The translations under genes were made by a program, and so were the position numbers. Of a stretch of 64,000 nt of DNA, positions 1 to 64,000 are shown one piece after another; position 1 is the first letter of the stretch, and every line of letters starts with the position of its first letter. The DNA is from a virus (Duplodnaviria; Caudoviricetes). The stretch spans positions 25,581-89,580 of the IMG/VR virus record IMGVR_UViG_3300028832_000118. One strand, given 5' to 3'. A model generated the notes under the pieces. The model worked only from the letters and a program-made list of their open reading frames with translations. It made no database searches and had not been told where the DNA came from.

Positions 1-155
1 GCGGTTTCAACACTCATAAAATTCCAAGGTGTCTTTCCGTTTTCCTTAACCCCTCTTAAACCGCAAAATTCACAGCCAAGGTTACACCCCTCAGTAGGTT
101 CAACCTGAATAGAAAATGGAGGCTGCTGTTTGTAGCCATTTAGAAAATCTTTCAT
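1..155 (-). CDS. Radical SAM enzyme, N-terminal part (truncated by the window edge; absent from the ORF track)
   Basis: Manual translation from the ATG at 155 gives MKDFLNGYKQQPPFSIQVEPTEGCNLGCEFCGLRGVKENGKTPWNFMSVETA..., with the canonical CxxxCxxC [4Fe-4S] motif preceded by IQVEPT. Confidence 0.85.
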   Translation of the reverse strand, partial: MKDFLNGYKQQPPFSIQVEPTEGCNLGCEFCGLRGVKENGKTPWNFMSVET

Positions 156-177
156 AATCTTACTTTTTTATTTACGT

Positions 178-1116
178 TTATCCTTTACTAACTTTGATGT
201 TCAATTTAACTCCCTGCAACTTCTTGTTTTTCGGTACATATTTTTTCAGCTTCGTGAAAGAGCGTGTTTCGCTATCCCAATCGGCATTAGGCTTTTTGTA
301 ATTGATAGTGCATCTGCAATAAGGATGGGTGGGTGAAATAGTTGGCAACCAATCATCCTTCTTCCTGCCTATATTGTTGCCATTAGCTATTATGTCTTTT
401 AGCTTAAAAACTTTGGGCTCGCTTACTCCTATATCGTGCGGAGGTTCAAGATAAAGCTCCGCACATTTATCACAAGCATTTTCGTAAACGTCAAAATACA
501 CTTCCGCATCTTTGCCGTATTTTTTCAATATGCTTTGTGCCCTGCCTGAATTAAACGCTTCATGCGTAAGATAATAGGCAATACGCAACCAATCCACCTC
601 CCAATCCTTGCTGGTCTTGACAAGTTGAGAGGCTAACTGCCTCGCTCCTTGTCGGTTTTGTATAGCCTGAACTGTTTTTTGCTTTATTACCTGCGCAACC
701 ACTGCCGCCTGCTGCTGATTATTTCGCAATAACGAATTTTGAAGGCTGTTACGCATCCTTGCACCTAAATTAGTTATATCGGTATAGGCACGCTGTTTTA
801 CAGTCTGTAAGGCGAAATTTTCAGCCTCCGTTAATGGGACAAAGCCGCCTGAAGCTAAAAACTTTTTGAACTGCGAATAAGTCATATTTTTTGCCCTCGC
901 ATCGTTAAGGGCTTCAGACAATAAGCCAAAAAGAAAAGCGTGTTCAATCACGCCATTCTTATTCTTAAATTTATTTACATCTATCCCAGCGGCTAAAAGC
1001 AACGCTTTATCCTGCTGCGTCAGGAAATCTGCTCCAAGTTGATTAAAGATAAAGTAAATTTCATAACGCTTCAGGATTGATAAGGTGTCCTGTATTTGTG
1101 CAAAGGTAAAAATCAT
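178..1116 (-). CDS. Phage head morphogenesis protein (MuF / SPP1 gp7-like)
   Basis: C-terminal CxxC...HPYCRC motif typical of MuF domains; lies in the structural region. Confidence 0.75.
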   Translation of the reverse strand: MIFTFAQIQDTLSILKRYEIYFIFNQLGADFLTQQDKALLLAAGIDVNKFKNKNGVIEHAFLFGLLSEALNDARAKNMTYSQFKKFLASGGFVPLTEAENFALQTVKQRAYTDITNLGARMRNSLQNSLLRNNQQQAAVVAQVIKQKTVQAIQNRQGARQLASQLVKTSKDWEVDWLRIAYYLTHEAFNSGRAQSILKKYGKDAEVYFDVYENACDKCAELYLEPPHDIGVSEPKVFKLKDIIANGNNIGRKKDDWLPTISPTHPYCRCTINYKKPNADWDSETRSFTKLKKYVPKNKKLQGVKLNIKVSKG

Positions 1117-1118
1117 AA

Positions 1119-2534
1119 TTAAAAATAGTTTTCAATACAACTATTCAACTTCTCAAAACCATCATACTTTTTGTATTTATTGATATTCAGACCATCAACT
1201 ATTGTTTCCCAACCATTAGTAGTAATTTTCAAATCGGGATTTTTCTCAACAAATTCAGCGGCTGCCTGCTTAATTGCTTCAATTTTTTTCTTGCTATCTT
1301 CATCATCTAATAATCCACCTTGGTCTGCTTCAAGCGCGGCAATAACATCCTTTTGTGCGTCATCCTTTCTCTTTCTCAATTCTTTTTCAAATTTAAGCTC
1401 CTCCCTTTCTTCATCTTCATCGCCAGTGTATTCTTGTAACACTTCAAAATATTCTTCCAAAGAATTTTTCAAATCATCCAACCCATTACATTTTCCATAA
1501 ATATTAACAAACTCATCATTTTCTAATTCAATCAAATCTTCGGCAACATCAGCATCAATCTTAAAATGAGGATTATTTTTTGCAAAATCTGAAACAGACT
1601 TTCTGAGTTTTTTCAATGCGTTTATTCCCCTTTTTGTTGTGATAAAATCTCCACCATTCCCCTCTCCGTAATTTTTTACAGCAGACATAATATTCAATGA
1701 ATTTTTAGGGACATTTTCTTTTATTTCGTGTATTTTATTCACTGCATCAATGGCAGAAAAATCTCCCCTCCTTTTCAATTCATACGCTGCTGATGCAGTA
1801 TCAATTGAAAAATTGTAAGGACTTTTAACCTCTGACCTTAATTCTTTGGTGCTTTTATCCTTATAATATTCATCAGCATTTTTCTTCACTGATTCAATAA
1901 AACTCTTATCCTTTAATGCTTTCTTTGGTAATGTGCTTGTATCCCAACTCAATGCCATCCTTATGAATTCATCGTCATTCATATTAGCATATTTATTATT
2001 TGAGCCATCACCACCATTATCTCCGCCACCGCTACTACCTTTATTACCATCTTCTTTCAACCAACCTATTTTCTTGGCTGTCTCTTCTGAAATTCTTTTG
2101 CCTACATTAGCAATATTTTTACCATCGTAATAAAAATCCAAAGTTTTTTCACTTCCATTAAAATCAGATTTTATCTCAATCTTATTTATATCATTAAAAC
2201 CATTATCTTTTGCAAATTTCAAAACCTTATTGATTTGTAACTTTTCATCATCACTCATCTTGTCGTAAATACCTGCCTTTGGATTAGCATCGTGATTTTG
2301 TTTGCTTCCACCTTTCTGTTCATCATTCTGCTTCTTTGAACGAGGCTGCCCAGCGGTAGGCTGCTCCTGCTTGCTCCCTCCGTAATGCTGCCCTACACGA
2401 TTTAATTTGCGGTTTTCAGCCGTATCTGCATACACACCGCTACGGGCTTTCTCTATATCAATTCCAAACGATTTTTCTATGTTTTCAATCGTTGCACGTC
2501 TTTGAACATTCAATTCTTCTAAAAAGTTTTCCAT
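1119..2534 (-). CDS. KSF-leader family protein (putative internal head/ejected protein), 471 aa
   Basis: N-terminus ...QRRATIENIEKSFGIDIEKA is shared with the ORFs at 2610, 14436 and 15147; the rest is low-complexity and acidic. Confidence 0.55.
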   Translation of the reverse strand: MENFLEELNVQRRATIENIEKSFGIDIEKARSGVYADTAENRKLNRVGQHYGGSKQEQPTAGQPRSKKQNDEQKGGSKQNHDANPKAGIYDKMSDDEKLQINKVLKFAKDNGFNDINKIEIKSDFNGSEKTLDFYYDGKNIANVGKRISEETAKKIGWLKEDGNKGSSGGGDNGGDGSNNKYANMNDDEFIRMALSWDTSTLPKKALKDKSFIESVKKNADEYYKDKSTKELRSEVKSPYNFSIDTASAAYELKRRGDFSAIDAVNKIHEIKENVPKNSLNIMSAVKNYGEGNGGDFITTKRGINALKKLRKSVSDFAKNNPHFKIDADVAEDLIELENDEFVNIYGKCNGLDDLKNSLEEYFEVLQEYTGDEDEEREELKFEKELRKRKDDAQKDVIAALEADQGGLLDDEDSKKKIEAIKQAAAEFVEKNPDLKITTNGWETIVDGLNINKYKKYDGFEKLNSCIENYF

Positions 2535-2558
2535 AATTATTATATATTTTATGTTGTT

Positions 2559-2570
2559 AATAACTCTGTT
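2559..2570 (-). promoter_or_regulatory. Phage promoter motif copy (AACAGAGTTATT)
   Basis: Intergenic, about 25 bp upstream of the ATG at 2534; GTTATT core recurs in about 13 intergenic sites. Confidence 0.5.
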
Positions 2571-2609
2571 ATATTACAAACGCATTTTTTTCATTAATAT
2601 ATTTTATTT

Positions 2610-3767
2610 TTAATATCCTGCTGTTTCTACGTTAGAATAAAGTACCATCTTAACATCTTCAGACGGATGAACTGTCGCTGCCGTGCCTAAATTCTTGCCT
2701 CCGTCAAAATCCTTTAATCCATTATAAAAATCACGTATATTTCGGTTGTTTTTATTATTCAGTATAAGGTGCAAACCTCCGCTGGGTGTTTCGTATTTAC
2801 AAGCTACTTTAATATTGGCAGCTTTAAGCCTTCTTTCAGTTTCATCCCATACGTTTACTGTCTTACCATTCGTCATCTTCGCCTGAGTATCTCTCGTGGC
2901 GTCTATATCAAGAAGCACTTTGAAACGCTCGTTTTTCCAAGCTGCACCGCTCTTTGGCATACCATACAAAATCGCTTCTGCATTCTTGACTCTTGGGTCA
3001 TTCGGATTTTTGCCCTGAGTAAATTTCGGCAAATAAGCCTCAGTTTGACTCTGACTACGGGTATTGATGCTCATATACGCACGGGCATTATTGTATTGAC
3101 ACAACTTTACAATATGATTTTTCAATGCCTGCAATTCATCGTAAGAATGAACCAAGTAGTGTTGCAGATACTGAGCCCCTGCGTGATAGCTTCCGTCAGC
3201 CCGTGCGCCAGCCTTCCACGCATCGGCATTAGGTTTATCCTTGTTGTCTTTCCATCGTTTGATAATCTGAATAAAGTAAACATCGTCAGGAGAATTAAAC
3301 TCCATATAGTCTTTTACCATATCAAAATTATCAACTACCATATTAGATTGGTAGCAAACACCATCTTTCTCTAACTCGGATGAGGTGATAACATCGCCAT
3401 AAATACTCTGCCCCGTATCTTGATTGTCGTAATGCAGTCGCCAATTTCCATTCGGGGTGCGTTTCAGCATCATCTTATTTTTATCAGTGTAATTTTTATC
3501 AATGCTGGTATAAATGCTATTCAGACAAGCCATCCCGTGCTTACCATTTACACCCTTTCCAACAACTACGTTTTTAGGACTAAAAACGTGCCAATCAAAT
3601 TTTCCAGGGGCATACTCAGTCCAAACATAGGCTTTACCTTCCCAAATAGTAATATCGCCTACCATTCTCGCTTTTTCAATATCAAGCTCATCGTCAACGC
3701 CAAACGACTTCTGCAAGTTTCGTTCAAGCACCCGTCTATGTCTTTTTAATTCTTCCAAACTATCCAT
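2610..3767 (-). CDS. KSF-leader family protein with a C-terminal AEP/primase-polymerase-like domain
   Basis: Leader ...HRRVLERNLQKSFGVDDELDIEKA, then the WTEYAPGKFDW module, then VLLDIDA (hhhDhD) and YETPSGGLHLIL motifs resembling PrimPol motifs I and II. Confidence 0.5.
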   Translation of the reverse strand: MDSLEELKRHRRVLERNLQKSFGVDDELDIEKARMVGDITIWEGKAYVWTEYAPGKFDWHVFSPKNVVVGKGVNGKHGMACLNSIYTSIDKNYTDKNKMMLKRTPNGNWRLHYDNQDTGQSIYGDVITSSELEKDGVCYQSNMVVDNFDMVKDYMEFNSPDDVYFIQIIKRWKDNKDKPNADAWKAGARADGSYHAGAQYLQHYLVHSYDELQALKNHIVKLCQYNNARAYMSINTRSQSQTEAYLPKFTQGKNPNDPRVKNAEAILYGMPKSGAAWKNERFKVLLDIDATRDTQAKMTNGKTVNVWDETERRLKAANIKVACKYETPSGGLHLILNNKNNRNIRDFYNGLKDFDGGKNLGTAATVHPSEDVKMVLYSNVETAGY

Positions 3768-3936
3768 TTTTCTCTATTTCTTTATTTTCGTCAACAACTA
3801 ATTTTGCTATAAACTCAACGACAGTAACAAGAGCTTCAGAGGTATTTTTATTCCACTGCCTTATAAATTCAGCCTCATACCCGTTTACTACCTTATACGG
3901 GGATTTTATGAAATGTTTATCTCTCTTTGCCGCCAT
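3760..3936 (-). CDS. Hypothetical protein, 58 aa (below the ORF-track cutoff)
   Basis: MAAKRDKHFIKSPYKVVNGYEAEFIRQWNKNTSEALVTVVEFIAKLVVDENKEIEKNG; fills the gap between its neighbours exactly. Confidence 0.55.
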   Translation of the reverse strand: MAAKRDKHFIKSPYKVVNGYEAEFIRQWNKNTSEALVTVVEFIAKLVVDENKEIEKNG

Positions 3937-3942
3937 ATCCCG

Positions 3943-4527
3943 TTAAAATTTTACACCAAAATCAATCGTATAGTTAAACTCTTTTTTCAACCTTATACCT
4001 GTTAATCCAAGCATCCACCTATCCTTGATAATAAAACCAAATTCAAGTTTCTGCGTGTTAAATATTAACGATGTACCTGCGAGGGCATAAAATCCCAGCT
4101 TTTTCTTATATTCTACATAATTAGTTTCGGTTATGGTCTTAATGTAAGGGGTAATCTGAGAAGAGGCTGATATGAGCTGATTTTCGCTTACTAATAAATC
4201 AACCTTAAACTCCCCAGCGGTATCGTTAGAAAAATCAAGATTGTATTTACGCTCGCAATAGTAGTCATCCAGCAGCTCCGTAACTTTTATCGTATCTCTT
4301 ATTATCTCAATATAGTTTACAGTGTCTTTTTTTACGATTTCATAGGGTTTCGGCTTATAAATAGTATCTCTTATCGTTTCTCCCTTTATCCAGCGTATTT
4401 CGGTTGTTTTTTTAACTATCTTTGATTCAAAATTCTTTTTGCTAAAATACCATCCTGCTGCAAAGCTCCCGCCAAGCAGCAGAATTGCTAAACCTACATA
4501 CACCCAAACCTTATTACTTTTTTTCAT
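3943..4527 (-). CDS. Membrane-anchored protein, possible Rz/i-spanin-like lysis accessory
   Basis: Single N-terminal TM helix followed by DTI/DTV repeats; adjacent to the holin-like gene. Confidence 0.4.
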   Translation of the reverse strand: MKKSNKVWVYVGLAILLLGGSFAAGWYFSKKNFESKIVKKTTEIRWIKGETIRDTIYKPKPYEIVKKDTVNYIEIIRDTIKVTELLDDYYCERKYNLDFSNDTAGEFKVDLLVSENQLISASSQITPYIKTITETNYVEYKKKLGFYALAGTSLIFNTQKLEFGFIIKDRWMLGLTGIRLKKEFNYTIDFGVKF

Positions 4528-5002
4528 CTGAACCTACAATTTTGCGCTCATATTTAGATAACATAAACTCTAATTTAGTGATGCGTGATTTATACTCCTG
4601 CTCTTTGCGCTCGCTCTCCCGTTCAAATTCCCTATATTGATTTAACAATGCATCATATCTTTGCCGCTCGCTATCCCTCTGAGTTTCATAATCGGTGCGC
4701 ATCTGATTGATTTCAGAGCGAAAATTTTTAACCATTTCAATATTCGTTCTGCGCTCCTCTTCATAATCCTTATCCAATTTATCATATCTCTCCTTCCACC
4801 AATTATCACGGGAGTCAAGCTCACCCTGAAGTGTGTCGTATCTCTGCTTCCAAAAATTATCCCCCTTCAAATCCGCATCGGCTTTGAGGCTTCGGACTTC
4901 TTGGTCAAACTTCTTTTTTGTTAAAAAGTGGACTATAACTCCATAGGCTATACCACCTGAACCAAATACTAATGAGAAAATTTGAAGCCAATTACTTTCC
5001 AT
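4514..5002 (-). CDS. Putative holin-like membrane protein (TM plus coiled coil)
   Basis: N-terminal hydrophobic LQIFSLVFGSGGIAYGVIVHFL followed by a long charged coiled coil. Confidence 0.4.
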   Translation of the reverse strand: MESNWLQIFSLVFGSGGIAYGVIVHFLTKKKFDQEVRSLKADADLKGDNFWKQRYDTLQGELDSRDNWWKERYDKLDKDYEEERRTNIEMVKNFRSEINQMRTDYETQRDSERQRYDALLNQYREFERESERKEQEYKSRITKLEFMLSKYERKIVGSDEKK

Positions 5003-5504
5003 CGCTTTTATTTATTTTATCTATTAAATTAGTAATATCTGTAATTTTCTGTCGGTAATTGTTACGCTCTGTAATTATCTTGTCAGCATCCTTTTGAATA
5101 GAGGTAACATCTTCACCCATTATAACTCTTTCGCAAAAAGCAATTATTTTATCATCGCTCTCTTTTATCTTTTGCTCAATCTCTGCAATTTTATTCTGCA
5201 TCGTGGAGACATTAGTATTATCCTTAATTTCCCAAGTGTTAATAATCTTACCATCCTTTAATTCATATTTAGGTACAAAGGATGTAAATTCTCCATATTG
5301 TGTTTTATCAATAGGAGTGAAATCAAATTCCTTGTATATCTCGGATAATTCATTCAAGGCTTGCTGATAAGCATCTTCAGAAGTAATTTCACTTCCCTCT
5401 TTTGCTTTTTTTACAATTTCGCCTGCTCTATAACTAACTAAATTTTGGAATTTTTCATCCGTAATAATGTCTATTGAATAACTGCTAAAAAATTGCGCTT
5501 TCAT
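4992..5504 (-). CDS. Hypothetical protein, possibly tail-fibre associated
   Basis: 170 aa ORF directly downstream of the 617 aa fibre-like gene. Confidence 0.4.
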   Translation of the reverse strand: MKAQFFSSYSIDIITDEKFQNLVSYRAGEIVKKAKEGSEITSEDAYQQALNELSEIYKEFDFTPIDKTQYGEFTSFVPKYELKDGKIINTWEIKDNTNVSTMQNKIAEIEQKIKESDDKIIAFCERVIMGEDVTSIQKDADKIITERNNYRQKITDITNLIDKINKSDGK

Positions 5505-5508
5505 AATA

Positions 5509-7362
5509 TTATCCTATATTTTTAATGTACCAAACTGTGCCGTTATTGTATCTCTTATTAGTAGCCACTATCATATATAAAACACCATTAGATAATTGAT
5601 ATGTTTGTAAATATGAGGGGGTAGGAGAAACAAAATTATCTACTATATAGCCTCCATTAGATTGAAGGGTTGGAGGTGTGTTTGTTTCGGTAACTATCAA
5701 AAAAATTACCCTGCCGCCCGTGCCTTGTTTATATTGTGATGGCAAATATATATCACCATTACTGATGATATTACTTGGGTCGCTAATATGAACGAATGTT
5801 TCATCGCCTATCATATAAATAGACAAATTAGGCAATACAAAAGTTGTCTTTAATGACAGCATGTCTGCTCTTAAATCTTGGAAGAAAGCATCGTAAATAT
5901 CTATATTATTTGTGTAAATAGTAGCCCATTCTGTTAATGTTTGCGGCTTTTCTAAACGTGCTGAAATTGCAGCTGAGATTTCACCCACAAGTGCCGAATG
6001 TTGTTTACAAAGAGCAGCAACACCTGATTTAATATTCCTGCCATAAGTACCAGTAGCATTATTTGTTAGAGCCCCTTTATATACAAAAGAACTCGCTCGG
6101 TCAAAAATATATGCGCCTTCATTATTAGAATTAATTGTAATAAATCCAGGAAATAATGAAGTTGAATCTTTTATCATAATAGTACCTTCACCCAAACCCA
6201 AAGTAGTAATACCGCTTTTAGAGGTTACAACGCCATTTTCAATATCTCCAATCTGATTCAACTTACCCTGCAATTTTCCAAAGGCTAAATCAAAGTTGTC
6301 CAAAGCAGCTAAATTGTTTATATGCTGCGTATAGTCTTCAGGATGCCAACCAGCGGATAAACAACCTATTGAACTAAAATGCTGCATAATGTATTGCAAC
6401 TTTTGCAGAGCCGTTTGAATAGTATCGTTATTATTTATCCATCCGTGATTATAATTATTATCCCAAGTTGGGTCAATGTCTATTCCCTTTGCGGTCTTAA
6501 AATTATTTATCCACCTTTGCGTTTTATTGACTATGGTCTGAAGCGTATCGTTTGAAATAATGTCGGATGGAGCAATATTAGTGTTTACGTTAGGCACTCG
6601 CTTGGAGTAGATATTAACGGGTGATACAGCGGTGTTTATATAAGAGGTTAATGTTGTAATGGAATTAGATACGGATGAAGCTATATTAGTTATTTGGCTT
6701 GAAAGGTTAGTTATATCCTGAATATAAGTGTCGTAAGCAACAACGCCACCTGCTATATCGTATATGTTGCTAATAGCGGTTGTTAAGTCTAAAAAGAAGC
6801 CTCCATCACTACCAAACGCCAGCGCATTATTATTATCACTGGAAAGTAGGTCGGCAAATTTTATCTTGATAAACCTCAATAAACCGCCAACCTTATCCTC
6901 TGCAAGCAGATATTGGTAAGAAGACAGGGGGGATGGATTATAAGGCTGGAAATCAAAATTTAGCGTGCCTGCATTAAATATGCCGTGTAAGTTATCAATA
7001 GTCAGATTATTAGTTGTTACAATATATTGCTTGCTATTGCCCAAATCATCTAACACAATATTGCCCGTTATATCGGTATATTGCACGATGGTAGCGGTTA
7101 GGGCAATCGCCATCAGGTTTCCCAAATCGGTAATCTTAAACCACTGCCCAATCGTCAGACTATTCTGAGCTAAAATAACCAAGTTTGCATACGTAATGGA
7201 TATTACGATATTTTGGTCAAGCACTACCCACTGACTTGAACCGAAATCGTAAACCTTATGCAAGTTTACACCTGGCGTATTATCAAACCAAATTAAATTA
7301 GTGTTAGTTGGGGCGGTGCTGCCTATATGCAAGCCCGCCACCTGACCTAAATTCAAAGCCAT
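5509..7362 (-). CDS. Putative tail fibre / tail structural protein
   Basis: 617 aa, rich in N/T/I/G; IGxTAPxNTxLIWFD N-terminal motif; repeated DTIQxALxKLQ segments. Confidence 0.5.
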   Translation of the reverse strand: MALNLGQVAGLHIGSTAPTNTNLIWFDNTPGVNLHKVYDFGSSQWVVLDQNIVISITYANLVILAQNSLTIGQWFKITDLGNLMAIALTATIVQYTDITGNIVLDDLGNSKQYIVTTNNLTIDNLHGIFNAGTLNFDFQPYNPSPLSSYQYLLAEDKVGGLLRFIKIKFADLLSSDNNNALAFGSDGGFFLDLTTAISNIYDIAGGVVAYDTYIQDITNLSSQITNIASSVSNSITTLTSYINTAVSPVNIYSKRVPNVNTNIAPSDIISNDTLQTIVNKTQRWINNFKTAKGIDIDPTWDNNYNHGWINNNDTIQTALQKLQYIMQHFSSIGCLSAGWHPEDYTQHINNLAALDNFDLAFGKLQGKLNQIGDIENGVVTSKSGITTLGLGEGTIMIKDSTSLFPGFITINSNNEGAYIFDRASSFVYKGALTNNATGTYGRNIKSGVAALCKQHSALVGEISAAISARLEKPQTLTEWATIYTNNIDIYDAFFQDLRADMLSLKTTFVLPNLSIYMIGDETFVHISDPSNIISNGDIYLPSQYKQGTGGRVIFLIVTETNTPPTLQSNGGYIVDNFVSPTPSYLQTYQLSNGVLYMIVATNKRYNNGTVWYIKNIG

Positions 7363-7374
7363 TTTTATAAGGTT

Positions 7375-7632
7375 TTAACGTGAATAATTATAACTCGTTC
7401 TTTGGCTCCAAGCAAATTTGAATTCCATAGAGCCTTCAGCGTACTCACGTTTGGTGACATTCCCCGTAACGCTTTCACGCATAATTCTCCATCCTTCATC
7501 CCCCTCGCCTACTCCAAGAGGAGCCCAACCATAATATTTAACAGATGCAGAAACGACATCTTCAAAAGGTGCTGGCAGATATTCTTCAAAAGTTTTTACC
7601 AGCGGTGCTGCAATTTCATTCATTGTATTCAT
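7375..7632 (-). CDS. Small virion-associated protein, 85 aa
   Basis: YxGWA...WRIxR...AW...R...Y pattern that I recall from small phage structural proteins; overlaps the portal stop codon. Confidence 0.45.
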   Translation of the reverse strand: MNTMNEIAAPLVKTFEEYLPAPFEDVVSASVKYYGWAPLGVGEGDEGWRIMRESVTGNVTKREYAEGSMEFKFAWSQRTSYNYSR

Positions 7633-9368
7633 TTTACATTATTTTTTAGAAAGTTATCAAATGCTTTTACTAATTCATCATCCTCTGCTTTTTCTTCATC
7701 CTCTCCATCCTCCTCATATTCACCTAAATCGTCAAAGGGGTTGTAGTCGCCTCCATCTTCGGTTTCCTCTCCCCCTTCTCCAACAAAGGGATTATCATAA
7801 CCACCTTCATCTTCGCCTCCCCCCATCATACCGCCTCCCTGCTGCTGGGCAAAAGCTGCCTGACTCTTTGCCTGCATATAGGTTGGGTTACTCGGTATAT
7901 CACCAAACTCCAGCGGCTCTAAATCGTATTTTTCACGCAATTCGTTTATGGTCATAAATGATTGACCCTTCTTTATATCTATATCAAGTTCTTCACTAAT
8001 AGTTAATCCGTTAAGCCCAACAAAACAAAATTCAAATTCGGGGTTTATCTGCTCTACAATATAGCGGTTAATTTTCTTTTGTATAAATTTCAATAACGGA
8101 TACAATCCTTTATCCTTACTATGTTTCAGTCGCTGCTCCTGACTGCTCTCAAACATTCCCGTGCTGCCTGCTGAGCGTGCAATATCCCATCCTATCTCGG
8201 TTGGGTCAATAGCGTAAATTGAGCAAGCTAATTTTATCAGATACTCTAACCAAGCGTTGTACTCCATATCTCGGTTAGATTTTTGCATATCAATCCAATC
8301 AACGTCAGCTTCTACTACGGGTGTTTTCCAAGCCTGCATAACTCCCGTAATCATTGACTGCCACTGCTGACGGAATTGCTGTAACGCTGATTCATTATTC
8401 GTACCCTTGACTCTCAAAAATCCCTTCGGGGCTGAACCTTGTGAAAAGAAGCGTCTATTGTATTCATCGCTCCACAACATACTCGTTACTACGTTTATCA
8501 GCTCTTCCAGCTCTGAGCATCCGTACCCGTTAGAATGAATATTAGAGCTTGGGTTTCTGATACCAAAGCAAAGCTCCCAGGGATAAAAGTCATTAACCTT
8601 TACACTCTGATAAACCTGCACATAGGAGGGATAATAACCATTTATCTTTTTGCCGTATTCAGCCCTATCATCCCAAACCATAGAGCCGTAACGCTTAAAA
8701 AATTCATTCTTGTAATCCTCGCTGAAATATGAGTCTGCAATTCGGAAAGTAGAAGCATCCACCGCCTTAAATGAATCAATCTCACCCCTTCGGTTTCGGA
8801 TAATCTCAAAGGTCATCTGGTCGTAAATAAGTGAATCATTAGTTATCTTTCGGATAAAGGTATCAAAATCATCATTATTCCAATTGCTCGTATTTCCGCC
8901 ATTCATCAAAAAATTAGTTATAGCATCAGCAGTTTTTTCATCCTCCTTCGTCATTTTCTGCTCTTTCCCCATCTTGGGTTTCTTTCGGATAATAAAACCT
9001 GTTGAATATCTATTTTCCTGCGGCTCGGCAAAGTCAGCAATTTGATTTTTTCGTGTTTTAATAATAGCGTTAATCACGGGTACTTTGCTCATTTTCAACA
9101 GCGTGGTATAGGTGAGTGAATACGGCTTATCCTTATAACCCAAATTAGCATTAAATTGTAATGGGTCAATTAAATAAGCCTTCGTTGGTACGCTATTATT
9201 CTTATCCATTTCCTGAAGCATCTTACCAGCCCTAATAATATCATCGGGGTTGCTGCTCTTCATCGCTTTCTCAATAGTCAGCATCCGCTTCACGTCCAGC
9301 TCTGCCTGCGTTTTGGATATATTATCTAATTCCTTTGAATACGACATCTTAATATTTTTTTTACTCAT
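7629..9368 (-). CDS. Portal protein
   Basis: 579 aa; motifs DxxTFR, YGxSxLE, NxxFFxQGSAPKGFL, YxIDPxEIG; acidic C-terminal tail. Confidence 0.9.
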   Translation of the reverse strand: MSKKNIKMSYSKELDNISKTQAELDVKRMLTIEKAMKSSNPDDIIRAGKMLQEMDKNNSVPTKAYLIDPLQFNANLGYKDKPYSLTYTTLLKMSKVPVINAIIKTRKNQIADFAEPQENRYSTGFIIRKKPKMGKEQKMTKEDEKTADAITNFLMNGGNTSNWNNDDFDTFIRKITNDSLIYDQMTFEIIRNRRGEIDSFKAVDASTFRIADSYFSEDYKNEFFKRYGSMVWDDRAEYGKKINGYYPSYVQVYQSVKVNDFYPWELCFGIRNPSSNIHSNGYGCSELEELINVVTSMLWSDEYNRRFFSQGSAPKGFLRVKGTNNESALQQFRQQWQSMITGVMQAWKTPVVEADVDWIDMQKSNRDMEYNAWLEYLIKLACSIYAIDPTEIGWDIARSAGSTGMFESSQEQRLKHSKDKGLYPLLKFIQKKINRYIVEQINPEFEFCFVGLNGLTISEELDIDIKKGQSFMTINELREKYDLEPLEFGDIPSNPTYMQAKSQAAFAQQQGGGMMGGGEDEGGYDNPFVGEGGEETEDGGDYNPFDDLGEYEEDGEDEEKAEDDELVKAFDNFLKNNVK

Positions 9369-9378
9369 TATATAACTG

Positions 9379-9406
9379 AAAAAGCCGATTAACGACTAAT
9401 CGGCTT
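9379..9406 (-). terminator. Rho-independent terminator after dam
   Basis: 9-bp stem AAGCCGATT/AATCGGCTT followed by a T run on the minus strand. Confidence 0.75.
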
Positions 9407-9432
9407 GTATGATTGTAAAAAGTATGAGTTGA

Positions 9433-10269
9433 TTATCTTTTAGGGATAAAGAGTTTTTCAATTGTCAGATTTGAGTTATTTTTTGCAAAACTACATTCTT
9501 TATAAATCTTTTTAACACATACAAAATCATTTGGCATATCATACTCAGAAATAAAAATATTATTCTGATTTTTAGCCCACTTATAAAATTTTTCATAATC
9601 AAAATCCATACCATAATCAAAAGTTCCTTTATACGGAATATCGCAATATATAACACTATTTTCAGGAATTGGCACTAAATCATATTGAGTTGAATAGAAT
9701 TTAATATTTTTATTTTTCAATTCAATGAGATTGTTGAGCCTTCGCAATTTTTCAATGTGCAACATTCTCTTTCCGCTAACACTTCTTATTATTTTCTCCC
9801 TATCTTGATAGTTTACAACCTTATTTAAGGTTTTATTCAGTTTCAAAGATAAACGGATATCAATTTTATTTAGAAGCCTAAAATCATTAAAAAAAAGCAC
9901 ATAATGCAAAGCCCTTTCTATTACTTCATAACCTTCTCCATACATATAGTCTTTCCCATTACTACCAAAACTCCATAAATATCTTACAAATGGGTCATAA
10001 GTCTTCAATTTATGAAATACGTTCCTTGATATATATGCTCTTTTATTTTGATACCTGCCATTAATGGCGTTCTTCAAAAACGATATTGACATTAAATTCA
10101 AATCGTTCACAATTACCCTATTGTATTTGCCACTTAAAACTGCATAATGCGCTACGCTCCCCCCCCCCGTGAATAAATCTACAAAACAATCGGCTTTCGG
10201 AAAAACATCAAATAAATCTTTCAAAATTTTAGTTTTTCCACCAACCCATTCTATTCCATAACTTTTCAT
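9433..10269 (-). CDS. dam: Dam-family (D12 class) N6-adenine DNA methyltransferase
   Basis: WVGGK, FVDLFTGGGSV (motif I), VIYCDIPY (motif IV, DPPY variant). Confidence 0.85.
   Translation of the reverse strand: MKSYGIEWVGGKTKILKDLFDVFPKADCFVDLFTGGGSVAHYAVLSGKYNRVIVNDLNLMSISFLKNAINGRYQNKRAYISRNVFHKLKTYDPFVRYLWSFGSNGKDYMYGEGYEVIERALHYVLFFNDFRLLNKIDIRLSLKLNKTLNKVVNYQDREKIIRSVSGKRMLHIEKLRRLNNLIELKNKNIKFYSTQYDLVPIPENSVIYCDIPYKGTFDYGMDFDYEKFYKWAKNQNNIFISEYDMPNDFVCVKKIYKECSFAKNNSNLTIEKLFIPKR
10159..10168 (-). repeat. G10 homopolymer inside dam motif I (currently in frame)
   Basis: Plus strand gct-CCCCCCCCCC-gt; reads ACG GGG GGG GGG AGC (TGGGS). Confidence 0.9.
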
Positions 10270-10272
10270 ATT

Positions 10273-10590
10273 CTAATCCTCCACCTTCAAAATTTTGCGT
10301 TCAATCTTCTTTTGCATCGTTCTATCAAATACAACCATTTTTTCGTCTATTCTGCTAACTAAAATAATCGGCTCGCATAAATATTCATAAAGGGATATTT
10401 CATTAGTGAATGACGTTATTTCACCCCCCTCCGCTATCTCTTCAAATAACTTATCAAAATTCTCTATGCTAATACCATCCTCCAGCTCTTTTCGACTAAC
10501 GTAACAAAGGCGGTTGACGGATGTATCAAGCTCGGTCGCTATTATTTGGATGTCAAAATCTAATTCCTGATAATCTTTCAAAAATTTCAT
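10273..10590 (-). CDS. Hypothetical protein
   Basis: 105 aa ORF translationally coupled to its neighbours. Confidence 0.6.
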   Translation of the reverse strand: MKFLKDYQELDFDIQIIATELDTSVNRLCYVSRKELEDGISIENFDKLFEEIAEGGEITSFTNEISLYEYLCEPIILVSRIDEKMVVFDRTMQKKIERKILKVED

Positions 10591-11672
10591 AACGATAATA
10601 CTTTTGTTTTTGGTACAAATTTACTTCTTTGCTTTCCCTCCCCTATCTGCATTTTCCAATACTTTTGAAATTCACAAAGCCACATTTCAATCTGATGTAA
10701 CGTAATATTGCAAACCCCCGTTGTATAATATTCACCATAAACCTTATTCCAATATAAATATGGAAAATTCTCACCCCTTCTATCCGCAATTTCCTTCAGC
10801 TCTTTTTTAGCTAAATCTCTCAACCAATAAATTGCCTGCTTCTGCTCTTTTATGGTATTCAAGCTCGGATAAATCAATCTAATGCCTATGCTGGCGCCTG
10901 GCCCAACGTTGGTATAGTCGTTTTGGTCAAAACGCATAAAGGTACGTTTGGTATATCTTGGTATATAAGTCAAATCCTGATAAAGCTCGTGCGAAATAAA
11001 AGACGCTACAGTTGGTATAGTGTTAAGCTCTTCAATAAGCTCTTCAGCCGTACTGCAATTAGTAATAACATCGTAAATTTCGGGAATTTTATCGTGAAGG
11101 GCTGGCAGCGCAATACGTGTATATACATAATCCCGTTTCTCGTGGGGAGCGCACGCTGAATTGATTAAATAAGCGTTTGTAAATGGGTTTTGACCGCTCG
11201 CTCGCACCCCGTTTATAAATTTTTCAAATTCCAGCTCGTCATACTCATCATAATCGGGTATTCCATTTTTCCATCGGTAGGAGGGAATAAACTCAGTGTT
11301 TTGATTGAATAAATCCCGTTTAATATTCTTTGGATGGAATGTAAAGGTTTCGGGATTATTAAACAATCTATAAACCATCATCTTCCAAATAAGATTAAGG
11401 TCATCCAACCCGTCATCCAAAATAATAGTGCTAATTAAAAATTGACTGCTCCTATCTAATTCCCTATACACGTTGGTGAATTTAGAATTACGCAAAATTG
11501 GGTCATCCGTCCAAGGTGCTGGCACTTTATCTAAAAAGCGTTTTTTCCAAATCATCTGCCGCTCGTACATTTTTTCAAAAAACAGTTTCAAGTGCGGCTC
11601 GTAAACTTCTAAATTTTCATCAGGCAGTTTATCTGCCCAGCTGTAACAATTCCAATTCATAACTTTTACCAA
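10587..11672 (-). CDS. aGPT-Pplase (alpha-glutamyl/putrescinyl-thymine pyrophosphorylase) clade-1-like DNA base-modification enzyme
   Basis: WTDDPILRNSKFTNVYRELDR, FNNPET, FTNAY, GPGAxxGI, IEMWLCEFxKY motifs recalled from this glycosylase-fold family. Confidence 0.75.
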   Translation of the reverse strand: MVKVMNWNCYSWADKLPDENLEVYEPHLKLFFEKMYERQMIWKKRFLDKVPAPWTDDPILRNSKFTNVYRELDRSSQFLISTIILDDGLDDLNLIWKMMVYRLFNNPETFTFHPKNIKRDLFNQNTEFIPSYRWKNGIPDYDEYDELEFEKFINGVRASGQNPFTNAYLINSACAPHEKRDYVYTRIALPALHDKIPEIYDVITNCSTAEELIEELNTIPTVASFISHELYQDLTYIPRYTKRTFMRFDQNDYTNVGPGASIGIRLIYPSLNTIKEQKQAIYWLRDLAKKELKEIADRRGENFPYLYWNKVYGEYYTTGVCNITLHQIEMWLCEFQKYWKMQIGEGKQRSKFVPKTKVLSL

Positions 11673-12310
11673 TTCATTTTATTAACAAATTCATTTATAC
11701 CCTTACGATGAATTTCCACAATGGCATTCGTTCCCTCCTTGGATAATAAAAACCTTACCTCATCTATACAATCCTGAAACATATTCTCGGTTAGTACGGC
11801 TGGGCAGTTTGGAATTTGGCACATCGCAAATTTCGCCTCATAGTCATCATCGCCATCACTGCGGTCTTTTCTCGTTTTTTGCCCCAGTGGGGTTAGCACC
11901 TCTACAGCGGCATCGTATAAGCACTGGGCCAGCTTATCAGAATTGTTTTGCCCAGGTGTAGTCCATACTGACCACCCGTATGCCTTTTTCCACTCTTTAC
12001 CGCTCCCAGCAGCATTATTATGTATAGATATGGATAAAGTATGTTTACCAACCTTCTTTGCCTCTTTAACTGCTGCATTTATCCTGCGTCCACGCTCTGC
12101 TAATGTTACGTCATTCAATTCAGGTGTAATAATCTTTACTTCATACCCCTCATCCTTCAATACATCTGCAAGCATTCTAACGATTTCACGACAATACATA
12201 TATTCACGGAAAGGTAGGGTTGGTGGTACCTTATTAGCTGACCACGGACTACGCTTTCCAGCTGTATCCTCTCCGTGCCCATTATCAAGACAAATTACTA
12301 CATTTTTCAT
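11666..12310 (-). CDS. N-acetylmuramoyl-L-alanine amidase (Amidase_3), endolysin
   Basis: LDNGHG, E, SIHNNA and VLTEN zinc-amidase motifs. Confidence 0.9.
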   Translation of the reverse strand: MKNVVICLDNGHGEDTAGKRSPWSANKVPPTLPFREYMYCREIVRMLADVLKDEGYEVKIITPELNDVTLAERGRRINAAVKEAKKVGKHTLSISIHNNAAGSGKEWKKAYGWSVWTTPGQNNSDKLAQCLYDAAVEVLTPLGQKTRKDRSDGDDDYEAKFAMCQIPNCPAVLTENMFQDCIDEVRFLLSKEGTNAIVEIHRKGINEFVNKMNW

Positions 12311-12312
12311 AA

Positions 12313-12612
12313 TTATAATTTTTTCAAGTTTATCCTTATTTTCAACTCCCTACGTGCTTCCACATTCTTTTTAGCTACTAATTTCAAAAGCGTAATTTTA
12401 TCTAATTTTTTCAAGCTACGCTTACTCGCCAAAAAGAGTTCAGCCATAGGCTCGTATATATTAACTCTGTTCGCCAAGCCACTATCCCTATCGGAATAAT
12501 AGCAATGAAGCATGGGACAATATTCACTGCCTATTATCGCTAAAACCTTAAACAACTGCCTTCCAAATAGCTTCGGGCATCTTATTACATCACCCTCCTT
12601 AAAAAACCTCAT
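12313..12612 (-). CDS. Hypothetical protein
   Basis: 99 aa ORF in an operon-like arrangement. Confidence 0.6.
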   Translation of the reverse strand: MRFFKEGDVIRCPKLFGRQLFKVLAIIGSEYCPMLHCYYSDRDSGLANRVNIYEPMAELFLASKRSLKKLDKITLLKLVAKKNVEARRELKIRINLKKL

Positions 12613-12620
12613 AATGCGTT

Positions 12621-13436
12621 CTATCTATTATAAATTAGTTCATTATCAAAGGTTTGATTATCAAAGATAAAATGCGCCTTACGTGCTAATACGTTAATAG
12701 GCATCTGCTTCAGCTTCTCATCGTCAAATCCGCAAAATTTACTCTCCCTTACTTTCATCAACTCCCTATTTACGTCAATGACGTGATAGACGGGATAGTG
12801 AGAATATCTGATTGTTATACTTACGTTAGCAGCTGGGTCATTTACATCCTTCATATCAATATACGTCAAAATGTTCTCGTTAAACACTATCGTATTTTTA
12901 TCAACTTCATAATCATCCCCTTCTTTTAACTCTTTTAACGCTGTATTATCGCTAACGAAAAGAGCCATGCGACTAATTTTCAAGGGTTCATAAATCGGAT
13001 ATGCTATCAACTGTCCCTGCCAAATAACGGGGTTCAAAACCTCGCTATACCACTCTTCCAGCTGCAACAAAATAATCCTATCCATAAACCCAAGTTTATC
13101 CGCTCCCTTGGTAGTAATAGAGGCGGTGCCACGATTTACTTCACTCCAATCCTGATAATGCTTCTTGCTATCCATATGCTGCGCCACTACCCTCGTTTCA
13201 GTTCTATCGGTAAACAACCAGCCTCTTCCAAGACAATTCTTACAAGTGCTCATAGCCTGCCCAGTCGCCTTATCAGTACAAGGGCATCGCATCGCCTTAT
13301 CAATATACGCATCATAACCATGCGCCTGAATTAACTCTTCAAAATCCCTAACTCTCCAACCTATTCTTGGGTCAACCAAGGTAGCTGGAGTTTGATGAAT
13401 AACGGGTGGATTAGTAACTATGCTTTTGCCTTCCAT
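12621..13436 (-). CDS. Putative neck / head-tail connector protein
   Basis: CPC...CxxCxGxGW motif; position among structural genes. Confidence 0.5.
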   Translation of the reverse strand: MEGKSIVTNPPVIHQTPATLVDPRIGWRVRDFEELIQAHGYDAYIDKAMRCPCTDKATGQAMSTCKNCLGRGWLFTDRTETRVVAQHMDSKKHYQDWSEVNRGTASITTKGADKLGFMDRIILLQLEEWYSEVLNPVIWQGQLIAYPIYEPLKISRMALFVSDNTALKELKEGDDYEVDKNTIVFNENILTYIDMKDVNDPAANVSITIRYSHYPVYHVIDVNRELMKVRESKFCGFDDEKLKQMPINVLARKAHFIFDNQTFDNELIYNR

Positions 13437-13437
13437 T

Positions 13438-14238
13438 TTACAAAATTTTATCTAAATACTCACTAACTAAATTTTCAACAATAGTATCAACATCAACCTG
13501 CTCATACGCTTTTTCGGCTAAATGGCGGGCTTCTATGCCTTTATGTATCCAGCTCAATGGGTCTGAATTTTTGCCTGCTCTCCTAAACGTACCATAGGTA
13601 TTTTGTTGGACGCTGCCATAGGTAGCAGTCTTTTTAATCATTCCCTCAAAGATAGAATTTTTGTGCCTATATTCTGCATATAAGAGCTGATTATTTTGAT
13701 AGATAGCCTCCCTTGAACGGGGTACATCGTGAGGGCTTGGAATTTCTGATTTAAGCAATGGAGAGCCTGCAAACTTACCCTTTATTACATTATAAACACT
13801 CATCGGCATTTCAGCCGAAAAACCAGCTTGTCCCACTATTCCTGGCGTACCTATGCGGAATGGGATAGTAAGATACCAATCTCCACCTGCTGAAATCATA
13901 TTCCCCTTACGGCTGTATTTCGGTATAGTGTATTGAACCGCTTGGGATTTTTTGAACCCTTCTTTGAGGTCAAACGGGGCTGCACCCTGCTCAACCATAT
14001 TTGGTACAACCCCCGTAAGTACAATATTTTTTTCTAATTTCCCCTTATCTACGATATTCAGATTTTGCAAGTATTCTGGCAAAGTGGATTTTAATTCCTT
14101 CTTTGCCATCGCTTCCCATAACGAATAAATTTCACCAGCAACCGCATTTATACAACTTTCGGTCAATACGTCTATTTCGTTTGCCGTAAGTCCAAATTGT
14201 TGCTGCAATCTCGTTAAATCTATCGTTATTGGAGACAT
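13438..14238 (-). CDS. Putative neck / tail-completion protein
   Basis: MVEQGAxPFDLKxG, YLTIPFR and SWIHKG motifs seen in myovirus neck proteins; context. Confidence 0.5.
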   Translation of the reverse strand: MSPITIDLTRLQQQFGLTANEIDVLTESCINAVAGEIYSLWEAMAKKELKSTLPEYLQNLNIVDKGKLEKNIVLTGVVPNMVEQGAAPFDLKEGFKKSQAVQYTIPKYSRKGNMISAGGDWYLTIPFRIGTPGIVGQAGFSAEMPMSVYNVIKGKFAGSPLLKSEIPSPHDVPRSREAIYQNNQLLYAEYRHKNSIFEGMIKKTATYGSVQQNTYGTFRRAGKNSDPLSWIHKGIEARHLAEKAYEQVDVDTIVENLVSEYLDKIL

Positions 14239-14241
14239 AAT

Positions 14242-14429
14242 TTACAAATCTTTATATTCATATTTTCCAATTCTAACTTTTTGCCCCAAAAAATTAGTAG
14301 TATATTCTTCAAACTCTTCAATTTTATCACCCGTAATTAAATAATTACTATTTTTTGCTAATCGGTAGAAAAAGATTTAATTATGTTCTCCTGAACTGAT
14401 AATCTATGTAATTGTATTAAATTTTTCAT
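14242..14429 (-). pseudogene. Frameshifted fifth member of the KSF-leader family
   Basis: MKNLIQLHRLSVQENIIKSFSTD* stops at TAG (14358-14360); adding one T (GAT TTA GCA AAA) gives a 62-aa ORF ending at 14242. Confidence 0.65.
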
Positions 14430-14435
14430 AAGATT

Positions 14436-15113
14436 TTATTTTGCATAATCCTCTTTTATCATATCAAAATCTACATCAAAACCATAATTCCAATTGGGCG
14501 TACTCTTTTTTATTTTGAAAAACGTATCTTTATCAAGTTTTCCATCTTTAATCAATTTACCAATTTTTTTATAAAATTTAACATCAGCCGCTAATGCCGC
14601 ATCTTGGTCAAAATTATCGTCTTTATCATACGCTTTATCATAATCTTTTTCCAATTGAGAAAAAGCAGCTTTCAAGTCATTAACAACCTTATTATCGTCA
14701 TCGCCATTATCCTTTCTCTCGTTACCCTCCTTCGGCACAACCATCTTTCCGCCTCCCTTTATATCATAATTGCCATCCTTCTCGTTCCATTTCTCATCGG
14801 GGTCAAAACCTAATTCCTCAAAAAAATCCTCCTTAATTTTCTTACCATTTTTATCGTAAATCTCAACCCAAGCATCCTCATCCTGCAATTGCATACCACG
14901 AGGCACTTTTACAGAAGCGGTTTTTTCTTTCCCCTCTTTTTTCTTAATTACTCTCCAATCAAATTTTCCTGGTGCATATTCAGTCCAAACCTTTTTACCA
15001 TCGCTGCTAATATCTCCAGCGACACGGGCTTTTTCAATATCTGCTCCAAAACTCTTTTTCAAACACTCCGCAACCATTCTGCGGTGGCTACTAATAATGT
15101 CGTTAATTTCCAT
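14436..15113 (-). CDS. KSF-leader family protein with WTEYAPGKFDW module, 225 aa
   Basis: ...SHRRMVAECLKKSFGADIEKARVAGD...GKKVWTEYAPGKFDWRVIKKKEG. Confidence 0.6.
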   Translation of the reverse strand: MEINDIISSHRRMVAECLKKSFGADIEKARVAGDISSDGKKVWTEYAPGKFDWRVIKKKEGKEKTASVKVPRGMQLQDEDAWVEIYDKNGKKIKEDFFEELGFDPDEKWNEKDGNYDIKGGGKMVVPKEGNERKDNGDDDNKVVNDLKAAFSQLEKDYDKAYDKDDNFDQDAALAADVKFYKKIGKLIKDGKLDKDTFFKIKKSTPNWNYGFDVDFDMIKEDYAK

Positions 15114-15146
15114 AATGTATAAAGTTTTATTATTGTTTTATTTTTA

Positions 15147-15812
15147 TTATATGTACCATCCTACAAGTCTTGCATTTTTTTCACTTATAAAATGCTTGCT
15201 TATATTACTAATTACCCTTCCATCAAGTCTTTTTAATCTCCAACTTCCATTATCATTTTTTTCTAACCGAACATCTTCGGGATTAACTCCACTCTTACCA
15301 ACTTTATCTAAAACATTTTTAATAACAGAATTTACCTCCCTCTTTGCTTCTGAACTCAATTTTTCATATTTTTTATCAAAATCAGATTTAGTCTTACCAT
15401 CTACGTCAGTATATTTATTAAAATAAATCATATCACCTACTACCTTACCAATTTTTTTATCGCTTACAGAAAGTTTAACATCATCAAATTCCGTAATTTT
15501 AACACTTGCGCCAATTATCTTAACCAAATCATCTTCATTATCGGGATAAGGCATAAAATATTTGAACTGCTTATAACTTGAAGACGTATTTTTCTCAACT
15601 CCATACTTTTCATCAATATTTTCTTTTTCTCCCTCTTTTTTCTTAATTACTCTCCAATCAAATTTATTCGGAGCGTATTCGGTATAAACTAATGTTTTCC
15701 CGTTTACCACCTTTGTATCGCCTGCTACGTGGGCTTTCTCTATATCGCCTTCAAACGATTTTTGAATATTATTTACAACAGCTTTTCTATGTTCTAAAAT
15801 AAGATTTTCCAT
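15147..15812 (-). CDS. KSF-leader family protein with YTEYAPNKFDW module, 221 aa
   Basis: ...EHRKAVVNNIQKSFEGDIEKAHVAGD...GKTLVYTEYAPNKFDWRVIKKKEG; shares about 35 identical bp with the 14436 gene. Confidence 0.6.
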   Translation of the reverse strand: MENLILEHRKAVVNNIQKSFEGDIEKAHVAGDTKVVNGKTLVYTEYAPNKFDWRVIKKKEGEKENIDEKYGVEKNTSSSYKQFKYFMPYPDNEDDLVKIIGASVKITEFDDVKLSVSDKKIGKVVGDMIYFNKYTDVDGKTKSDFDKKYEKLSSEAKREVNSVIKNVLDKVGKSGVNPEDVRLEKNDNGSWRLKRLDGRVISNISKHFISEKNARLVGWYI

Positions 15813-15850
15813 AATATTATAATTTTGATTTTACTAAAAAATAATAGCTG

Positions 15851-17563
15851 TTAAATGAAAGTATATTTAAATCCCGTGGTAATAATGTTAGCACCTAACT
15901 TTGCAAGCCAAAAGGAGGATGAAATATCATCGTGCTCCCCTACGCTCTCTAACCCCTTATCAGTAAAAGCAACCGAACCCAAATCCGAAAAAATCAAATC
16001 TTTTATATCCTGCGAATATCTATCACCAACGGGAATATGAATTTTAGAACGCTCAAAATCTATTGCAAGTCCAGGCCAACCAGTCTTTAAGTCGTACTTA
16101 TCAATACCAGTGGTATGTCCTACAACGGGCAATCCCTGCCTATCTGTTTCCTGCACAAAAATCTGCTGAAATACATTATCTTCCAGCACCATTGTATTTG
16201 GTCTAAATCTCACGTTAATGCCCTTCAATATCTGCACCTGCTCGTGGAATGTTCTGCCTTTGCCCCGTTCTAAATTCAGCAGCCATCTTTCACCGCTTTC
16301 GTCATCCACTCCCCAAGTAGAAAATACATAATAGTCTGAACCAACATTGCCACTTATAGCAAAATCGCATCCCGTAACCACTTTATTAAACTTTATCGGA
16401 AAATCATCCCTATTACGCACCAAGCAGTAATTTTCCATCCTTACTAACGACTTCTCCAATATCTTTAAGGGGAATATTGATGACTCATTCGTAATCGGTC
16501 GGCAAAGATTTTCACGGCTGAAAATGATATTGCCCTGCGTGGCTCGCTTCTCCATAAGGTCGTGAAAACTCCAACGCTGAGGCCATAGTATTCTGCCGTC
16601 AGGAAATATAGCGGGATATTCAATAACAAACCAACCACGCTTTTTATCACGGCTGGAAATCTCCTCACTTTTACTTTTCAAGTCGCCATAAAGGTCAAGA
16701 CTATGAAACGGGGTGCCAACTACTATTATCTGCCCGCCAGGGACTAACATATTCATAATTACAGAATGAAAATAATCAATGTTTTTCTGACGCTGCAATG
16801 ACGAATAAATCACGTTATCCTTTAATCCATCATCTACTATTATCCAATACGGGTGAGCACCACGGACAGAACTGCCAAAACCCTTACACGTCAACCTCGC
16901 CCCGTTTTTACAAACAATATTCGTACTTGCCCAAGCTCCACTCTTGCTATCAGGCATCAACCTCTCCTTCAAAATATCGTTGCTTTCAATATTAGTTTTC
17001 AAAATCTCCATAAGGTCAACTGACTGCTGCAAAGAGAATGAAAAGAGGTAGCCACGATTGGAGGTTGATTTTGAAGGTCTGCGTGAATATACCTTTCGGG
17101 TTGGCTTGGAGTAGCGGTAAAGCTGCCAAGCTGGATAGGCATTGGAGAAGTAATATGATTTACCATGGTCGCGTGCCGCCTCTATGCACAATTTGTTATG
17201 CTTATGCACTAAATCCCCCCATTCCAAGTGATGCCAAGACAACTGAAAATCAGGCAAAACTGAAGTAATAAAGTAAGACAGATTTTTACACCGCAATATC
17301 TCTTCCACTGACTCAGCCAGTCGGTCGGTGTACTTTGGTGCAAAATCTACGCTATTATTGCCCGTAAACATAACATTATAGGTATCTTTCATTAAGTTAT
17401 CAAGCACGACATCTAAATCTCCACCATAGCCTGATGCAAGCTCTAAAATACCTGCGTCATCCATATTGTCTATTATGTCATCTATGATATTTAAGCACTC
17501 TATTTGGTGCAGGGGACTTTGTAACGCTATTGCCATAATCTTATAAATAAAAAGATTTTCCAA
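15851..17563 (-). CDS. terL: Terminase large subunit (the start may be 17536)
   Basis: Walker A IEAARDHGKS, Walker B IIVDDG, VVGTP, nuclease CDFA...HDDI; no intein seen. Confidence 0.92.
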   Translation of the reverse strand: MENLFIYKIMAIALQSPLHQIECLNIIDDIIDNMDDAGILELASGYGGDLDVVLDNLMKDTYNVMFTGNNSVDFAPKYTDRLAESVEEILRCKNLSYFITSVLPDFQLSWHHLEWGDLVHKHNKLCIEAARDHGKSYYFSNAYPAWQLYRYSKPTRKVYSRRPSKSTSNRGYLFSFSLQQSVDLMEILKTNIESNDILKERLMPDSKSGAWASTNIVCKNGARLTCKGFGSSVRGAHPYWIIVDDGLKDNVIYSSLQRQKNIDYFHSVIMNMLVPGGQIIVVGTPFHSLDLYGDLKSKSEEISSRDKKRGWFVIEYPAIFPDGRILWPQRWSFHDLMEKRATQGNIIFSRENLCRPITNESSIFPLKILEKSLVRMENYCLVRNRDDFPIKFNKVVTGCDFAISGNVGSDYYVFSTWGVDDESGERWLLNLERGKGRTFHEQVQILKGINVRFRPNTMVLEDNVFQQIFVQETDRQGLPVVGHTTGIDKYDLKTGWPGLAIDFERSKIHIPVGDRYSQDIKDLIFSDLGSVAFTDKGLESVGEHDDISSSFWLAKLGANIITTGFKYTFI

Positions 17564-17607
17564 GCCTAAATAGCGTGGAAAATCGTGTTGTAAACTAATT
17601 TAAGGGA

Positions 17608-18366
17608 CTAACCCCGTATTGACTTTTTCAAATCCTCTATAAACTGTTCTAAAATTTTATCCTTATCTGTCCCATCCTTATTAACGGCTGCGCATTCATA
17701 TTTCAGATATTGGGCTGCTACAACGCTAATATCGCATTCAAGCTCATTCTTCAAATTATCCACAATATCCTGCTCGTCAAAAACAAATCTAAACTCAAAA
17801 CCCTTGCCGCCCTTATTGCCAATCTTATCCGTAAATTCAACGTAACCAAATGCGGATAGCATCGCCAAAACATCGGTAGCCTGACTATGGCTCATAGTAG
17901 TTAGCTTGACTACCATGGTACGTGTAAACACAGGGTATTTCTTTTCCAGCTCAATCGGTGCATTCCGTGTAAGAATATTCCACAGCTTCATCTGATGTTC
18001 CTTCGCCATCTTTCGGTTTCGCTCGTTTCCAAGGAATTGAGAAATGGCGTCAATATTGCTACGCTTCTCACCTCTCTCTTTAAGGTAATCAAATATCACC
18101 TTATCATCCAAAGCAACTACCTCAACCCCATTTGCACTTGCATATTCAGCAGCTACTTTTTTTACACTCGGATTCAAGCAAGCCATAATCAAGACTTTTT
18201 CTTCAGGCTTCTGCTCCGCTACTGCTGCCACTTCCTCTTCTACTAATGGTGTTTCAGGTGCTTTTTCTTTTGTTTTAGCCGTTTTGGTCTTTGCGGTCGT
18301 ACTCTTTTTAGTTTTTTTCTTTTCAGGCTCTTTAACAGCCTCTTTTACGTTTTTTTCTTTTTCCAT
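17608..18366 (-). CDS. Hypothetical protein with K/T/E-rich N-terminus
   Basis: 252 aa ORF. Confidence 0.6.
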   Translation of the reverse strand: MEKEKNVKEAVKEPEKKKTKKSTTAKTKTAKTKEKAPETPLVEEEVAAVAEQKPEEKVLIMACLNPSVKKVAAEYASANGVEVVALDDKVIFDYLKERGEKRSNIDAISQFLGNERNRKMAKEHQMKLWNILTRNAPIELEKKYPVFTRTMVVKLTTMSHSQATDVLAMLSAFGYVEFTDKIGNKGGKGFEFRFVFDEQDIVDNLKNELECDISVVAAQYLKYECAAVNKDGTDKDKILEQFIEDLKKSIRG

Positions 18367-18371
18367 AATTC

Positions 18372-18461
18372 TTATTTTTTACAAACTAAACAAACTTCTT
18401 TCCCGTTTACGATTTTCACTGATGCAATACAACAGCACCGCTTGCAGAATTTGAATTTCAT
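18372..18461 (-). CDS. 29-aa Cys-rich micropeptide (zinc-ribbon-like)
   Basis: MKFKFCKRCCCIASVKIVNGKEVCLVCKK; ATGA overlap with the upstream stop codon. Confidence 0.5.
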   Translation of the reverse strand: MKFKFCKRCCCIASVKIVNGKEVCLVCKK

Positions 18462-18790
18462 CCCTTTATAGGTTTTAAGTTATAACGCTGATAAATCTCA
18501 TTCAACCACTCGCATTTTTCGCCACGCCTCTCTAACTGACTTATATATGTTTTAATTAAAGGGATTGAAATTCTTTTAGGCTTCTCCCCTCCCTTGATAT
18601 TGAACTTTTGCTGCGCAATAGCTATCCCAGCCTTCAGCCCTTCATTATATACCACCACCTCATTTTCCCCTCCGTACACGTAAACATACGCCAGCAGTTT
18701 TGCAGCGAAAGAATTATTCATCATGCTCGCTCCTATGCAATTAAATGCAGCCTCCATCTGAGCTGCCAGCTGATATGTGTTATCTTGCAT
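18458..18790 (-). CDS. Hypothetical protein
   Basis: 110 aa ORF, coupled to its neighbours. Confidence 0.55.
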   Translation of the reverse strand: MQDNTYQLAAQMEAAFNCIGASMMNNSFAAKLLAYVYVYGGENEVVVYNEGLKAGIAIAQQKFNIKGGEKPKRISIPLIKTYISQLERRGEKCEWLNEIYQRYNLKPIKG

Positions 18791-19337
18791 CCTTAACCCT
18801 AATTTGAACTGTTTTCAAAAACTCTATAAACTGCAACAAGTAGGGTTCAACCACCTTATAAATTGCAGAGCTTTTATCATCATCCTGATATGGGAATTTG
18901 AAGCCGCCCATAAATTTTGCGACTGCCGCCCGTATAGCGTCAACCCTCCTACAATTTTTTACATCCTCCATAGCCTCCGCAAAGGCACGCCCAGCGGTCA
19001 GGAATATATCAAAAACATAAACCTTCACACAAAGCTCCAAATCATCCCTCCTTACGTTTTTTGCCATAGCGTTAAACACGTTGGTATAAATATACATAAC
19101 CTTATCATAAGTCGTATCTACAAGCTCACAAATAGCGTCTTCAGTCGTTTTATCGTTATCCCTGCTTACACTACGCCAAAAACTTGAAAACTCTGCATTT
19201 ACATCACCCCAATAGTAACGCTTAAAAGCGTCATTTTTCATAGTATAGATATTGACCCAATAATCGTTAGCCAATCGGATAAAGAACATGCTGATGAGCC
19301 TTATGCGTGCCTGACTATTTATGATATTCGCTTCCAT
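18780..19337 (-). CDS. Hypothetical protein
   Basis: 185 aa ORF, coupled to its neighbours. Confidence 0.55.
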   Translation of the reverse strand: MEANIINSQARIRLISMFFIRLANDYWVNIYTMKNDAFKRYYWGDVNAEFSSFWRSVSRDNDKTTEDAICELVDTTYDKVMYIYTNVFNAMAKNVRRDDLELCVKVYVFDIFLTAGRAFAEAMEDVKNCRRVDAIRAAVAKFMGGFKFPYQDDDKSSAIYKVVEPYLLQFIEFLKTVQIRVKDAR

Positions 19338-19339
19338 AA

Positions 19340-20002
19340 TTATTTAGCACACTTAAATTCAAAAAACTCATCCCCCTTCTTTCTGCCATCCTCCCCCGCA
19401 CCTACTACAACCGCCTTATCCGCTCTCAGCTTCTTAACGTACCAACGCAACAAATCGGCGGTCGCCTCTACATCGTTCATAGCTCCGTGCGCATCCGTCA
19501 GTTTCACCCCTGCACGCTTGCAGCACATTCCAAGATTCAATTTTGCCTCTCTATCCGTACCCCAAGCCAGCTTGCCAATCGCAAACGTGTCTATGAAATT
19601 CGGATGGTGGTAGTGAAAAAATCCTCCCTTTGCGCCTGCGTATTTCAAAGCACAATCTACAAAACGAATATCAAACGGGACATTATGCCCTACGGCAATC
19701 AACCGCCCCAGCTCCCTATTCTTTGCGCTCGCCTGCCATTCATCCCACCAGCCCGTAACCGCATCAACAAACTCTTTAATATTCACCCCACTATTTATAT
19801 CAGACATGCTTACCATAGTAGATTTAAGCGCAATCGGCTCTATGGTAAGATTGTTATATGGCTTTACAAAAGTTTCAAATCTATCCTTAACCTTTAACGT
19901 ACATCCATCCAGCACCATTGCCGCATACTGGGTTATAGGGTTTCGGGTTTCGTCAAGCCCTCCCGTTTCAACGTCAAAAACAATATAGTCGCTCTTTATC
20001 AT
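19340..20002 (-). CDS. DEDDh 3'-5' exonuclease (DNA Pol III epsilon-like)
   Basis: VFDVETGG (ExoI), VGHNVPFDI (ExoII), AHGAMNDV (ExoIII). Confidence 0.9.
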   Translation of the reverse strand: MIKSDYIVFDVETGGLDETRNPITQYAAMVLDGCTLKVKDRFETFVKPYNNLTIEPIALKSTMVSMSDINSGVNIKEFVDAVTGWWDEWQASAKNRELGRLIAVGHNVPFDIRFVDCALKYAGAKGGFFHYHHPNFIDTFAIGKLAWGTDREAKLNLGMCCKRAGVKLTDAHGAMNDVEATADLLRWYVKKLRADKAVVVGAGEDGRKKGDEFFEFKCAK

Positions 20003-20041
20003 AATTCTCTAAATCTGCATTATTAGTAGTAGTAACGATGT

Positions 20042-20278
20042 CTATTTTTTATACATCTTATCCAAATGCTTCCAACCAAGCACCTTATATTTCCAACCAC
20101 CGCCTCTCTTAACGTAAATTTTTACATAGTTTTTCAAATCCCATTTTTGCTCATCAGCAGGCGCAACCTTCGCCAGCTCCCCCCGTTTCAAATCCATATA
20201 TTTAACCATAAATTCAGGTAAACTCTTGGAAATGTTCAAAAACTTTGGTAAACTCTCTTTTGTTAAAATCGCTTTCAT
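20042..20278 (-). CDS. Hypothetical protein (start re-called at MKAILTK)
   Basis: The ORF-track start at 20338 lies inside the HU terminator; the ATG at 20278 follows the promoter motif. Confidence 0.55.
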   Translation of the reverse strand: MKAILTKESLPKFLNISKSLPEFMVKYMDLKRGELAKVAPADEQKWDLKNYVKIYVKRGGGWKYKVLGWKHLDKMYKK

Positions 20279-20308
20279 ATCTCGTTTTTTAATTATTATT
20301 CTACAATA

Positions 20309-20323
20309 AATAACTTTGGTAAA
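20309..20323 (-). promoter_or_regulatory. Phage promoter motif copy (TTTACCAAAGTTATT)
   Basis: Identical 15-mer also at 30536-30550 and 47318-47332; directly follows a terminator. Confidence 0.65.
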
Positions 20324-20325
20324 AT

Positions 20326-20355
20326 AAAAAAACCCCAATTTTATATTGGGGTTTT
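20326..20355 (-). terminator. Rho-independent terminator after HU
   Basis: Stem AACCCCAAT/ATTGGGGTT plus a T run on the minus strand. Confidence 0.75.
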
Positions 20356-20383
20356 CATTTGAAGCAATGGCGTGAAAATAAAC

Positions 20384-20680
20384 TTACTTCTTTGCTTTAT
20401 TTTTTGTTTCAACCACTGCCTTAACAGAAGCGGTCGGGGTAAATTTAATAGTATGACTTTCGGGGACATCCATAGGCTTCTTGGTCAATGGATTGATACC
20501 CTTCTTGGCTGGATTGACTTTCTGCTTAAATCTGCCAAGGCTGGGGATGTTTACTTCGCCACCTCTATCTCTGCACTCGGTAATAATTACCTCTGTAAGA
20601 GTGTTAATGGCTTCGTTCACCTGTGACTGCGACAATGAACATTTTCCTGCAACTTCTTTTAACAATTCATCTTTTTTCAT
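20384..20680 (-). CDS. hup: HU/IHF-family DNA-binding protein
   Basis: MKKDELLKEVA...VNIPSLGRF...GINPLTKKPMDVPESHTIKFTP. Confidence 0.92.
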   Translation of the reverse strand: MKKDELLKEVAGKCSLSQSQVNEAINTLTEVIITECRDRGGEVNIPSLGRFKQKVNPAKKGINPLTKKPMDVPESHTIKFTPTASVKAVVETKNKAKK

Positions 20681-20699
20681 AATTCAAAACTTTTTAAGA

Positions 20700-20975
20700 T
20701 TAAACTTCAATTACATTTATGCCTAATGCTTCAATTTCAACTAACAATTTTTCAAATCTCTCATCCCTCATCTTCTCACTATCGTATAAACATTCATCGC
20801 TCTGCACCTCCTTTCCGTTATCTGCACTCCTATTTATAGCTATCCCATATTGGTAGGTCATAACACGCTCATTCAGCCGCTCAAACTTCTCTATCCTATT
20901 TATCCCCCTCAGATTTATCGCCACTCGGAAATCGGGCAAATACACCAGCGTCTTAAAGTAGATTTTTTCATCCAT
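20700..20975 (-). CDS. Hypothetical protein
   Basis: 91 aa, coupled. Confidence 0.55.
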   Translation of the reverse strand: MDEKIYFKTLVYLPDFRVAINLRGINRIEKFERLNERVMTYQYGIAINRSADNGKEVQSDECLYDSEKMRDERFEKLLVEIEALGINVIEV

Positions 20976-21685
20976 TACATCCCCCCTTCCCTCTTTGCGC
21001 TTTCAAAACCTCTAACGGCACTATTCATAGCCTCCATAGCCTCATCGGAAATAATGCTGGGAAAGATATTCCAATAGTACGTCTTAACCTCACAACCCAT
21101 ACAGGTGAAAAATCCCAACCGCAATCCTACAAACTCTTTAACCCCGTTCACCTTCAACCACATTCCCTCTATCTCTTCATCTTTGCGCTTCAAGCCTTCA
21201 AACTCCACTATAACGCTTACATCGCCACCTAACTTTTTGAAATTGCAAGTGAGGTTAATACGCTGCAAAGCATCTTCATTTAGCTTCTTGGAGCCGACAA
21301 GGTTAGCATCAGGCAAAACGGAAATCAAAGCACCTAAATCACTTTTTGAAATTATGATGCTCTCTCTATCTAACCTATCTTTCAAAATTCCAATCTCTTT
21401 TACAGCATCTAACATTCTACCAGCTTCCTCTGCCCGTTCTTTCGTTTCGCTCAAAACGTTGAATGAGATAATGCGCTTAATGGTAAAGGCTCTTTTCAAA
21501 TCTACCCAGCGTCCATCTGAAAAATAGACGTTTTTATCATCAACTCTTTCAACCAGGTTAATACCAAGCCCGTGCTGTCTAAATTTAGGTTTAAGCTCAC
21601 TAACGACAAAAACCAAGTCACCCTCTTTTGCCGCCCGTTTTGACAGCAGCAAGATTTTTTTATCAAACTTAACAATTCTTTTCAT
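20975..21685 (-). CDS. Hypothetical protein
   Basis: 236 aa, coupled. Confidence 0.55.
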   Translation of the reverse strand: MKRIVKFDKKILLLSKRAAKEGDLVFVVSELKPKFRQHGLGINLVERVDDKNVYFSDGRWVDLKRAFTIKRIISFNVLSETKERAEEAGRMLDAVKEIGILKDRLDRESIIISKSDLGALISVLPDANLVGSKKLNEDALQRINLTCNFKKLGGDVSVIVEFEGLKRKDEEIEGMWLKVNGVKEFVGLRLGFFTCMGCEVKTYYWNIFPSIISDEAMEAMNSAVRGFESAKREGGM

Positions 21686-21857
21686 TGTACTCTCTAATTT
21701 TTAATCCATTAATAACTTTATATCCCATACGTTTCAAAGCCACTTCCACTCTATCACGACTTGGAGCATCCACGATGGTCTTTACCTGCTTTATCTGCAT
21801 ACGCTCTTCCATAGAGCCGAAAAATTTTACACTATACAACATAACTCCTAATGCCAA
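21669..21857 (-). CDS. Hypothetical protein (true start probably about 21808)
   Basis: Short ORF between coupled neighbours. Confidence 0.4.
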   Translation of the reverse strand: MALGVMLYSVKFFGSMEERMQIKQVKTIVDAPSRDRVEVALKRMGYKVINGLKIREYNEKNC

Positions 21858-22048
21858 AATTTCAAAACAAAGTAAAAAACCAATCTCGCAATCCTATACA
21901 AAATATAAACCAAAACTCCAATAATGAACGCTGAAGTGATAAATTGAATAAATCCGTAACTTGTATAAGATAAATAGGACAAAAACATCAGCCCTGCCCA
22001 AAGCAGCACGCAAACGATGGCGGCAATAATTTTGAATTTCTTTACCAT
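21848..22048 (-). CDS. Small membrane protein (2 TM)
   Basis: Two hydrophobic stretches. Confidence 0.55.
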   Translation of the reverse strand: MVKKFKIIAAIVCVLLWAGLMFLSYLSYTSYGFIQFITSAFIIGVLVYILYRIARLVFYFVLKFWH

Positions 22049-22230
22049 ACCAAACTATCTACGATTTCAAAAAACTTTTCAAGCACTTTCAAATCCCAAA
22101 CCTTCTTTCCCATCTCATTCGCTAACAGAGTCAAATACGGGTTAATCTCCCCAATATTCTTACTCATAATTTCATCTTTGCTGCTAAAATCAGCCTTGAG
22201 CATTTCGCTCACTGTTCTTTTTTCTTCCAT
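22042..22230 (-). CDS. Hypothetical protein
   Basis: 62 aa. Confidence 0.5.
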   Translation of the reverse strand: MEEKRTVSEMLKADFSSKDEIMSKNIGEINPYLTLLANEMGKKVWDLKVLEKFFEIVDSLVW

Positions 22231-22255
22231 TTTTCTTTTGTTTATAGGTTAATAA

Positions 22256-22468
22256 TTAAAATCCATTCTCTTTATTTAACTCATCAATTTTTTCTGCACT
22301 TACGGCAACAAGGTTATAATAATCGCCACTTTTTGCCTCTTTCAGATACGATTCAATTTCATCATTACTTTTTCCACACTCCCTCATCGCTCTGCGTACA
22401 TACGCCATAATGAAATATGCGTTTCCGTCAACGCCAACCAAGCTATACTCTTTTTTATTTTTTGCCAT
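22256..22468 (-). CDS. Conserved small phage protein
   Basis: LVGVDGNAYFIMAYVRRAM...SGDYYNL motif that I recall from many phages. Confidence 0.6.
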   Translation of the reverse strand: MAKNKKEYSLVGVDGNAYFIMAYVRRAMRECGKSNDEIESYLKEAKSGDYYNLVAVSAEKIDELNKENGF

Positions 22469-22886
22469 CTTTTCTGCTTTTTTCTAAATCGTTCATCGCT
22501 TCTATAAACTTTGGCACGTTTACAAAGCAAACGCCAACCCCTTTGCGTGGATGGATAAAGGTAAAATTTTTATTCATATACTCAACCGCATCCTTAATAG
22601 CCTGCTGCCGTGCCTCGCTCTCTTTCCCCTCAAATTGCTTATCTTTCCAGCGCGCCATTTTCATCGCTCCAAGATAGGTAGCCATTTTCATCGGGGTACC
22701 ATACGCCATAGCCTCTGAAATCTCCTGAGCCCTCGCCTCGTTCTCTCCCCCGTTATCCAAGATGAACTCATCTTCATTCTTCTGCATTACTCTTATAAAT
22801 TCATCGACAAAAGTCTTGGCAACCATAGGGTGGATTTTACCAGCCAGTGCCTCTCTTAAATAATCTGCTGCAACTTTAATATCCAT
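22455..22886 (-). CDS. Hypothetical protein
   Basis: 143 aa. Confidence 0.55.
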   Translation of the reverse strand: MDIKVAADYLREALAGKIHPMVAKTFVDEFIRVMQKNEDEFILDNGGENEARAQEISEAMAYGTPMKMATYLGAMKMARWKDKQFEGKESEARQQAIKDAVEYMNKNFTFIHPRKGVGVCFVNVPKFIEAMNDLEKSRKDGKK

Positions 22887-22888
22887 TA

Positions 22889-23740
22889 CTAACTCTTTTT
22901 ATTTTTCAAATTAATTACTTTTTCCATATCTTTTTCAGCGGCATACCCTATTGACGTTTTTACCTCTTCTGGGTCAGAAGGTTTACCAATTAAAGACACA
23001 TTATAAATTAAACCATTAGCAGTTTTTTCAATGCTGTCAATATGATATTTTTCGCCTCTATATCTAATCCTATCTCCAGCTGTAAATTTTGGAATAGGTT
23101 TCTGCTCAATAAGTTCGCCCCATTCATCCATTCGTGATATTTCAATGTTTTTAATATTGTGTTCTTTATTCAAAATGCCTTGTTTTCCATCTGTAAAGAT
23201 TTCAACCTTATATTCTAAATTTCCAAGTTCATTGATGATGCCTACTTCAAGAATTTTGTAGGTTAGCCTACGATTTTTTATACTCACAACCTTGTCACCA
23301 ACTCTAAATTTAGGGATAATGGGCTTCTGCTCTTGCTTTGGCTGTGGAAGTACTCTGTCTTTGAGTAACTTGAGCCATTTAAGTGCTTTATCATAATCAA
23401 GTATTCCCGCACAATCATCACCTCCATTTTGAATGATTCTGATTGCAATATCTAATGCATCTTCATCCTCTTCACTCCAAGCAGATTTTTGTTCACCTTG
23501 CTTTTCGAGCCAAGCAAGTGCTCCGTCAATATACGCACCAATTACTATACTTCGACCTTGTGGATTAGAACCTTCATAATGTTCTTTATACCACGCTTCC
23601 GCATCTTTTTTTATTTCTTTCCTTATCTGCTCATCCTCACTCTCCTTGAGTTCGGGAAAGATTGTTTCTAACTTTTCTTTCTGTTCCTGTGATAATTCTT
23701 TATTATTCAACAGAGTAATTAATTTTTCTTTGTAGTTCAT
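22889..23740 (-). CDS. Mosaic short-module protein (ESEDE.IRK / W.EEDE / PKFxxGD modules)
   Basis: EQK(S/P) linkers; two PKF(R/T)xGD(K/R) modules. Confidence 0.55.
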   Translation of the reverse strand: MNYKEKLITLLNNKELSQEQKEKLETIFPELKESEDEQIRKEIKKDAEAWYKEHYEGSNPQGRSIVIGAYIDGALAWLEKQGEQKSAWSEEDEDALDIAIRIIQNGGDDCAGILDYDKALKWLKLLKDRVLPQPKQEQKPIIPKFRVGDKVVSIKNRRLTYKILEVGIINELGNLEYKVEIFTDGKQGILNKEHNIKNIEISRMDEWGELIEQKPIPKFTAGDRIRYRGEKYHIDSIEKTANGLIYNVSLIGKPSDPEEVKTSIGYAAEKDMEKVINLKNKKS

Positions 23741-23783
23741 ATTATAATATATTTTTTAAAAATCTCCTAATACATAAACTTCA

Positions 23784-24200
23784 TTAAACTAAATTAGTTA
23801 AACAATATTTTATTGCATCTTCAACTGCTTCTTCGTAATTATCAAATACATGAATACTTATTTTTAAGTATTCTGTAGGTTTTTCAGTTTTTTGAATACC
23901 CCATCTATATCCAACTTTTTTATTGTCAGAAATCAATTCATATTCATCATAATCCATTGTTATTATTATTCCTTTTTCTCTTAACCAAGCCATAGCCATT
24001 TGGTGAGTAGGGGCTGAAAAATAAATATCATCCAGCTCATCACCAAGAGTGTTCCAATTTTCTGCACTTTGATATATAGCAATAGCCGCAGGACAATTAA
24101 CTAACTTGCTGTGGTCAATCCATACTGAATGTATAGATACATCAAACCCTTTCTCTTTTAAGAGTTTAGCAACTTCAAAAGATACATAATCTTCTTTCAT
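23784..24200 (-). CDS. Conserved hypothetical phage protein
   Basis: EDYVSFEVAKLLKEKGF...SAPTHQMAMAWLRE...YEEA pattern that I recall from Bacteroidota phages. Confidence 0.6.
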   Translation of the reverse strand: MKEDYVSFEVAKLLKEKGFDVSIHSVWIDHSKLVNCPAAIAIYQSAENWNTLGDELDDIYFSAPTHQMAMAWLREKGIIITMDYDEYELISDNKKVGYRWGIQKTEKPTEYLKISIHVFDNYEEAVEDAIKYCLTNLV

Positions 24201-24293
24201 AGTTATAATTATTAAAAGTTATACATACCTTCTGGTGCTTCAAAAGCCAACCCTTTGCGGCTTCTAAATTTGCATTGTATTTTTCTTTACTCA

Positions 24294-25184
24294 TTATTCG
24301 TATTTTTTAATTTCCAAATCAATTACTTTTTCCATCGCTCTCTTTTTCTCCAAATCCTTTGCGCTACCGCTTTCGTCATACTTCTTTTGCGCCTCTCTCA
24401 TTTTCTCTACCATCTTAAAAAAATTCTCAGGTGTCATTCTCTTTACTTTTTTATCGTTTTTATCTTTTTTTTCTTTTCTATCTAATTCAACCCAAAGCCC
24501 ATTCGCCACCATCTTACTAATCCAATCAGCACGCTCTTTATTTACATTTTCAAGGGTGCTATGAGTATATTGCCAATAAGTAGATACCCACCGCCCATCG
24601 GGCATTAAAACTCTGTCTATCTTATAAAATTTGAAAGTTGATAAATCTAACCTCAGGCTATCACCGCACGACACCGCCCCCCTCGCACTATTATACAAGA
24701 GGTTCATCAAACACATACGGGCTGCGGTGTATGAAATATCATTGCCGTAAATTTCAGGCTCCATCCCCTCGCTTCGGGACTGCTCCAGCCCTGCCAATAG
24801 CGTTCTGCCGCTACCACAACACGGGTCATTTATCGTTCCACCATCAGGCTTTATTATCTGCGCCATCATCTTGCAAATGTTATCAGGTGTAAAAAACTGC
24901 CCATTCTGCCCGTGCGAAATACGTTCCATAAACATATCCCCTAATGGGTCACGATACCCTTCAGCGGCATCGCTATAAAATTCCAAAGCCTCTAAAAACA
25001 GCCTCTTTCGCTCCGCATCCCCAAATGTCTTTGTTAAAAGCTCTTTTTGCTGAGGGTTAGGGTTATTGCAAAGCAGCCCTAATGATAAGTCAAGAAAATC
25101 TGAAAACAAGTCGGAAAAGCTCAAGCCCCTGCCTAAGCTCATTCTCTCTATCGCTCTCTCCAAACTGCTGCCCGTTTTTTTCAT
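24294..25184 (-). CDS. HsdM/N6-MTase-like SAM-binding protein lacking an NPP(Y/F) motif
   Basis: GQFFTP, INDPCCGSGRTL and YGNDI present; no catalytic NPPY/F anywhere in the 296 aa. Confidence 0.7.
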   Translation of the reverse strand: MKKTGSSLERAIERMSLGRGLSFSDLFSDFLDLSLGLLCNNPNPQQKELLTKTFGDAERKRLFLEALEFYSDAAEGYRDPLGDMFMERISHGQNGQFFTPDNICKMMAQIIKPDGGTINDPCCGSGRTLLAGLEQSRSEGMEPEIYGNDISYTAARMCLMNLLYNSARGAVSCGDSLRLDLSTFKFYKIDRVLMPDGRWVSTYWQYTHSTLENVNKERADWISKMVANGLWVELDRKEKKDKNDKKVKRMTPENFFKMVEKMREAQKKYDESGSAKDLEKKRAMEKVIDLEIKKYE

Positions 25185-25909
25185 TAGAATATATTTTTCA
25201 ATTTACAAAATCCATTATTATCATAATCCATCCTTCTCCACCATACCCTACATTTTTTTTCAAACCAATCCTCTTTGCCTAAACGCTGAAGATGGGCTTG
25301 AATAAGGTTCATTATTATCGGGATAGGGTAAAAATAGCGTTCCTTGGTAAATAGGTTTATTCCGTCATAATCAAAACCAGCAATACAAATGCACTTTTTA
25401 CCAATATCGTTTTTTTCGTCAAATACGGGGTGAAGATGATTTATAGGGATAATCTTACCACCTACGCTATTAAACAGCCTCAAATCGGCTTGTTTTGCCC
25501 TCAAACGGGGGTTTTCGCTACGTGCAACCTCAAAGAAAAGCACGCTTGGGTCAAATCCCTTATAATGAAGACGGGATAAAACTAATTTCAACCCTACTTT
25601 ATAGAGGTCATTTCCAATCCCACTCTCTCGCCAGCTCTCCTCAACCGCAATAGCAGATAACATCAACCCGTTGCACCGCTCAAAATAATCGTAAACCGCC
25701 AGCCCTACGGGAATATCAAAATTCCAAGCTAAAACAATAAACACTTTCGGCTCATCTGCATGTAGTCGGGTGACAATCTGATAAAAATCCTCTTTTAGAG
25801 TATCGGGAATTGAAGATTGATAGATGGTGCTGAACCGCTCTAACGGCAAAATATTTTCCAAATGATTTTCACTCGTTATTAGTTTGAATGATAAATTTCG
25901 CTGCTCCAT
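25184..25909 (-). CDS. GNAT-family acetyltransferase (start re-called at MEQRN)
   Basis: LSAIAVEESWRESGIGNDL acetyl-CoA-binding motif A; the ORF-track N-terminal extension overlaps the upstream gene. Confidence 0.7.
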   Translation of the reverse strand: MEQRNLSFKLITSENHLENILPLERFSTIYQSSIPDTLKEDFYQIVTRLHADEPKVFIVLAWNFDIPVGLAVYDYFERCNGLMLSAIAVEESWRESGIGNDLYKVGLKLVLSRLHYKGFDPSVLFFEVARSENPRLRAKQADLRLFNSVGGKIIPINHLHPVFDEKNDIGKKCICIAGFDYDGINLFTKERYFYPIPIIMNLIQAHLQRLGKEDWFEKKCRVWWRRMDYDNNGFCKLKNIF

Positions 25910-25913
25910 AATC

Positions 25914-26120
25914 CTATTTGTTATTTTTTGATAAAAAGATAAAGGCGAAAAGCAACACCCCCATCCAAGACGTAATTGAAAGAATAAGAGCGGCTGGAAT
26001 AGCCAGCAGGACATCCGCCAGCCTCTTTGCACAAATTACATACTCAATAAAGGTTAGGGCAAACATCGCCACACATCCCGTAACGTAAACAAGTGCTAAC
26101 ATAATTTTCAATACTAACAT
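25914..26120 (-). CDS. Small membrane protein (2 TM)
   Basis: Two hydrophobic helices. Confidence 0.55.
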   Translation of the reverse strand: MLVLKIMLALVYVTGCVAMFALTFIEYVICAKRLADVLLAIPAALILSITSWMGVLLFAFIFLSKNNK

Positions 26121-26140
26121 AAAACTATTTTATAACAATA

Positions 26141-26154
26141 AAAACTTTGGTAAA
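26141..26154 (-). promoter_or_regulatory. Phage promoter motif variant (TTTACCAAAGTTTT)
   Basis: About 21 bp upstream of the ATG at 26120, directly after a terminator. Confidence 0.5.
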
Positions 26155-26155
26155 T

Positions 26156-26185
26156 AAAAAAAAGAGGGGATTTTCAACCCCCTCT
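26156..26185 (-). terminator. Rho-independent terminator
   Basis: AGAGGGG/CCCCTCT stem plus a T run on the minus strand. Confidence 0.7.
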
Positions 26186-26201
26186 CCCTAACCCCTATTA
26201 T

Positions 26202-26624
26202 TTATAAATCTAAAATGCCAAACTGCTTCACCTCTACATCTGAATAGGCTCTACGGAGCGTAACCGAATAAAAGCATTTGGCAAGCCGCAAAGCGTTGAA
26301 TGTGCATTCTTTGCCCTCGCTGCACTGATAAGCGGCACATTGGATAAAATCGTACACCCTCGCCTCCAATGTGTGACGGCTATACGATTTTTTACGGATA
26401 ACACTCAAAATAGCCTCTTTTTCATCCCTGCTAATAGGCTTCCAATCCTCTATCGCCATATTATCCTTATAGCGGTAATTCACCGCCTCTACGTTAGTAT
26501 TATAAAAATCTTTTGCCCACTCCTCAATCTTATCCTCATTAGCATAAACATCACCACTATAAAGGTAATTAAACACCACTGCCAGTTTGCGGTACTCTTT
26601 TTTCTCAATTACAAATGCGCTCAT
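26202..26624 (-). CDS. Hypothetical protein
   Basis: 140 aa between two terminators. Confidence 0.6.
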   Translation of the reverse strand: MSAFVIEKKEYRKLAVVFNYLYSGDVYANEDKIEEWAKDFYNTNVEAVNYRYKDNMAIEDWKPISRDEKEAILSVIRKKSYSRHTLEARVYDFIQCAAYQCSEGKECTFNALRLAKCFYSVTLRRAYSDVEVKQFGILDL

Positions 26625-26645
26625 TTTTTTCGTTTTTAGGTTAAT

Positions 26646-26675
26646 AAAAAAGGCGGCAGCGATTAGGTTGTCGCC
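26646..26675 (-). terminator. Rho-independent terminator
   Basis: Minus strand GGCGACAAC-CTAATC-GCTGCCGCC followed by TTTTTT. Confidence 0.7.
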
Positions 26676-26692
26676 CGTTAATTTAATTGCCG

Positions 26693-27310
26693 TTATGCGG
26701 TTTTTTTCGCTGTTCTCTTGGCTCTGCGTGCCGCTCTCTTTGCCTCTGCCTGCGTGCGCGCCAAATACGCTGCATAAAGGGGGCTTTTAATTGACTTCCA
26801 ATCGAATTTTCCTGGTCTCCACTCTAACCAAGCCCACTTGCCATTTTCATGAATGTCGCCTTCGTTATGCTTATTTTCTTTACCCCCGTGCCACTTCCCG
26901 TTTTTACTCTTCCAATCGCACTTGCCATTCCCAAGGTCAGTCCAAATCCACTTCCCGTTAGGATGCACCTCACCAACCACGTGCTTCGGGGCTGCACCTC
27001 TCTTGGCAGGCTGGGCGGTGGTATCGGTTTTCTTTGCCTTCGGTGCTTCGGCTTTCTTGGTCTGCTTCTTAGCAGGTTTAAGGGCTGCAATGTAAGCCTC
27101 TACATACGGGCGCAATTCTGCCAGCTCGTTAAATTTTTCGCATAAATCCAGCTCACCCTTTAAGGCTTGCAGATTATCTGTTTCAAATAAAATACGGGTG
27201 GCAAACTCTTTGCGCATACGGGCGGCTGGTCTGCGGCTATTGCTAATAGCGGACATTTTCACGTTAGCAACTTCATTGAATTTTGCGGTGGCGGTTTTTT
27301 TCGTTTCCAT
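26693..27310 (-). CDS. Basic K/A/R-rich early protein with two GKWxW...GKxDW modules
   Basis: HVVGEVHPNGKWIWTDLGNGKCDWKS and HNEGDIHENGKWAWLEWRPGKFDWKS; no KSF leader. Confidence 0.6.
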   Translation of the reverse strand: METKKTATAKFNEVANVKMSAISNSRRPAARMRKEFATRILFETDNLQALKGELDLCEKFNELAELRPYVEAYIAALKPAKKQTKKAEAPKAKKTDTTAQPAKRGAAPKHVVGEVHPNGKWIWTDLGNGKCDWKSKNGKWHGGKENKHNEGDIHENGKWAWLEWRPGKFDWKSIKSPLYAAYLARTQAEAKRAARRAKRTAKKTA

Positions 27311-27361
27311 AGTTTTGAATTTTTAATTGTTAATAATTTTGTTTCGTTTAATTTTACGTCG

Positions 27362-27389
27362 CAAAGATACGGCAAAAAATAATACAAAA
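27362..27389 (-). promoter_or_regulatory. Host-type (Bacteroidota primary sigma) early promoter
   Basis: Minus strand TTTG...TATCTTTGCG matches the TAnnTTTG -7 element, about 50 bp upstream of the ATG at 27310. Confidence 0.75.
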
Positions 27390-27580
27390 CGCACTTTTGA
27401 AAAAATTTTTTTTATTTTTTTTCTCAATGTAAATCAATGAGTTACGGATGTCGTCAAAATTTTTTTAGAAAATGAATAAAAAAAATGCCAAAATTTTCGG
27501 AGTGATTTTGGCAAATTTAGTAAAAATGGTAAAAATTCTATTCCGCTTTCCAGCCTTATTTCAAGGCTTAAAATGCTTGT

Positions 27581-28819
27581 TTATTTTTCAATTCTGCCCC
27601 CATCATAGTAATCCTTCTTTCCCATGCTTTTATTCTTGCTCATTCGGCTCGGCAACACGTCATCCTTTCTCCTGCCCCTGCCAAGCGTGCTTCTATCAAC
27701 TGGCTTCATAACATCTGAGGCTTCATTCTCGTTCTTTGCGCTCAAATCCCAAACTGTCGTTTTCTGCTCCTGCTCTTTTCTCTGACTTCTTATTTTTTCC
27801 AAGAATATAGATTTAATTTTTGCGGCTCTCGCACTCTCCTCAGGTTTTACCTCCTCAGCCTCTACATCCATAACCTCCTCAGCCCTCTCTGCATTACGTT
27901 CTATCTCCGCAAAGTCATACGCTGAGGATGACGGGTAAACCATAGTGGCGTTTTCATCTGCCATTCCGCTTATATCTATGAATTTAGCGTAATAGCTATT
28001 ATGAAGACCTGCCACCAGCTTCTTTACGTCATAATTCATCCGTGCCGCTACTCTCCCCAATATTACCTCTTTCAAGTTAATAGTTCTCAAAATCTCATTC
28101 TGAATATGGTCTTGAATAACCGCTTCTATATTTACATCAAGTGAGGCATTGATATTCAAAATATCGCCTTCGCTCTCTTTACGTATCTGCTCCAAAGTAC
28201 GCAACAGACAATTATAAGCGTCTATTCCATTGAACGCAATAAAGCGGTATTTCATTTTGTTATACAACCACGCCAGCTCCTCTAATCTCGGTCGCTTATT
28301 ATACAAACGCACATCCACCAGCTTATTTCTGAACTCCTCCCGTTGTTTTTCTACCTGCACCGCATATTTTCTAATCACCTCTTTAACATCGTCAACGGAC
28401 ACCTGAATACCATTATCATCGTGCATTATCCTCACCACCTCCTCTATCGTAAACAACCGCCCAAGCAATCCTACTATATCACTTTCAAACGGGCTTATCT
28501 TTGGAAATACAGTCCCCTTCTTTATCCCTTTGCCGCCCGTACATCCTGCCCTGCCAAACGCTTTCGCCTGTGCAACGGATATTTTTCCCCTCATCGCCTG
28601 CCATTTAGCTTTCATGTCTAATATCTCTTCCTGTTCTTTGGGTGAGAGGTCTGCAATGCGTTCTTTCAGTCTATGAGGCAACATCGCTATATTGATTTCA
28701 ACCCCGTTTGAAGCGACAAATATAGTGTTCTTCATAACGGGGTGATTTTTCAAAACCATCGCCTTTCGGTACTCTTTTTCATCGACAACACCTTCAGGGA
28801 TTTCAATCCTATTTTCCAT
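27581..28819 (-). CDS. Possible terminase small subunit-like protein
   Basis: REEFRNKLVDVRLYNKRPRLEELAWLY resembles DUF2280-type TerS segments; HTH-like region before it. Confidence 0.4.
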   Translation of the reverse strand: MENRIEIPEGVVDEKEYRKAMVLKNHPVMKNTIFVASNGVEINIAMLPHRLKERIADLSPKEQEEILDMKAKWQAMRGKISVAQAKAFGRAGCTGGKGIKKGTVFPKISPFESDIVGLLGRLFTIEEVVRIMHDDNGIQVSVDDVKEVIRKYAVQVEKQREEFRNKLVDVRLYNKRPRLEELAWLYNKMKYRFIAFNGIDAYNCLLRTLEQIRKESEGDILNINASLDVNIEAVIQDHIQNEILRTINLKEVILGRVAARMNYDVKKLVAGLHNSYYAKFIDISGMADENATMVYPSSSAYDFAEIERNAERAEEVMDVEAEEVKPEESARAAKIKSIFLEKIRSQRKEQEQKTTVWDLSAKNENEASDVMKPVDRSTLGRGRRKDDVLPSRMSKNKSMGKKDYYDGGRIEK

Positions 28820-28901
28820 TTACAAAATATTTTGTTATTTATTGCAATTTGTTTTTACATATTATAATTGATAATTGCAGATTGAGAGAGTAGGGGGACT
28901 G

Positions 28902-29642
28902 TTATTTGTCCCCTCCCTCCTTCGGTATGTAGTTTTGGAGCTGCTGTATAGCGTTGAGGATTTTAAGCCACGTTGTATATTGAAATACGCTCTGCGACAT
29001 AATTATCCACAAACCATTCTTCTTTCTGCCCATACACTCATAGCTCCCGTCATAGCCCGCTGGGTTGTGCGTGAAGACAGTTGTCGTTACAATATAGCAG
29101 TTCTTTTGATTTTCCAACGGATGGCGTCTGATACAAATGCGGGACTTATCGCCTGAACTTGTCTCTGACCAAAACTCAGCTGTATTGGGGATGGGCTCTT
29201 TTTCATCCTCTTTTCCCTCTTTTTCTTTCGGCAATCTATAATCAAGATTATTCCAAAAACAAACAATCGGGTAATGTAACCAAATTTCAACGTCATCTAC
29301 GGCTGCAATCAAACCATTTGGTGTAATCGTACTCGGAATGGATTTCAACGTGCTTAAACGGGCTGGAAATCCCTCAGGAGTAGCCTCGCACTCATTAATC
29401 CCCTTAATCAATGACGTGCCAATAATGCGCCCGTGGCTAACATACATAATTCTATCCCCTTCCTGAAGCTCGCATGGGATGAGCTTATCGGTATCGCATT
29501 CATCAATCAGAATAGTGCCACCCTCCGTTGTTTTACAAATCAAGAAATTCTTTTCAGCGCCATTGCTGCTAATCTCTACATTTTCAATCATGCGCTCTGC
29601 TAAAACTCTGCGCTCCTTGTACCAAAATTCTCTTTTTTCCAT
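28902..29642 (-). CDS. Hypothetical protein
   Basis: 246 aa. Confidence 0.55.
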   Translation of the reverse strand: MEKREFWYKERRVLAERMIENVEISSNGAEKNFLICKTTEGGTILIDECDTDKLIPCELQEGDRIMYVSHGRIIGTSLIKGINECEATPEGFPARLSTLKSIPSTITPNGLIAAVDDVEIWLHYPIVCFWNNLDYRLPKEKEGKEDEKEPIPNTAEFWSETSSGDKSRICIRRHPLENQKNCYIVTTTVFTHNPAGYDGSYECMGRKKNGLWIIMSQSVFQYTTWLKILNAIQQLQNYIPKEGGDK

Positions 29643-29701
29643 AATTAAAGTTTTTTAGAATATTTATAAATTAAACCTTTCTCAACCTTCTCAAAATGCG
29701 T

Positions 29702-29815
29702 CTAAAATAACTCAGCTCCCATCCATTGCTCTGTCCACTCTCGCAAACAGCAATGATGAGAACTGTGCGTCTTTTTTGAATTTTCGCTCTTAAACCTAAT
29801 GTTCTTTGCTTTCAT
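29702..29815 (-). CDS. Small hypothetical protein, 37 aa (start re-called)
   Basis: MKAKNIRF... follows an A-rich leader; the upstream extension in the ORF track lies in structured non-coding sequence. Confidence 0.35.
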   Translation of the reverse strand: MKAKNIRFKSENSKKTHSSHHCCLREWTEQWMGAELF

Positions 29816-29889
29816 AATTAAAGTTTTTTTTATGAATGACTTTTTTTCTATAAATAAAAAAACCTTGATAACAAAAATTACCAATGTTT

Positions 29890-30245
29890 CCCATTTTTTA
29901 GGATGAAAAATGAATGCTTCGACTTTATTCAGTAGTGTGCAACCCACCTTTCAGTCTCCGTTCAATATTTCAGAACTTTTCGATACGGATGCAGAAATCT
30001 GCTGGCCAACAGACAATCATAGCTGCATTGCATTCACACTTGTAACGGGTTCTTTATAATGGAGGATTTCCAACTCCAGAGGTCTCAATTGCACCGAGAC
30101 AAAAATAGGGGGGCTACGCCACCATCTACAATCGGTATCGGACAACCTCAAATTTTAACATTTTCTTTTTTTGATTATTCGATAGTGACGGGATACGCAC
30201 ACCCACATTGAAAGTCAGCAATAGCTAATTTAGGTTGTCGAAACA
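29890..30245 (-). ncRNA. Candidate structured ncRNA downstream of the tRNA (unidentified)
   Basis: No credible ORF; helices GACAACCT-AAATT/AATTTGAGGTTGTC, GTCTC/GAGAC, GGAG/CTCC, GCAG/CTGC, TCCGT/ACGGA, GGC-GTA-GCC. Confidence 0.4.
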
Positions 30246-30271
30246 AACTTTTTCATTTCTATTGTGACTTG

Positions 30272-30364
30272 TGCTCCTTGTAAGGCTCGAACTTACGACT
30301 TACTGATTCCTACCACACCATATTACTATGAGTCAGTTACTCTAACCGACTGAGTTAAAGGAGC
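30272..30364 (-). tRNA. tRNA-Ile2/Met (CAT) with a 19-nt insertion in the anticodon loop (30308-30326); CCA not encoded
   Basis: GCTCCTT/AAGGAGC acceptor, ACTC/GAGT D arm, ACTGA/TCAGT anticodon stem, GTAAG-TTCGAGC-CTTAC T arm; removing 19 nt restores the CTCATAA loop; not initiator type. Confidence 0.9.
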
Positions 30365-30368
30365 ATTA

Positions 30369-30482
30369 GAGGGTGCTGCATGTCTTTATCTTTGCAGCAA
30401 GCTGTCCTGGATTCATTACACTCTTTTAAGAGTGGGGAGTTTTACGACCTCAACCCAAACGCTACCTGGATTCATTACCCTC
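30369..30482 (-). ncRNA. Candidate multi-hairpin RNA immediately 5' of the tRNA
   Basis: Closing helix GAGGGT/ACCCTC; hairpins CACTCT-TAAA-AGAGTG, GCTGCA/TGCAGC, GGG..GAG/CTC.CCC; two copies of GTAATGAATCCAGG. Confidence 0.5.
30406..30478. repeat. 14-bp direct repeat (30406-30419 and 30465-30478)
   Basis: CCTGGATTCATTAC occurs twice on the plus strand. Confidence 0.9.
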
Positions 30483-30535
30483 AAATTTTATCATTGACTA
30501 ATCTTTAATCATCATTTCAAAGAACTAACACCTTT

Positions 30536-30550
30536 AATAACTTTGGTAAA
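30536..30550 (-). promoter_or_regulatory. Phage promoter motif copy (TTTACCAAAGTTATT) upstream of the ncRNA/tRNA locus
   Basis: Exact 15-mer match to 20309 and 47318. Confidence 0.65.
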
Positions 30551-30763
30551 TTATTTATTCCTTACCCTTACTCTTTTATACCAATTAAAATTCTTGCAGT
30601 AGTGTAAATTTGCATCAACTATCCTTTCGCCAAGCCTACAAATATTGCTTACCTTATAAAACGCACAAGTTTTACAACAAATATTGCTTTTCATCTGCTG
30701 CCTATCTTTTTCAGATAGACGCCAAGCCTGCTCTAAACTTGGATAAATATAGTGATACCCCAT
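30551..30763 (-). CDS. Small Cys-rich protein (CCxxC...C...C)
   Basis: ICCKTCAFY...ICRL...YCKNF. Confidence 0.55.
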   Translation of the reverse strand: MGYHYIYPSLEQAWRLSEKDRQQMKSNICCKTCAFYKVSNICRLGERIVDANLHYCKNFNWYKRVRVRNK

Positions 30764-30829
30764 TATTCTTCAAACTTAAAATATTTTCATCAACCAATCA
30801 AATAATCTTACATACCAAGGCTCTCTCTT

Positions 30830-30982
30830 TTAGTAAAACGGGCAATGGCGAAAATTACCAGCCAGCCTGCATCTGCCCCAGTGCCCATTAACCATATTGT
30901 CTAATCGGGTGCAGGAATAATGTATGGAAAATCCATTCTTTTTTATTATCTTGAAATAAAAACAATTTATTTCCCTTCCCAT
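30830..30982 (-). CDS. 50-aa Cys-rich protein
   Basis: MGREINCFYFKIIKKNGFSIHYSCTRLDNMVNGHWGRCRLAGNFRHCPFY. Confidence 0.5.
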   Translation of the reverse strand: MGREINCFYFKIIKKNGFSIHYSCTRLDNMVNGHWGRCRLAGNFRHCPFY

Positions 30983-30984
30983 AT

Positions 30985-31152
30985 CTAAAATCCCCTATCA
31001 ATTTTAATCAATTTAACATTACGAAAATTAAAAATAAACACCATAGCGTTATTTTTCATAAAGCCAACCGAAAATCTACCAGCGGTTTTAGGTTTTTCAC
31101 TATTCCGTTTGCACTTCTTTTTCACTATTCTATAACAGTTAATCTTCTTCAT
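30985..31152 (-). CDS. 55-aa basic hypothetical protein
   Basis: MKKINCYRIVKKKCKRNSEKPKTAGRFSVGFMKNNAMVFIFNFRNVKLIKIDRGF; tiles between its neighbours. Confidence 0.45.
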   Translation of the reverse strand: MKKINCYRIVKKKCKRNSEKPKTAGRFSVGFMKNNAMVFIFNFRNVKLIKIDRGF

Positions 31153-31303
31153 ATTGCCAACAAAAATCGTTAAAACTTACAGGCTTCAAAACTTTATCAT
31201 CGCACTTGGACTTGGTAATTGAACACTTGCGCCTGAGCCTATGTCCCTTATCCCTCTCAAGAATTACATGCTTACAATTGCCGCAACATTTCATTTTTTT
31301 CAT
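31139..31303 (-). CDS. 54-aa Cys-rich protein (CCxxC)
   Basis: MKKMKCCGNCKHVILERDKGHRLRRKCSITKSKCDDKVLKPVSFNDFCWQYEED; ATGA overlap. Confidence 0.55.
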   Translation of the reverse strand: MKKMKCCGNCKHVILERDKGHRLRRKCSITKSKCDDKVLKPVSFNDFCWQYEED

Positions 31304-31449
31304 TCTTCATCATCTTTTATATTATCTTCTGCAAATTCATTCAGTATAAAGTCACCGCATATACTACTATCAGGAGTTACATCATCATAAGGACAATAAA
31401 ACGTACCAAACAGGTCACAATGCCCACAACATTCTAAAAAACTGCTCAT
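31300..31449 (-). CDS. 49-aa Cys-rich acidic protein (CCxxC)
   Basis: MSSFLECCGHCDLFGTFYCPYDDVTPDSSICGDFILNEFAEDNIKDDEE; overlaps the helicase stop codon. Confidence 0.55.
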   Translation of the reverse strand: MSSFLECCGHCDLFGTFYCPYDDVTPDSSICGDFILNEFAEDNIKDDEE

Positions 31450-32936
31450 AACTTAATCTTTTCTAAAATATTCTTATTGAAATCATCCGTTCTGACATAT
31501 ACCAACTCTCTCCTTGCCCTCGTTATCGCTACATATTTCAAATTCTGCTCCTGCTCAAATTGCCAATCCTTGGTGCAGTATTTAGAGGGAATAAGCTCAG
31601 GACAAATAAAAAATATCCTATCATTCTCCAACCCCTTTGCCTTATGAATTGTTGATAATAAAATACCCCTAACCTCATCTGAAAAAATATCAGAAATCAT
31701 CCTCTTCAACCCCTCTACGCTTTCAACCTCCTCTATTAAACATTCCAACACCTCTACGCTATTATCCAAAGCCACGTATTTAGGGTGATAAAACGGGCGG
31801 TGAACCCCCCTGCCCTTTAATTCGTTATACAGCCTTTTCTTCTCCCTGTCCAAAGCCTCCGTAAGCCTCCCTAAATCGGTTTTCACTCCCGTCTTATTAA
31901 CAAGGCTAATAAGCCCAGCTCCAATCTCCCTCCCCCTTATCTTGCTTTTTACCTTATTTTTCATCAGCCAAAGATACGTTTGAACCAGCGGTTTTAGGTT
32001 TCTGCACAAAATCCAATCGCCATCCTGCAACTCGGTCAGCTCCCCCTCTCTAACATCCCCATCATCCGCATCCTTCAACGCTCTTATCTCTCCTACTATC
32101 TTATTAGCTTCAGCAACTACGTTTTTACAACACCTATAACTAATGCTCAATGGCATTCTGAGGCTCGCTCCGTTGATATTAGATAAATTATAATAACTAT
32201 CTTCATCAGCCCCTGCAAAGCCGTAAATAGCTTGTCGTGGGTCGCCTACTGTAATCAGCCTCCCCCTTCTGTTAATACACTTCTTGATAAATTCGTGCTG
32301 CATCGGGGAAAAATCCTGACTCTCATCGCAAAATACATAATCATATTTTTCCAGCTTGATATCATCGCTAACGGCTGGAAAATAAATCATGTCTGTAAAA
32401 TCATAATGCCATCTATCCTTTGCAACGTCATTGAATATACGTTTAGCCAGCTCCACTTCTTCAGCACCTATATTCAAATCATACTTATCCGCAATCCTTA
32501 AAACATCCTCATCGTTGCCCGTGCAAAGATTACACCGCATCAAATCTACAATCTTTGAAATTATGTAGTAATAGTAATATCTTTTATTTTCAGAAACATC
32601 CTTTGATAAAACTTTATCAATCTTACCAATTACCTTATTTTTGTTTACCCTCGCCCTGCCTCCATATCTCTGCCTCACAGCACGCCAGCCGCACGAATGA
32701 ACGGTCATAATAGACACATTATCACCAACCCCTAAATCGCTGCACTTTTTAACAAGCTCAGCAACCACGCTGACGTTGAATGCTAAAAATAGGCAATTTT
32801 TTTCAAGAGGCACTTTTTTCAATAGCTCAAGCAAAACAGTTGTTTTGCCGCTTCCAGCTACGGCTGATATATTTATATTTTTATCCGTTTTTTCAAATGC
32901 TGTTAAAATCGCTTTCTGATAGCTACTTAATTCCAT
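31446..32936 (-). CDS. UvrD/Rep-like SF1 helicase, copy 1
   Basis: AVAGSGKTT, VFCDESQD, VGDPRQAIYGFAGAD, STIHKAKGLE, YVAITRA. Confidence 0.9.
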   Translation of the reverse strand: MELSSYQKAILTAFEKTDKNINISAVAGSGKTTVLLELLKKVPLEKNCLFLAFNVSVVAELVKKCSDLGVGDNVSIMTVHSCGWRAVRQRYGGRARVNKNKVIGKIDKVLSKDVSENKRYYYYYIISKIVDLMRCNLCTGNDEDVLRIADKYDLNIGAEEVELAKRIFNDVAKDRWHYDFTDMIYFPAVSDDIKLEKYDYVFCDESQDFSPMQHEFIKKCINRRGRLITVGDPRQAIYGFAGADEDSYYNLSNINGASLRMPLSISYRCCKNVVAEANKIVGEIRALKDADDGDVREGELTELQDGDWILCRNLKPLVQTYLWLMKNKVKSKIRGREIGAGLISLVNKTGVKTDLGRLTEALDREKKRLYNELKGRGVHRPFYHPKYVALDNSVEVLECLIEEVESVEGLKRMISDIFSDEVRGILLSTIHKAKGLENDRIFFICPELIPSKYCTKDWQFEQEQNLKYVAITRARRELVYVRTDDFNKNILEKIKL

Positions 32937-33267
32937 TCTTATTTACGTTTGAAGTGGGTGAACCCCATTTATACCATTTTATTCCCTTGGAGAACTCACA
33001 GCGGATAATAGGCGCATTAACTAACTCATCCTCAAATCTGCTTATGAAATCCCTCGCATTTTTATATAACGATGATTGAGTTCTTAAAAATTTCGTGATG
33101 TTTATCCCCTCTATGGTATTAAAGTCAATTGATTGAGCTGTATTGAAATAACTCTCCTGCCATTTATACACGGCAAAGTACATATATTCATTTCCGCATT
33201 CTAACTGCAAAATTACATATCCCTGATTCACCAGCTCTTCAATAGCTTCGTAATAATTATTTTCCAT
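32923..33267 (-). CDS. Hypothetical protein
   Basis: 114 aa, coupled. Confidence 0.55.
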   Translation of the reverse strand: MENNYYEAIEELVNQGYVILQLECGNEYMYFAVYKWQESYFNTAQSIDFNTIEGINITKFLRTQSSLYKNARDFISRFEDELVNAPIIRCEFSKGIKWYKWGSPTSNVNKNGIK

Positions 33268-33268
33268 T

Positions 33269-33886
33269 TCAATCTAATTTAATATCCTTTATTTTATTTC
33301 GTATTGACTTCAAAATCTTATTGTAAGTTGAAATCGTTATCCCGTTTTGCTCCACAAAATCACTAACCTTCTTACCCTCCATTTTATGATAACATAGCCG
33401 TATCTCTATTGGTGTAAGATTATAATTTTTGAAAATTATGTCTATGGTATCTATATTGCAAGTTGAAGAGTAATCGGTATTATTTTTCAAGGCGTCATCA
33501 TTAGTCATAACGCTGCCATCCCCGTGCTTCAATTCACGTTTGAAATCTCTGAAAAAATTTCGGGAAAGAGCTTTATTGTAATAAAAATAAAAATTATGCC
33601 GCTTGGAAATCTTATACCCCTTAACGCAATTCATCATTATAATATAACAGTCGCTGACTAACTCGTTGAATTCAGGCACATAGCTATTAGATGACTTAAA
33701 TGCTAAATTTCGGTAATTGCTTATATTCTTTTTAACCACATTGTGCATCATTTTGAATAGAAGTACCGAAAAAGCCTGCCGCCTACGCTCTGACTTGGAA
33801 AACTTTATAAATGCAATTACCTTGTTTACAATCTTTGCGTTGTAAACAAAACCAACATTAAAAAAATTTTCACTAAAATCAATCAT
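33269..33886 (-). CDS. Sigma-70/ECF-like phage sigma factor
   Basis: Region-2-like ELVSDCYIIMMNCVKGY...FYFYYNKALSRNFFRD; C-terminal HTH (LTPIEIRL...KKVSDF). Confidence 0.6.
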   Translation of the reverse strand: MIDFSENFFNVGFVYNAKIVNKVIAFIKFSKSERRRQAFSVLLFKMMHNVVKKNISNYRNLAFKSSNSYVPEFNELVSDCYIIMMNCVKGYKISKRHNFYFYYNKALSRNFFRDFKRELKHGDGSVMTNDDALKNNTDYSSTCNIDTIDIIFKNYNLTPIEIRLCYHKMEGKKVSDFVEQNGITISTYNKILKSIRNKIKDIKLD

Positions 33887-34205
33887 TCCTAAAAGTTTTT
33901 ACAGCGGTTTTAATTTTCTGCTCTTTTGACTCCCTTATATTCTTTTCAAAATGGTCGTGGGAGCGTTTTTTTAATGAAGCTACCCTCTGCTCTTTCGACA
34001 ACGATGAAAACTCATTTATTTCAATATTTTTTTCGCTAATAGGTATATTAGCATTTTCATTAATTTCCACCCTCATTTCACCGCATACGGGGCATTCAAC
34101 CTTATCGCTAACCAACCTCCCTCCTACTACCTTATAATTGACTACAAGGTATTCAAATTCTTCGTTGAAGAGCTTACATTTCTCATTCAAACATTTATAT
34201 TTCAT
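33879..34205 (-). CDS. Zinc-ribbon protein (FmdB-like)
   Basis: YKCLNEKC...VECPVCG. Confidence 0.55.
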   Translation of the reverse strand: MKYKCLNEKCKLFNEEFEYLVVNYKVVGGRLVSDKVECPVCGEMRVEINENANIPISEKNIEINEFSSLSKEQRVASLKKRSHDHFEKNIRESKEQKIKTAVKTFRND

Positions 34206-34702
34206 TTTTCTTCATTTTTTGCGTAACTCAATATCAGCAGCGCATCCGCAACTCTCAACCAATCTTTTTTCGTCTTCAGCCCAAACTCCGTTTCCACCTT
34301 CGGGAATATGCGTTGAGCAACCTCTTTCAATTTAGTTTTCCACTCATTAGTGCTTTTGCCCCCCTTCGTTCCAAGCTGCATCGCCTTCTGCCATTTCTGA
34401 GGTGTAACCTCTGTAATCGGGATATTACGGGCAATTAACGCCATTTCTATATGCCCAAACCCCTTACCAAAATTAAACATCGCACTGCCACCCATTCCTG
34501 GCAATCCTCCAACCTTCTCCAAGTAGCAGATTGAATTTTTCTGAAATTTAGACAAGAATAAAAGCAAATCCCTTGGTGTTTCGGGCATGTGCTGAACGGC
34601 TAATAATTTCCCCTTATCCTTGCTCCAAACCACAATTCCACCCTCTTTTCCTGGGTCTATCGCTATTATTTTTTCGTCATTAAAATACTCTGATGTTTTC
34701 AT
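34202..34702 (-). CDS. RuvC-like Holliday junction resolvase
   Basis: IAIDPG, YLEKV, FNFG, VTPQKWQK, ADALLI. Confidence 0.8.
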   Translation of the reverse strand: MKTSEYFNDEKIIAIDPGKEGGIVVWSKDKGKLLAVQHMPETPRDLLLFLSKFQKNSICYLEKVGGLPGMGGSAMFNFGKGFGHIEMALIARNIPITEVTPQKWQKAMQLGTKGGKSTNEWKTKLKEVAQRIFPKVETEFGLKTKKDWLRVADALLILSYAKNEEK

Positions 34703-34713
34703 AATAAAATATA

Positions 34714-36582
34714 TTAACTTTGGAATTTAGACACTCCGTCAATCTTAACGACTTTCAAATAGTTTTCAAATATCTTTTCAGGCTCTTCAATATTCTGAGT
34801 AGTAATCAGGATTGTTATCCCTATACGCTCCAAAATCCTAATAGCGGACACTGTACCCACATTATCCATCTGCCATAAGGTTTCGTCCATTATCAGCATA
34901 TTAAGTCCATTTGCACCCAAAGAGTCATTTATCAATTTCTGAATAGCTAATATGCCTGCTAATATTATTCTTTGTCGCTCTCCCCCCGAAAAAGTCATAA
35001 AGTTCTGCCAATCGTAACCATTACAGCTAACAAAACAATCTATCTTTTCACGTACATCACCGCTCTTCAAAACCTTATACGGCTCAATCTGCACTCGGTA
35101 ATCAATTTTCATCTTATCAAGATAATTATTTATCGTGCCTTCCAGCCTCTTGATAGACTTATTCGCCAAGTAGGTCTGAAATCCGCTCTTACCCATATTG
35201 AACTGCCAAAACTTTAACATATTAAGCTCATCATCCGCTACTTTTAACACCTCCCTGCATTCATTATATTTTTTCAATACATCCCTCTTTCTCTGCTTCA
35301 GCTCTTCAATCCTCTCCTTTCTCTGCTTACCGCTTTTCAAATCTTCAATCTCAACTTTTTTCTTTGCTATCTTAACATTCAACGCTTTTATCTCATATTC
35401 CTCAACTTCAATCAATTTATTCTGCTTATTTATATCATGCTCGCACGCTTCATATTTCAAATTCTGCTCCTTTGCGGCTTTCAACTCCTTATTTGCTTCA
35501 CTTATTTTTATACTTAAAACATTAACTTCTTCGGCTAACTCTTTCGCCTTACTATCCACTTCCAGCTTTATTTCAAGAGCTTCTTCATAAGTAAGTTTTA
35601 ACTCATTATCAACCACAAACTTCTCACCGCATTTAGGACACTTCAAAACTCCATCAAGTATCAACTCTAACTTCTTTTTCAACTTATTAGCTTCCAGCAG
35701 CTCGCTATCGGAATAATCCATTGACTTATTTAGCTTATTTATCTTATCACGTGTTTTAGATAAATCTACCAATTTCATCTTTGCTAAATGCTGCTCCATC
35801 TTCATTAGCTCTTTCTCCAACTTATCTTTTTTCTCCCCCCTGCTAACCAATTCCGCATCCCATCCTACAATTTCCCTCTCTAACTTCTTAACCTCGTATT
35901 CAGTATCATCGTTTTCAAGCAAATCCTTTATCTGTACATCTATCATTTCCATCTTGCCTAATAACTTACCCTCGTTTATTTTTTCAGCCTCTAAATCGGC
36001 TTGTTTTGCCTTTACGCTATCGGACAAACGCTGAAGCACGCTGTTAATCATATCAGCGTTTGTTATTCGGTTCAATATCTCTTTTTTATCAGAGTCAGAA
36101 GCGGTAAAAAAATTGTATCTATTATCCTGCCCGACAATAAAGTATCGCACCAAATCATCCTTACAAATACCAATCAGTTCCAATATCCGCTTATTTGCCT
36201 CAGCTACAGACACCAGCTGCTTATTCTGCAATCCATTTTCATAGACAAGGCACGTTGACGACTTACTTGACTTGAAAAATTCCCTCTCTATTCTAATATT
36301 CTTTTTTAGAACATCATTATAAAGTTCCAAAACTACACTGCAACTGCTAACAGACTTGGATTTATTGATGAAGCTATCCTTCTTTATCGGTCGCAAACAA
36401 TCACCCGTAATAGCCAACGCTATCGCTTCAAAAATGGTGCTTTTGCCTGCCCCGTTATTTTCAAAATTCTTGTCTGTATAATTTTTACCCGTAACGACAG
36501 TACATACATTATTATTAAATTCATATTCCAGTCGCTCAGCTGCAAAAAGATTATTTATTTCAACTTTAATCGGACACCACAT
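34714..36582 (-). CDS. sbcC: SbcC/Rad50-like (gp46) recombination ATPase
   Basis: NGAGKST, zinc hook CPKC, signature FSGGE, Walker B LIMDE; long coiled coils. Confidence 0.9.
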   Translation of the reverse strand: MWCPIKVEINNLFAAERLEYEFNNNVCTVVTGKNYTDKNFENNGAGKSTIFEAIALAITGDCLRPIKKDSFINKSKSVSSCSVVLELYNDVLKKNIRIEREFFKSSKSSTCLVYENGLQNKQLVSVAEANKRILELIGICKDDLVRYFIVGQDNRYNFFTASDSDKKEILNRITNADMINSVLQRLSDSVKAKQADLEAEKINEGKLLGKMEMIDVQIKDLLENDDTEYEVKKLEREIVGWDAELVSRGEKKDKLEKELMKMEQHLAKMKLVDLSKTRDKINKLNKSMDYSDSELLEANKLKKKLELILDGVLKCPKCGEKFVVDNELKLTYEEALEIKLEVDSKAKELAEEVNVLSIKISEANKELKAAKEQNLKYEACEHDINKQNKLIEVEEYEIKALNVKIAKKKVEIEDLKSGKQRKERIEELKQRKRDVLKKYNECREVLKVADDELNMLKFWQFNMGKSGFQTYLANKSIKRLEGTINNYLDKMKIDYRVQIEPYKVLKSGDVREKIDCFVSCNGYDWQNFMTFSGGERQRIILAGILAIQKLINDSLGANGLNMLIMDETLWQMDNVGTVSAIRILERIGITILITTQNIEEPEKIFENYLKVVKIDGVSKFQS

Positions 36583-36583
36583 A

Positions 36584-37633
36584 TTAAATCCCTTTAATTA
36601 AATCTAAACCAAATCTAAATTCATCGCCCTTTATTCCGTTATCAGAACAGAATTTGATAAAATCTTTTTTAATGCTAACTTTATCAAATTGCAGGGATGC
36701 AGTCTGACTAACCTCAATAGCCTCCACTTCTTCATCCGTCTGCACCTTAACGTCAATTCCATGCTTTCGTATTTCCGCAACATTTATTTTATCGCAATCT
36801 GTTTTTTTACCCTTTATTATCAACCTCACATTATCCTTACCACCCTCGTATTTTTCAATCAAATTCCGTATGCCTGAAACATCCTCTGCCTGCACCTCCT
36901 CTTTTATCCAACGTGGAGAGTCAGAAGATAGCCTGAAAAAACTCAAATCATCGTTTATCGCTACAAACCCCTTCAAAAAATCCTCGCTGTAATCGTTTTG
37001 GTAAAGAGAGCCAGTGTAATGGATATTTTCGCCCACCTCTGAGCAATTATGGTAATGACCTACAAACACCTCGTCAAAATCTTTTAGCAAATCGGCACTA
37101 ACAGCCCCACTAACCAAAGAGCCGTCATTATTTTTCACACCATTAATCCCTATATGCGTAACTAACATATTTTTTCTACCACTCCTCAACGGCTTATCTC
37201 TTAAAAGCTGCGTTAATTTTTCACACCAAACATCCTCTCTGTAATACGGCATAAAATAAACATCAACACCAATAAAACAATATCGTTTCGGCTCATTTAT
37301 AACATATATTCCGTTATCTTCATCAGAAAATATATCTAAATAGCTTCCATCGGCTGTAAGGTCGGTTTTATCGTGATTTCCAGGAATAATATGTAACTCT
37401 ATGCCGTTTTTAGCTAATAAGTCAAAACAAGCCTTACAAGCCAGCAAAACGCTGAGAGGCTGCCCTGAGCGGTTAGTGAACATATCCCCTCCTATTATCA
37501 AATTTTCAACTTTGAACTTATTACAAGCGGCTACCATCTGCGAAAATAAATCCATTACCATAACGCAATTATCCTTGGTAAGATGGACGTCATTCGCTAA
37601 AATAAAAATCGGCTTACTCTTCATCATCTTCAT
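36584..37633 (-). CDS. sbcD: SbcD/Mre11-like (gp47) metallophosphoesterase nuclease
   Basis: NDVH, GGDMF, PGNHD, VTH, GHYH. Confidence 0.9.
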   Translation of the reverse strand: MKMMKSKPIFILANDVHLTKDNCVMVMDLFSQMVAACNKFKVENLIIGGDMFTNRSGQPLSVLLACKACFDLLAKNGIELHIIPGNHDKTDLTADGSYLDIFSDEDNGIYVINEPKRYCFIGVDVYFMPYYREDVWCEKLTQLLRDKPLRSGRKNMLVTHIGINGVKNNDGSLVSGAVSADLLKDFDEVFVGHYHNCSEVGENIHYTGSLYQNDYSEDFLKGFVAINDDLSFFRLSSDSPRWIKEEVQAEDVSGIRNLIEKYEGGKDNVRLIIKGKKTDCDKINVAEIRKHGIDVKVQTDEEVEAIEVSQTASLQFDKVSIKKDFIKFCSDNGIKGDEFRFGLDLIKGI

Positions 37634-38732
37634 TCTGCATTAAACTTTTGCGCAATTCCATTAAATCATTCTGCATTGACTTATTTATCTTGTTATGCAG
37701 TATCGGCATTAACTTATTATGTTCGTAATATAGTTTGAAAAATTCTCTCGTTGTACTCCAAGATAATTTCCCGTTCAAAAAACTAACTTTTTTTGCCCCC
37801 TCTTTTTTCAATATACCTCTTTCAATAGCGTAATCAATATCATCTTGGGACAGAATTATTCCATAACCAAGCAAAATCCTGATATCGGTTTTTTGCCTGC
37901 TGCCAAAGTCATTCTTAACAACCTTAACCTCCGTTATCTGCGCCACCTCTACATCATCAATTTTTTCGTGCTGTTTCAACTTCATAGACAAACGCAAAGT
38001 AGGCATCAACGACACCCATTCTCCCCCCGTGCTTTTCTTGGTAACTATTCCCATATTACTCTGCTCATACTGATGATTCAAAATAACGAAATGAATAATA
38101 TGGGTGTACATTTCTGACATTATGCACTTAACAAACTTTTTTGCCTCTTTCGCAAAAGCCATCATTTTTTCGTTCTTCAACTCAAAACTATCTACCTCAC
38201 CCCCCTTCTGCAACATCTTCTCCATCCTATCGGTATTTTCATTCATCGTATCAAGCTCTGACTTTGATAAAGTCGCTCCAAGACTATCCCACATAAAAAA
38301 GAACTTGGGTTTCAAATTCTCCTCAGCCATAATAGCATCGGTATCCATTATCAGCTTCTTCACTTGCAGAAACATCGCTTCAACGTACTTTATTTTCACT
38401 ATTATTACCCTGCTAACGGGCAAACCTAACATCAAAGCATAATCCTTGTTATCTCTATTCTCGCTGGATAAAATTACAGCAATCCCGTCATCCTTATTTT
38501 CCAATAGAAAATTTTTCATAGCAACTAAACCAAGCGTTGTTTTTCCACTACGGCTTGGGCCAGCTATCTCTATTATTCCAGTAGGTAATCCGAATGTTCT
38601 GAGATTATAATTAAGGGTGGGACTACCTGTATGAGCCCAACTCTTTATCTCGTTAAAACCATCCTTTTCAGAAAATTTAATAACATCTTCAGAATTGAAC
38701 CGCTTTACAATTTTATCAATAATACTGCTCAT
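37614..38732 (-). CDS. RecA/UvsX-like recombinase (start re-called at MSSIID)
   Basis: GPSRSGKTT Walker A, MWDSLG Walker B, ILNH, TGGE, KVVKNDFG. Confidence 0.85.
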   Translation of the reverse strand: MSSIIDKIVKRFNSEDVIKFSEKDGFNEIKSWAHTGSPTLNYNLRTFGLPTGIIEIAGPSRSGKTTLGLVAMKNFLLENKDDGIAVILSSENRDNKDYALMLGLPVSRVIIVKIKYVEAMFLQVKKLIMDTDAIMAEENLKPKFFFMWDSLGATLSKSELDTMNENTDRMEKMLQKGGEVDSFELKNEKMMAFAKEAKKFVKCIMSEMYTHIIHFVILNHQYEQSNMGIVTKKSTGGEWVSLMPTLRLSMKLKQHEKIDDVEVAQITEVKVVKNDFGSRQKTDIRILLGYGIILSQDDIDYAIERGILKKEGAKKVSFLNGKLSWSTTREFFKLYYEHNKLMPILHNKINKSMQNDLMELRKSLMQNEDDEE

Positions 38733-38796
38733 AACTAAAAAAATAAAATAGGGCGCACCAAAATAAATAAGGTACACCCTATTGATTTAATAACAA

Positions 38797-39996
38797 TTAC
38801 TTTTTATTAGCAAGTTTTTTACGGATATCATCCAATGAAATTTTGCCCTTCGGCTCTTCATCTTCATCTTCGTCATCCTCTGCTTCGGGTTCATCCTCCT
38901 CCTCTACAACTGCCTCACGGTTGGCGTCACGAATATCATCATCAGACATAGACTTCTTTACGCTAATTTCAAGTTCATTATCCTTAATGTATCTTTTCAA
39001 CTCGCTTCTGTCCATATCGTCAAATTCATCCCCCTCTGCATCCTCCTCAGGCTCTTCATCTTCGTCATCCTCTGCTTCGGGTTCATCCTCCTCCTCAGGC
39101 TCTTCAACTTTTTTCTTTGAAGACGCTTTCACCTTCTTTTTAGGCTCTTCGTCATCCTCTGCTTCGGAATATTGAGCCTTCACTTTCTCTACGATTTCAA
39201 GCCATTCGTCATCGTCAAACAGCCCCATATCCTTATCTTCATCAAAATTCTGCAATCCCTCCAAGGCTCTTTCAAAGTGGTTAATATTATAACCAAATAC
39301 AACCTCGTCAATCGGTTTCAAGGACATAAAGTGCTCAATCTCTTCATCCGTAAGCGGTCGGGCGGTAGGCTTTTTACCAAACGACACTTCATAGTAATTT
39401 TCACCCTTCTTTCGGTTGGGGTTTTTCAAATACTTAACCATTACGGGAATGCCCTCGTCAACATCGGTAAACGGGTCAACCTCAATCGGCTCATCTGCAT
39501 CCTCTGAAAATGCTAACTTGTTAAGCCCATCACGCACTGACTTTTTGAACTCCCAAATCTTTGCACGCAATTCATTATCACCATCAACCTTATCTGCATA
39601 ACACAGCCAAGTGTAAGAGGGTGTCAAAGCATCCTGCCCATCCGTAAGCTCGGTGAGCTTTTTGACGTTATTGGCATATTTAGCCTTGGCAAATTTAACA
39701 TACTCCTGAACCAAATCCAGCTTCGTGCCTCCGTGAACAACTGAATCAGGTACAGTGGCTCTGCGTCTTTCGCCATCCTGCCCCGTTACGGTCAACCAAT
39801 ATGACTTTTTCGGTACGTAAAAATCATCCTTACCAGGGTGAGCGGGAAAAATACGGATTTTTAAGGTTTTACCATCTTCAAGGTTGAGATATTCCCCACC
39901 TTGTGCACCAATAATCGTATTATCGGCATCAACTCTTTTCTGCAACTTCTTTATGGACGTTGCTTTCAACTGACTTCTAAAATCGTTTTTACTCAT
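38797..39996 (-). CDS. Single-stranded DNA-binding protein (gp32-like) with long acidic C-terminus
   Basis: IRIFPAH, KIWEF, DPFTDVDEG; position between UvsY-like and RecA genes; D/E-rich tail. Confidence 0.7.
   Translation of the reverse strand: MSKNDFRSQLKATSIKKLQKRVDADNTIIGAQGGEYLNLEDGKTLKIRIFPAHPGKDDFYVPKKSYWLTVTGQDGERRRATVPDSVVHGGTKLDLVQEYVKFAKAKYANNVKKLTELTDGQDALTPSYTWLCYADKVDGDNELRAKIWEFKKSVRDGLNKLAFSEDADEPIEVDPFTDVDEGIPVMVKYLKNPNRKKGENYYEVSFGKKPTARPLTDEEIEHFMSLKPIDEVVFGYNINHFERALEGLQNFDEDKDMGLFDDDEWLEIVEKVKAQYSEAEDDEEPKKKVKASSKKKVEEPEEEDEPEAEDDEDEEPEEDAEGDEFDDMDRSELKRYIKDNELEISVKKSMSDDDIRDANREAVVEEEDEPEAEDDEDEDEEPKGKISLDDIRKKLANKK
39041..39108. repeat. 68-bp segment shared with 47005-47072 (3 mismatches)
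   Basis: Direct alignment by eye; encodes VEEPExEDEPEAEDD..EEPEED in both genes. Confidence 0.85.
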
Positions 39997-40004
39997 AATG
40001 AATT

Positions 40005-40526
40005 TTATTTAATAAGTTTATCGGTTTTTTTAATTAAAACGCTGTTAATACTTCCTTCTAATAGCTGCTCATCTACATCCCCCTGCTGGATAGTCATAGA
40101 TAGCTTGTTCAGCTTTTCGCTCTTATCCTTTGCACTCCAAAACACGCTATTGATATAATCCCTTGTTTTCTGACACTCAATATACTTCTTCCGCATCGCT
40201 TGGTATGACTTCTCTAATATAAGAGCGGAATTCAGAGCGTCCACTGTCGGATTTTTACCTCCATTCTCCTCTGCTAACCGCAATTTCAATTTTTCTTTCA
40301 ATTTAGCCTCCATAACGTCCAAGTTCATCTTTGCTTCAGACACCACTCTTTCGCATTCAGCTAACAAAATACCAAATCGGTTCACTATAACAGGAAACGT
40401 AATAATTTCACCAATAAGGTTAGAATAGTCAATTTTCAGCAAATCGTCAATTTCAAAATCGTTATCAAACTCATCAAAAATCAACTTATACTGATTTTCG
40501 CCAATATTAACAATTTGCTTTTTCAT
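40005..40526 (-). CDS. UvsY-like recombination mediator
   Basis: Helical; LKIDYSNL...PTVDALNSAL pattern; next to SSB/RecA. Confidence 0.5.
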   Translation of the reverse strand: MKKQIVNIGENQYKLIFDEFDNDFEIDDLLKIDYSNLIGEIITFPVIVNRFGILLAECERVVSEAKMNLDVMEAKLKEKLKLRLAEENGGKNPTVDALNSALILEKSYQAMRKKYIECQKTRDYINSVFWSAKDKSEKLNKLSMTIQQGDVDEQLLEGSINSVLIKKTDKLIK

Positions 40527-40821
40527 CTTCTTTTCTATTTTTCAAAATATGTAATCCAATAACGCAATAACCAATCAAATCCTTTAAGGTATCTTCAAGG
40601 CTTTCAAAATTAGGCTGCTGTCCCGTAAACTCTTTATGAACTAAATTCCTGAAACGGCTCTCCTTGTCGTGTATATGAACCATATTGCCTATAAGCCCCA
40701 AATCAAAAGAAGCTCCGCCATAGTCTGCATTTTTTTTAATCAATGTTTCTCTGACCTCATTAAAGATAGCGTTCACGCTATCATTAGTCATAATACTTTC
40801 ATTTGTTTTTTCTTTTTCCAT
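40507..40821 (-). CDS. Nucleotide modification-associated domain 1 (Nmad1/DUF1599-like)
   Basis: LIKKNADYG...IHDKESR...LEDTLKDLIGY. Confidence 0.75.
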   Translation of the reverse strand: MEKEKTNESIMTNDSVNAIFNEVRETLIKKNADYGGASFDLGLIGNMVHIHDKESRFRNLVHKEFTGQQPNFESLEDTLKDLIGYCVIGLHILKNRKEDEKANC

Positions 40822-40825
40822 AATT

Positions 40826-41491
40826 TTATTCGATTTTAAAGTTTGTAACTAAATAAATAGCGTACTTTATAGGCTCTTCATTAAAAGAGCCTAAATCAGC
40901 TTGTTTTAGTGCTGAAATCAAATTTGCGCCCGCTATTTTAATCCCCGTTTTGCAATTTCTGACTTTATCGTTAATATTTTTGTTACCAAGTCTTAACTCC
41001 CTGCTAACAAACATACACATTGCCAACCAGTCGCAAAACTTTACAAAACTTTTTACTGCATTATTTTTTGCAAAAAAAGAATTGTAAAGCATCCTTTCAA
41101 CTTTGCTTTCAGGTTCATCCTTTAATTTATCATCAGGCATAAACATTCTATAAAATTCATACATAGCATAACTATTCAACCCATTTCTTAAAAATTCGCC
41201 ATTATATTCATTATACTTTACCTCGTGCGACAAATCACGCAAAATCAATGCTTCGTCAAAATCGTGAAAAATAGCGTGCAAAATTACATCCTTGGAAAAA
41301 TCAAGCAATTTATAATCATATTCCAAAGTGTCTTTATCAAACACCTCTTCCAGCAACACTGCCGCAAATGCAGCCACTTTTAAGCTATGCTGGGAAACGC
41401 TCTCTTTGTTAATAGTATCTAACTCCAACCACTGCTTGATATTATCTAATCGGGATAGGCAGATGGCTACTTTATTTATCTTACTTTCCAT
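40826..41491 (-). CDS. HD-domain nucleotidase (YfbR-like)
   Basis: ESVSQHS, IFHDFDE, D, VKFCDWL. Confidence 0.8.
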   Translation of the reverse strand: MESKINKVAICLSRLDNIKQWLELDTINKESVSQHSLKVAAFAAVLLEEVFDKDTLEYDYKLLDFSKDVILHAIFHDFDEALILRDLSHEVKYNEYNGEFLRNGLNSYAMYEFYRMFMPDDKLKDEPESKVERMLYNSFFAKNNAVKSFVKFCDWLAMCMFVSRELRLGNKNINDKVRNCKTGIKIAGANLISALKQADLGSFNEEPIKYAIYLVTNFKIE

Positions 41492-41508
41492 AACTCTTTT
41501 TTTTAACT

Positions 41509-41520
41509 AATAACGATGTA
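41509..41520 (-). promoter_or_regulatory. Phage promoter motif copy (TACATCGTTATT)
   Basis: Intergenic, 18 bp upstream of the ATG at 41491. Confidence 0.5.
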
Positions 41521-41521
41521 T

Positions 41522-44500
41522 TTAACCTATAACGTAAAGACGGGTGGAATTGATTGAATACAACTTCTTTTCGTTTTTGAACTTATCTTTTTTTATAACA
41601 CCATTTATAGCGACAACCCTCCCCTTACAATCCTCAATATCATCAATTTTTTCGTAAGCGTCAGGCCAAATCAATACGGGAATTATCGTATTATTGCAAT
41701 CAATATTTATAGTACACATTGTACCACTTTTTATATCTTTGGTCTGCCAATATATTAACTTGCCAGCGACAGTAACCTCTTTATCATCTTTGGTCATCAA
41801 GAACTCATCATCACTAACGTATAACCCAGCCACCCTCTTACTCGGTATCGCATCACGTATCATGCTTTCATAATCAACCTCACCAAATCCCGTTAAACGC
41901 TTCTGCTCTAAAATCCAAAAAGCGTTAGTATTAGAATCAGAACCATTATAAATATCGGGCAACTCTTCATTCTTGCTTTCCAAATATCTTTTCAACAGCT
42001 TCTTTCTGTCCCTCTCGTTAGATATATTTTCAATCAAATCAAAAGCACCTGCAATTATTAAGCACTTCACCACTGTCTTATTAACCTTTGAAGGCACACG
42101 TGATAAAAACTCATCCAAAGAAAAAAATTCACCACCCTTCTCCCTCGTCTGCATAATATTATCAACCGCTACATCGCCAACCCCCTTTATCTTGGTAAGG
42201 CTGAAGAATATTCGTCTGTTTGCAGCATCGCATGTAAAATTCTTTTCGGAATGATTAACATCAGGCGGTCGTATCTCTATTTTCACCCCCGTTTTTTTTA
42301 TCTCTGCTAATCGGTATGGCACTTCACTTTCTTTCGCAAATTGAAGGGATGTAGTCCAAAATTCAAGAGGGTAATGGACTTTAAGATATTGGCTCCAATA
42401 GGACATAATGCTATATGCGGCTGCGTGGCTTTTATTAAATCCATAGCCGCTAAAAGCCAGCAGCTTCTCCCATACCTTATCAGCGTATTTTTCAGCATCC
42501 CTAACCCCGTTTTTATTCAATAGAGTAATATATCCATCCTTAAATTTATCACCAAATCCTGCAAGTGTTTTAACATCCTTCTTTTTAATAGTAGTACGCA
42601 ATATATCAGACTCAACTTTGGTCAAACCGCCCACTATAACCGCCTGCATAATTTGCTCTTGAAAAACATATAGTCCAAAGGTATTGCTGGTAATACCCTC
42701 CATACCAAAATCAAATTTCGGTTTCTTTTTCCCGTTCTTTATATCAGCGAAATCCTGATGGGCATTAAGTTCCATTGGGCCAGGTCGGAATAAAGCGGTC
42801 ATAGCAATAAGGTGTTCAAGTGTAGTCGGCTTCACTTGTCTGCAATAGTTCATAAGCCCTGCCGTGCCAAATTGAAATACATCCTCGTTCCAACCCCTTC
42901 GGAAATACTTAAAAGTTTCATCGTCATCTAACGGCAAATCATTCAAGCTAATTCTCTTTTTCTCGTTTCGCCAAACTAAATTTTCAATGCTCTTAAACTT
43001 ATCCAGCTGCGACAATCCTAATATATCCTCTTTCAAAAATCCAGCCTTATCAATATACTTGCCTTCCCATTCGCTTACTAACACCCCGTCAATAGCCTTA
43101 ACGGGCAACCACTCCCATATATCTATTTTTCTATTTTTGCCGTCAACTGTACGCTTTGGCACAATTATAACTGCGCTTGGGTGTACGCTCTCTGCTTTCG
43201 GCTGGAGTAACGCAAACTTGGTAAAATGTACTATATCGGGATTTTCCTGAACAAATTTGAAAAGCGGTTTAGATTTTGTAGCGTATTCAATTAAATCCCC
43301 CCAAGTATATTCAATTTGGTCATCAATATCCTTCGTGAGCTTATTCGTATAGTCAAAGGACAACCCCTTTATCTTTCCGAAATCCTTTATACAAGTTTTC
43401 AATTTCATCCTCGTATAAGTACCAATAGCGCACGTATAATCATACCCATACTTACACTTTATATACTCTTTCACACAATCACGGAAATCGGTCGGGAAAT
43501 CAACATCTATATCAGGCATACTATCTGCACTTTTCGCACGCTCGCCACTAACACGGGTTTCGTTCAGAAATCTCTCAAATAACAATCCGTATTTCAACGG
43601 GTCAACATCAGTAATGTATAAAAGATACGCAATAAGGCTTCCACACACACTACCACGCCCTGAACCCGTGTTTATATCGTTATCCCTGCACCATTTCATT
43701 ATATCCCACAAAATCATAAAATAGTCGCAAAGGTCATTAGGCACGATTACAGCACACTCGGTTTCAAGTCTTTCAAAATACTCTTTTTCATTCTCTACTT
43801 TACCAGCTATCCTTTCATTCCATCCCTTATTTATTTCCCTATAAAATTTATCAACAACATCCTTACATTCAAACTTGGGGATTTTTCTATCGCCAACCGC
43901 TAACTTAAATTCAATCGCATCTGCTAATTCATCTGCATTCTGCAAACCCTCCAAAATAGCCGTATAAAGTGGCGTAACATGCTTCCATTCCCTATAAGAT
44001 GATATTGTATCCATTACTGACTTAAAGTATTGGTCGTCACTTTCAGGCTCTACCACCCCATCAACCTTATTTAACATCGTTTTTATCCCCTTTTCATCCG
44101 CATCTAAATAATATGAGTCATTAATCGTAATAGGCTTCAGAACACCACTAAAATTGCTTAAATAAAAATCAATGTTTGAAAGATGCTTTTTGAAAAGCTG
44201 CTCGGATGTATATTCACAAGTATCTATTTGATAATAGACTTTATCAAAACTGCTTCTATATTTTTTCAATAACTGCCTGCAATACCCTACATCACCATTT
44301 TTATAATTAAATTCGCTCTCTTTCGGTATAACTATACAAATACCCTTACCAAGCTCTAACAGCCTATTTTCGGGAATATATTTATTGTAAACGACATTAA
44401 TATCCTTATTTATCTTCAACAGATTTTTCCACCCCTCATAATTCATCGGGAATAGCTTTAATTCAAAAAGCTCCTGATTCATTTCCCCCTCTTTATAATT

Positions 44501-45052
44501 AACAGCAACTCTTATTGTCTCACCAATTACAGGTTTAATACCTGCTTTATCGCAATAGGTCTGAAATGACATGGTGCCAGCAAGCGTATTTCTGTCACAA
44601 ATCCCCAAAGCCTTACAACCTAAAAATTTCGCCTTCTTAACCCAAAGCTCACAACTACCACTACCATTCATCATTTCATACTCGGTATGAACTCCAAGAT
44701 GGGCAAACGGCAAAAATTTTTCTTCATCCGCTTCTCCAATATATTTGAAATCTAAAAATTCAGGTTTGAAAATTACTTCATTATATCTATTCTTTGCCTT
44801 ATTGATTTTAGAGTAGTAAAACCGCTCACCAAATTCAAACAAAATAAAATCTGCTAATCCATCGTCTAAAATATCAAACTCTTCATCGCCAACGATAAAC
44901 GAAAAATCATCATCAATTATCTTACCCTCATAAGGTTTCAAATATAAAAACTTGCCAACCCCGTCAATAGCTATCAAGTTACAACCATTAAGCTCTTTCG
45001 GGTTGGCAATCTTTATTTTATTTTCTTTGCACCAATCTAAAAGTTTTTTCAT
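41522..45052 (-). CDS. dnaE: DNA polymerase III alpha subunit (family C)
   Basis: PHP HLGVHTEY, GRGSVCGS, LLFERFLN, MPDIDVD, FLKEDILGL, FSGYGFNKSH, HhH IKGVG; about 110 aa N-terminal extension. Confidence 0.95.
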   Translation of the reverse strand: MKKLLDWCKENKIKIANPKELNGCNLIAIDGVGKFLYLKPYEGKIIDDDFSFIVGDEEFDILDDGLADFILFEFGERFYYSKINKAKNRYNEVIFKPEFLDFKYIGEADEEKFLPFAHLGVHTEYEMMNGSGSCELWVKKAKFLGCKALGICDRNTLAGTMSFQTYCDKAGIKPVIGETIRVAVNYKEGEMNQELFELKLFPMNYEGWKNLLKINKDINVVYNKYIPENRLLELGKGICIVIPKESEFNYKNGDVGYCRQLLKKYRSSFDKVYYQIDTCEYTSEQLFKKHLSNIDFYLSNFSGVLKPITINDSYYLDADEKGIKTMLNKVDGVVEPESDDQYFKSVMDTISSYREWKHVTPLYTAILEGLQNADELADAIEFKLAVGDRKIPKFECKDVVDKFYREINKGWNERIAGKVENEKEYFERLETECAVIVPNDLCDYFMILWDIMKWCRDNDINTGSGRGSVCGSLIAYLLYITDVDPLKYGLLFERFLNETRVSGERAKSADSMPDIDVDFPTDFRDCVKEYIKCKYGYDYTCAIGTYTRMKLKTCIKDFGKIKGLSFDYTNKLTKDIDDQIEYTWGDLIEYATKSKPLFKFVQENPDIVHFTKFALLQPKAESVHPSAVIIVPKRTVDGKNRKIDIWEWLPVKAIDGVLVSEWEGKYIDKAGFLKEDILGLSQLDKFKSIENLVWRNEKKRISLNDLPLDDDETFKYFRRGWNEDVFQFGTAGLMNYCRQVKPTTLEHLIAMTALFRPGPMELNAHQDFADIKNGKKKPKFDFGMEGITSNTFGLYVFQEQIMQAVIVGGLTKVESDILRTTIKKKDVKTLAGFGDKFKDGYITLLNKNGVRDAEKYADKVWEKLLAFSGYGFNKSHAAAYSIMSYWSQYLKVHYPLEFWTTSLQFAKESEVPYRLAEIKKTGVKIEIRPPDVNHSEKNFTCDAANRRIFFSLTKIKGVGDVAVDNIMQTREKGGEFFSLDEFLSRVPSKVNKTVVKCLIIAGAFDLIENISNERDRKKLLKRYLESKNEELPDIYNGSDSNTNAFWILEQKRLTGFGEVDYESMIRDAIPSKRVAGLYVSDDEFLMTKDDKEVTVAGKLIYWQTKDIKSGTMCTINIDCNNTIIPVLIWPDAYEKIDDIEDCKGRVVAINGVIKKDKFKNEKKLYSINSTRLYVIG

Positions 45053-46209
45053 TACAAACTGCCAATAGCGTTATTTACATTCTTACTCAATCGGGATGCA
45101 AAAAAGTTTTTTGCCATAACTGCAAAATCCCATTCAGCATCAAACATATTATCAATCATTTCAATATTCGTCTGCAATAATAAATCCTTATTTGCAATAG
45201 AATTAACGCTGGACAGCTCCTGCTTATAGGTAACGTAAACCCCAAGCAGCCTATAACAGTCATATAAAAATTTAGAAAAATCTCCCAAAGCACTCAGCTC
45301 CACTTCATTAACCTCCTCATTTCTCCAAATAGAAAACAAATTTTTAATAGCACTATTAAGATGGTATCTTACCTCAAAAATCCTATTTCCACAAATCTGT
45401 TCTGAAAAGTTAAAGTTCATTCGCTTCGGCTTGGCAAAATCATATATAGTGCTATATTCTACATCATTACTATCAATCATAATTTTTTTCCAAATCTGAT
45501 TCATATTCGTGTAAACGTGCAACGATTGTGAATTATGCGTCTGAGTGCCTAAATCTATGCCAAGACACTCTGCAATTATTTCACCAAGCCAAGAAAATTG
45601 AAAAATATTAGTAGGCAATCCCAAATGAAGGTCGTTGCTTCTATTAGCAATAGTCATAATTAACTTATCATTTCTAACCTTCAACATCACCATATCATTG
45701 CACGGCAAATCCTTTGTCTTGTAGCCTAAATCTAAATCAGGGTTCCAAATACTCATAACAACCTGACGGCTATTGGGGTCATCTGCCAAAATTCTAATCG
45801 CCTCCGCTACTTGGTCAAGCGGCTGAATAGTTCTACCAGCATCTAAATTCATTTCACTAAAACCTCCCCAACGCATCAACCTATAACCATATGGCGCATG
45901 AAACACCTTTCCATCGTCTGAATATTGCTTCATGTTAGAGTTGAAAATATCTAACCATTCTACATCCTTTCTCCCTGCTGCTATCCATATAGCCTCCGCA
46001 ATCAAAAAAAATACATTCATATTACGCCCAAGCACACCAACACATCTTTTACGCGGATTTATAAGAGTAGTAGAAAAATCAAGCACCTCGCAACAAATCC
46101 CGTTACGACTTTGAATTTTTTCTCCATTCTCAACTACATACTTATTCAGTCGTGGATAAACGTCTGAAAAATTGTCTGTAATAATCTTTCTTAACATAAA
46201 ATCTTCCAT
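45052..46209 (-). CDS. Thymidylate synthase family protein, probable dUMP hydroxymethylase
   Basis: SRNG, SRQ, LPCN (catalytic Cys), NRSND, GLPTN (Asn at the dUMP-specificity position), SLHVY; FFLIAEAIW...YSDDG..FHAPYGYR subfamily pattern. Confidence 0.8.
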   Translation of the reverse strand: MEDFMLRKIITDNFSDVYPRLNKYVVENGEKIQSRNGICCEVLDFSTTLINPRKRCVGVLGRNMNVFFLIAEAIWIAAGRKDVEWLDIFNSNMKQYSDDGKVFHAPYGYRLMRWGGFSEMNLDAGRTIQPLDQVAEAIRILADDPNSRQVVMSIWNPDLDLGYKTKDLPCNDMVMLKVRNDKLIMTIANRSNDLHLGLPTNIFQFSWLGEIIAECLGIDLGTQTHNSQSLHVYTNMNQIWKKIMIDSNDVEYSTIYDFAKPKRMNFNFSEQICGNRIFEVRYHLNSAIKNLFSIWRNEEVNEVELSALGDFSKFLYDCYRLLGVYVTYKQELSSVNSIANKDLLLQTNIEMIDNMFDAEWDFAVMAKNFFASRLSKNVNNAIGSL

Positions 46210-46239
46210 AACTCTCTATCTTTTAATTATCGTAATATA

Positions 46240-46252
46240 AATAACGATGAAA
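46240..46252 (-). promoter_or_regulatory. Phage promoter motif copy (TTTCATCGTTATT)
   Basis: 31 bp upstream of the ATG at 46209, abutting a terminator. Confidence 0.55.
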
Positions 46253-46282
46253 AAAATAGGGGACTATAAAAAGCCCCCTATT
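46250..46282 (-). terminator. Rho-independent terminator
   Basis: AATAGGGG/CCCCTATT stem plus a T run. Confidence 0.7.
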
Positions 46283-46307
46283 CCCGTCAAAAAACCAGAA
46301 CAACTTG

Positions 46308-47267
46308 CTATTTTTTAGCAGTTTTTTTCAAAGCAACTTTCTTGGCAGGAGCGGCAACGGCTTTTTTCTCAACCTTTGCAGGTGCTTTCTTGACAGGAGC
46401 GGCATTGTTCATACTATCCTCCATTTTCTTGCGGTTGTCACCAAGTTTTTTATCTTGCTTTTTAATTTCATTCTCAACATTACCAAGCACCAACTTGATA
46501 AGTTTGAGCATTTTGGCAAAAGTAGTATTTTTGAAAATCGGCTGACCGCTCCAAGCAAGCTCATAATCAATTCCATTTTCAACTAAAATCGGAATAGCTT
46601 TCTTGTTCAAATAACCAGTACATTTAACGTCACCATTATCAAGCACAGTGCAACGCTCAACAACGCAAACGCCAGTTTTACCATTTTTGCCAATTTTCTT
46701 ATAATTAACGCCAGCAGCAATCCAAGCACGCTCATACTCAGCTTCGGGGAAAACCTTATCAAAGAAAGAGAACACCTTTCTATCTTCAACAACTTTTTTA
46801 GGGTCAAGCATGGGCGACTTTTTAACAGGCTTTGAAGATGCTTTCTTGGTAGTGGCAGCCTTCTTTTCTTCCTTCTTTACAGGCTTTACAGGGACAGCAG
46901 CCTTCTTTACAGGGACAGCCTTCTTTGCTTGTTTCTCCTCTACCTCAGGCTCTTCTTCATCGTCATCATCGGTTTCCTCCTCGTCATCCTCCTCAGGCTC
47001 GTCATCCTCCTCAGGCTCTTCTTCATCGTCATCCTCTGCTTCGGGTTCATCCTCCCCCTCAGGCTCTTCAACCTCATCATTCGGCTCTACAAAACTCTCG
47101 GCAATCTCAATAAGAGTATCAAGGCTCTCATCTTCCATGCCGTCAATGCCATTCTGCTCCAAGATTTCAAGAACTTGCTCTTTTGCAGTTTCCTCATCAG
47201 AAGCGTTCACGTTAATTGCAGCCAAGCGGCTAACCATTTCTTTTTGCAATTTAATTTTCTTTGCCAT
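46308..47267 (-). CDS. Hypothetical protein with an acidic linker and K/A-rich segments
   Basis: 319 aa; acidic block shared with SSB; KKAxAPAKK-type tail. Confidence 0.6.
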   Translation of the reverse strand: MAKKIKLQKEMVSRLAAINVNASDEETAKEQVLEILEQNGIDGMEDESLDTLIEIAESFVEPNDEVEEPEGEDEPEAEDDDEEEPEEDDEPEEDDEEETDDDDEEEPEVEEKQAKKAVPVKKAAVPVKPVKKEEKKAATTKKASSKPVKKSPMLDPKKVVEDRKVFSFFDKVFPEAEYERAWIAAGVNYKKIGKNGKTGVCVVERCTVLDNGDVKCTGYLNKKAIPILVENGIDYELAWSGQPIFKNTTFAKMLKLIKLVLGNVENEIKKQDKKLGDNRKKMEDSMNNAAPVKKAPAKVEKKAVAAPAKKVALKKTAKK

Positions 47268-47317
47268 AATCGTAATTTTTTAAGATTGTTAATAAATTTT
47301 TTTTGTTTTATACCATT

Positions 47318-47332
47318 AATAACTTTGGTAAA
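47318..47332 (-). promoter_or_regulatory. Phage promoter motif copy (TTTACCAAAGTTATT)
   Basis: Exact 15-mer; 51 bp upstream of the ATG at 47267. Confidence 0.65.
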
Positions 47333-47349
47333 TTTTTTATTGAATTTTT

Positions 47350-47985
47350 TTAATCTTCGTCCATATTAAAATTCTTAAAAATTCTCTGCACCTGCAATAA
47401 ATCATTGCCATAATTCTCTATCAAATATTCGCATTGAACCTTAACAACGTCCATAGCGTCCATAGGTTCATCGCCAGCTTCTATTACCTGCTTTTTAAGT
47501 TGTTTATCGGCATCGCAACCAAAATAAACCCTATTGAGCATATTTTTATTATAACCACGCAAATAGAGTGAAAACACGGCTCTCTGCTTCTTGTGCAGAT
47601 TTTCAAGCAAATCTACGCCATTAACCACGAACACATTATTTTCAGGCTCAACCCTGCTATCCTGCACAACGCCATAATCGTAACTAACCTCATCAATAGA
47701 CATCTTAAACCCCTCACGGCTAATATACTTTATAAAGTCACACACCTTATTGCTGCACGCACTTTGCAAGTAATATTTCAGCGGCACGGGCTTTTTATCT
47801 AACTTACCTGCATTAAAATCAGACAACTTGGCTAAATAAGCCTTAATAGTGGTATAGATTTTAATTTTAAACTCCTGAAGCACATCCTGATACTCGTACC
47901 CCATCTGAGTATAATTAAATACCTTATCCGCATACTGAGCGGCTAAATATTCGTAATTTTTGTAAATCATTTCTGCTGCTTCCAT
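47350..47985 (-). CDS. Sigma-70/ECF-like phage sigma factor (early)
   Basis: YEYLAAQYA...YQDVLQEFKIKIY...LKYYLQSACSNKVCDF (region 2); LHKKQRAVFSLYLRGY (region 4-like); host-type promoter upstream. Confidence 0.65.
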   Translation of the reverse strand: MEAAEMIYKNYEYLAAQYADKVFNYTQMGYEYQDVLQEFKIKIYTTIKAYLAKLSDFNAGKLDKKPVPLKYYLQSACSNKVCDFIKYISREGFKMSIDEVSYDYGVVQDSRVEPENNVFVVNGVDLLENLHKKQRAVFSLYLRGYNKNMLNRVYFGCDADKQLKKQVIEAGDEPMDAMDVVKVQCEYLIENYGNDLLQVQRIFKNFNMDED

Positions 47986-48010
47986 AGTTTTGAATTTTTA
48001 ATTGTTAATA

Positions 48011-48099
48011 ATTTTGTTTCGCATCGCAAAAATACGATAAAAAATAATACAAAATACTTTTTTCTAAAAATTTTTTTATCCCTACAAAATAAAGGGTTT
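48011..48099 (-). promoter_or_regulatory. Host-type early promoter, 89-bp direct repeat copy 1
   Basis: Identical to 55529-55617; contains TATTTTTG (TAnnTTTG) at 48027-48034. Confidence 0.85.
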
Positions 48100-48124
48100 G
48101 AGGCACTTTTTAATGATAAAAAAT

Positions 48125-48155
48125 AAAAAAGCACTACTTTTTGTAGTGCATTTTT
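48125..48155. terminator. Probable bidirectional terminator
   Basis: GCACTAC/GTAGTGC stem with an A run on one side and a T run on the other. Confidence 0.65.
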
Positions 48156-48190
48156 CGGAATATTTTTTGGAAAATTAGTAAAAACTATTT

Positions 48191-48451
48191 TTACACGTTC
48201 ATTATTAAATTCCCCTGCTCGGATAATTCAACCAACTTCTTTTCACTCGGTTTAAGATAACAAAAAATAATTTTTTTACCATTGAAAACCTTTCGCCAAT
48301 TTGCGCAAAGCGTTTTGAACTTTTCCGAAAAGTAAATATCATAGTCATCAATCGCAATAAACCAGCATTCTCCCTCTTTATAAGAAAATGTAATAATTCC
48401 CTTATAAATCTTTTCAAGAGCTTGTAAAACGGCTAAAATGCGACTTCTCAT
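48191..48451 (-). CDS. Hypothetical protein
   Basis: 86 aa downstream of the RNR gene. Confidence 0.55.
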   Translation of the reverse strand: MRSRILAVLQALEKIYKGIITFSYKEGECWFIAIDDYDIYFSEKFKTLCANWRKVFNGKKIIFCYLKPSEKKLVELSEQGNLIMNV

Positions 48452-48457
48452 ACCAAA

Positions 48458-50416
48458 CTATATTACTTCACAGCTTCCACCGCTGCAACCTATCGCCACT
48501 AAATCGGTGCTGCTGATTATTCTGCCATCTAATATCTTTGCAAAATCCACTTCATTATTCTCTATGAATTTCAAAATGCTGTTAAACTTTTTCTCCATCT
48601 TTTCATCCGCTATGCGCTGAAATGGAGGATGGGGATAAATTTGGTCGCCAAGTTTAGGCAGCAAGCTAACCCCCGTGAAAATATGGTCGTTCATATATAG
48701 CACCGCTGCAACCGCTTCCCACTCGTTATCAGCAACCTCTACAGTAACAGATACGTTATTATTAACACCCCTAAAATTAACTCCCTTATTCACCCAATAG
48801 TGCTTAACCATGCTAACAAATTTCAAATGTTCTATCGCATTTATATCATCCTTACGCACAACACCATCCTTGCAAATAATCGGGAATATCATAACAGCTT
48901 CATCATCGCTAACGTCATCCACCATTGGGGTATCGTGAAGGACTTTATATTCAGGTGATGTCTTTTTAATCCTTACCCTTCTAAAATATCGGTAATCGTG
49001 AGCAGGATGAATGCCTGAGCAGGACAACCCAAGTATGGCGCTGGCATTGCCGCTCGGTTTGATAGTGGTACAAGCACTGCTAAATTTTATATTGAAAATA
49101 TTAGCAAACTTACGATTGGTGTCTAATACTTTCAAAGCTCCATATTTCAAAACTTCAGGCTTCATCAAATCCCTATTAGCAAAAAGCCCCGTAATAGACA
49201 CCCCAATCGCTCTATCTCTCTCAGCTATCTTTTTAGACACGGGTGATAAGTATTTGAAATCGCTATAAAGTGACTGCACAGTGGCAATAAATGCAGCACT
49301 TGCACAACAGCGGTGGAATTCATTTTCATCCTTTATTTTCTCAGCATTTATTTCCACTAAATTGCAAAAAGCAAAACCAGTTTCATTGCTAAACCTTGGA
49401 TGCAATACTATTTCACCGCACGGATTTACAATATATTCATACGATGGCACATTTACAAATCCAGGCTCTCCAAATTGTCGAATGACTGAAATCTTTTCCC
49501 TATACTCTTCATAGCTCATTCTATCTTCATCACTCGTCAATATGCTATTATTAGCCATAGTTCTCTGCGGATTATCAACCCACCAATTACCAGTCTTACA
49601 GCGCAACATATCTTCATCATCTTTATCAAATAACGCTATCATTGCACTCCTACGGACACCGCCTGAAACAACAGCCATAGCAATATGACACAAAATATCG
49701 TGAATTTCAATACTCTTTAACTTTCTGCCTTCAGCACCAAAAAATATTTTCTTTATATTTTCATGCGCCTTAATCAAGCCATTTGGGCCAGGGGCTGCAA
49801 ACTTTCCATCAATCAACTCCCCCTCTTTTCTAACATCTCTGAAATCTATTTCAACCCCGTTCCCTTTATATAGATTTTCAATCAACACCCTTATACTCTT
49901 TGCCCATCCTTCAATACTATCTTCAACCCTATATTTCGCAACATCGTTTTCAGGGGATTGGTGCAAAACTACTGGCAGCTTTTCAATATACTCTCTATGC
50001 AAAGAGTAACCGACACCGCAACCGCAAAGAAGCAAATACATAATTTCATCAAACGCTGAAATCCTATCAATAAACGTACCACAGCAGTTGTAAATTTTCG
50101 TTTCGTGCTTCAAAATTCCGCTTGTCTTAACGGGTGAGGCAAATTGCCGTGAACGCTGGGATGAAAGTATTTTCTTTTCACGCTCTAACATTTCGCAAAA
50201 TCTCAACTCATCTACAACCTCCTGATTGTTTAATAAATTCAAACTTTCCAGCTTCTTCTCGTGCATCGCATAAATGCGCCTCACTGTATCGCTCCAACTC
50301 TCTAATGTACCATCTTCTTTCTTTTGCGCATACTTCGACAAAAATACATATTCTGAAAGTAAATCTAAACCATCCATATCTACCTCCGTTTTATTTTCCA
50401 GTATGTCCAAAACCAC
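48458..50416 (-). CDS. nrdJ: Class II (adenosylcobalamin-dependent) ribonucleotide reductase, monomeric RTPR type
   Basis: YNCC, GCGVGYS, GGVRRSA, NPCGEI (thiyl Cys), TIKPSG, C-terminal CSGGSC. Confidence 0.9.
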   Translation of the reverse strand: MVLDILENKTEVDMDGLDLLSEYVFLSKYAQKKEDGTLESWSDTVRRIYAMHEKKLESLNLLNNQEVVDELRFCEMLEREKKILSSQRSRQFASPVKTSGILKHETKIYNCCGTFIDRISAFDEIMYLLLCGCGVGYSLHREYIEKLPVVLHQSPENDVAKYRVEDSIEGWAKSIRVLIENLYKGNGVEIDFRDVRKEGELIDGKFAAPGPNGLIKAHENIKKIFFGAEGRKLKSIEIHDILCHIAMAVVSGGVRRSAMIALFDKDDEDMLRCKTGNWWVDNPQRTMANNSILTSDEDRMSYEEYREKISVIRQFGEPGFVNVPSYEYIVNPCGEIVLHPRFSNETGFAFCNLVEINAEKIKDENEFHRCCASAAFIATVQSLYSDFKYLSPVSKKIAERDRAIGVSITGLFANRDLMKPEVLKYGALKVLDTNRKFANIFNIKFSSACTTIKPSGNASAILGLSCSGIHPAHDYRYFRRVRIKKTSPEYKVLHDTPMVDDVSDDEAVMIFPIICKDGVVRKDDINAIEHLKFVSMVKHYWVNKGVNFRGVNNNVSVTVEVADNEWEAVAAVLYMNDHIFTGVSLLPKLGDQIYPHPPFQRIADEKMEKKFNSILKFIENNEVDFAKILDGRIISSTDLVAIGCSGGSCEVI

Positions 50417-50843
50417 CTTCGCCTCTCTCGCTATCTCTCGTAAAGTTATCTACGATATTAAATTCAGCCTGAAACAAGCCCCCTTCCCCGTTGAAAACTA
50501 TCTGCGCTATCCTATCTCCACGATTTATGATAAAGGGCTCATTTGATAGGTTTACAAGCACGACACCTACATCCCCTTGATAATCCGCATCAATAGTGCC
50601 AGGTGAATTTATTACAGTCACTCCGTTTTTAAGTGCTAAACCACTTCTTGGGCGTATCTGAGCCTCAGCATCATCGGGCAACTCTATTTTTATTGAAAGA
50701 GGAATTAACGCACGCTCAAACGGGTGAATGCAAATAGTGGAAACATTAGCAGCATACAAATCAGCGCCAGCAGACTTTTCGGTGGCGTAAACGGGCATTT
50801 TTCCAAATCCCGTAATCATCAAATTCACTTTTCTCTTTTTCAT
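50391..50843 (-). CDS. dut: Trimeric dUTPase
   Basis: AGADL, RSGLA, GTIDADYQG, RIAQ, RGEGGFGHTG. Confidence 0.95.
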   Translation of the reverse strand: MKKRKVNLMITGFGKMPVYATEKSAGADLYAANVSTICIHPFERALIPLSIKIELPDDAEAQIRPRSGLALKNGVTVINSPGTIDADYQGDVGVVLVNLSNEPFIINRGDRIAQIVFNGEGGLFQAEFNIVDNFTRDSERGEGGFGHTGK

Positions 50844-50863
50844 ATCTATAAACTTTTATTAAC

Positions 50864-50896
50864 AAAAATAGGCACTATAAATAACTATGTGCCTAT
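50864..50896 (-). terminator. Terminator whose loop contains a promoter-motif copy (CATAGTTATT, 50880-50889)
   Basis: ATAGGCAC/GTGCCTAT stem plus a T run. Confidence 0.55.
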
Positions 50897-50922
50897 CTAA
50901 CCATTAAATAATAGCAAACAAA

Positions 50923-51438
50923 TTAAAAATCTAATGCCAACAACTGAGACATATTCAAGCTATAAGTTTTTCCATCCTCCATATTGCTCAGCAATATCTC
51001 ACAAGCCTTAATGTCGGTCATAATATTACAAATCATCTCAACTGTCCCGTTATACTCCCTACGCTTATTAGCCTCATATTCTGAAGCGGGTGCGGTGCAA
51101 TCAGGAGCATTATCTTCAACAGAAAGAGTTTCAAAATTCCCGTGAACATTCTTTTCATAAAAGCAAGTTTCACACCAATCAAAGGTCTTATAGGGTACTT
51201 GGATTTTTCTATCCACACTCCAATACTTGCTTATTTCACGCTTCGGCATCGCTCCGCATTCTTCAAGCAGCCCATTAGCCTTTTCACTATAAGTAGTAAG
51301 TTCTGAATTCAATCTCGGAAGCACAACGCTGTTTATCTGATTTTTTATATCCTTACCTGACTTGGTGAACTTATCCTGATATTCAAACGCTCTAAAAATA
51401 TCAGATTTTTCAATTTCCTCTTTTTTATTATTTTTCAT
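50923..51438 (-). CDS. Hypothetical protein
   Basis: 171 aa; N-terminal EEIEKS. Confidence 0.6.
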   Translation of the reverse strand: MKNNKKEEIEKSDIFRAFEYQDKFTKSGKDIKNQINSVVLPRLNSELTTYSEKANGLLEECGAMPKREISKYWSVDRKIQVPYKTFDWCETCFYEKNVHGNFETLSVEDNAPDCTAPASEYEANKRREYNGTVEMICNIMTDIKACEILLSNMEDGKTYSLNMSQLLALDF

Positions 51439-51613
51439 CTTCTTTCCCCTCCTTTAATCTTTTATACATATAGAAGCCGCCAACAAAAGCGCCAGCAACA
51501 AACGAAATAGCATTAACGATTGAAGCCCAAACGGGGACATAATGCGTGTAAACAATAGTGGCTATAATAATCACTGCTACAATAGCCACAATAATTAAAA
51601 TTCTTTTTTTCAT
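51428..51613 (-). CDS. Small membrane protein (2 TM)
   Basis: Two hydrophobic helices. Confidence 0.6.
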   Translation of the reverse strand: MKKRILIIVAIVAVIIIATIVYTHYVPVWASIVNAISFVAGAFVGGFYMYKRLKEGKEDEK

Positions 51614-51621
51614 AATACTTG

Positions 51622-52590
51622 CTATTTAATTAACATTCCGTAAAAAGATTCAAGTGTATATTCTCCCTTATACTTGTATTTTTTAGAATTTATATCATCA
51701 ATCATATTCTGTAATAACTCTTTCCCGTTATACGTTTGCAAATCGTTACTTTCATATACACTCAAATTCAACCAAGTCATTTTAAGATTAAAAAGTATCT
51801 GCCCCAACACTTCATCCTCCCTCTTTTTCATAAACCTGCAAACCGCATCGGCAATCCACCTGCCCATCGTAACCAAATCAACATTCTGAGGCTCTTTATA
51901 AGGCTTCAGAAAATTCATAAACTTTTCAAAAGCCTTTTCACCAAACCCATTAAACAGTTTAGGGATATTATCTGACTTATCACCCATAATTACCTTGTAT
52001 AAGACTATATCAAACGGCTCTATGGTATTTATATTCATAAACTCGTTCAACTGTCCTCTTAACCACTCCTCACGCTCAGAAACGCAATAAAGGGATAATT
52101 GTTTAGAATTTGAATTCATAACGCTAACCCTATCATTGACTAACTGCCTTATATCGCTATCACCCGTAACTATAACATTATCTTCATCGCCTACATACCC
52201 TAACACTAAACTCCAAACGTACATAAGGTCATCCCCCTCAGCTCCGTTCACCCTGCTAACTATCACCCCTTTTTCATTTAGCAGCTTATGAAACAAATCC
52301 AAGCAAATCAGAAAATGTCGGTAACTATCATCCCTCACCTTGGTCAATGAATATTTATAGTTAGCGTATAGATTGTAACGCCAACTGCTGCTATCTATCG
52401 TAAAAATTACCTTATCTACATTCTTGAACATTCTAACAGTATAGCAGAAATCAATCACACATTTGCGGATTAACACCTGTTGCTTTTCCTTATCCTGAAG
52501 CACCTCGCTAATATCTTCATTTTTATAATAGGTGCTGAAAACAGAAAAATTTTTATGGAACAAATAATTGCCGTCAAATATAACATTCAT
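51622..52590 (-). CDS. 5'-3' exonuclease / RNase H (T4 Rnh / FEN-like)
   Basis: IFDGN, YK..R, EGDD, TGDSD, MGDKSDNIP. Confidence 0.9.
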   Translation of the reverse strand: MNVIFDGNYLFHKNFSVFSTYYKNEDISEVLQDKEKQQVLIRKCVIDFCYTVRMFKNVDKVIFTIDSSSWRYNLYANYKYSLTKVRDDSYRHFLICLDLFHKLLNEKGVIVSRVNGAEGDDLMYVWSLVLGYVGDEDNVIVTGDSDIRQLVNDRVSVMNSNSKQLSLYCVSEREEWLRGQLNEFMNINTIEPFDIVLYKVIMGDKSDNIPKLFNGFGEKAFEKFMNFLKPYKEPQNVDLVTMGRWIADAVCRFMKKREDEVLGQILFNLKMTWLNLSVYESNDLQTYNGKELLQNMIDDINSKKYKYKGEYTLESFYGMLIK

Positions 52591-52614
52591 AATCTCTTAA
52601 CCTTTATAATAACT

Positions 52615-52628
52615 AATAACTATGTAAA
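52615..52628 (-). promoter_or_regulatory. Phage promoter motif copy (TTTACATAGTTATT)
   Basis: 25 bp upstream of the ATG at 52590, abutting a terminator. Confidence 0.6.
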
Positions 52629-52630
52629 AT

Positions 52631-52675
52631 AAAAAAACCCGCCCAAGGACTGTCTAAAAACCAATCGGGGGCGGG
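52631..52675 (-). terminator. Probable terminator (large loop)
   Basis: CCCGCCC/GGGCGGG stem plus a T run. Confidence 0.5.
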
Positions 52676-52706
52676 ACAACGAAACAAAGTGCCTATGGAA
52701 ACACTC

Positions 52707-53085
52707 TTACTCTCTTATTAACTTTGTATCTTTCTGCTGACCTTCAACTGCTTTACCAATACTAATATTTTTACCATCCTTCTTACCAATCTCCCTCGCA
52801 TCATCAAAATATCTCCTATGACTGCGACAAGTGGCAATATAACCAAAATTATTTTCCATATACTGCATAATTTCATTATTGCTTCTGACCAACAAGGCGG
52901 TAATCTTATTTTTCATTTCACCTCTGCGCTCCCTCTGCATCCTCCATAGATAGATTATATTTCAACATCAATCTCTGCATCGCTGCTGCTGCATTATTCG
53001 CCTCACCTTCATTCTTCATTTTAGCATCCTCATACAACGCTTTCAATTTTGCCAGCTTTTTAAGAATTTTATCCATTGCTTCCAT
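52707..53085 (-). pseudogene. Collapsed DUF2786-family gene: N-terminal domain (52918-53085) and C-terminal tail (52707-52940) are out of frame
   Basis: MEAMDKILKKLAKLKALYEDAKMKNEGEANNAAAAMQRLMLKYNLS is DUF2786-like; KITALLVRSNNEI...GKKDGKNI resembles the usual C-terminus; no middle domain. Confidence 0.55.
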
Positions 53086-53115
53086 TTCTATTTACGATTA
53101 AAATTTATACCAATA

Positions 53116-53129
53116 TAAACTTTGGTAAA
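53116..53129 (-). promoter_or_regulatory. Phage promoter motif variant (TTTACCAAAGTTTA)
   Basis: 31 bp upstream of the ATG at 53085, abutting a terminator. Confidence 0.5.
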
Positions 53130-53158
53130 AAAATCCCCGTTTTTAATACGGGGATTTT
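53127..53158 (-). terminator. Rho-independent terminator
   Basis: AAAATCCCCGT/ACGGGGATTTT stem plus a T run. Confidence 0.8.
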
Positions 53159-53179
53159 ATAATGATGAAAAATAAAAAA

Positions 53180-53905
53180 TTATACAGTCTTAAATTTAAC
53201 TTTCAAAACACTATCTTGGTGAATCTCATATCCAGTAAATAATTTTCCCGTACTTTCATCATAAGAATCAGTCAAATATTTCAAAAGACTTGCATCATCA
53301 TCTTCACCATCGTAAATAGCAGCAAAATCAATAGTATAACCAGCAATATCCTGATTGACAATATTTATCGCCAATTCTGTTCCATCTTCATAACCATCGT
53401 CATCGTCTGTAGGCGGCTCTACAGTAACTTCAATAGGCGGATTACCAGTTTCATTCTTAATAGTAAAAGTGAATTTTTCTACAAGAATTGGAAGAGCATC
53501 GTTCAAAAAGTTTACACACGCCAAACTGACATTATTCATCGGGTTTCGTTGACTGAAAACATCGCTCTTAATGAAAATCACGATTGATTCTGTCAAATAA
53601 TCGGCATTAAAATTTTCAAGCCCATCATAAATTTTTTTACAATCGCTATTAAATACTACCTTAATACAATTATTGACAGCATCCTTATCTTTCACATCAA
53701 CACTATTTGAAAATGCCATCCGTTTCAAAATCTCTAAAAGCTGAATAGCAGATGAAATAATGTTTCCATCTTCATCATCACCACTGTACTCTAAAAGATT
53801 AAGCAAATCAATAGCATTTTGCTGTGTGTTCTTAACCGAATTTAATTCGTTAAATAAGATGGAATAAAACTGAAATCCATCCTGCTCCTTAAAAATTTTT
53901 TCCAT
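53180..53905 (-). CDS. Acidic protein with a possible C-terminal InlB-B-repeat/Ig-like domain
   Basis: GYEDGTELAI...AGYTI...YEIHQDSVLKVKF fits the B-repeat pattern; monocistronic between terminators. Confidence 0.4.
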   Translation of the reverse strand: MEKIFKEQDGFQFYSILFNELNSVKNTQQNAIDLLNLLEYSGDDEDGNIISSAIQLLEILKRMAFSNSVDVKDKDAVNNCIKVVFNSDCKKIYDGLENFNADYLTESIVIFIKSDVFSQRNPMNNVSLACVNFLNDALPILVEKFTFTIKNETGNPPIEVTVEPPTDDDDGYEDGTELAINIVNQDIAGYTIDFAAIYDGEDDDASLLKYLTDSYDESTGKLFTGYEIHQDSVLKVKFKTV

Positions 53906-53952
53906 ATCTTTTTTGTTTTAGTTATTAAATCTCTACTGCGTTTAATAGATGT

Positions 53953-53986
53953 AAAAAAATAAAAGAGGCTAAATAATACCTCTTTT
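53953..53986 (-). terminator. Rho-independent terminator
   Basis: AAAAGAGG/CCTCTTTT stem plus a T run. Confidence 0.65.
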
Positions 53987-54032
53987 ATACAAACAAACCA
54001 AAAAATAAGCCGTTTTAGGCTCTGTATTGAAT

Positions 54033-55505
54033 TTAATAGGCAATATAACCAAGATAATGTTTAGCTCTCGTATAAGCCACATAAACCAAGTTATATTCCT
54101 GCTCTTTCATCCACTCTACTTGCATACATTGCTTCAAAAAGAACTTATCTGAATTAAGGATGAAAACTCTATCGCTCTCCAAGCCCTTGCTTTTATGAAC
54201 TGTTGAAAGACAAATGCCGTTTTTGCTATCATCCGCAAATATCGTATTTATGCGGTCAATCACTTCATCAGCAGTCTGCAATCCATCTGAAAGTATTTCA
54301 ATAGCGTTTATTTTATCCTCATACATCTTATACATTTCGCTTCTTTTCGTCTCCTCCTCACTGCACTTGGTCTGTTTCATAACCTTCTGCATCTTCTTTT
54401 CCAGCTCTGAAGAGAGCTTATCCATAACGTCATTCATCTGTTTGCGGTTAGTACGTTTAATCATATTGATAAGATTTACGCCAATATCCTTGCCCTTTAC
54501 ATAAGCCTTGACACCCTTACTGATATAATGGATGCAAAGTCCAACAAGAGGGGCTGACACTCTGCAAAGTATCATATCACCATCTTGTATATCTTCTAAC
54601 TTGCAATCCTTTTCAATCACACCTTCGGGAGCGTTATCACGTGCCTCAATCTGAGGGACAATCGTTTTTGCAAGCTCTATTATTTTGCTGTCACAGCGGT
54701 AGCAGACGCTGAGAGGCAACTTAACTGTATTAGGGATATTCTTGAGCAGGTTGAAGCTCTCTACATCCGCTCCTGCAAAACCATAGATGGCCTGACGTGG
54801 GTCGCCTACTGCAATAAATCTTCCATTAGGTTTAATGCACTTCAAAAACATTGTACGCTGAGCAGCATTAAGGTCTTGACACTCATCAATAAACACCCAA
54901 TCATACTGCCACATTTTCAAATTCTTCACGCACGGATAAAAAATCATATCGGTAAAGTCAATTTGAGAGGTTTCGTTGAGCCCCCAATTTATAGCTCTTA
55001 AAGCTATTTCAACCTCATTATCCTCCAAGATGATATTATGCTTGCAGGCTAACTCCGTAAGCCCATCAACATCGGTTGTAAGGTTTACCCTGCCAAGGTC
55101 AATTAAAGCCCTTATATTACTTTTCCAATCGGACATCTGCTCATTTTCCATTTTAATGGTCGGCATCAGCACATTATACTTTATTCCGTCATTAAGATAG
55201 GCGAAATATTTATCTCCATTTATTTGGGAATTAAAGGTTTTTAACACCGCCTTACATCCAAGGCTATGCAGCGTACAAACATTAACATTCTGCATATTGC
55301 CTATTTTGATTTTCAGCTCCTCTACGATACTTTTGTTGAAAGCTAAAAATAATACCTGCTTGTCTTGCGGTATAAGTTTTAACGCATTAACAATTGTGGT
55401 GCTTTTGCCGCTGCCTGCCACTGCGTCAATTACTGCGTTTCCCTTACCCTTTTGAATGTAGGTGTAAACTGCTTTTTGATACTTGCTCGGTTGAAATGTT
55501 GCCAT
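54033..55505 (-). CDS. UvrD/Rep-like SF1 helicase, copy 2 (early promoter)
   Basis: AVAGSGKST, VFIDECQD, VGDPRQAIYGFAGAD, STVHKSKGLE, YVAYTRA. Confidence 0.9.
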   Translation of the reverse strand: MATFQPSKYQKAVYTYIQKGKGNAVIDAVAGSGKSTTIVNALKLIPQDKQVLFLAFNKSIVEELKIKIGNMQNVNVCTLHSLGCKAVLKTFNSQINGDKYFAYLNDGIKYNVLMPTIKMENEQMSDWKSNIRALIDLGRVNLTTDVDGLTELACKHNIILEDNEVEIALRAINWGLNETSQIDFTDMIFYPCVKNLKMWQYDWVFIDECQDLNAAQRTMFLKCIKPNGRFIAVGDPRQAIYGFAGADVESFNLLKNIPNTVKLPLSVCYRCDSKIIELAKTIVPQIEARDNAPEGVIEKDCKLEDIQDGDMILCRVSAPLVGLCIHYISKGVKAYVKGKDIGVNLINMIKRTNRKQMNDVMDKLSSELEKKMQKVMKQTKCSEEETKRSEMYKMYEDKINAIEILSDGLQTADEVIDRINTIFADDSKNGICLSTVHKSKGLESDRVFILNSDKFFLKQCMQVEWMKEQEYNLVYVAYTRAKHYLGYIAY

Positions 55506-55528
55506 AGGTCTTAAATTTTAAGGTTTGT

Positions 55529-55617
55529 ATTTTGTTTCGCATCGCAAAAATACGATAAAAAATAATACAAAATACTTTTTTCTAAAAATTTTTTTATCCC
55601 TACAAAATAAAGGGTTT
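55529..55617 (-). promoter_or_regulatory. Host-type early promoter, 89-bp direct repeat copy 2
   Basis: Identical to 48011-48099. Confidence 0.85.
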
Positions 55618-55683
55618 AGCTATGGAAACAAAAAAAATCCTGCTTATTTTAACAGAATTTTTAGCATAAAAAAAGAAGTTTTT

Positions 55684-56121
55684 TTACAAAATACGCAAAA
55701 TGTCTTTCTTATCGGCTTTGAAAACTATCGGCAATGAATTTTCTCCTCTTTTACTCTTCAAATACACGAAATCCTCAGAAATGCAACCATCTGCCAACTC
55801 GTATATATTGCCTTGGAATGAAAATTTATTTCCCTCTTTATAATACATAATCATATCTTCAACGCTCATCCCTCCCCTTATTACCCCATTTTCAAACACT
55901 TCTGCGCTAATGCTCTTTTTCAATTCAGCATCCGTGAAAATAGATTTAAGGTTGTTACGCTGGGCAATATCATTTATTTTCCCACGTTTATAGTTCATTA
56001 ATCGTTTGTAAAATGTCTTATCCTTGGGAGAAAAATAAATCTTGCTTCTGAACTCCGCTATTAAATATTCCCTCTGCAATACTTCAAAGTAATCCGCTGG
56101 CGATAAATTACGTGTTTTCAT
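55684..56121 (-). CDS. Hypothetical protein coupled to the primase
   Basis: 145 aa. Confidence 0.6.
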   Translation of the reverse strand: MKTRNLSPADYFEVLQREYLIAEFRSKIYFSPKDKTFYKRLMNYKRGKINDIAQRNNLKSIFTDAELKKSISAEVFENGVIRGGMSVEDMIMYYKEGNKFSFQGNIYELADGCISEDFVYLKSKRGENSLPIVFKADKKDILRIL

Positions 56122-57083
56122 CTCTTCAATTTGCCAATAATATTTTCGTTAAACTCGTAAGGTTTGTAAAACTTTTCAAATACCTTCAAAGCCTCATCCT
56201 CCGTACACTCATCAATATCCTTCTTCGTTGTAAAAGTTATACTTGTAAAAAAAGTTTTATCTAACTCCACCCCTATCCTCTTTATATCGCTTATAGCGTC
56301 AAAATCATATAACAACACCAACCGCCCTACCTGCTTTTCAACCAGCTTCGCAACCTGCTCTCCCGAAATCTTTTTGCCAAACGTACAGACGCACTTTATT
56401 TCATCCTGCCACCTCAACTTCAAATACCTATCAACCGCAATTTTATCAAAAATGCCCTCTACCAAGATAACAATTTCAGTCTTACCCTTAATTATCTCAT
56501 CATATCCGTATAAGAGCTTGGAAAAGTTAGTGCCAGGTGAGTTCTTATATCTTGGCACTCCATCAGGCACCTTTGCCCCCCTATACCTGCCAACCCAACC
56601 TCTAATCTCCCCATCGTCATAAACGGGCATAATAACATAATCCTTATATTTTCTCAACAATGCCGTGCCGCCTATCTTGTAATATTTAATCTCCTCTTTG
56701 CTCAACCTCCTATTCAATAGATATTCATCGTCAACAGATACCCTAAAACCAACTGGCAGCTTTAAGACGGGCAATTTATCCACCTTTACCTCTTCAGGGG
56801 CTAAATCAGCTTGTTTTTGCCCACGTATGCTAATTATTTCACTTTTATCCTCAATCGTTCTACCTGCAAGCAGAAAAGTTTTATCTAAAAATTTCAATAA
56901 TTTATAGACATTGCCATTCTCTCCACACTTTTTGCAATCCCAAAGCTGGGTGGACTTGGAAATATAAAAATGCTTTTCCTTACCACAAAATGGACAATCG
57001 CATATATATTGCCCCTTCGTATTCAATTTAGGGTTCAAAAGCACCCCTTTCAAATCCTCATCACTAATCTTCATAATCTTCAA
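56118..57083 (-). CDS. dnaG: DnaG-type DNA primase
   Basis: Zn finger CPFC...HFY...CKKC; YKNSP; TOPRIM LVEGIFD and YDFDA. Confidence 0.9.
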   Translation of the reverse strand: MKIMKISDEDLKGVLLNPKLNTKGQYICDCPFCGKEKHFYISKSTQLWDCKKCGENGNVYKLLKFLDKTFLLAGRTIEDKSEIISIRGQKQADLAPEEVKVDKLPVLKLPVGFRVSVDDEYLLNRRLSKEEIKYYKIGGTALLRKYKDYVIMPVYDDGEIRGWVGRYRGAKVPDGVPRYKNSPGTNFSKLLYGYDEIIKGKTEIVILVEGIFDKIAVDRYLKLRWQDEIKCVCTFGKKISGEQVAKLVEKQVGRLVLLYDFDAISDIKRIGVELDKTFFTSITFTTKKDIDECTEDEALKVFEKFYKPYEFNENIIGKLKR

Positions 57084-58416
57084 TTATTTCAAATGTGCGC
57101 TTTCGGTCGTAAAATCTGCTGTATGCAAAATTATTAGCAATCATAATTGGTGTACCATTCTTATGCTCCCTGAGCTTGTCGGTATGGAGGCGCATTATCT
57201 CATCCTTTGCCTCGTCACGTGTCTGATTTATGGTAACGAAAATATCAAATGGACGGATTTTGCCCTTATCCTCCGAAAGTTGGGCACGGGTAATAACGAA
57301 CTCTGGGTCGTTCTTCAAATCTTCGGGAATATTACAGGACTGCGTGGCGGTATGAACTACGGCATTAAACTCCATCGCTAACATCTTCATACCACGTGCC
57401 AACTTTGCCTGACGGAAACGCTCTTCAGATGGCGTATAGTTATGCCCATCGCCAACCTCCAGCAGCTCTAAATAGTCAATTAGTACAACATCAATCTTGC
57501 CATACTTCTTTTCCATTTCCTTTAACTCCCTACGTACATCAACAAGCGTCTTTGCGTTAAAGGTTTCTTCACTGCTTACAATGATATCACTCTTTCTCAG
57601 CTTTTCAATTATCTTTCTGCTTACATCTAACTTTTTCTCCGTTATATTGCCAAGCTTCATATCTTTATAAAGAGTACCCGTCCAAGCGGCATCGTATCTA
57701 TTCAAACACTGCTCTTTTGTACCCTCAAGCTGAAAATGTGCAACTCTGAACCCCTGCCGTGCGGCTGCTATGCCTAAATGCACTAAACACTGACTTTTAC
57801 CTGCACCGCTATCACCTAACCAAAGCACACATTCACCCGTTTCCACCCCTCCATTCTCACCGCCTAATCGGTAATCAAGCTCATCAATGGCGGTCGGTAT
57901 CTTATATCTCTTATTCCACCCTTCACTCTTTCGCCTCGTCTGCCTTAATTCAAAATCAGAAAAAACAGTTTCAAATTTAGCATCCTGAATAGTAAACTTG
58001 GAAAAGTCATCCGCATATTTAACAAACAAATCCCAAGCGCCATCCCTATTCCCCTTGTTATATAAATCGGTAATCCTATCATTAGCGTCTAAAAATAACA
58101 TCTTCTTTACATAAGCCTCAAATTGTCTAACTACCTCTTCAAAGCCTATATCATCAATATCAACTTCAGACACCTCCAAGTAGAGGTCTAAAACCTTTTC
58201 ATCCTCTATAAAGTTCTGACGTATCTGACCGCTCGTTGGTATCCTGCCCGTTTTATCGTAACGGGTAAAAATCCATTTAAGCAGCTTCTTTTCAGCCTCC
58301 GTCTGCAAATAGTTATATTTTAGATATTTCCTGATAATATCAAAGAATTTAACATCATTCAAAGCGTAAGCGAAAATTTCAATAACGAAATCGCTTGCCA
58401 ATATTTCATTGCTCAT
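57064..58416 (-). CDS. dnaB: DnaB-like (SF4) replicative helicase
   Basis: WLGDSGAGKS, FQLE, VLIDYLEL, HTATQ, KLREHKNG. Confidence 0.88.
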   Translation of the reverse strand: MSNEILASDFVIEIFAYALNDVKFFDIIRKYLKYNYLQTEAEKKLLKWIFTRYDKTGRIPTSGQIRQNFIEDEKVLDLYLEVSEVDIDDIGFEEVVRQFEAYVKKMLFLDANDRITDLYNKGNRDGAWDLFVKYADDFSKFTIQDAKFETVFSDFELRQTRRKSEGWNKRYKIPTAIDELDYRLGGENGGVETGECVLWLGDSGAGKSQCLVHLGIAAARQGFRVAHFQLEGTKEQCLNRYDAAWTGTLYKDMKLGNITEKKLDVSRKIIEKLRKSDIIVSSEETFNAKTLVDVRRELKEMEKKYGKIDVVLIDYLELLEVGDGHNYTPSEERFRQAKLARGMKMLAMEFNAVVHTATQSCNIPEDLKNDPEFVITRAQLSEDKGKIRPFDIFVTINQTRDEAKDEIMRLHTDKLREHKNGTPIMIANNFAYSRFYDRKRTFEIIEDYED

Positions 58417-58990
58417 ATCCTCTAACCTTATAAATTAACGGGTAATTCAACCTCAATGCCTCTTTGCACTCATCCTTAAAGCCGCATCCACAACAGCGAA
58501 CACTTTTGTGAAAATATAAGGTGGTATTAGTTAGGCACCAGGCAAACCCCCTCTTGGTATTGTAAAACTCCCCCTTTATCCTCTCCTCGCTCGGTCTTAT
58601 AGTATTAACGATGTGCCTACGCTCTACGGAATTAGCTGTTTTATAACTAACTATTTTCTTTATGCCGCTTTTGCGCACAATATACATATTAGTGCCAATT
58701 CCATTAGCTCTCCATCTTTCAATTGCCGCCTTACCAAACACCCAACTGAACCTTATGCTCTTTGAATAGTCACGGGCGCAACTATTATTAAACCAAGACT
58801 GAAAACCAAATAAAAGAAAATTCCTTACAAATTCTTCACCAATATTTTTGCCGAACTCATCTACAAAAACATCCCAACAGCTGGTATCGGCATCGTTGCA
58901 TTTGTATTCAAATTTTGGTCTTTTCGTAACCTCCTGCAACGTCTTAACAAACAAATCAACCGCATATCTATAAAGCTGTCTTTTTTTCAT
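58406..58990 (-). CDS. Hypothetical protein in the helicase operon (possible loader/initiator)
   Basis: 194 aa with C-terminal C...CCGC...C; located between the SF2 and DnaB helicases. Confidence 0.45.
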   Translation of the reverse strand: MKKRQLYRYAVDLFVKTLQEVTKRPKFEYKCNDADTSCWDVFVDEFGKNIGEEFVRNFLLFGFQSWFNNSCARDYSKSIRFSWVFGKAAIERWRANGIGTNMYIVRKSGIKKIVSYKTANSVERRHIVNTIRPSEERIKGEFYNTKRGFAWCLTNTTLYFHKSVRCCGCGFKDECKEALRLNYPLIYKVRGYEQ

Positions 58991-60464
58991 CTTTACTGCT
59001 AAACCATTTTAATATCCATTTCTCCAGCGTTCTTTTCCAACCCTTATCACTCAAATCTAACAAGCTCACATTTTTCTCCCCTACTGCATTAACGTATGTA
59101 TTCAACCTCGCTTCGGAATGTTCGGAAAAATACTCATTAAATATATCTACAAAGTCAATCACCAAGCTCTTTTTCTTCCTGTCCATCGTGCCTAACACCC
59201 TGCCCTTACGTTGTATAGTTCCTGCATCCTCCAACCCCTCATCAGCGTTGATAAGCACTTGAACGGCTGGTAGGGTGATACCCTTCTTAAAGATATTAGA
59301 AGCAAGCAGACAACCGCCATTCTTTTCCAAAAATTTCCACCTCACTCTCTCCCTCTCTGCCTCATCCGTTTCGCCACTTATAAACCGCTCGCCACTCATA
59401 TCCGCTATCTGCCGCCCGTGCTCAACGCTCTGAAACAATACAAGCGTTTTCAACCCCATCCCTCCTAATAGGTTCATAAGGTTACAAATAACACCATTCC
59501 TAAACCTATTATTATAAATCAGCTCCCTCCTTCTTTCCGCAAAAGTCAAATCCTCCTCAACGCTCCTATGCTCGCAAACAAGCATATAAACTTTGTATTC
59601 GGTAAGGACACCGCTCTTTATCAACTCATCCTCTTTTATCTCATATATAACATCGCCACTCCACTCCTTCAACTTCAAATTCTGCGCAAAGGTGCCAGTT
59701 CTATATGGAGTAGCTGAAAGACAAAGCAGATAATCTAAATTTTTCGCCTTCTTATATATCTTCAATTTAGAGTCAGAACAGTTATCGTGTATCTCATCCA
59801 CACATAAAAATTTCAACTCTTTAAGATATTTTGCCAAACTCTTTTTCTTTGCCGCATCCTTACATCTTTCAGAAAGTGTAGATTGAATTGTCTGAATCAT
59901 CGCTATCGTAACTCTCTTTGAGCAGTCTATATGACCTGACTTTATCTCCCCTATATCCAAACCTCCATATCTTTCAAAGAAGCGCATGAAATCACCCTTC
60001 GCCTGATTAAACAACGAAATATTATCTACTATAAAAATAAAATTGCCGCTCGGTTCACTTTTCAAAAATATCCTCAAAATCTCGCTGGCTATAAAAGTTT
60101 TGCCGCCCCTCGTTGGCACTTTAATAATACCAAACCTCCGTTTGAAAAAAGCCTCAACCGCCCGTGCCTGATAATCCCTATCGCCAAAAAGTCTATTGTC
60201 AATTTCAATATCAGGCATCTTATAATCATAATCAACTACCTCGTAATCATACCCTTTATCATTGCAGTAATCTAAAACAGTTTTCAACATACCAACCTTA
60301 AAGGTTAGATTATGTTTATTGAATTTAGTAATATACTTAATGTCTGAAAACGGATACGCTGGATTATCAAATGTTAAAGCCTCGCAAACCCTGTTAATAT
60401 TTGCATTTGAATTTTTCCCAAATCCGTATTCATTTTTGCTTATCCGTTCAATTTCAATTTTCAT
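58968..60464 (-). CDS. SF2 DEAD/DEAH-like helicase (UvsW-like)
   Basis: PTRGGKT, VDEIH, LSATP, KGITLP, QRKGRVLG. Confidence 0.88.
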   Translation of the reverse strand: MKIEIERISKNEYGFGKNSNANINRVCEALTFDNPAYPFSDIKYITKFNKHNLTFKVGMLKTVLDYCNDKGYDYEVVDYDYKMPDIEIDNRLFGDRDYQARAVEAFFKRRFGIIKVPTRGGKTFIASEILRIFLKSEPSGNFIFIVDNISLFNQAKGDFMRFFERYGGLDIGEIKSGHIDCSKRVTIAMIQTIQSTLSERCKDAAKKKSLAKYLKELKFLCVDEIHDNCSDSKLKIYKKAKNLDYLLCLSATPYRTGTFAQNLKLKEWSGDVIYEIKEDELIKSGVLTEYKVYMLVCEHRSVEEDLTFAERRRELIYNNRFRNGVICNLMNLLGGMGLKTLVLFQSVEHGRQIADMSGERFISGETDEAERERVRWKFLEKNGGCLLASNIFKKGITLPAVQVLINADEGLEDAGTIQRKGRVLGTMDRKKKSLVIDFVDIFNEYFSEHSEARLNTYVNAVGEKNVSLLDLSDKGWKRTLEKWILKWFSSKDEKKTAL

Positions 60465-60470
60465 CCTAAT

Positions 60471-60573
60471 ATTATTATGGGGGGATATGGAAGTAAAGCT
60501 GTTTACCCCCCCTACCCCCCTATGGTAGAATTATTATGGGTACGATTGTCGTTGGTCGTCAGCGTTTACCCCC
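60471..60573. repeat. Degenerate ~60-bp tandem duplication with G/C tracts in non-coding DNA
   Basis: ATTATTATGGG at 60471 and 60530; GTTTACCCCC at 60501 and 60564. Confidence 0.6.
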
Positions 60574-60607
60574 TATTTATCTTGGACGTTGCCAACTCTT
60601 ACTATCT

Positions 60608-60620
60608 AATAACTCTGTTT
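60608..60620 (-). promoter_or_regulatory. Phage promoter motif copy (AAACAGAGTTATT)
   Basis: Intergenic, upstream of the helicase-primase operon. Confidence 0.5.
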
Positions 60621-60633
60621 AACTTTGAACGCA

Positions 60634-61638
60634 CTAATGATACACCGCTATCGTATTTGTTTTAGTTAATCTTTGCCGTATTGTAGGAACATAATTATTT
60701 AATACAGTGTCAAAATAATTAAAACAAGACAAATTTACTTCAATTATTTCCCCTGCCTGAATTTGATTATCAGCCGCATTATCGTAAATAGACTGCCAAG
60801 ACAAGTTAAAAATTGGTGAATAGCTTATTATTATAGGGTAATTCAAAATAAGTGTATTATTACCAATATTCTTAATAAAGATTTTAGCGTCATTAAACTT
60901 ATTAAAAACAACGGATAATCCGATATTTGTATAAGTATCGCCATCACAATCAATCATAATAACGGGATTATTTATCATACCAAGATTGATAATTTTGGTA
61001 ATAATAGTACCTGAAATTGAATCCGTTACATTAGTTATCATTGTATTTATATCTTCCTCAAATATAGTCAGAGAGGTCTGAAATCTCCAACTCGTTCCTT
61101 CGTAAGTATATATGCCATTTTCGCTGCTATCGTTAGGATTTACAACGCTAACTAATTCACCAACCGAAATAGGCTGATTATCGGTAGAAACGGGTGAATT
61201 TACATCGGCATTCATATTAGCTATTGAATCATATGTCTTTCGTATATTGTAAGAATAGTAGGTATTTTGTCCAGCAGGCACAGTTTCATAACTCCAAAAC
61301 TCCATATTCCATATAAAAATAACTAATAATCCTGAAGCGTTAGGGTTATTTATAGTAATAGCATTACCATACGCATCATAAAAATTACTATAAACACTGG
61401 TGTAATTCGGGGCAACTGCACCTATATAACTCACCCGTGCATCATCAGGTTGAATAGGTATCGTATTTTCATCCGCAAAACCCATTAAGCTGCTCTGTAA
61501 AGCCAGCTCTAATTCCCTTATATAGTCAAGCATATTTAACGCATAATGCTGATGATTATCGGGTTGTATTTGCGTTCCCTCAGGTCTGCCCATAAGGGTG
61601 TTAATTATTTCCTGTCTTAAAGCGTTGTAATCTATCAT
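60634..61638 (-). CDS. Putative tail/fibre structural protein
   Basis: IRKTYDSIANMNAD...VGELV...ENGIY module that I recall from Bacteroidota phage tail proteins. Confidence 0.45.
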   Translation of the reverse strand: MIDYNALRQEIINTLMGRPEGTQIQPDNHQHYALNMLDYIRELELALQSSLMGFADENTIPIQPDDARVSYIGAVAPNYTSVYSNFYDAYGNAITINNPNASGLLVIFIWNMEFWSYETVPAGQNTYYSYNIRKTYDSIANMNADVNSPVSTDNQPISVGELVSVVNPNDSSENGIYTYEGTSWRFQTSLTIFEEDINTMITNVTDSISGTIITKIINLGMINNPVIMIDCDGDTYTNIGLSVVFNKFNDAKIFIKNIGNNTLILNYPIIISYSPIFNLSWQSIYDNAADNQIQAGEIIEVNLSCFNYFDTVLNNYVPTIRQRLTKTNTIAVYH

Positions 61639-61649
61639 ATTGATAATTT

Positions 61650-62480
61650 TTAATAAGTTATTTTCATTTCTACCATTTCAATATCAACCTGCTCCTCTTT
61701 TTTTCTAAACATTTCAAGCAATTGGTCATTTGTTTTATAAGCCGCTTTCTTAACTTTGCGCTGTATCCATAAACCAATTCCACCTCCTTTGCGCAAATTC
61801 CCTAAACTAACTGAATTAGTTTTTACATTTTCAAACATTCCTAAAAACTCGGCTTCAAAATGACCGCTGGCAATATAACTGCAAGCAATAGGCTGAACTA
61901 CATTATCGTTTCGGCTCTCTATTCTAAACACCTTTTCACTAATTCTCTTAACGCAATAATTTTCATCATCTTCAAACGCTCTTTCAAAAGCCTTCCAAGT
62001 GCCTTCAATACCACCCTCTTCAGGCTCTACATAAACGTCAAACGGCTCTAAATAAATCACCTCCCCTACAACAGCAGACTTTTTAATTTCCAATTCAACA
62101 AAAGCTCGGTAAAAAGTAGCATCGTAAAAAGTAGCGTTCAAAGGCTCTTGATAACGGCTGCTAATATGCTCCATAGCAAAATTATCATCCAGCGCAACCG
62201 CTGCAATTCTGAAATCACATTGAGAGTGTTCATTAGTTATTATTTTTAACGATATATCATTAACATCGTCATCGCTATTATTTATCATTCCAACCGCAAT
62301 CGTTTCATTCAATCGTTTCTCTATGGTAAATTGGGAGACAAGGTCAAATAAAGCGTTTATAGCATTATTTGGCACAATAGTGGACGAAACGTAACCGCCA
62401 AGACTTTTAGTTGGGTCAGGCTGCGGATTTTCACTTGTCTTTGCTAATGAAGAATTAGCACCTGTTAGATAAAGTATCAT
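61650..62480 (-). CDS. Putative baseplate/tail protein
   Basis: SLGGYVSS...NALFD...GLWIQR pattern; structural context. Confidence 0.45.
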   Translation of the reverse strand: MILYLTGANSSLAKTSENPQPDPTKSLGGYVSSTIVPNNAINALFDLVSQFTIEKRLNETIAVGMINNSDDDVNDISLKIITNEHSQCDFRIAAVALDDNFAMEHISSRYQEPLNATFYDATFYRAFVELEIKKSAVVGEVIYLEPFDVYVEPEEGGIEGTWKAFERAFEDDENYCVKRISEKVFRIESRNDNVVQPIACSYIASGHFEAEFLGMFENVKTNSVSLGNLRKGGGIGLWIQRKVKKAAYKTNDQLLEMFRKKEEQVDIEMVEMKITY

Positions 62481-62481
62481 A

Positions 62482-63948
62482 TTACGAATAATTTTCTGTT
62501 ATTTGATTGATTATCAAACTCGGATTTATATCAAAAGAATTATTTGAATCAAGATAATTCAATATACCAAGATAATTCAAAAACTGCACACTTGGCATAT
62601 CGTTATAATATTGCTCAGATATATTGCAGCCCATATATTTCCACCGCAATCCTACGTTATAGGTAATATTTGGGTCATCTGAAGATAGCATCGGGATAGC
62701 TATTTTAACATTCTTACTTTTAACGTCAAACAAATAGGTGTTAAACACCTTATTCAATCCGCTCGTTGCAGGAGTGCCGCTGTTGCTTACTTCAAATTCA
62801 ATAGTATCGCAAAACTTTTTATCCAAAATACAAATTTCATCGCCAGCAGTTAGAAAATTAGCATCGCCACCAAAATCAATCTGACCATTGGTGCTTGATT
62901 GAATAACGGCTGTTTTCCCGTTAGTTCTATTGTATAAAATGTAATCCTTAAAATAATCAACACCACTCGGAATGACATTGTTTAACGCATTGCATTCAAT
63001 ATCAGTAATAGTTATTTGATTGGGGTTAATAATGGTATATTGCAAAACCTCGCAATTTAGCTGCAAGTTAAGTTCAAGTTCAAAACTCTTATTAAGAATA
63101 TTACTATTCAGCTTTACAGGTGGATTTACAACCGCTACTGACACTAACGATAAAAAACTATTGCCCGTTATCTGTTCAATCGTCTGCGTGCCTGAATTAA
63201 AGTATTCATCCCGTAAATCGTCAACAACTAATACATTATTAGCATCAAACTCCATACCAGCAATTAGATATTGATTGGGGTTAAGTGCAGGTGGCAACGC
63301 TGATGAAATTAGTGAAATCTTATAATGGTCATATTCGTATATCAATATATCATTCGGGTCAGGAATAAAGCCAGGAGTGAACGCACCTACAACTGAATAT
63401 CTTTCACCGCTAAAAGAACCAGCCCCGTTAATTTTAATGTAAGCAAGGGTATCTGACATAACGTCAACCACTTCAAAGAGCTGACCGCTTGACTCCATCT
63501 TTATCTTGGTCGGGTAATTATTATAACCACGCAACACGCTTTTGAAATCGGTACCAGTTCCTGTAACCTGTCCCGTGGATGTAACGTCTATCGTTCCGCT
63601 TTCAAAATTATGCGTATCGTATTCAACTACCAGCCATTTTCTTACCCCGTCATTTGGTATCTGCATATCGGTATCGTCATATTTCATAATCATATTCAAA
63701 TCCGTATCAAAACCAATTCCCTTCCCTATCGTAACGACATCGCTATAACCAGTTTTCAATTGCACCGCAAATGAATTATTGGCAATAGCATAAAGGGGAT
63801 TATTTTGATTTTGGCAGATAAATATACCATATTTATTTACGATACTTTGGAAAATAGCCTTAAAGCCATCATCCACTAAAAACTTCTTTATTTTTTCAAT
63901 TTCTGCAAGCTCTATGAAAAGATTGCTGCTAAATTTTAATCTCGACAT
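62482..63948 (-). CDS. Putative baseplate/tail structural protein
   Basis: 488 aa; GTIDV...VTGTGTDF beta-rich segment; structural context. Confidence 0.45.
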   Translation of the reverse strand: MSRLKFSSNLFIELAEIEKIKKFLVDDGFKAIFQSIVNKYGIFICQNQNNPLYAIANNSFAVQLKTGYSDVVTIGKGIGFDTDLNMIMKYDDTDMQIPNDGVRKWLVVEYDTHNFESGTIDVTSTGQVTGTGTDFKSVLRGYNNYPTKIKMESSGQLFEVVDVMSDTLAYIKINGAGSFSGERYSVVGAFTPGFIPDPNDILIYEYDHYKISLISSALPPALNPNQYLIAGMEFDANNVLVVDDLRDEYFNSGTQTIEQITGNSFLSLVSVAVVNPPVKLNSNILNKSFELELNLQLNCEVLQYTIINPNQITITDIECNALNNVIPSGVDYFKDYILYNRTNGKTAVIQSSTNGQIDFGGDANFLTAGDEICILDKKFCDTIEFEVSNSGTPATSGLNKVFNTYLFDVKSKNVKIAIPMLSSDDPNITYNVGLRWKYMGCNISEQYYNDMPSVQFLNYLGILNYLDSNNSFDINPSLIINQITENYS

Positions 63949-63976
63949 AATTTATTATTTTTTATTCATATTTACT

Positions 63977-63988
63977 AATAACTGTAAA
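63977..63988 (-). promoter_or_regulatory. Phage promoter motif copy (TTTACAGTTATT)
   Basis: 29 bp upstream of the ATG at 63948. Confidence 0.55.
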
Positions 63989-64000
63989 AACATTCACATT

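Follow-up and report, generated by a model that had tools for sequence, protein, structure and literature searches.

A shared, putatively removable N-terminal leader on unrelated head-module proteins of a phage and its uncultured relatives

Why do otherwise unrelated proteins encoded in the head gene block of a phage begin with the same peptide of approximately 30 residues? The stretch analyzed here (hereafter the window; 64,000 nucleotides) belongs to a complete gut phage genome of approximately 89.5 kb (contig 89,580 bp), the six-frame translation of which was searched with an HMM of the leader. Leader-bearing loci in the whole genome comprised four intact ORFs, encoding LP1 to LP4, and one 23-codon remnant, all on the minus strand and all located in the head gene block (Table 1). 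The original prediction had placed the four ORFs, the leader at their start and the neighboring MuF and terL genes correctly; the search of the rest of the genome that it proposed gave nothing beyond the five copies (E 3e-19 to 7e-13; next best, E 0.09). The fifth copy had been read as a frameshifted ORF. Its leader is genuine, but the locus is a decayed copy, closed by TAG and trailed by a short residual frame, and not just a frameshift. The six-frame translation of the window contains DIEKA four times, each time within a leader, and every leader ends in hydrophobic-Glu-Lys-Ala/Gly/Ser. Synonymous codons differ at conserved leader residues (e.g., TCG, AGT and TCT for Ser), indicating that selection acts on the peptide. 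Two genes follow LP3 where neck genes had been predicted, one a PHROG “virion structural protein” and the other unknown.

Table 1. Leader proteins, their parts and relevant neighboring genes
Feature	Position	Strand	Remarks
MuF-like minor head protein, 312 aa	178..1116	-	immediately downstream of LP1; PHROG 115; Pfam Phage_Mu_F E 0.0016 (below cut-off)
LP1, 471 aa	1119..2534	-	leader, module 1 and body of unknown function including the shared third module
Module 1 of LP1, aa 30-52	2379..2447	-	core N-R-K-L-x-R-V-G-Q; HMM
LP1 leader, aa 1-29	2448..2534	-	cleavage predicted behind K21 (next S-F) and behind K29 (next A)
LP2, 385 aa	2610..3767	-	leader, module 2, third module and C-terminal possible AEP-primase-like fold
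Module 2 of LP2, aa 33-62	3582..3671	-	modelled three-stranded beta meander
LP2 leader, aa 1-32	3672..3767	-	AlphaFold2: helix 3-21, low-confidence linker with D-I-E-K-A
58-aa ORF	3760..3936	-	homologous to small ORF preceding MuF in relatives
Portal protein	7629..9368	-	possible, weakly conserved sites: T-I-E-K-A (aa 30-34) and L-V-K-A-F (close to C-terminus)
Leader remnant, 23 codons then TAG	14361..14429	-	leader HMM E 7e-13
LP3, 225 aa	14436..15113	-	leader aa 1-28 (15030-15113), module 2 aa 29-56 (14946-15029), small body
LP4, 221 aa	15147..15812	-	leader aa 1-26 (15735-15812), module 2 aa 27-58 (15639-15734), body with third module at end
Large terminase (terL)	15851..17563	-	immediately upstream of LP4
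Basic 205-aa protein	26693..27310	-	two tandem module 2 copies, without leader or EKA junction
Protease-scaffold protein	G000:C1:17085-18503 = L002:4085-5503(-)		just outside the window; Pfam S78, PHROG 1028

The leader extends well beyond this genome. A profile built from 13 leaders matched 178 protein clusters at E ≤ 1e-3 among 1.84e9 representatives, and about 146 of the 150 matches listed started within the first six residues. Bodies of at least 80 aa stand behind 112 leaders and sort into 42–56 unrelated groups, one of which is the papain-fold glutamine-deamidase toxin domain PF15644 Gln_amidase (E 1.9e-15). The LP2 and LP3 leaders had no match in cultured phages. Leader genes lay within the terL–portal–MuF–protease–capsid block in every context examined, flanking the MuF homologue in L096, L097, L106, L114, L115 and L118. 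The leader is strictly N-terminal, fused to interchangeable, unrelated bodies and located in the head module. The presence of the same tag on about 180 clusters in related uncultured phages suggests that it probably marks proteins for capsid loading. We favor, with a confidence somewhat above even, the reading that the leader serves as a propeptide at the N-terminus that marks changeable head-internal cargo and would be removed by a prohead-protease cut behind Lys, the cargo presumably being ejected with the DNA.

The leader type is shared by different cargos within a genome and, for one and the same cargo, is swapped between lineages. Among LP2 orthologues (62–82% identity) the types differ by lineage, each closing with hydrophobic-E-K-[AGS] immediately ahead of module 2, and the type-B genome L115 carries its leader type on another, unrelated cargo as well. 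Per-residue leader similarity was 1.83 within genomes versus 0.86 between them, a difference reached in 10 of 5000 permutations among relatives that are not independent samples. Gene duplication could account in part for this within-genome similarity, in line with a reading in which these are non-virion late or host-takeover proteins and the shared N-terminus tags them for regulation or degradation; DNA repeats do join the leaders (a 35-nt identical stretch between LP3 and LP4, and 83% identity over 40 nt between LP1 and LP4). We nevertheless judge this explanation improbable, since the genes never leave the head block in the contexts examined, the leaders are kept while the bodies are unrelated, and the site motif is common to the scaffold.

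The original idea of a modular head-loading leader is largely borne out in silico, in its N-terminal position, unrelated bodies, head module and likely protease sites, but needs correction in the standing of K↓SF. The site kept in all leaders is the predicted cut hydrophobic-E-K↓A/G/S at the leader end; K↓SF fits the general motif but is secondary, and one leader type has Q-Q-F in its place. The search profile includes the EKA site, which makes the sequence logo of that site partly circular. In the proteome, [ILVF]EKA occurs 10 times against 3.1 ± 1.7 expected, and nine of the 10 are in head proteins. The protease-scaffold protein, with an S78 match of 32.8 bits (cut-off 21; E 9.5e-8), is encoded inside the head gene block, immediately upstream of the gene for the capsid protein (PHROG 752, E 3e-87). 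It contains 12 hydrophobic-x-K-[AGS] sites versus 2.3 expected (approximately 5-fold, z 7), which makes it the top outlier among 104 proteins, and nine of the 12 lie in its linker and scaffold part. In the protease-scaffold proteins of five relatives, which are not independent samples, and the separate scaffold of the more distant phage L119, z values for this motif were 5.9–8.9. Eight altered versions, with P1, P1′ or P3 changed or the register shifted, showed no enrichment in scaffolds. These patterns suggest that the leader carries likely prohead-protease sites.

Capsid proteins of HK97 and SPO1/Twort-like phages are matured by a Lys↓Ser cut. The original prediction asked whether the capsid protein of this phage has K↓SF; it has none, and L-N-K-A stands at residues 33–36 instead. 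The conservation of L-N-K-A says little, because the whole capsid protein N-terminus is invariant throughout. This protein is homologous to the phi812 capsid protein (5lii, E 1.5e-25), whose V-V-K-S-F lies four alignment columns after L-N-K-A. Further sites had been suspected in the portal tail, where L-V-K-A-F alone fits the motif and its Lys is replaced by Ala in one clade; the portal T-I-E-K-A is not conserved in distant relatives.

Alternatively, the leader could stay uncleaved and act as an adaptor helix, either anchoring varied proteins to a component of the virion (portal, MuF or capsid surface) or oligomerizing them, the EKA residues being structural. [quoted passage not shown] We nonetheless consider this quite unlikely. 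In the AlphaFold model of LP2, the leader helix spans residues 3–21 and the beta module begins at residue 39, whereas the EKA site falls in a predicted flexible linker (residues 23–34, pLDDT <50). The site is often doubled, with two copies in the acidic spacers of 48 of 150 leaders, is specifically enriched in scaffolds as a motif, and recurs between the domains of the polyprotein P0290, all of which argues against an uncleaved helix.

Behind the leader, the two alternative short modules of the original prediction were found as described, module 1 (..NRKLNRVGQ..) in LP1 and module 2 (..WTEYAPGKFDW) in LP2–LP4; a module 1 HMM gave one match on the genome (E 1.4e-15). The bodies were called unrelated, and by blastp they are, except that LP1 and LP4 have a third module of approximately 70 aa in common (E 5e-6). 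This third module is also visible by eye in LP2. None of LP1–LP4, including LP2 with its 344 homologues, matched a Pfam family. LP1 has three full-length homologues, its remaining matches being limited to the N-terminal leader and module 1 part. The LP2 model (residues 146–385) gave its best long structural match with the RepB′ primase 3h20_A (Z 7.4, rmsd 3.6, 137 residues), and D-I-D and S-G-G-L-H, possible counterparts of acidic motif I and sGxH motif II of AEPs, are invariant in 30 homologues; Foldseek with this model returned nothing at E ≤ 0.001. An AEP-primase-like fold is possible for this domain.

Module 2 is not restricted to cargo, since it is also present in a basic, Lys/Ala-rich early-type protein without leader or EKA. 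An EKA and module 1 cassette occurs twice between the enzyme domains of P0290, an 802-aa, putatively polyvalent NUDIX/GNAT-like head protein (NUDIX and a weak GNAT match). In the large head proteins p631 and p822, module 2 stands behind N-terminal pieces quite unlike the leader, and in their homologues it directly follows a hydrophobic-x-K-A junction with unrelated pieces upstream. This suggests that the module, not the helix, could decide location. The leader would then be cleaved off but would not carry the targeting information; instead, whichever module the cut exposes (1 or 2) would keep or place the protein in the head by binding the inner shell or the packaged DNA, which is probably hypermodified, and the helix would be a disposable pro-piece. 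The basic character of the leaderless module 2 protein favors this reading, as does the use of the small pre-MuF ORF in L097 as an N-terminal piece of a third type; in L097 and L085 the homologue of the 58-aa ORF is fused to module 2 plus a cargo body, with V-E-K-A at the junction. In L114, moreover, the leader proteins and the p631 homologue share one module 2 variant. We still hold this reading to be unlikely: a helix with an I-L-K-S-F-like end is kept across the 178 clusters and homogenized within genomes, which would be needless for a mere spacer, and 36 of 150 leader proteins have no recognizable module.

Module 2 is abundant in Trp, Lys and other aromatic residues, and a radical SAM and SPASM gene adjoins MuF. 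A RiPP-type leader recognized by this enzyme, which would cross-link module 2, is nevertheless exceedingly improbable, because the “precursors” would be 200–600 aa long with enzyme bodies and the radical SAM gene is grouped with deacetylase and glycosyltransferase genes. It is also disfavored because the two do not co-occur at the loci read: leaders are found without a MuF-adjacent radical SAM gene in L097, L114 and L115, and L111 apparently shows the reverse (loci only, by eye).

In the favored propeptide reading, an amphipathic helix of approximately 20 residues would be followed by a flexible acidic spacer ending in hydrophobic-Glu-Lys before Ala, Gly or Ser. The tagged proteins would be expressed late with the head genes and would enter the procapsid together with the protease-scaffold protein. 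The HK97-type (Pfam S78) prohead protease would then cut the leader after Lys, reduce the scaffold to small peptides at its many similar sites, cleave the N-terminal junctions of p631 and p822, and probably cut the capsid protein at L-N-K↓A. The mature cargo, with module 1 or module 2 at its new N-terminus, would stay in the head and presumably be ejected with the DNA. We infer cleavage, head targeting and packaging, and ejection or injection of the leader proteins from sequence. More tentatively, at somewhat less than an even chance, abundant, uncultured gut Bacteroidota phages may load an HK97-type capsid by a protease-gated cargo code. A swappable leader, a hydrophobic-E-K↓A junction and a short docking module would together decide what is taken in, the same cassette splitting polyproteins inside the head.

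Since gut phages of this kind are uncultured and the genes of their head modules unannotated, hardly anything is known of the proteins that they inject. With a leader recognizable in sequence and cut at a defined site, this repertoire would become listable by computer. If the cargo code is true, a leader profile would extract from metagenomes an injected arsenal including a toxin-like deamidase, a primase-like enzyme, and NUDIX and kinase/ART-like proteins. Such a leader would also define for the first time where prohead proteases of this S78 branch cut, and offer a tag to load chosen proteins into Bacteroides phage capsids.

The closest parallel is T4, in which capsid-targeting sequences on internal proteins (IPI–III, Alt) are removed by the prohead protease gp21 and the cargo is injected. 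The T4 cleavage rule is Leu/Ile-x-Glu. In both systems a short N-terminal peptide precedes otherwise unrelated proteins; in T4 it ends in a site at which the protease also cuts scaffold and capsid proteins, and the putative counterpart here is a motif enriched in scaffolds. In contrast to T4, the protease is of the Pfam S78 (HK97 gp4) type, not the gp21 family, with Lys predicted at P1 and a small residue at P1′; a T4-like Glu site, hydrophobic-x-E-[AGS], was not enriched in the scaffolds. The leader is also longer (26–32 aa here, up to approximately 68 in the family), has a second conserved module behind it, and its types are swapped between lineages. T4-style targeting followed by trimming thus probably arose here on the basis of another protease family and cut site.

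Encapsulin cargo-loading peptides, which bring diverse cargo into an HK97-fold shell, likewise address the shell interior by a short terminal peptide; they are usually C-terminal and uncleaved and operate without protease or DNA, and the likeness is an analogy only. N-terminal propeptides with repeated sites are also known from phiKZ/SPN3US, whose head and ejection proteins have propeptides, some of only 20–24 residues, with several motif copies each, processed by the self-processing protease gp245 at A-x-E (PMC10052503). These are jumbo phages with Glu at P1, and a leader family common to many cargos was not described there. P1 DarB differs in being a single protein without a shared leader family. 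Polyvalent proteins, described by Iyer et al. 2017, hold 2 to 15 effector domains per polypeptide, with embedded zincin-like metallopeptidases proposed as processing enzymes (PMC5512222). No zincin-like metallopeptidase domain was seen among the largely unannotated bodies here. A MuF polymorphic toxin was rejected, since MuF is a separate gene and the leader proteins are its neighbors, not fused to its C-terminus. As in the polyvalent and MuF-linked systems, genes for presumably injected effectors stand in head modules beside MuF and portal, with toxin, NUDIX and acetyltransferase-type domains among them, and P0290 with its cassette is a candidate multidomain case; unlike in those systems, most cargos here have a gene of their own and share a leader, instead of being joined in one giant polypeptide.

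The four intact minus-strand ORFs LP1–LP4 and a 23-codon remnant carry the same leader of about 30 aa, as the original prediction held, and a six-frame search of the whole genome with an HMM built from these five leaders returned just those five (next E 0.09). Different synonymous codons encode the conserved leader residues, indicating that the constraint acts on the peptide. Short DNA repeats between the copies (83% identity over 40 nt of leader DNA in LP1 and LP4; 35 nt identical in LP3 and LP4 where the module meets the body) suggest recombination among them. The bodies, previously described as unrelated, mostly proved so in blastp, except that LP1 and LP4 have a common third module of ~70 aa (E 5e-6), which can also be seen by eye in LP2. 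It is close to certain that the leader is modular, a shared leader being joined to varied bodies.

The leader is a real, widespread and strictly N-terminal family. Profile A3, built from 13 leaders over 30 positions and searched against 1.84 billion representatives, matched 178 clusters at E<=1e-3. The leader proteins among the 150 matches listed are 33–628 aa long, and in nearly all listed matches the leader begins at residue 1; the exceptions were a fused protein with another copy inside it, a single start that was probably mis-called, and some partial duplications. A variant of module 2 (W-T-E-Y-A-P type) follows the leader in 81 of the 150 listed proteins and module 1 (core N-R-K-L-x-R-V-G-Q) in 33, while the other 36 have neither or are too short. 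Among the matches listed, the 112 bodies of 80 aa or more group into 42 components if any local match is accepted and into 56 if half-length coverage is demanded. The leader genes lie inside the terL-portal-MuF-protease-capsid block in every context read. The strict five-leader HMM found no match in the 10 kb around terL at 74 related IMG/VR loci; at those loci the gene order after terL differs, and diverged leaders occur on genes adjoining MuF instead. We found no description of the leader in the literature. Against cultured phages, tblastn gave no match for LP3 and, for LP2, partial matches of the C-terminal domain only, in Lak megaphages and Cellulophaga phi17:2. The scaffold N-terminus of a more distant phage, L119, appeared leader-like by eye (I-L-K-G-F ... 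I-E-K-G) and was rejected, as the leader HMM gives it no score.

LP2 has 344 homologues (61–82% identity among 120 listed), whose N-termini represent at least two leader types. In type A the helix has H-R-R and K-S-F, type B differs in its first half and ends in I-L-K-S/A, and in a further type K-S-F is replaced by Q-Q-F. Every type ends in hydrophobic-E-K-[AGS], with the module immediately after. In a type-B genome (L115, from a group with contigs of up to ~120 kb), a second, unrelated cargo bears the same type-B leader, and in another genome (L114) the leader proteins and the homologue of the large head protein p631 have the same module 2 variant. Across six genomes, leader similarity was 1.83 BLOSUM62 units per residue within a genome versus 0.86 between genomes, a difference as extreme in 10 of 5000 permutations. 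Judged from these sequences, leader type tracks the genome rather than the cargo.

AlphaFold2 modelled LP2 (pLDDT 78) with a helical leader (residues 3–21) and with module 2 as a three-stranded beta meander (residues 39–61); residues 23–34, which include D-I-E-K-A, have pLDDT below 50. The 104 predicted proteins contain 10 copies of the motif [ILVF]EKA, compared with 3.1±1.7 in shuffles. Head proteins hold nine of these sites: the four leaders, portal residues 30–34, p631 residues 7 and 557, and residues 240 and 249 in the linker of the protease-scaffold fusion. The EKA logo of the leader end is partly circular. The broader motif hydrophobic-x-K-[AGS] is matched by both leader sites (I-E-K|S-F and D-I-E-K|A), by L-N-K-A at residues 33–36 of the capsid protein, and, in p631 and the second large head protein, p822, by the junction that precedes module 2. 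In 48 of the 150 listed leaders, the acidic spacer contains a second EK[AGS] site. The capsid protein is homologous to that of phi812 (Twort-like), whose N-terminal V-V-K-S-F lies four alignment columns downstream of the present L-N-K-A; Twort-like and HK97 capsid proteins are cleaved at Lys|Ser.

The protease-scaffold protein is the strongest outlier of the proteome for the broader motif (12 sites observed, 2.3 expected; z 7). Of these sites, nine are distributed across the linker and the scaffold part, the pattern expected if the scaffold is chopped into small peptides. The protease-scaffolds of five relatives have 13–16 sites against 2.3–3.4 expected, these homologues being non-independent samples, and the separate scaffold of L119, the distant case, has 10 against 1.1. 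None of eight control motifs (P1 changed to E, D or R/Q/N; P1' charged or hydrophobic; P3 polar; register shifted) exceeded expectation in the scaffolds. Helical periodicity was rejected as an explanation of the enrichment, since the shifted and altered motifs were at or below expectation, and the enrichment argues for a specific linear motif. The portal [ILVF]EKA site decays in distant relatives, and the site in the portal tail lacks its Lys in one clade. As the capsid N-terminus does not vary at all, conservation cannot set L-N-K-A apart; the closest capsid protein, PDB 9vel, also retains this motif. On this evidence, the leader junction is probably a prohead-protease site.

The same cut may also split polyproteins, as suggested by P0290 of L119, in which two cassettes of EKA plus module 1 lie between domains. 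Small acidic head-module proteins of L118 and L111, in which repeated E-[LF]-[ER]-K-A units precede a conserved P-D-G-S-[FY]-P-I ... D-L-K-[ND]-A-I motif, may be additional protease substrates. Intein_splicing Pfam matches are on record in the portal and MuF products of L119 (L119:3757-9017), the MuF one being weak.

Features of the head region and of related phages
Feature	Coordinates	Strand	Remarks
271-aa protein with Cys-rich motif	window 12621-13436	(-)	matches PDB 8q01 chain
205-aa Lys/Ala/Arg-rich basic protein	window 26693-27310	(-)	two tandem module 2 copies; no leader, no site
Head proteins p631 and p822	G000:C1:18885-23269 (L002:5885-10269)		module 2 behind hydrophobic-x-K-A junction
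Radical SAM/SPASM gene and TET-associated glycosyltransferase-like gene	L002:10274-12735 (genome 23274-25735)		directly after MuF
P0290, 802-aa head-module polyprotein	L119:10001-12409		NUDIX domain, unknown middle domain, weak GNAT-like match
Small acidic head-module proteins	L118:15063-15416 and L111:12875-14062		repeated E-[LF]-[ER]-K-A units

The last 126 bases of the 89,580-bp contig repeat bases 2–127, indicating a circularly closed assembly of ~89.45 kb. GC content is ~37%, and the minus strand holds all long ORFs of the window. The large terminase is 54–84% identical to those of 74 IMG/VR contigs, many of 86–101 kb, and 35% identical to those of ~179 kb Bacteroides phages; the proposed ‘Flandersviridae’ appear similar in size and likely host range (PMC8008677). 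The genes of the head block are transcribed in the order terL, LP4, LP3, the leader remnant, two structural genes, genes for lysis and DNA modification, portal, a 617-aa protein, membrane proteins, a 58-aa ORF, LP2, LP1 and MuF. Past the window edge follow radical SAM/SPASM, glycosyltransferase, p631, p822, p124, the protease-scaffold fusion (Pfam S78; L002:4085-5503, protease domain at about aa 1–170) and the capsid protein. The radical SAM gene is apparently present in some relatives and missing from others, and the region after MuF in relatives has an additional gene resembling, by eye, a PIG-L-type deacetylase. A RiPP-type reading of the leader was rejected because leader proteins and the radical SAM gene do not co-occur at the loci read, with genes identified by eye. 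The 271-aa protein matches (E 4e-6) a 292-aa ‘Capsid protein’ chain in PDB 8q01 and five related entries, and may have a decoration, neck or other role.

One leader-protein body is a papain-fold glutamine deamidase toxin domain (PF15644, E 1.9e-15). Sequence searches of Pfam, PHROGs and PDB gave no family for LP1, LP3 and LP4, and for LP2 a sole match to PHROG 14949, of unknown function there. An AEP-primase-like fold is possible for the LP2 body: its model aligned with RepB' (Z 7.4 over 137 residues), and D-I-D and S-G-G-L-H motifs are invariant in its homologues. Foldseek found no match to the LP2 model in the PDB at E<=0.001. Several leader proteins (P0029, P0032, P0081) have a common recurrent C-terminal domain that ends in Y-K-H-P-K-Q and belongs to no known family. 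In p631 we found a Walker-A P-loop and weak nSTAND/AAA matches; p822 has kinase-like and ADP-ribosyltransferase-like motifs by eye, and neither Pfam nor PDB sequence searches matched it.

The 205-aa basic protein carries module 2 with neither leader nor site, indicating that module 2 is an independent domain. Relatives of this protein include versions of 290–460 aa, some of which start with a winged-helix-type-looking region (by eye), and the protein hints that module 2 might bind DNA. An ESM Atlas search with module 2 returned no named relative. Module 2 may be the real docking element, as in the less favoured alternative that the leader is merely a disposable pro-piece and module 1 or 2 places or keeps the protein in the head. 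For the reading that the leader itself targets cargo to the head for later ejection, we regard the chances as evenly balanced.

Such a leader would resemble the T4 system in logic, in that a targeting sequence is removed by the prohead protease at a site also used on scaffold and capsid proteins. Short N-terminal propeptides and cleavage at multiple sites are described for SPN3US (PMC10052503), the 30 N-terminal residues of P1 DarB can bring a reporter into the capsid (PMC9024508), and polyvalent proteins provide an effector context adjoining MuF (PMC5512222). In contrast to the known systems, the protease here belongs to family S78 and is predicted to cut after Lys (P1) where P1' is a small residue. 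Behind the site comes another conserved module, dozens of cargos share a single leader family, and lineages exchange leader types.

Follow-up and report, generated by a model that had tools for sequence, protein, structure and literature searches.

The only tRNA gene of this phage genome, a tRNA(CAU), carries 19 extra nucleotides inside its anticodon loop, and we give roughly even chances to the explanation that they are an intron stump or the filler of a nuclease repair, disabling a tRNA-Ile2-like gene. The initial annotation had proposed a novel phage splicing or activation system, with a tRNA pseudogene or an integration scar as the contrary outcome, and it is this pseudogene or scar reading that fits the results better. 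The window, i.e. the whole 64,000-nt stretch of DNA analysed here, covers the right-hand part (64 kb) of an IMG/VR record of 89,580 bp, with an estimated completeness of 91% and all genes on the minus strand.

The tRNA(CAU) gene, probably of the tRNA-Ile2 type, lies at 30272..30364 on the minus strand and measures 93 nt with its insert. A search of the whole window with the full Rfam model gave an RF00005 match of 59.1 bits (gathering threshold 29), whose alignment spans model positions 1-71, with an insert state of 21 nt within the anticodon loop. ARAGORN labelled the same gene 'tRNA-???'. It is the sole tRNA of the 89,580-bp record and also the sole RNA family found there by Rfam. Read on the minus strand, all stems pair completely (acceptor 7/7, D 4/4, anticodon 5/5, T 5/5), and U8, A14, G18G19, G53-C61 and the UUCGA T-loop are all kept. 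The cloverleaf is strongly backed by covariation: in an alignment of eight tRNA sequences, 95.7% of the cells are paired and 10 of the 21 pairs have changed on both sides, against 23-41% of cells paired in slid controls of the same alignment. As read from the sequence, the 5′ part of the tRNA (positions 1-36, comprising the acceptor 5′ strand, the D arm, the anticodon stem 5′ strand and CUCAU) occupies 30328..30364 and the 3′ part (positions 37-73) occupies 30272..30308, both on the minus strand. The two strands of the anticodon stem are separated by 26 nt, namely CUCAU, the 19 nt of the insert and AA, and removing the 19 nt restores the canonical CUCAUAA loop. This bears out two earlier statements, that the cloverleaf is otherwise perfect and that excision would yield a normal CTCATAA loop.

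The insert corresponds to 30309..30327 (minus strand) if placed between tRNA positions 36 and 37, or to 30308-30326 if placed at 37/38. The two placements, both given in the initial annotation, are equivalent because of an A-repeat. The insert is preceded by U and ends in G, with the boundaries CUCAU/A...GG/AA, and it contains a GUG able to pair with the CAU of the 5′ exon. The CAUA-GUAA-UAUG hairpin described earlier is present in the minimum-energy fold; as a whole, the anticodon arm with its insert folds no better than shuffled sequences (z = -0.77). The insert was found to be neither a palindrome nor a local or genomic duplication, and with no tRNA duplicate in the flanks, its origin from a tRNA fragment, a local duplication or a palindrome was rejected. 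At 48449-48467 (minus strand), a stretch spanning the stop codon of the ribonucleotide reductase gene and the start codon of the next ORF matches the insert at 16 of 19 positions; about 0.01 such matches are expected per shuffle, and this one is probably due to chance.

The record being a metagenome assembly, an assembly or sequencing artefact has to be considered, but a clean 19-nt insertion in a single loop is atypical of assemblers and the locus has the same length elsewhere. In two other assemblies, the 70-aa and 81-aa ORFs stand exactly 603 nt apart, as they do here, and in a third the helicase is separated from the 246-aa gene by the same 1803 nt. The contigs concerned, taken from an ENA assembly and from two Logan runs, carry identical flanking proteins and were compared by length alone. 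Since exact spacing recurs in three other assemblies, an error is highly improbable, and the insert allele is an established genotype rather than a rare mutant.

The host is best identified, from sequence comparisons, as a Bacteroidota bacterium. The replicative polymerase of the phage belongs to the bacterial DnaE type, with PHP, DNA_pol3_alpha, finger and HHH_6 domains, and its nearest cultured relatives, at 31-35% identity, come from Cellulophaga, Chryseobacterium, Tenacibaculum and Bacteroides phages; blastn against cultured phages gave no useful match. When prokaryotic genomes, one per species, were scanned with an anticodon-arm pattern permitting up to 30 extra loop bases, 74 matched, 73 of them labelled Bacteroidota (among them Myroides, Ekhidna, Cyclobacteriaceae, Spirosoma, Fibrella and Chryseobacterium) and one Balneolaceae. 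Without its insert, the window tRNA is identical to a Bacteroidota tRNA over positions 8-48 except for one D-loop base, and all differences in the acceptor and T stems are fully compensated. This combination of a near-identical core with compensated stem changes argues for a long-resident, host-derived phage tRNA and for a bacterial host. The DnaE polymerase, the kinship with Bacteroidota phages and the tRNA core one nucleotide away together uphold the bacterial host assumed at the outset, and they rule out an archaeal or eukaryotic virus, in which an intron at 37/38 would be ordinary.

Regarding its identity, the tRNA(CAU) is probably an AUA-reading, lysidine-dependent tRNA-Ile2. The acceptor-stem determinants of TilS, C4:G69 together with C5:G68 in E. 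coli, were tested in E. coli and Burkholderia (PMC11947777). Here, C4:G69 shows no variation and C5:G68 occurs in 6 of 7 sequences, although determinants established in E. coli and Burkholderia may not fit Bacteroidota. We lean towards tRNA-Ile2 because C4:G69 is invariant and because AUA is frequent in the phage, where it makes up 37% of the Ile codons. At this frequency, a working tRNA-Ile2 should be valuable to the phage.

Among the phage and cellular homologues found, the insert is a singleton. The closest relative is a sister phage on the Logan contig L048, with a 98% identical helicase, which bears in the same slot an uninterrupted tRNA(CAU) of 74 nt (70.8 bits) sharing the GCUCC acceptor start of the window tRNA. 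More distantly, 34 relatives were recovered at 55-59% helicase identity, of which 29 lack any tRNA and, of the five tRNA-bearing ones, three have an uninterrupted tRNA(CAU). In relatives of this phage group (L017, L033, L038, L044 and L046), ARAGORN also called long 'tmRNA*' genes of about 370-470 nt, which mostly overlap a tRNA-Glu and are likely to be false calls of permuted tmRNAs. Protein searches with the flanking genes against clustered proteins returned one close relative only. In cellular genomes, the matching tRNAs of the 74 species all have an ordinary 7-nt loop, even though the pattern permitted 30 extra bases, and in the eight-sequence alignment the insert is confined to the window copy. 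Stricter tRNA patterns recovered no interrupted relative from IMG/VR, and a broad tRNA(CAT) pattern yielded 119 loci there, none of them a relative; 87 of the pattern matches proved to be ordinary tRNAs followed by chance by a GTTCRA. The survey of homologous tRNAs suggested in the initial annotation has thus revealed no conservation, as no other phage or cellular homologue carries the insert.

The 43 matches obtained in JGI metagenomes with a pattern also used on IMG/VR were rejected as relatives, all of them belonging to one GC-rich archaeal tRNA-Met family with bulge-helix-bulge (BHB) introns. In these sediment and groundwater contigs (L173-L215), the tRNA-Met(CAU) introns fall into a few length classes between 21 and 40 nt, and the 40-nt class looks as if an internal hairpin had been added to the 26-nt one.

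Group I introns at the same junction were found in Bacteroidota genomes. Run on a sample of 151 of them, the group I model gave matches in 14. In one of these genomes, G157 (L292:1046-1793), a tRNA(CAU) of the same family is interrupted after U36 by an intron of about 674 nt with a terminal G and with an HNH endonuclease ORF of about 155 aa near its 5′ end. In its default mode, ARAGORN misses this tRNA gene entirely. BLAST of the G157 core against 401 genomes revealed a second intron at the same junction in G410 (L322:543-889, minus strand), of about 300 nt and without ORF, in a tRNA whose anticodon stem, CUGA/UCAG, is that of the window tRNA. This tRNA(CAU) intron is therefore carried by 2 of about 400 sampled Bacteroidota genomes. 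The site corresponds to the '5Ug' site, named together with the U(-1) and the terminal G by Williams (2020, doi 10.1101/2020.01.27.920355), and the two Bacteroidota introns located at exactly 36/37 of this tRNA family are new here. The 19 nt thus occupy the very point at which mobile group I introns insert by homing into this tRNA. In the initial annotation the boundaries had been read as group-I-like, and this reading is strengthened, as both introns lie at 36/37 with U before and G last.

Two routes could have led from such an intron or its nuclease to the present allele. In the first, a group I intron would have lost its core, leaving 19 nt; the insert indeed keeps the boundary marks of an intron (U before, G at the end, internal GUG) and none of the catalytic core. 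In the second, the repair of a nuclease cut would have left 19 nt, making the site resistant to recutting. MAFFT aligned the 19 nt with the 3′ tail of the introns, with GT.TGG.AG common to the insert and G157, and a faint resemblance was also seen to an AATAAT...GGTG stretch near the intron internal guide sequence. These likenesses to the intron termini are too weak to prove descent. No full-length intron with ends matching the insert was found, and the G157 HNH protein has no relatives in IMG/VR.

Alternatively, an accessory tRNA might have been inactivated by a chance insertion with no relation to introns or homing nucleases, an explanation that we regard as improbable. It agrees with the singleton status of the insert, for which there is no homologue, and with the 29 of 34 related records that do without any tRNA. 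In addition, insertions at two of the eight junctions in the loop would look alike, which leaves the position by itself without significance. However, a random event leaves the exact homing junction, the U(-1) and the terminal G unexplained together, and the insert duplicates neither nearby nor genomic sequence.

The possibility that the 19 nt form a true mini-intron, removed either by an unknown endonuclease with an RtcB-type ligase of the host or by a trans-acting group I ribozyme, was considered in the light of the available enzymes. In favor of it, the loop is exactly restored once the 19 nt are taken out, the body of the tRNA has remained intact, the boundary rules of group I introns are obeyed with an internal GUG pairing with CAU, the allele is stable across assemblies, and AUA codons are frequent. 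Of five candidate host genomes, three encode RtcB, and the non-ribozyme tRNA introns of the Lak megaphages provide a precedent (PMC6784885). Nevertheless, a six-frame search of the whole phage detected no RtcB, EndA, Rnl1 or Rnl2-type ligase, which answers in the negative the earlier suggestion to look for ligase and endonuclease genes. Among the Pfam families listed for 59 phage proteins (in one of the two lists, the best 25 of 40 families), none was a splicing domain and only replication and nucleotide-metabolism functions were represented. EndA (PF01974) was likewise absent, at E<=0.01, from five candidate Bacteroidota hosts carrying the matching tRNA. At E<=1, sub-threshold PF01974 matches appear in Bacteroides thetaiotaomicron and Thermotoga maritima; they are gone at E<=0.01.

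The RNA-based version fares no better. Besides the tRNA, no Rfam family, ribozymes included, was detected in the whole genome at E<=0.1, RF00028 gave no match around the tRNA at E<=1, and the phage contains none of the group I core motifs that the two real introns supplied. A trans-acting ribozyme in the flanks was rejected, given this lack of an Rfam match and of core motifs and a trailer no more structured than shuffled sequences (z = -0.56). The idea of a ribozyme in trans is weakened further by the rarity of the intron, carried by only 2 of about 400 sampled Bacteroidota genomes.

As for protein-based splicing, the initial annotation had pointed to a C32:G pair and two of the four central BHB pairs. 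Both were found as described, but the protein-spliced likeness that they were meant to convey did not hold: a random 19-mer forms two of the four pairs about half the time, whereas the 43 archaeal tRNA-Met introns used as controls form three or four, and the BHB fit of the insert is thus at chance level. The lack of a second copy, hence of any conservation or covariation, also weighs against a mini-intron, as does its size, far below the 79-93 nt of the Lak introns, and its shape, which is not tRNA-like. Overall, a mini-intron seems unlikely, and what was first proposed, a decoy or a novel system of splicing or activation, is unsupported by any ligase, endonuclease, ribozyme, BHB fit or conservation. 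The specific claim of a working 19-nt intron, which would be smaller than any other known from a bacterial virus, processed by a host endonuclease and RtcB or by a ribozyme in trans, is also unlikely.

The tRNA lies in a non-coding variable cassette of 716 bp (29820..30535, minus strand). The flanks of this cassette share 94-97% DNA identity with those of the sister contig L048, and the cassette itself is not alignable with its counterpart of 934 bp (L048:8256-9189), which holds the uninterrupted tRNA(CAU). No credible ORF was found in the 716 bp. In a relative at 77% identity (L049/L050), a GH108 lysozyme gene occupies the cassette slot. The slot therefore seems to behave as a swappable accessory locus, with tRNA(CAU) probably exchanged as a cassette.

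A 17-nt direct repeat, AATGWTAAAATTTGAGG, occurs as exactly two perfect copies in the window, both within the cassette. The upstream copy (30479..30495, minus strand), which includes a TAnnTTTG-like box, and the downstream copy (30146..30162, minus strand), about 110 nt past the tRNA 3′ end, bracket the leader, the tRNA and about 110 nt of trailer. They may represent a pair of Bacteroidota-type promoters or else mark the two ends of a mobile unit; the upstream one is a possible promoter of the tRNA. Two copies of a 14-nt motif were noticed within the 115-nt leader, where GAG(T/G)GTAATGAATCCAGG occurs at 30406-30423 and 30465-30482.

This arrangement raised a different explanation, in which a tRNA-shaped RNA would fulfil a non-decoding task, either as an RNase P/Z handle releasing the leader or the trailer, or as a sponge or decoy. 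The acceptor, T and D arms, which are the parts seen by processing enzymes, are perfect, the 716 bp are non-coding and the gene lies between two promoter-like 17-nt repeats. The leader, with its two motif copies, folds marginally better than shuffled sequences (z = -1.97), but the trailer does not, the flanks gave no Rfam match and the motif pair has no match in IMG/VR; the structure of the tRNA flanks is not convincing. Moreover, a nuclease decoy should imitate the natural 7-nt loop rather than bury it, and the exact CUCAU...AA flanks of the insert would be left unexplained. We consider a non-decoding RNA doubtful.

Our preferred explanation, the disabling insertion of an intron stump or repair filler, can be summarized as a sequence of putative events. 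A genuine, host-derived Bacteroidota tRNA(CAU) would have resided in the swappable non-coding cassette of this phage of about 90 kb, and only the present lineage would have gained 19 bp at position 36/37 of the anticodon loop, by one of the two routes above. The transcript would be expected to fold into a normal tRNA body and to be trimmed at its ends, but the gene would be non-decoding because a 26-nt anticodon loop cannot decode. The disabled allele would be recent and would persist by hitch-hiking.

Several observations argue against a disabled gene. The tRNA body is flawless and continues to match that of the host in its D arm, anticodon arm and variable loop. Decay would be expected in a gene dead for long, so either the lesion is recent or the RNA is still under selection. 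Furthermore, the insertion of 19 nt without a visible template is an unusual spontaneous mutation, which speaks against a scar. The intact body, the stable allele and the expected value of a tRNA-Ile2 keep both a mini-intron and a non-decoding role in consideration, each as an unlikely alternative.

If the scar reading is true, the locus displays what remains after a mobile intron or a nuclease has passed through a phage tRNA gene, and genes of this kind ought to be left out of counts of working tRNAs, a conclusion of value for annotation that is not in itself surprising. If the insert is a working intron, bacteria or phages possess a way of splicing tRNA without an intron-encoded catalyst.

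Compared with known systems, the insert is closest in position to the Azoarcus-type '5Ug' group I introns, which interrupt the same tRNA family at the same junction (after U36 and before A37), with the same U(-1) and last G, and with which it shares the internal GUG pairing with the CAU of the 5′ exon. It differs from group I introns by its length, 19 nt instead of about 200-700 nt, and by the lack of a P3-P9 core, of an RF00028 signal and of an endonuclease gene; a 19-nt insert cannot self-splice.

The targets of homing endonucleases, whether free-standing or encoded in an intron, offer a second parallel. T4 SegB is an example of a homing endonuclease targeting phage tRNA genes, and a tRNA gene in a polymorphic phage locus is common to both situations. 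A lesion at the homing junction would block recognition by the nuclease. Unlike in these systems, the cassette and its surroundings contain no endonuclease gene, and the parallel is a tentative one.

Archaeal and eukaryal tRNA introns at 37/38 are spliced by proteins, from a bulge-helix-bulge (a 4-bp helix between two bulges of 3 nt each), by EndA/Sen together with RtcB/Trl1. They resemble the insert by their position, short length and C32:G(-3) pair. The differences lie in the insert's two of four central pairs, in the bacterial host and in the lack of EndA in the phage and in the five candidate hosts.

Finally, the Lak megaphages of Prevotella carry 'enigmatic' tRNA introns of 79-93 nt with no known splicing route (Devoto et al. 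2019, PMC6784885), and our literature search on short non-ribozyme tRNA inserts in phages found nothing besides them. The Lak introns are identical across cohorts and recur in several tRNAs, with T-arm-like sequence, whereas the present insert is unique, has no tRNA-like fold and interrupts the sole tRNA of its genome. Like the insert, they occur in Bacteroidota phages, adjoin the anticodon and have no Rfam match; were the insert spliced, it would join the Lak-type introns as evidence for protein-based or trans-ribozyme tRNA splicing in bacteria.
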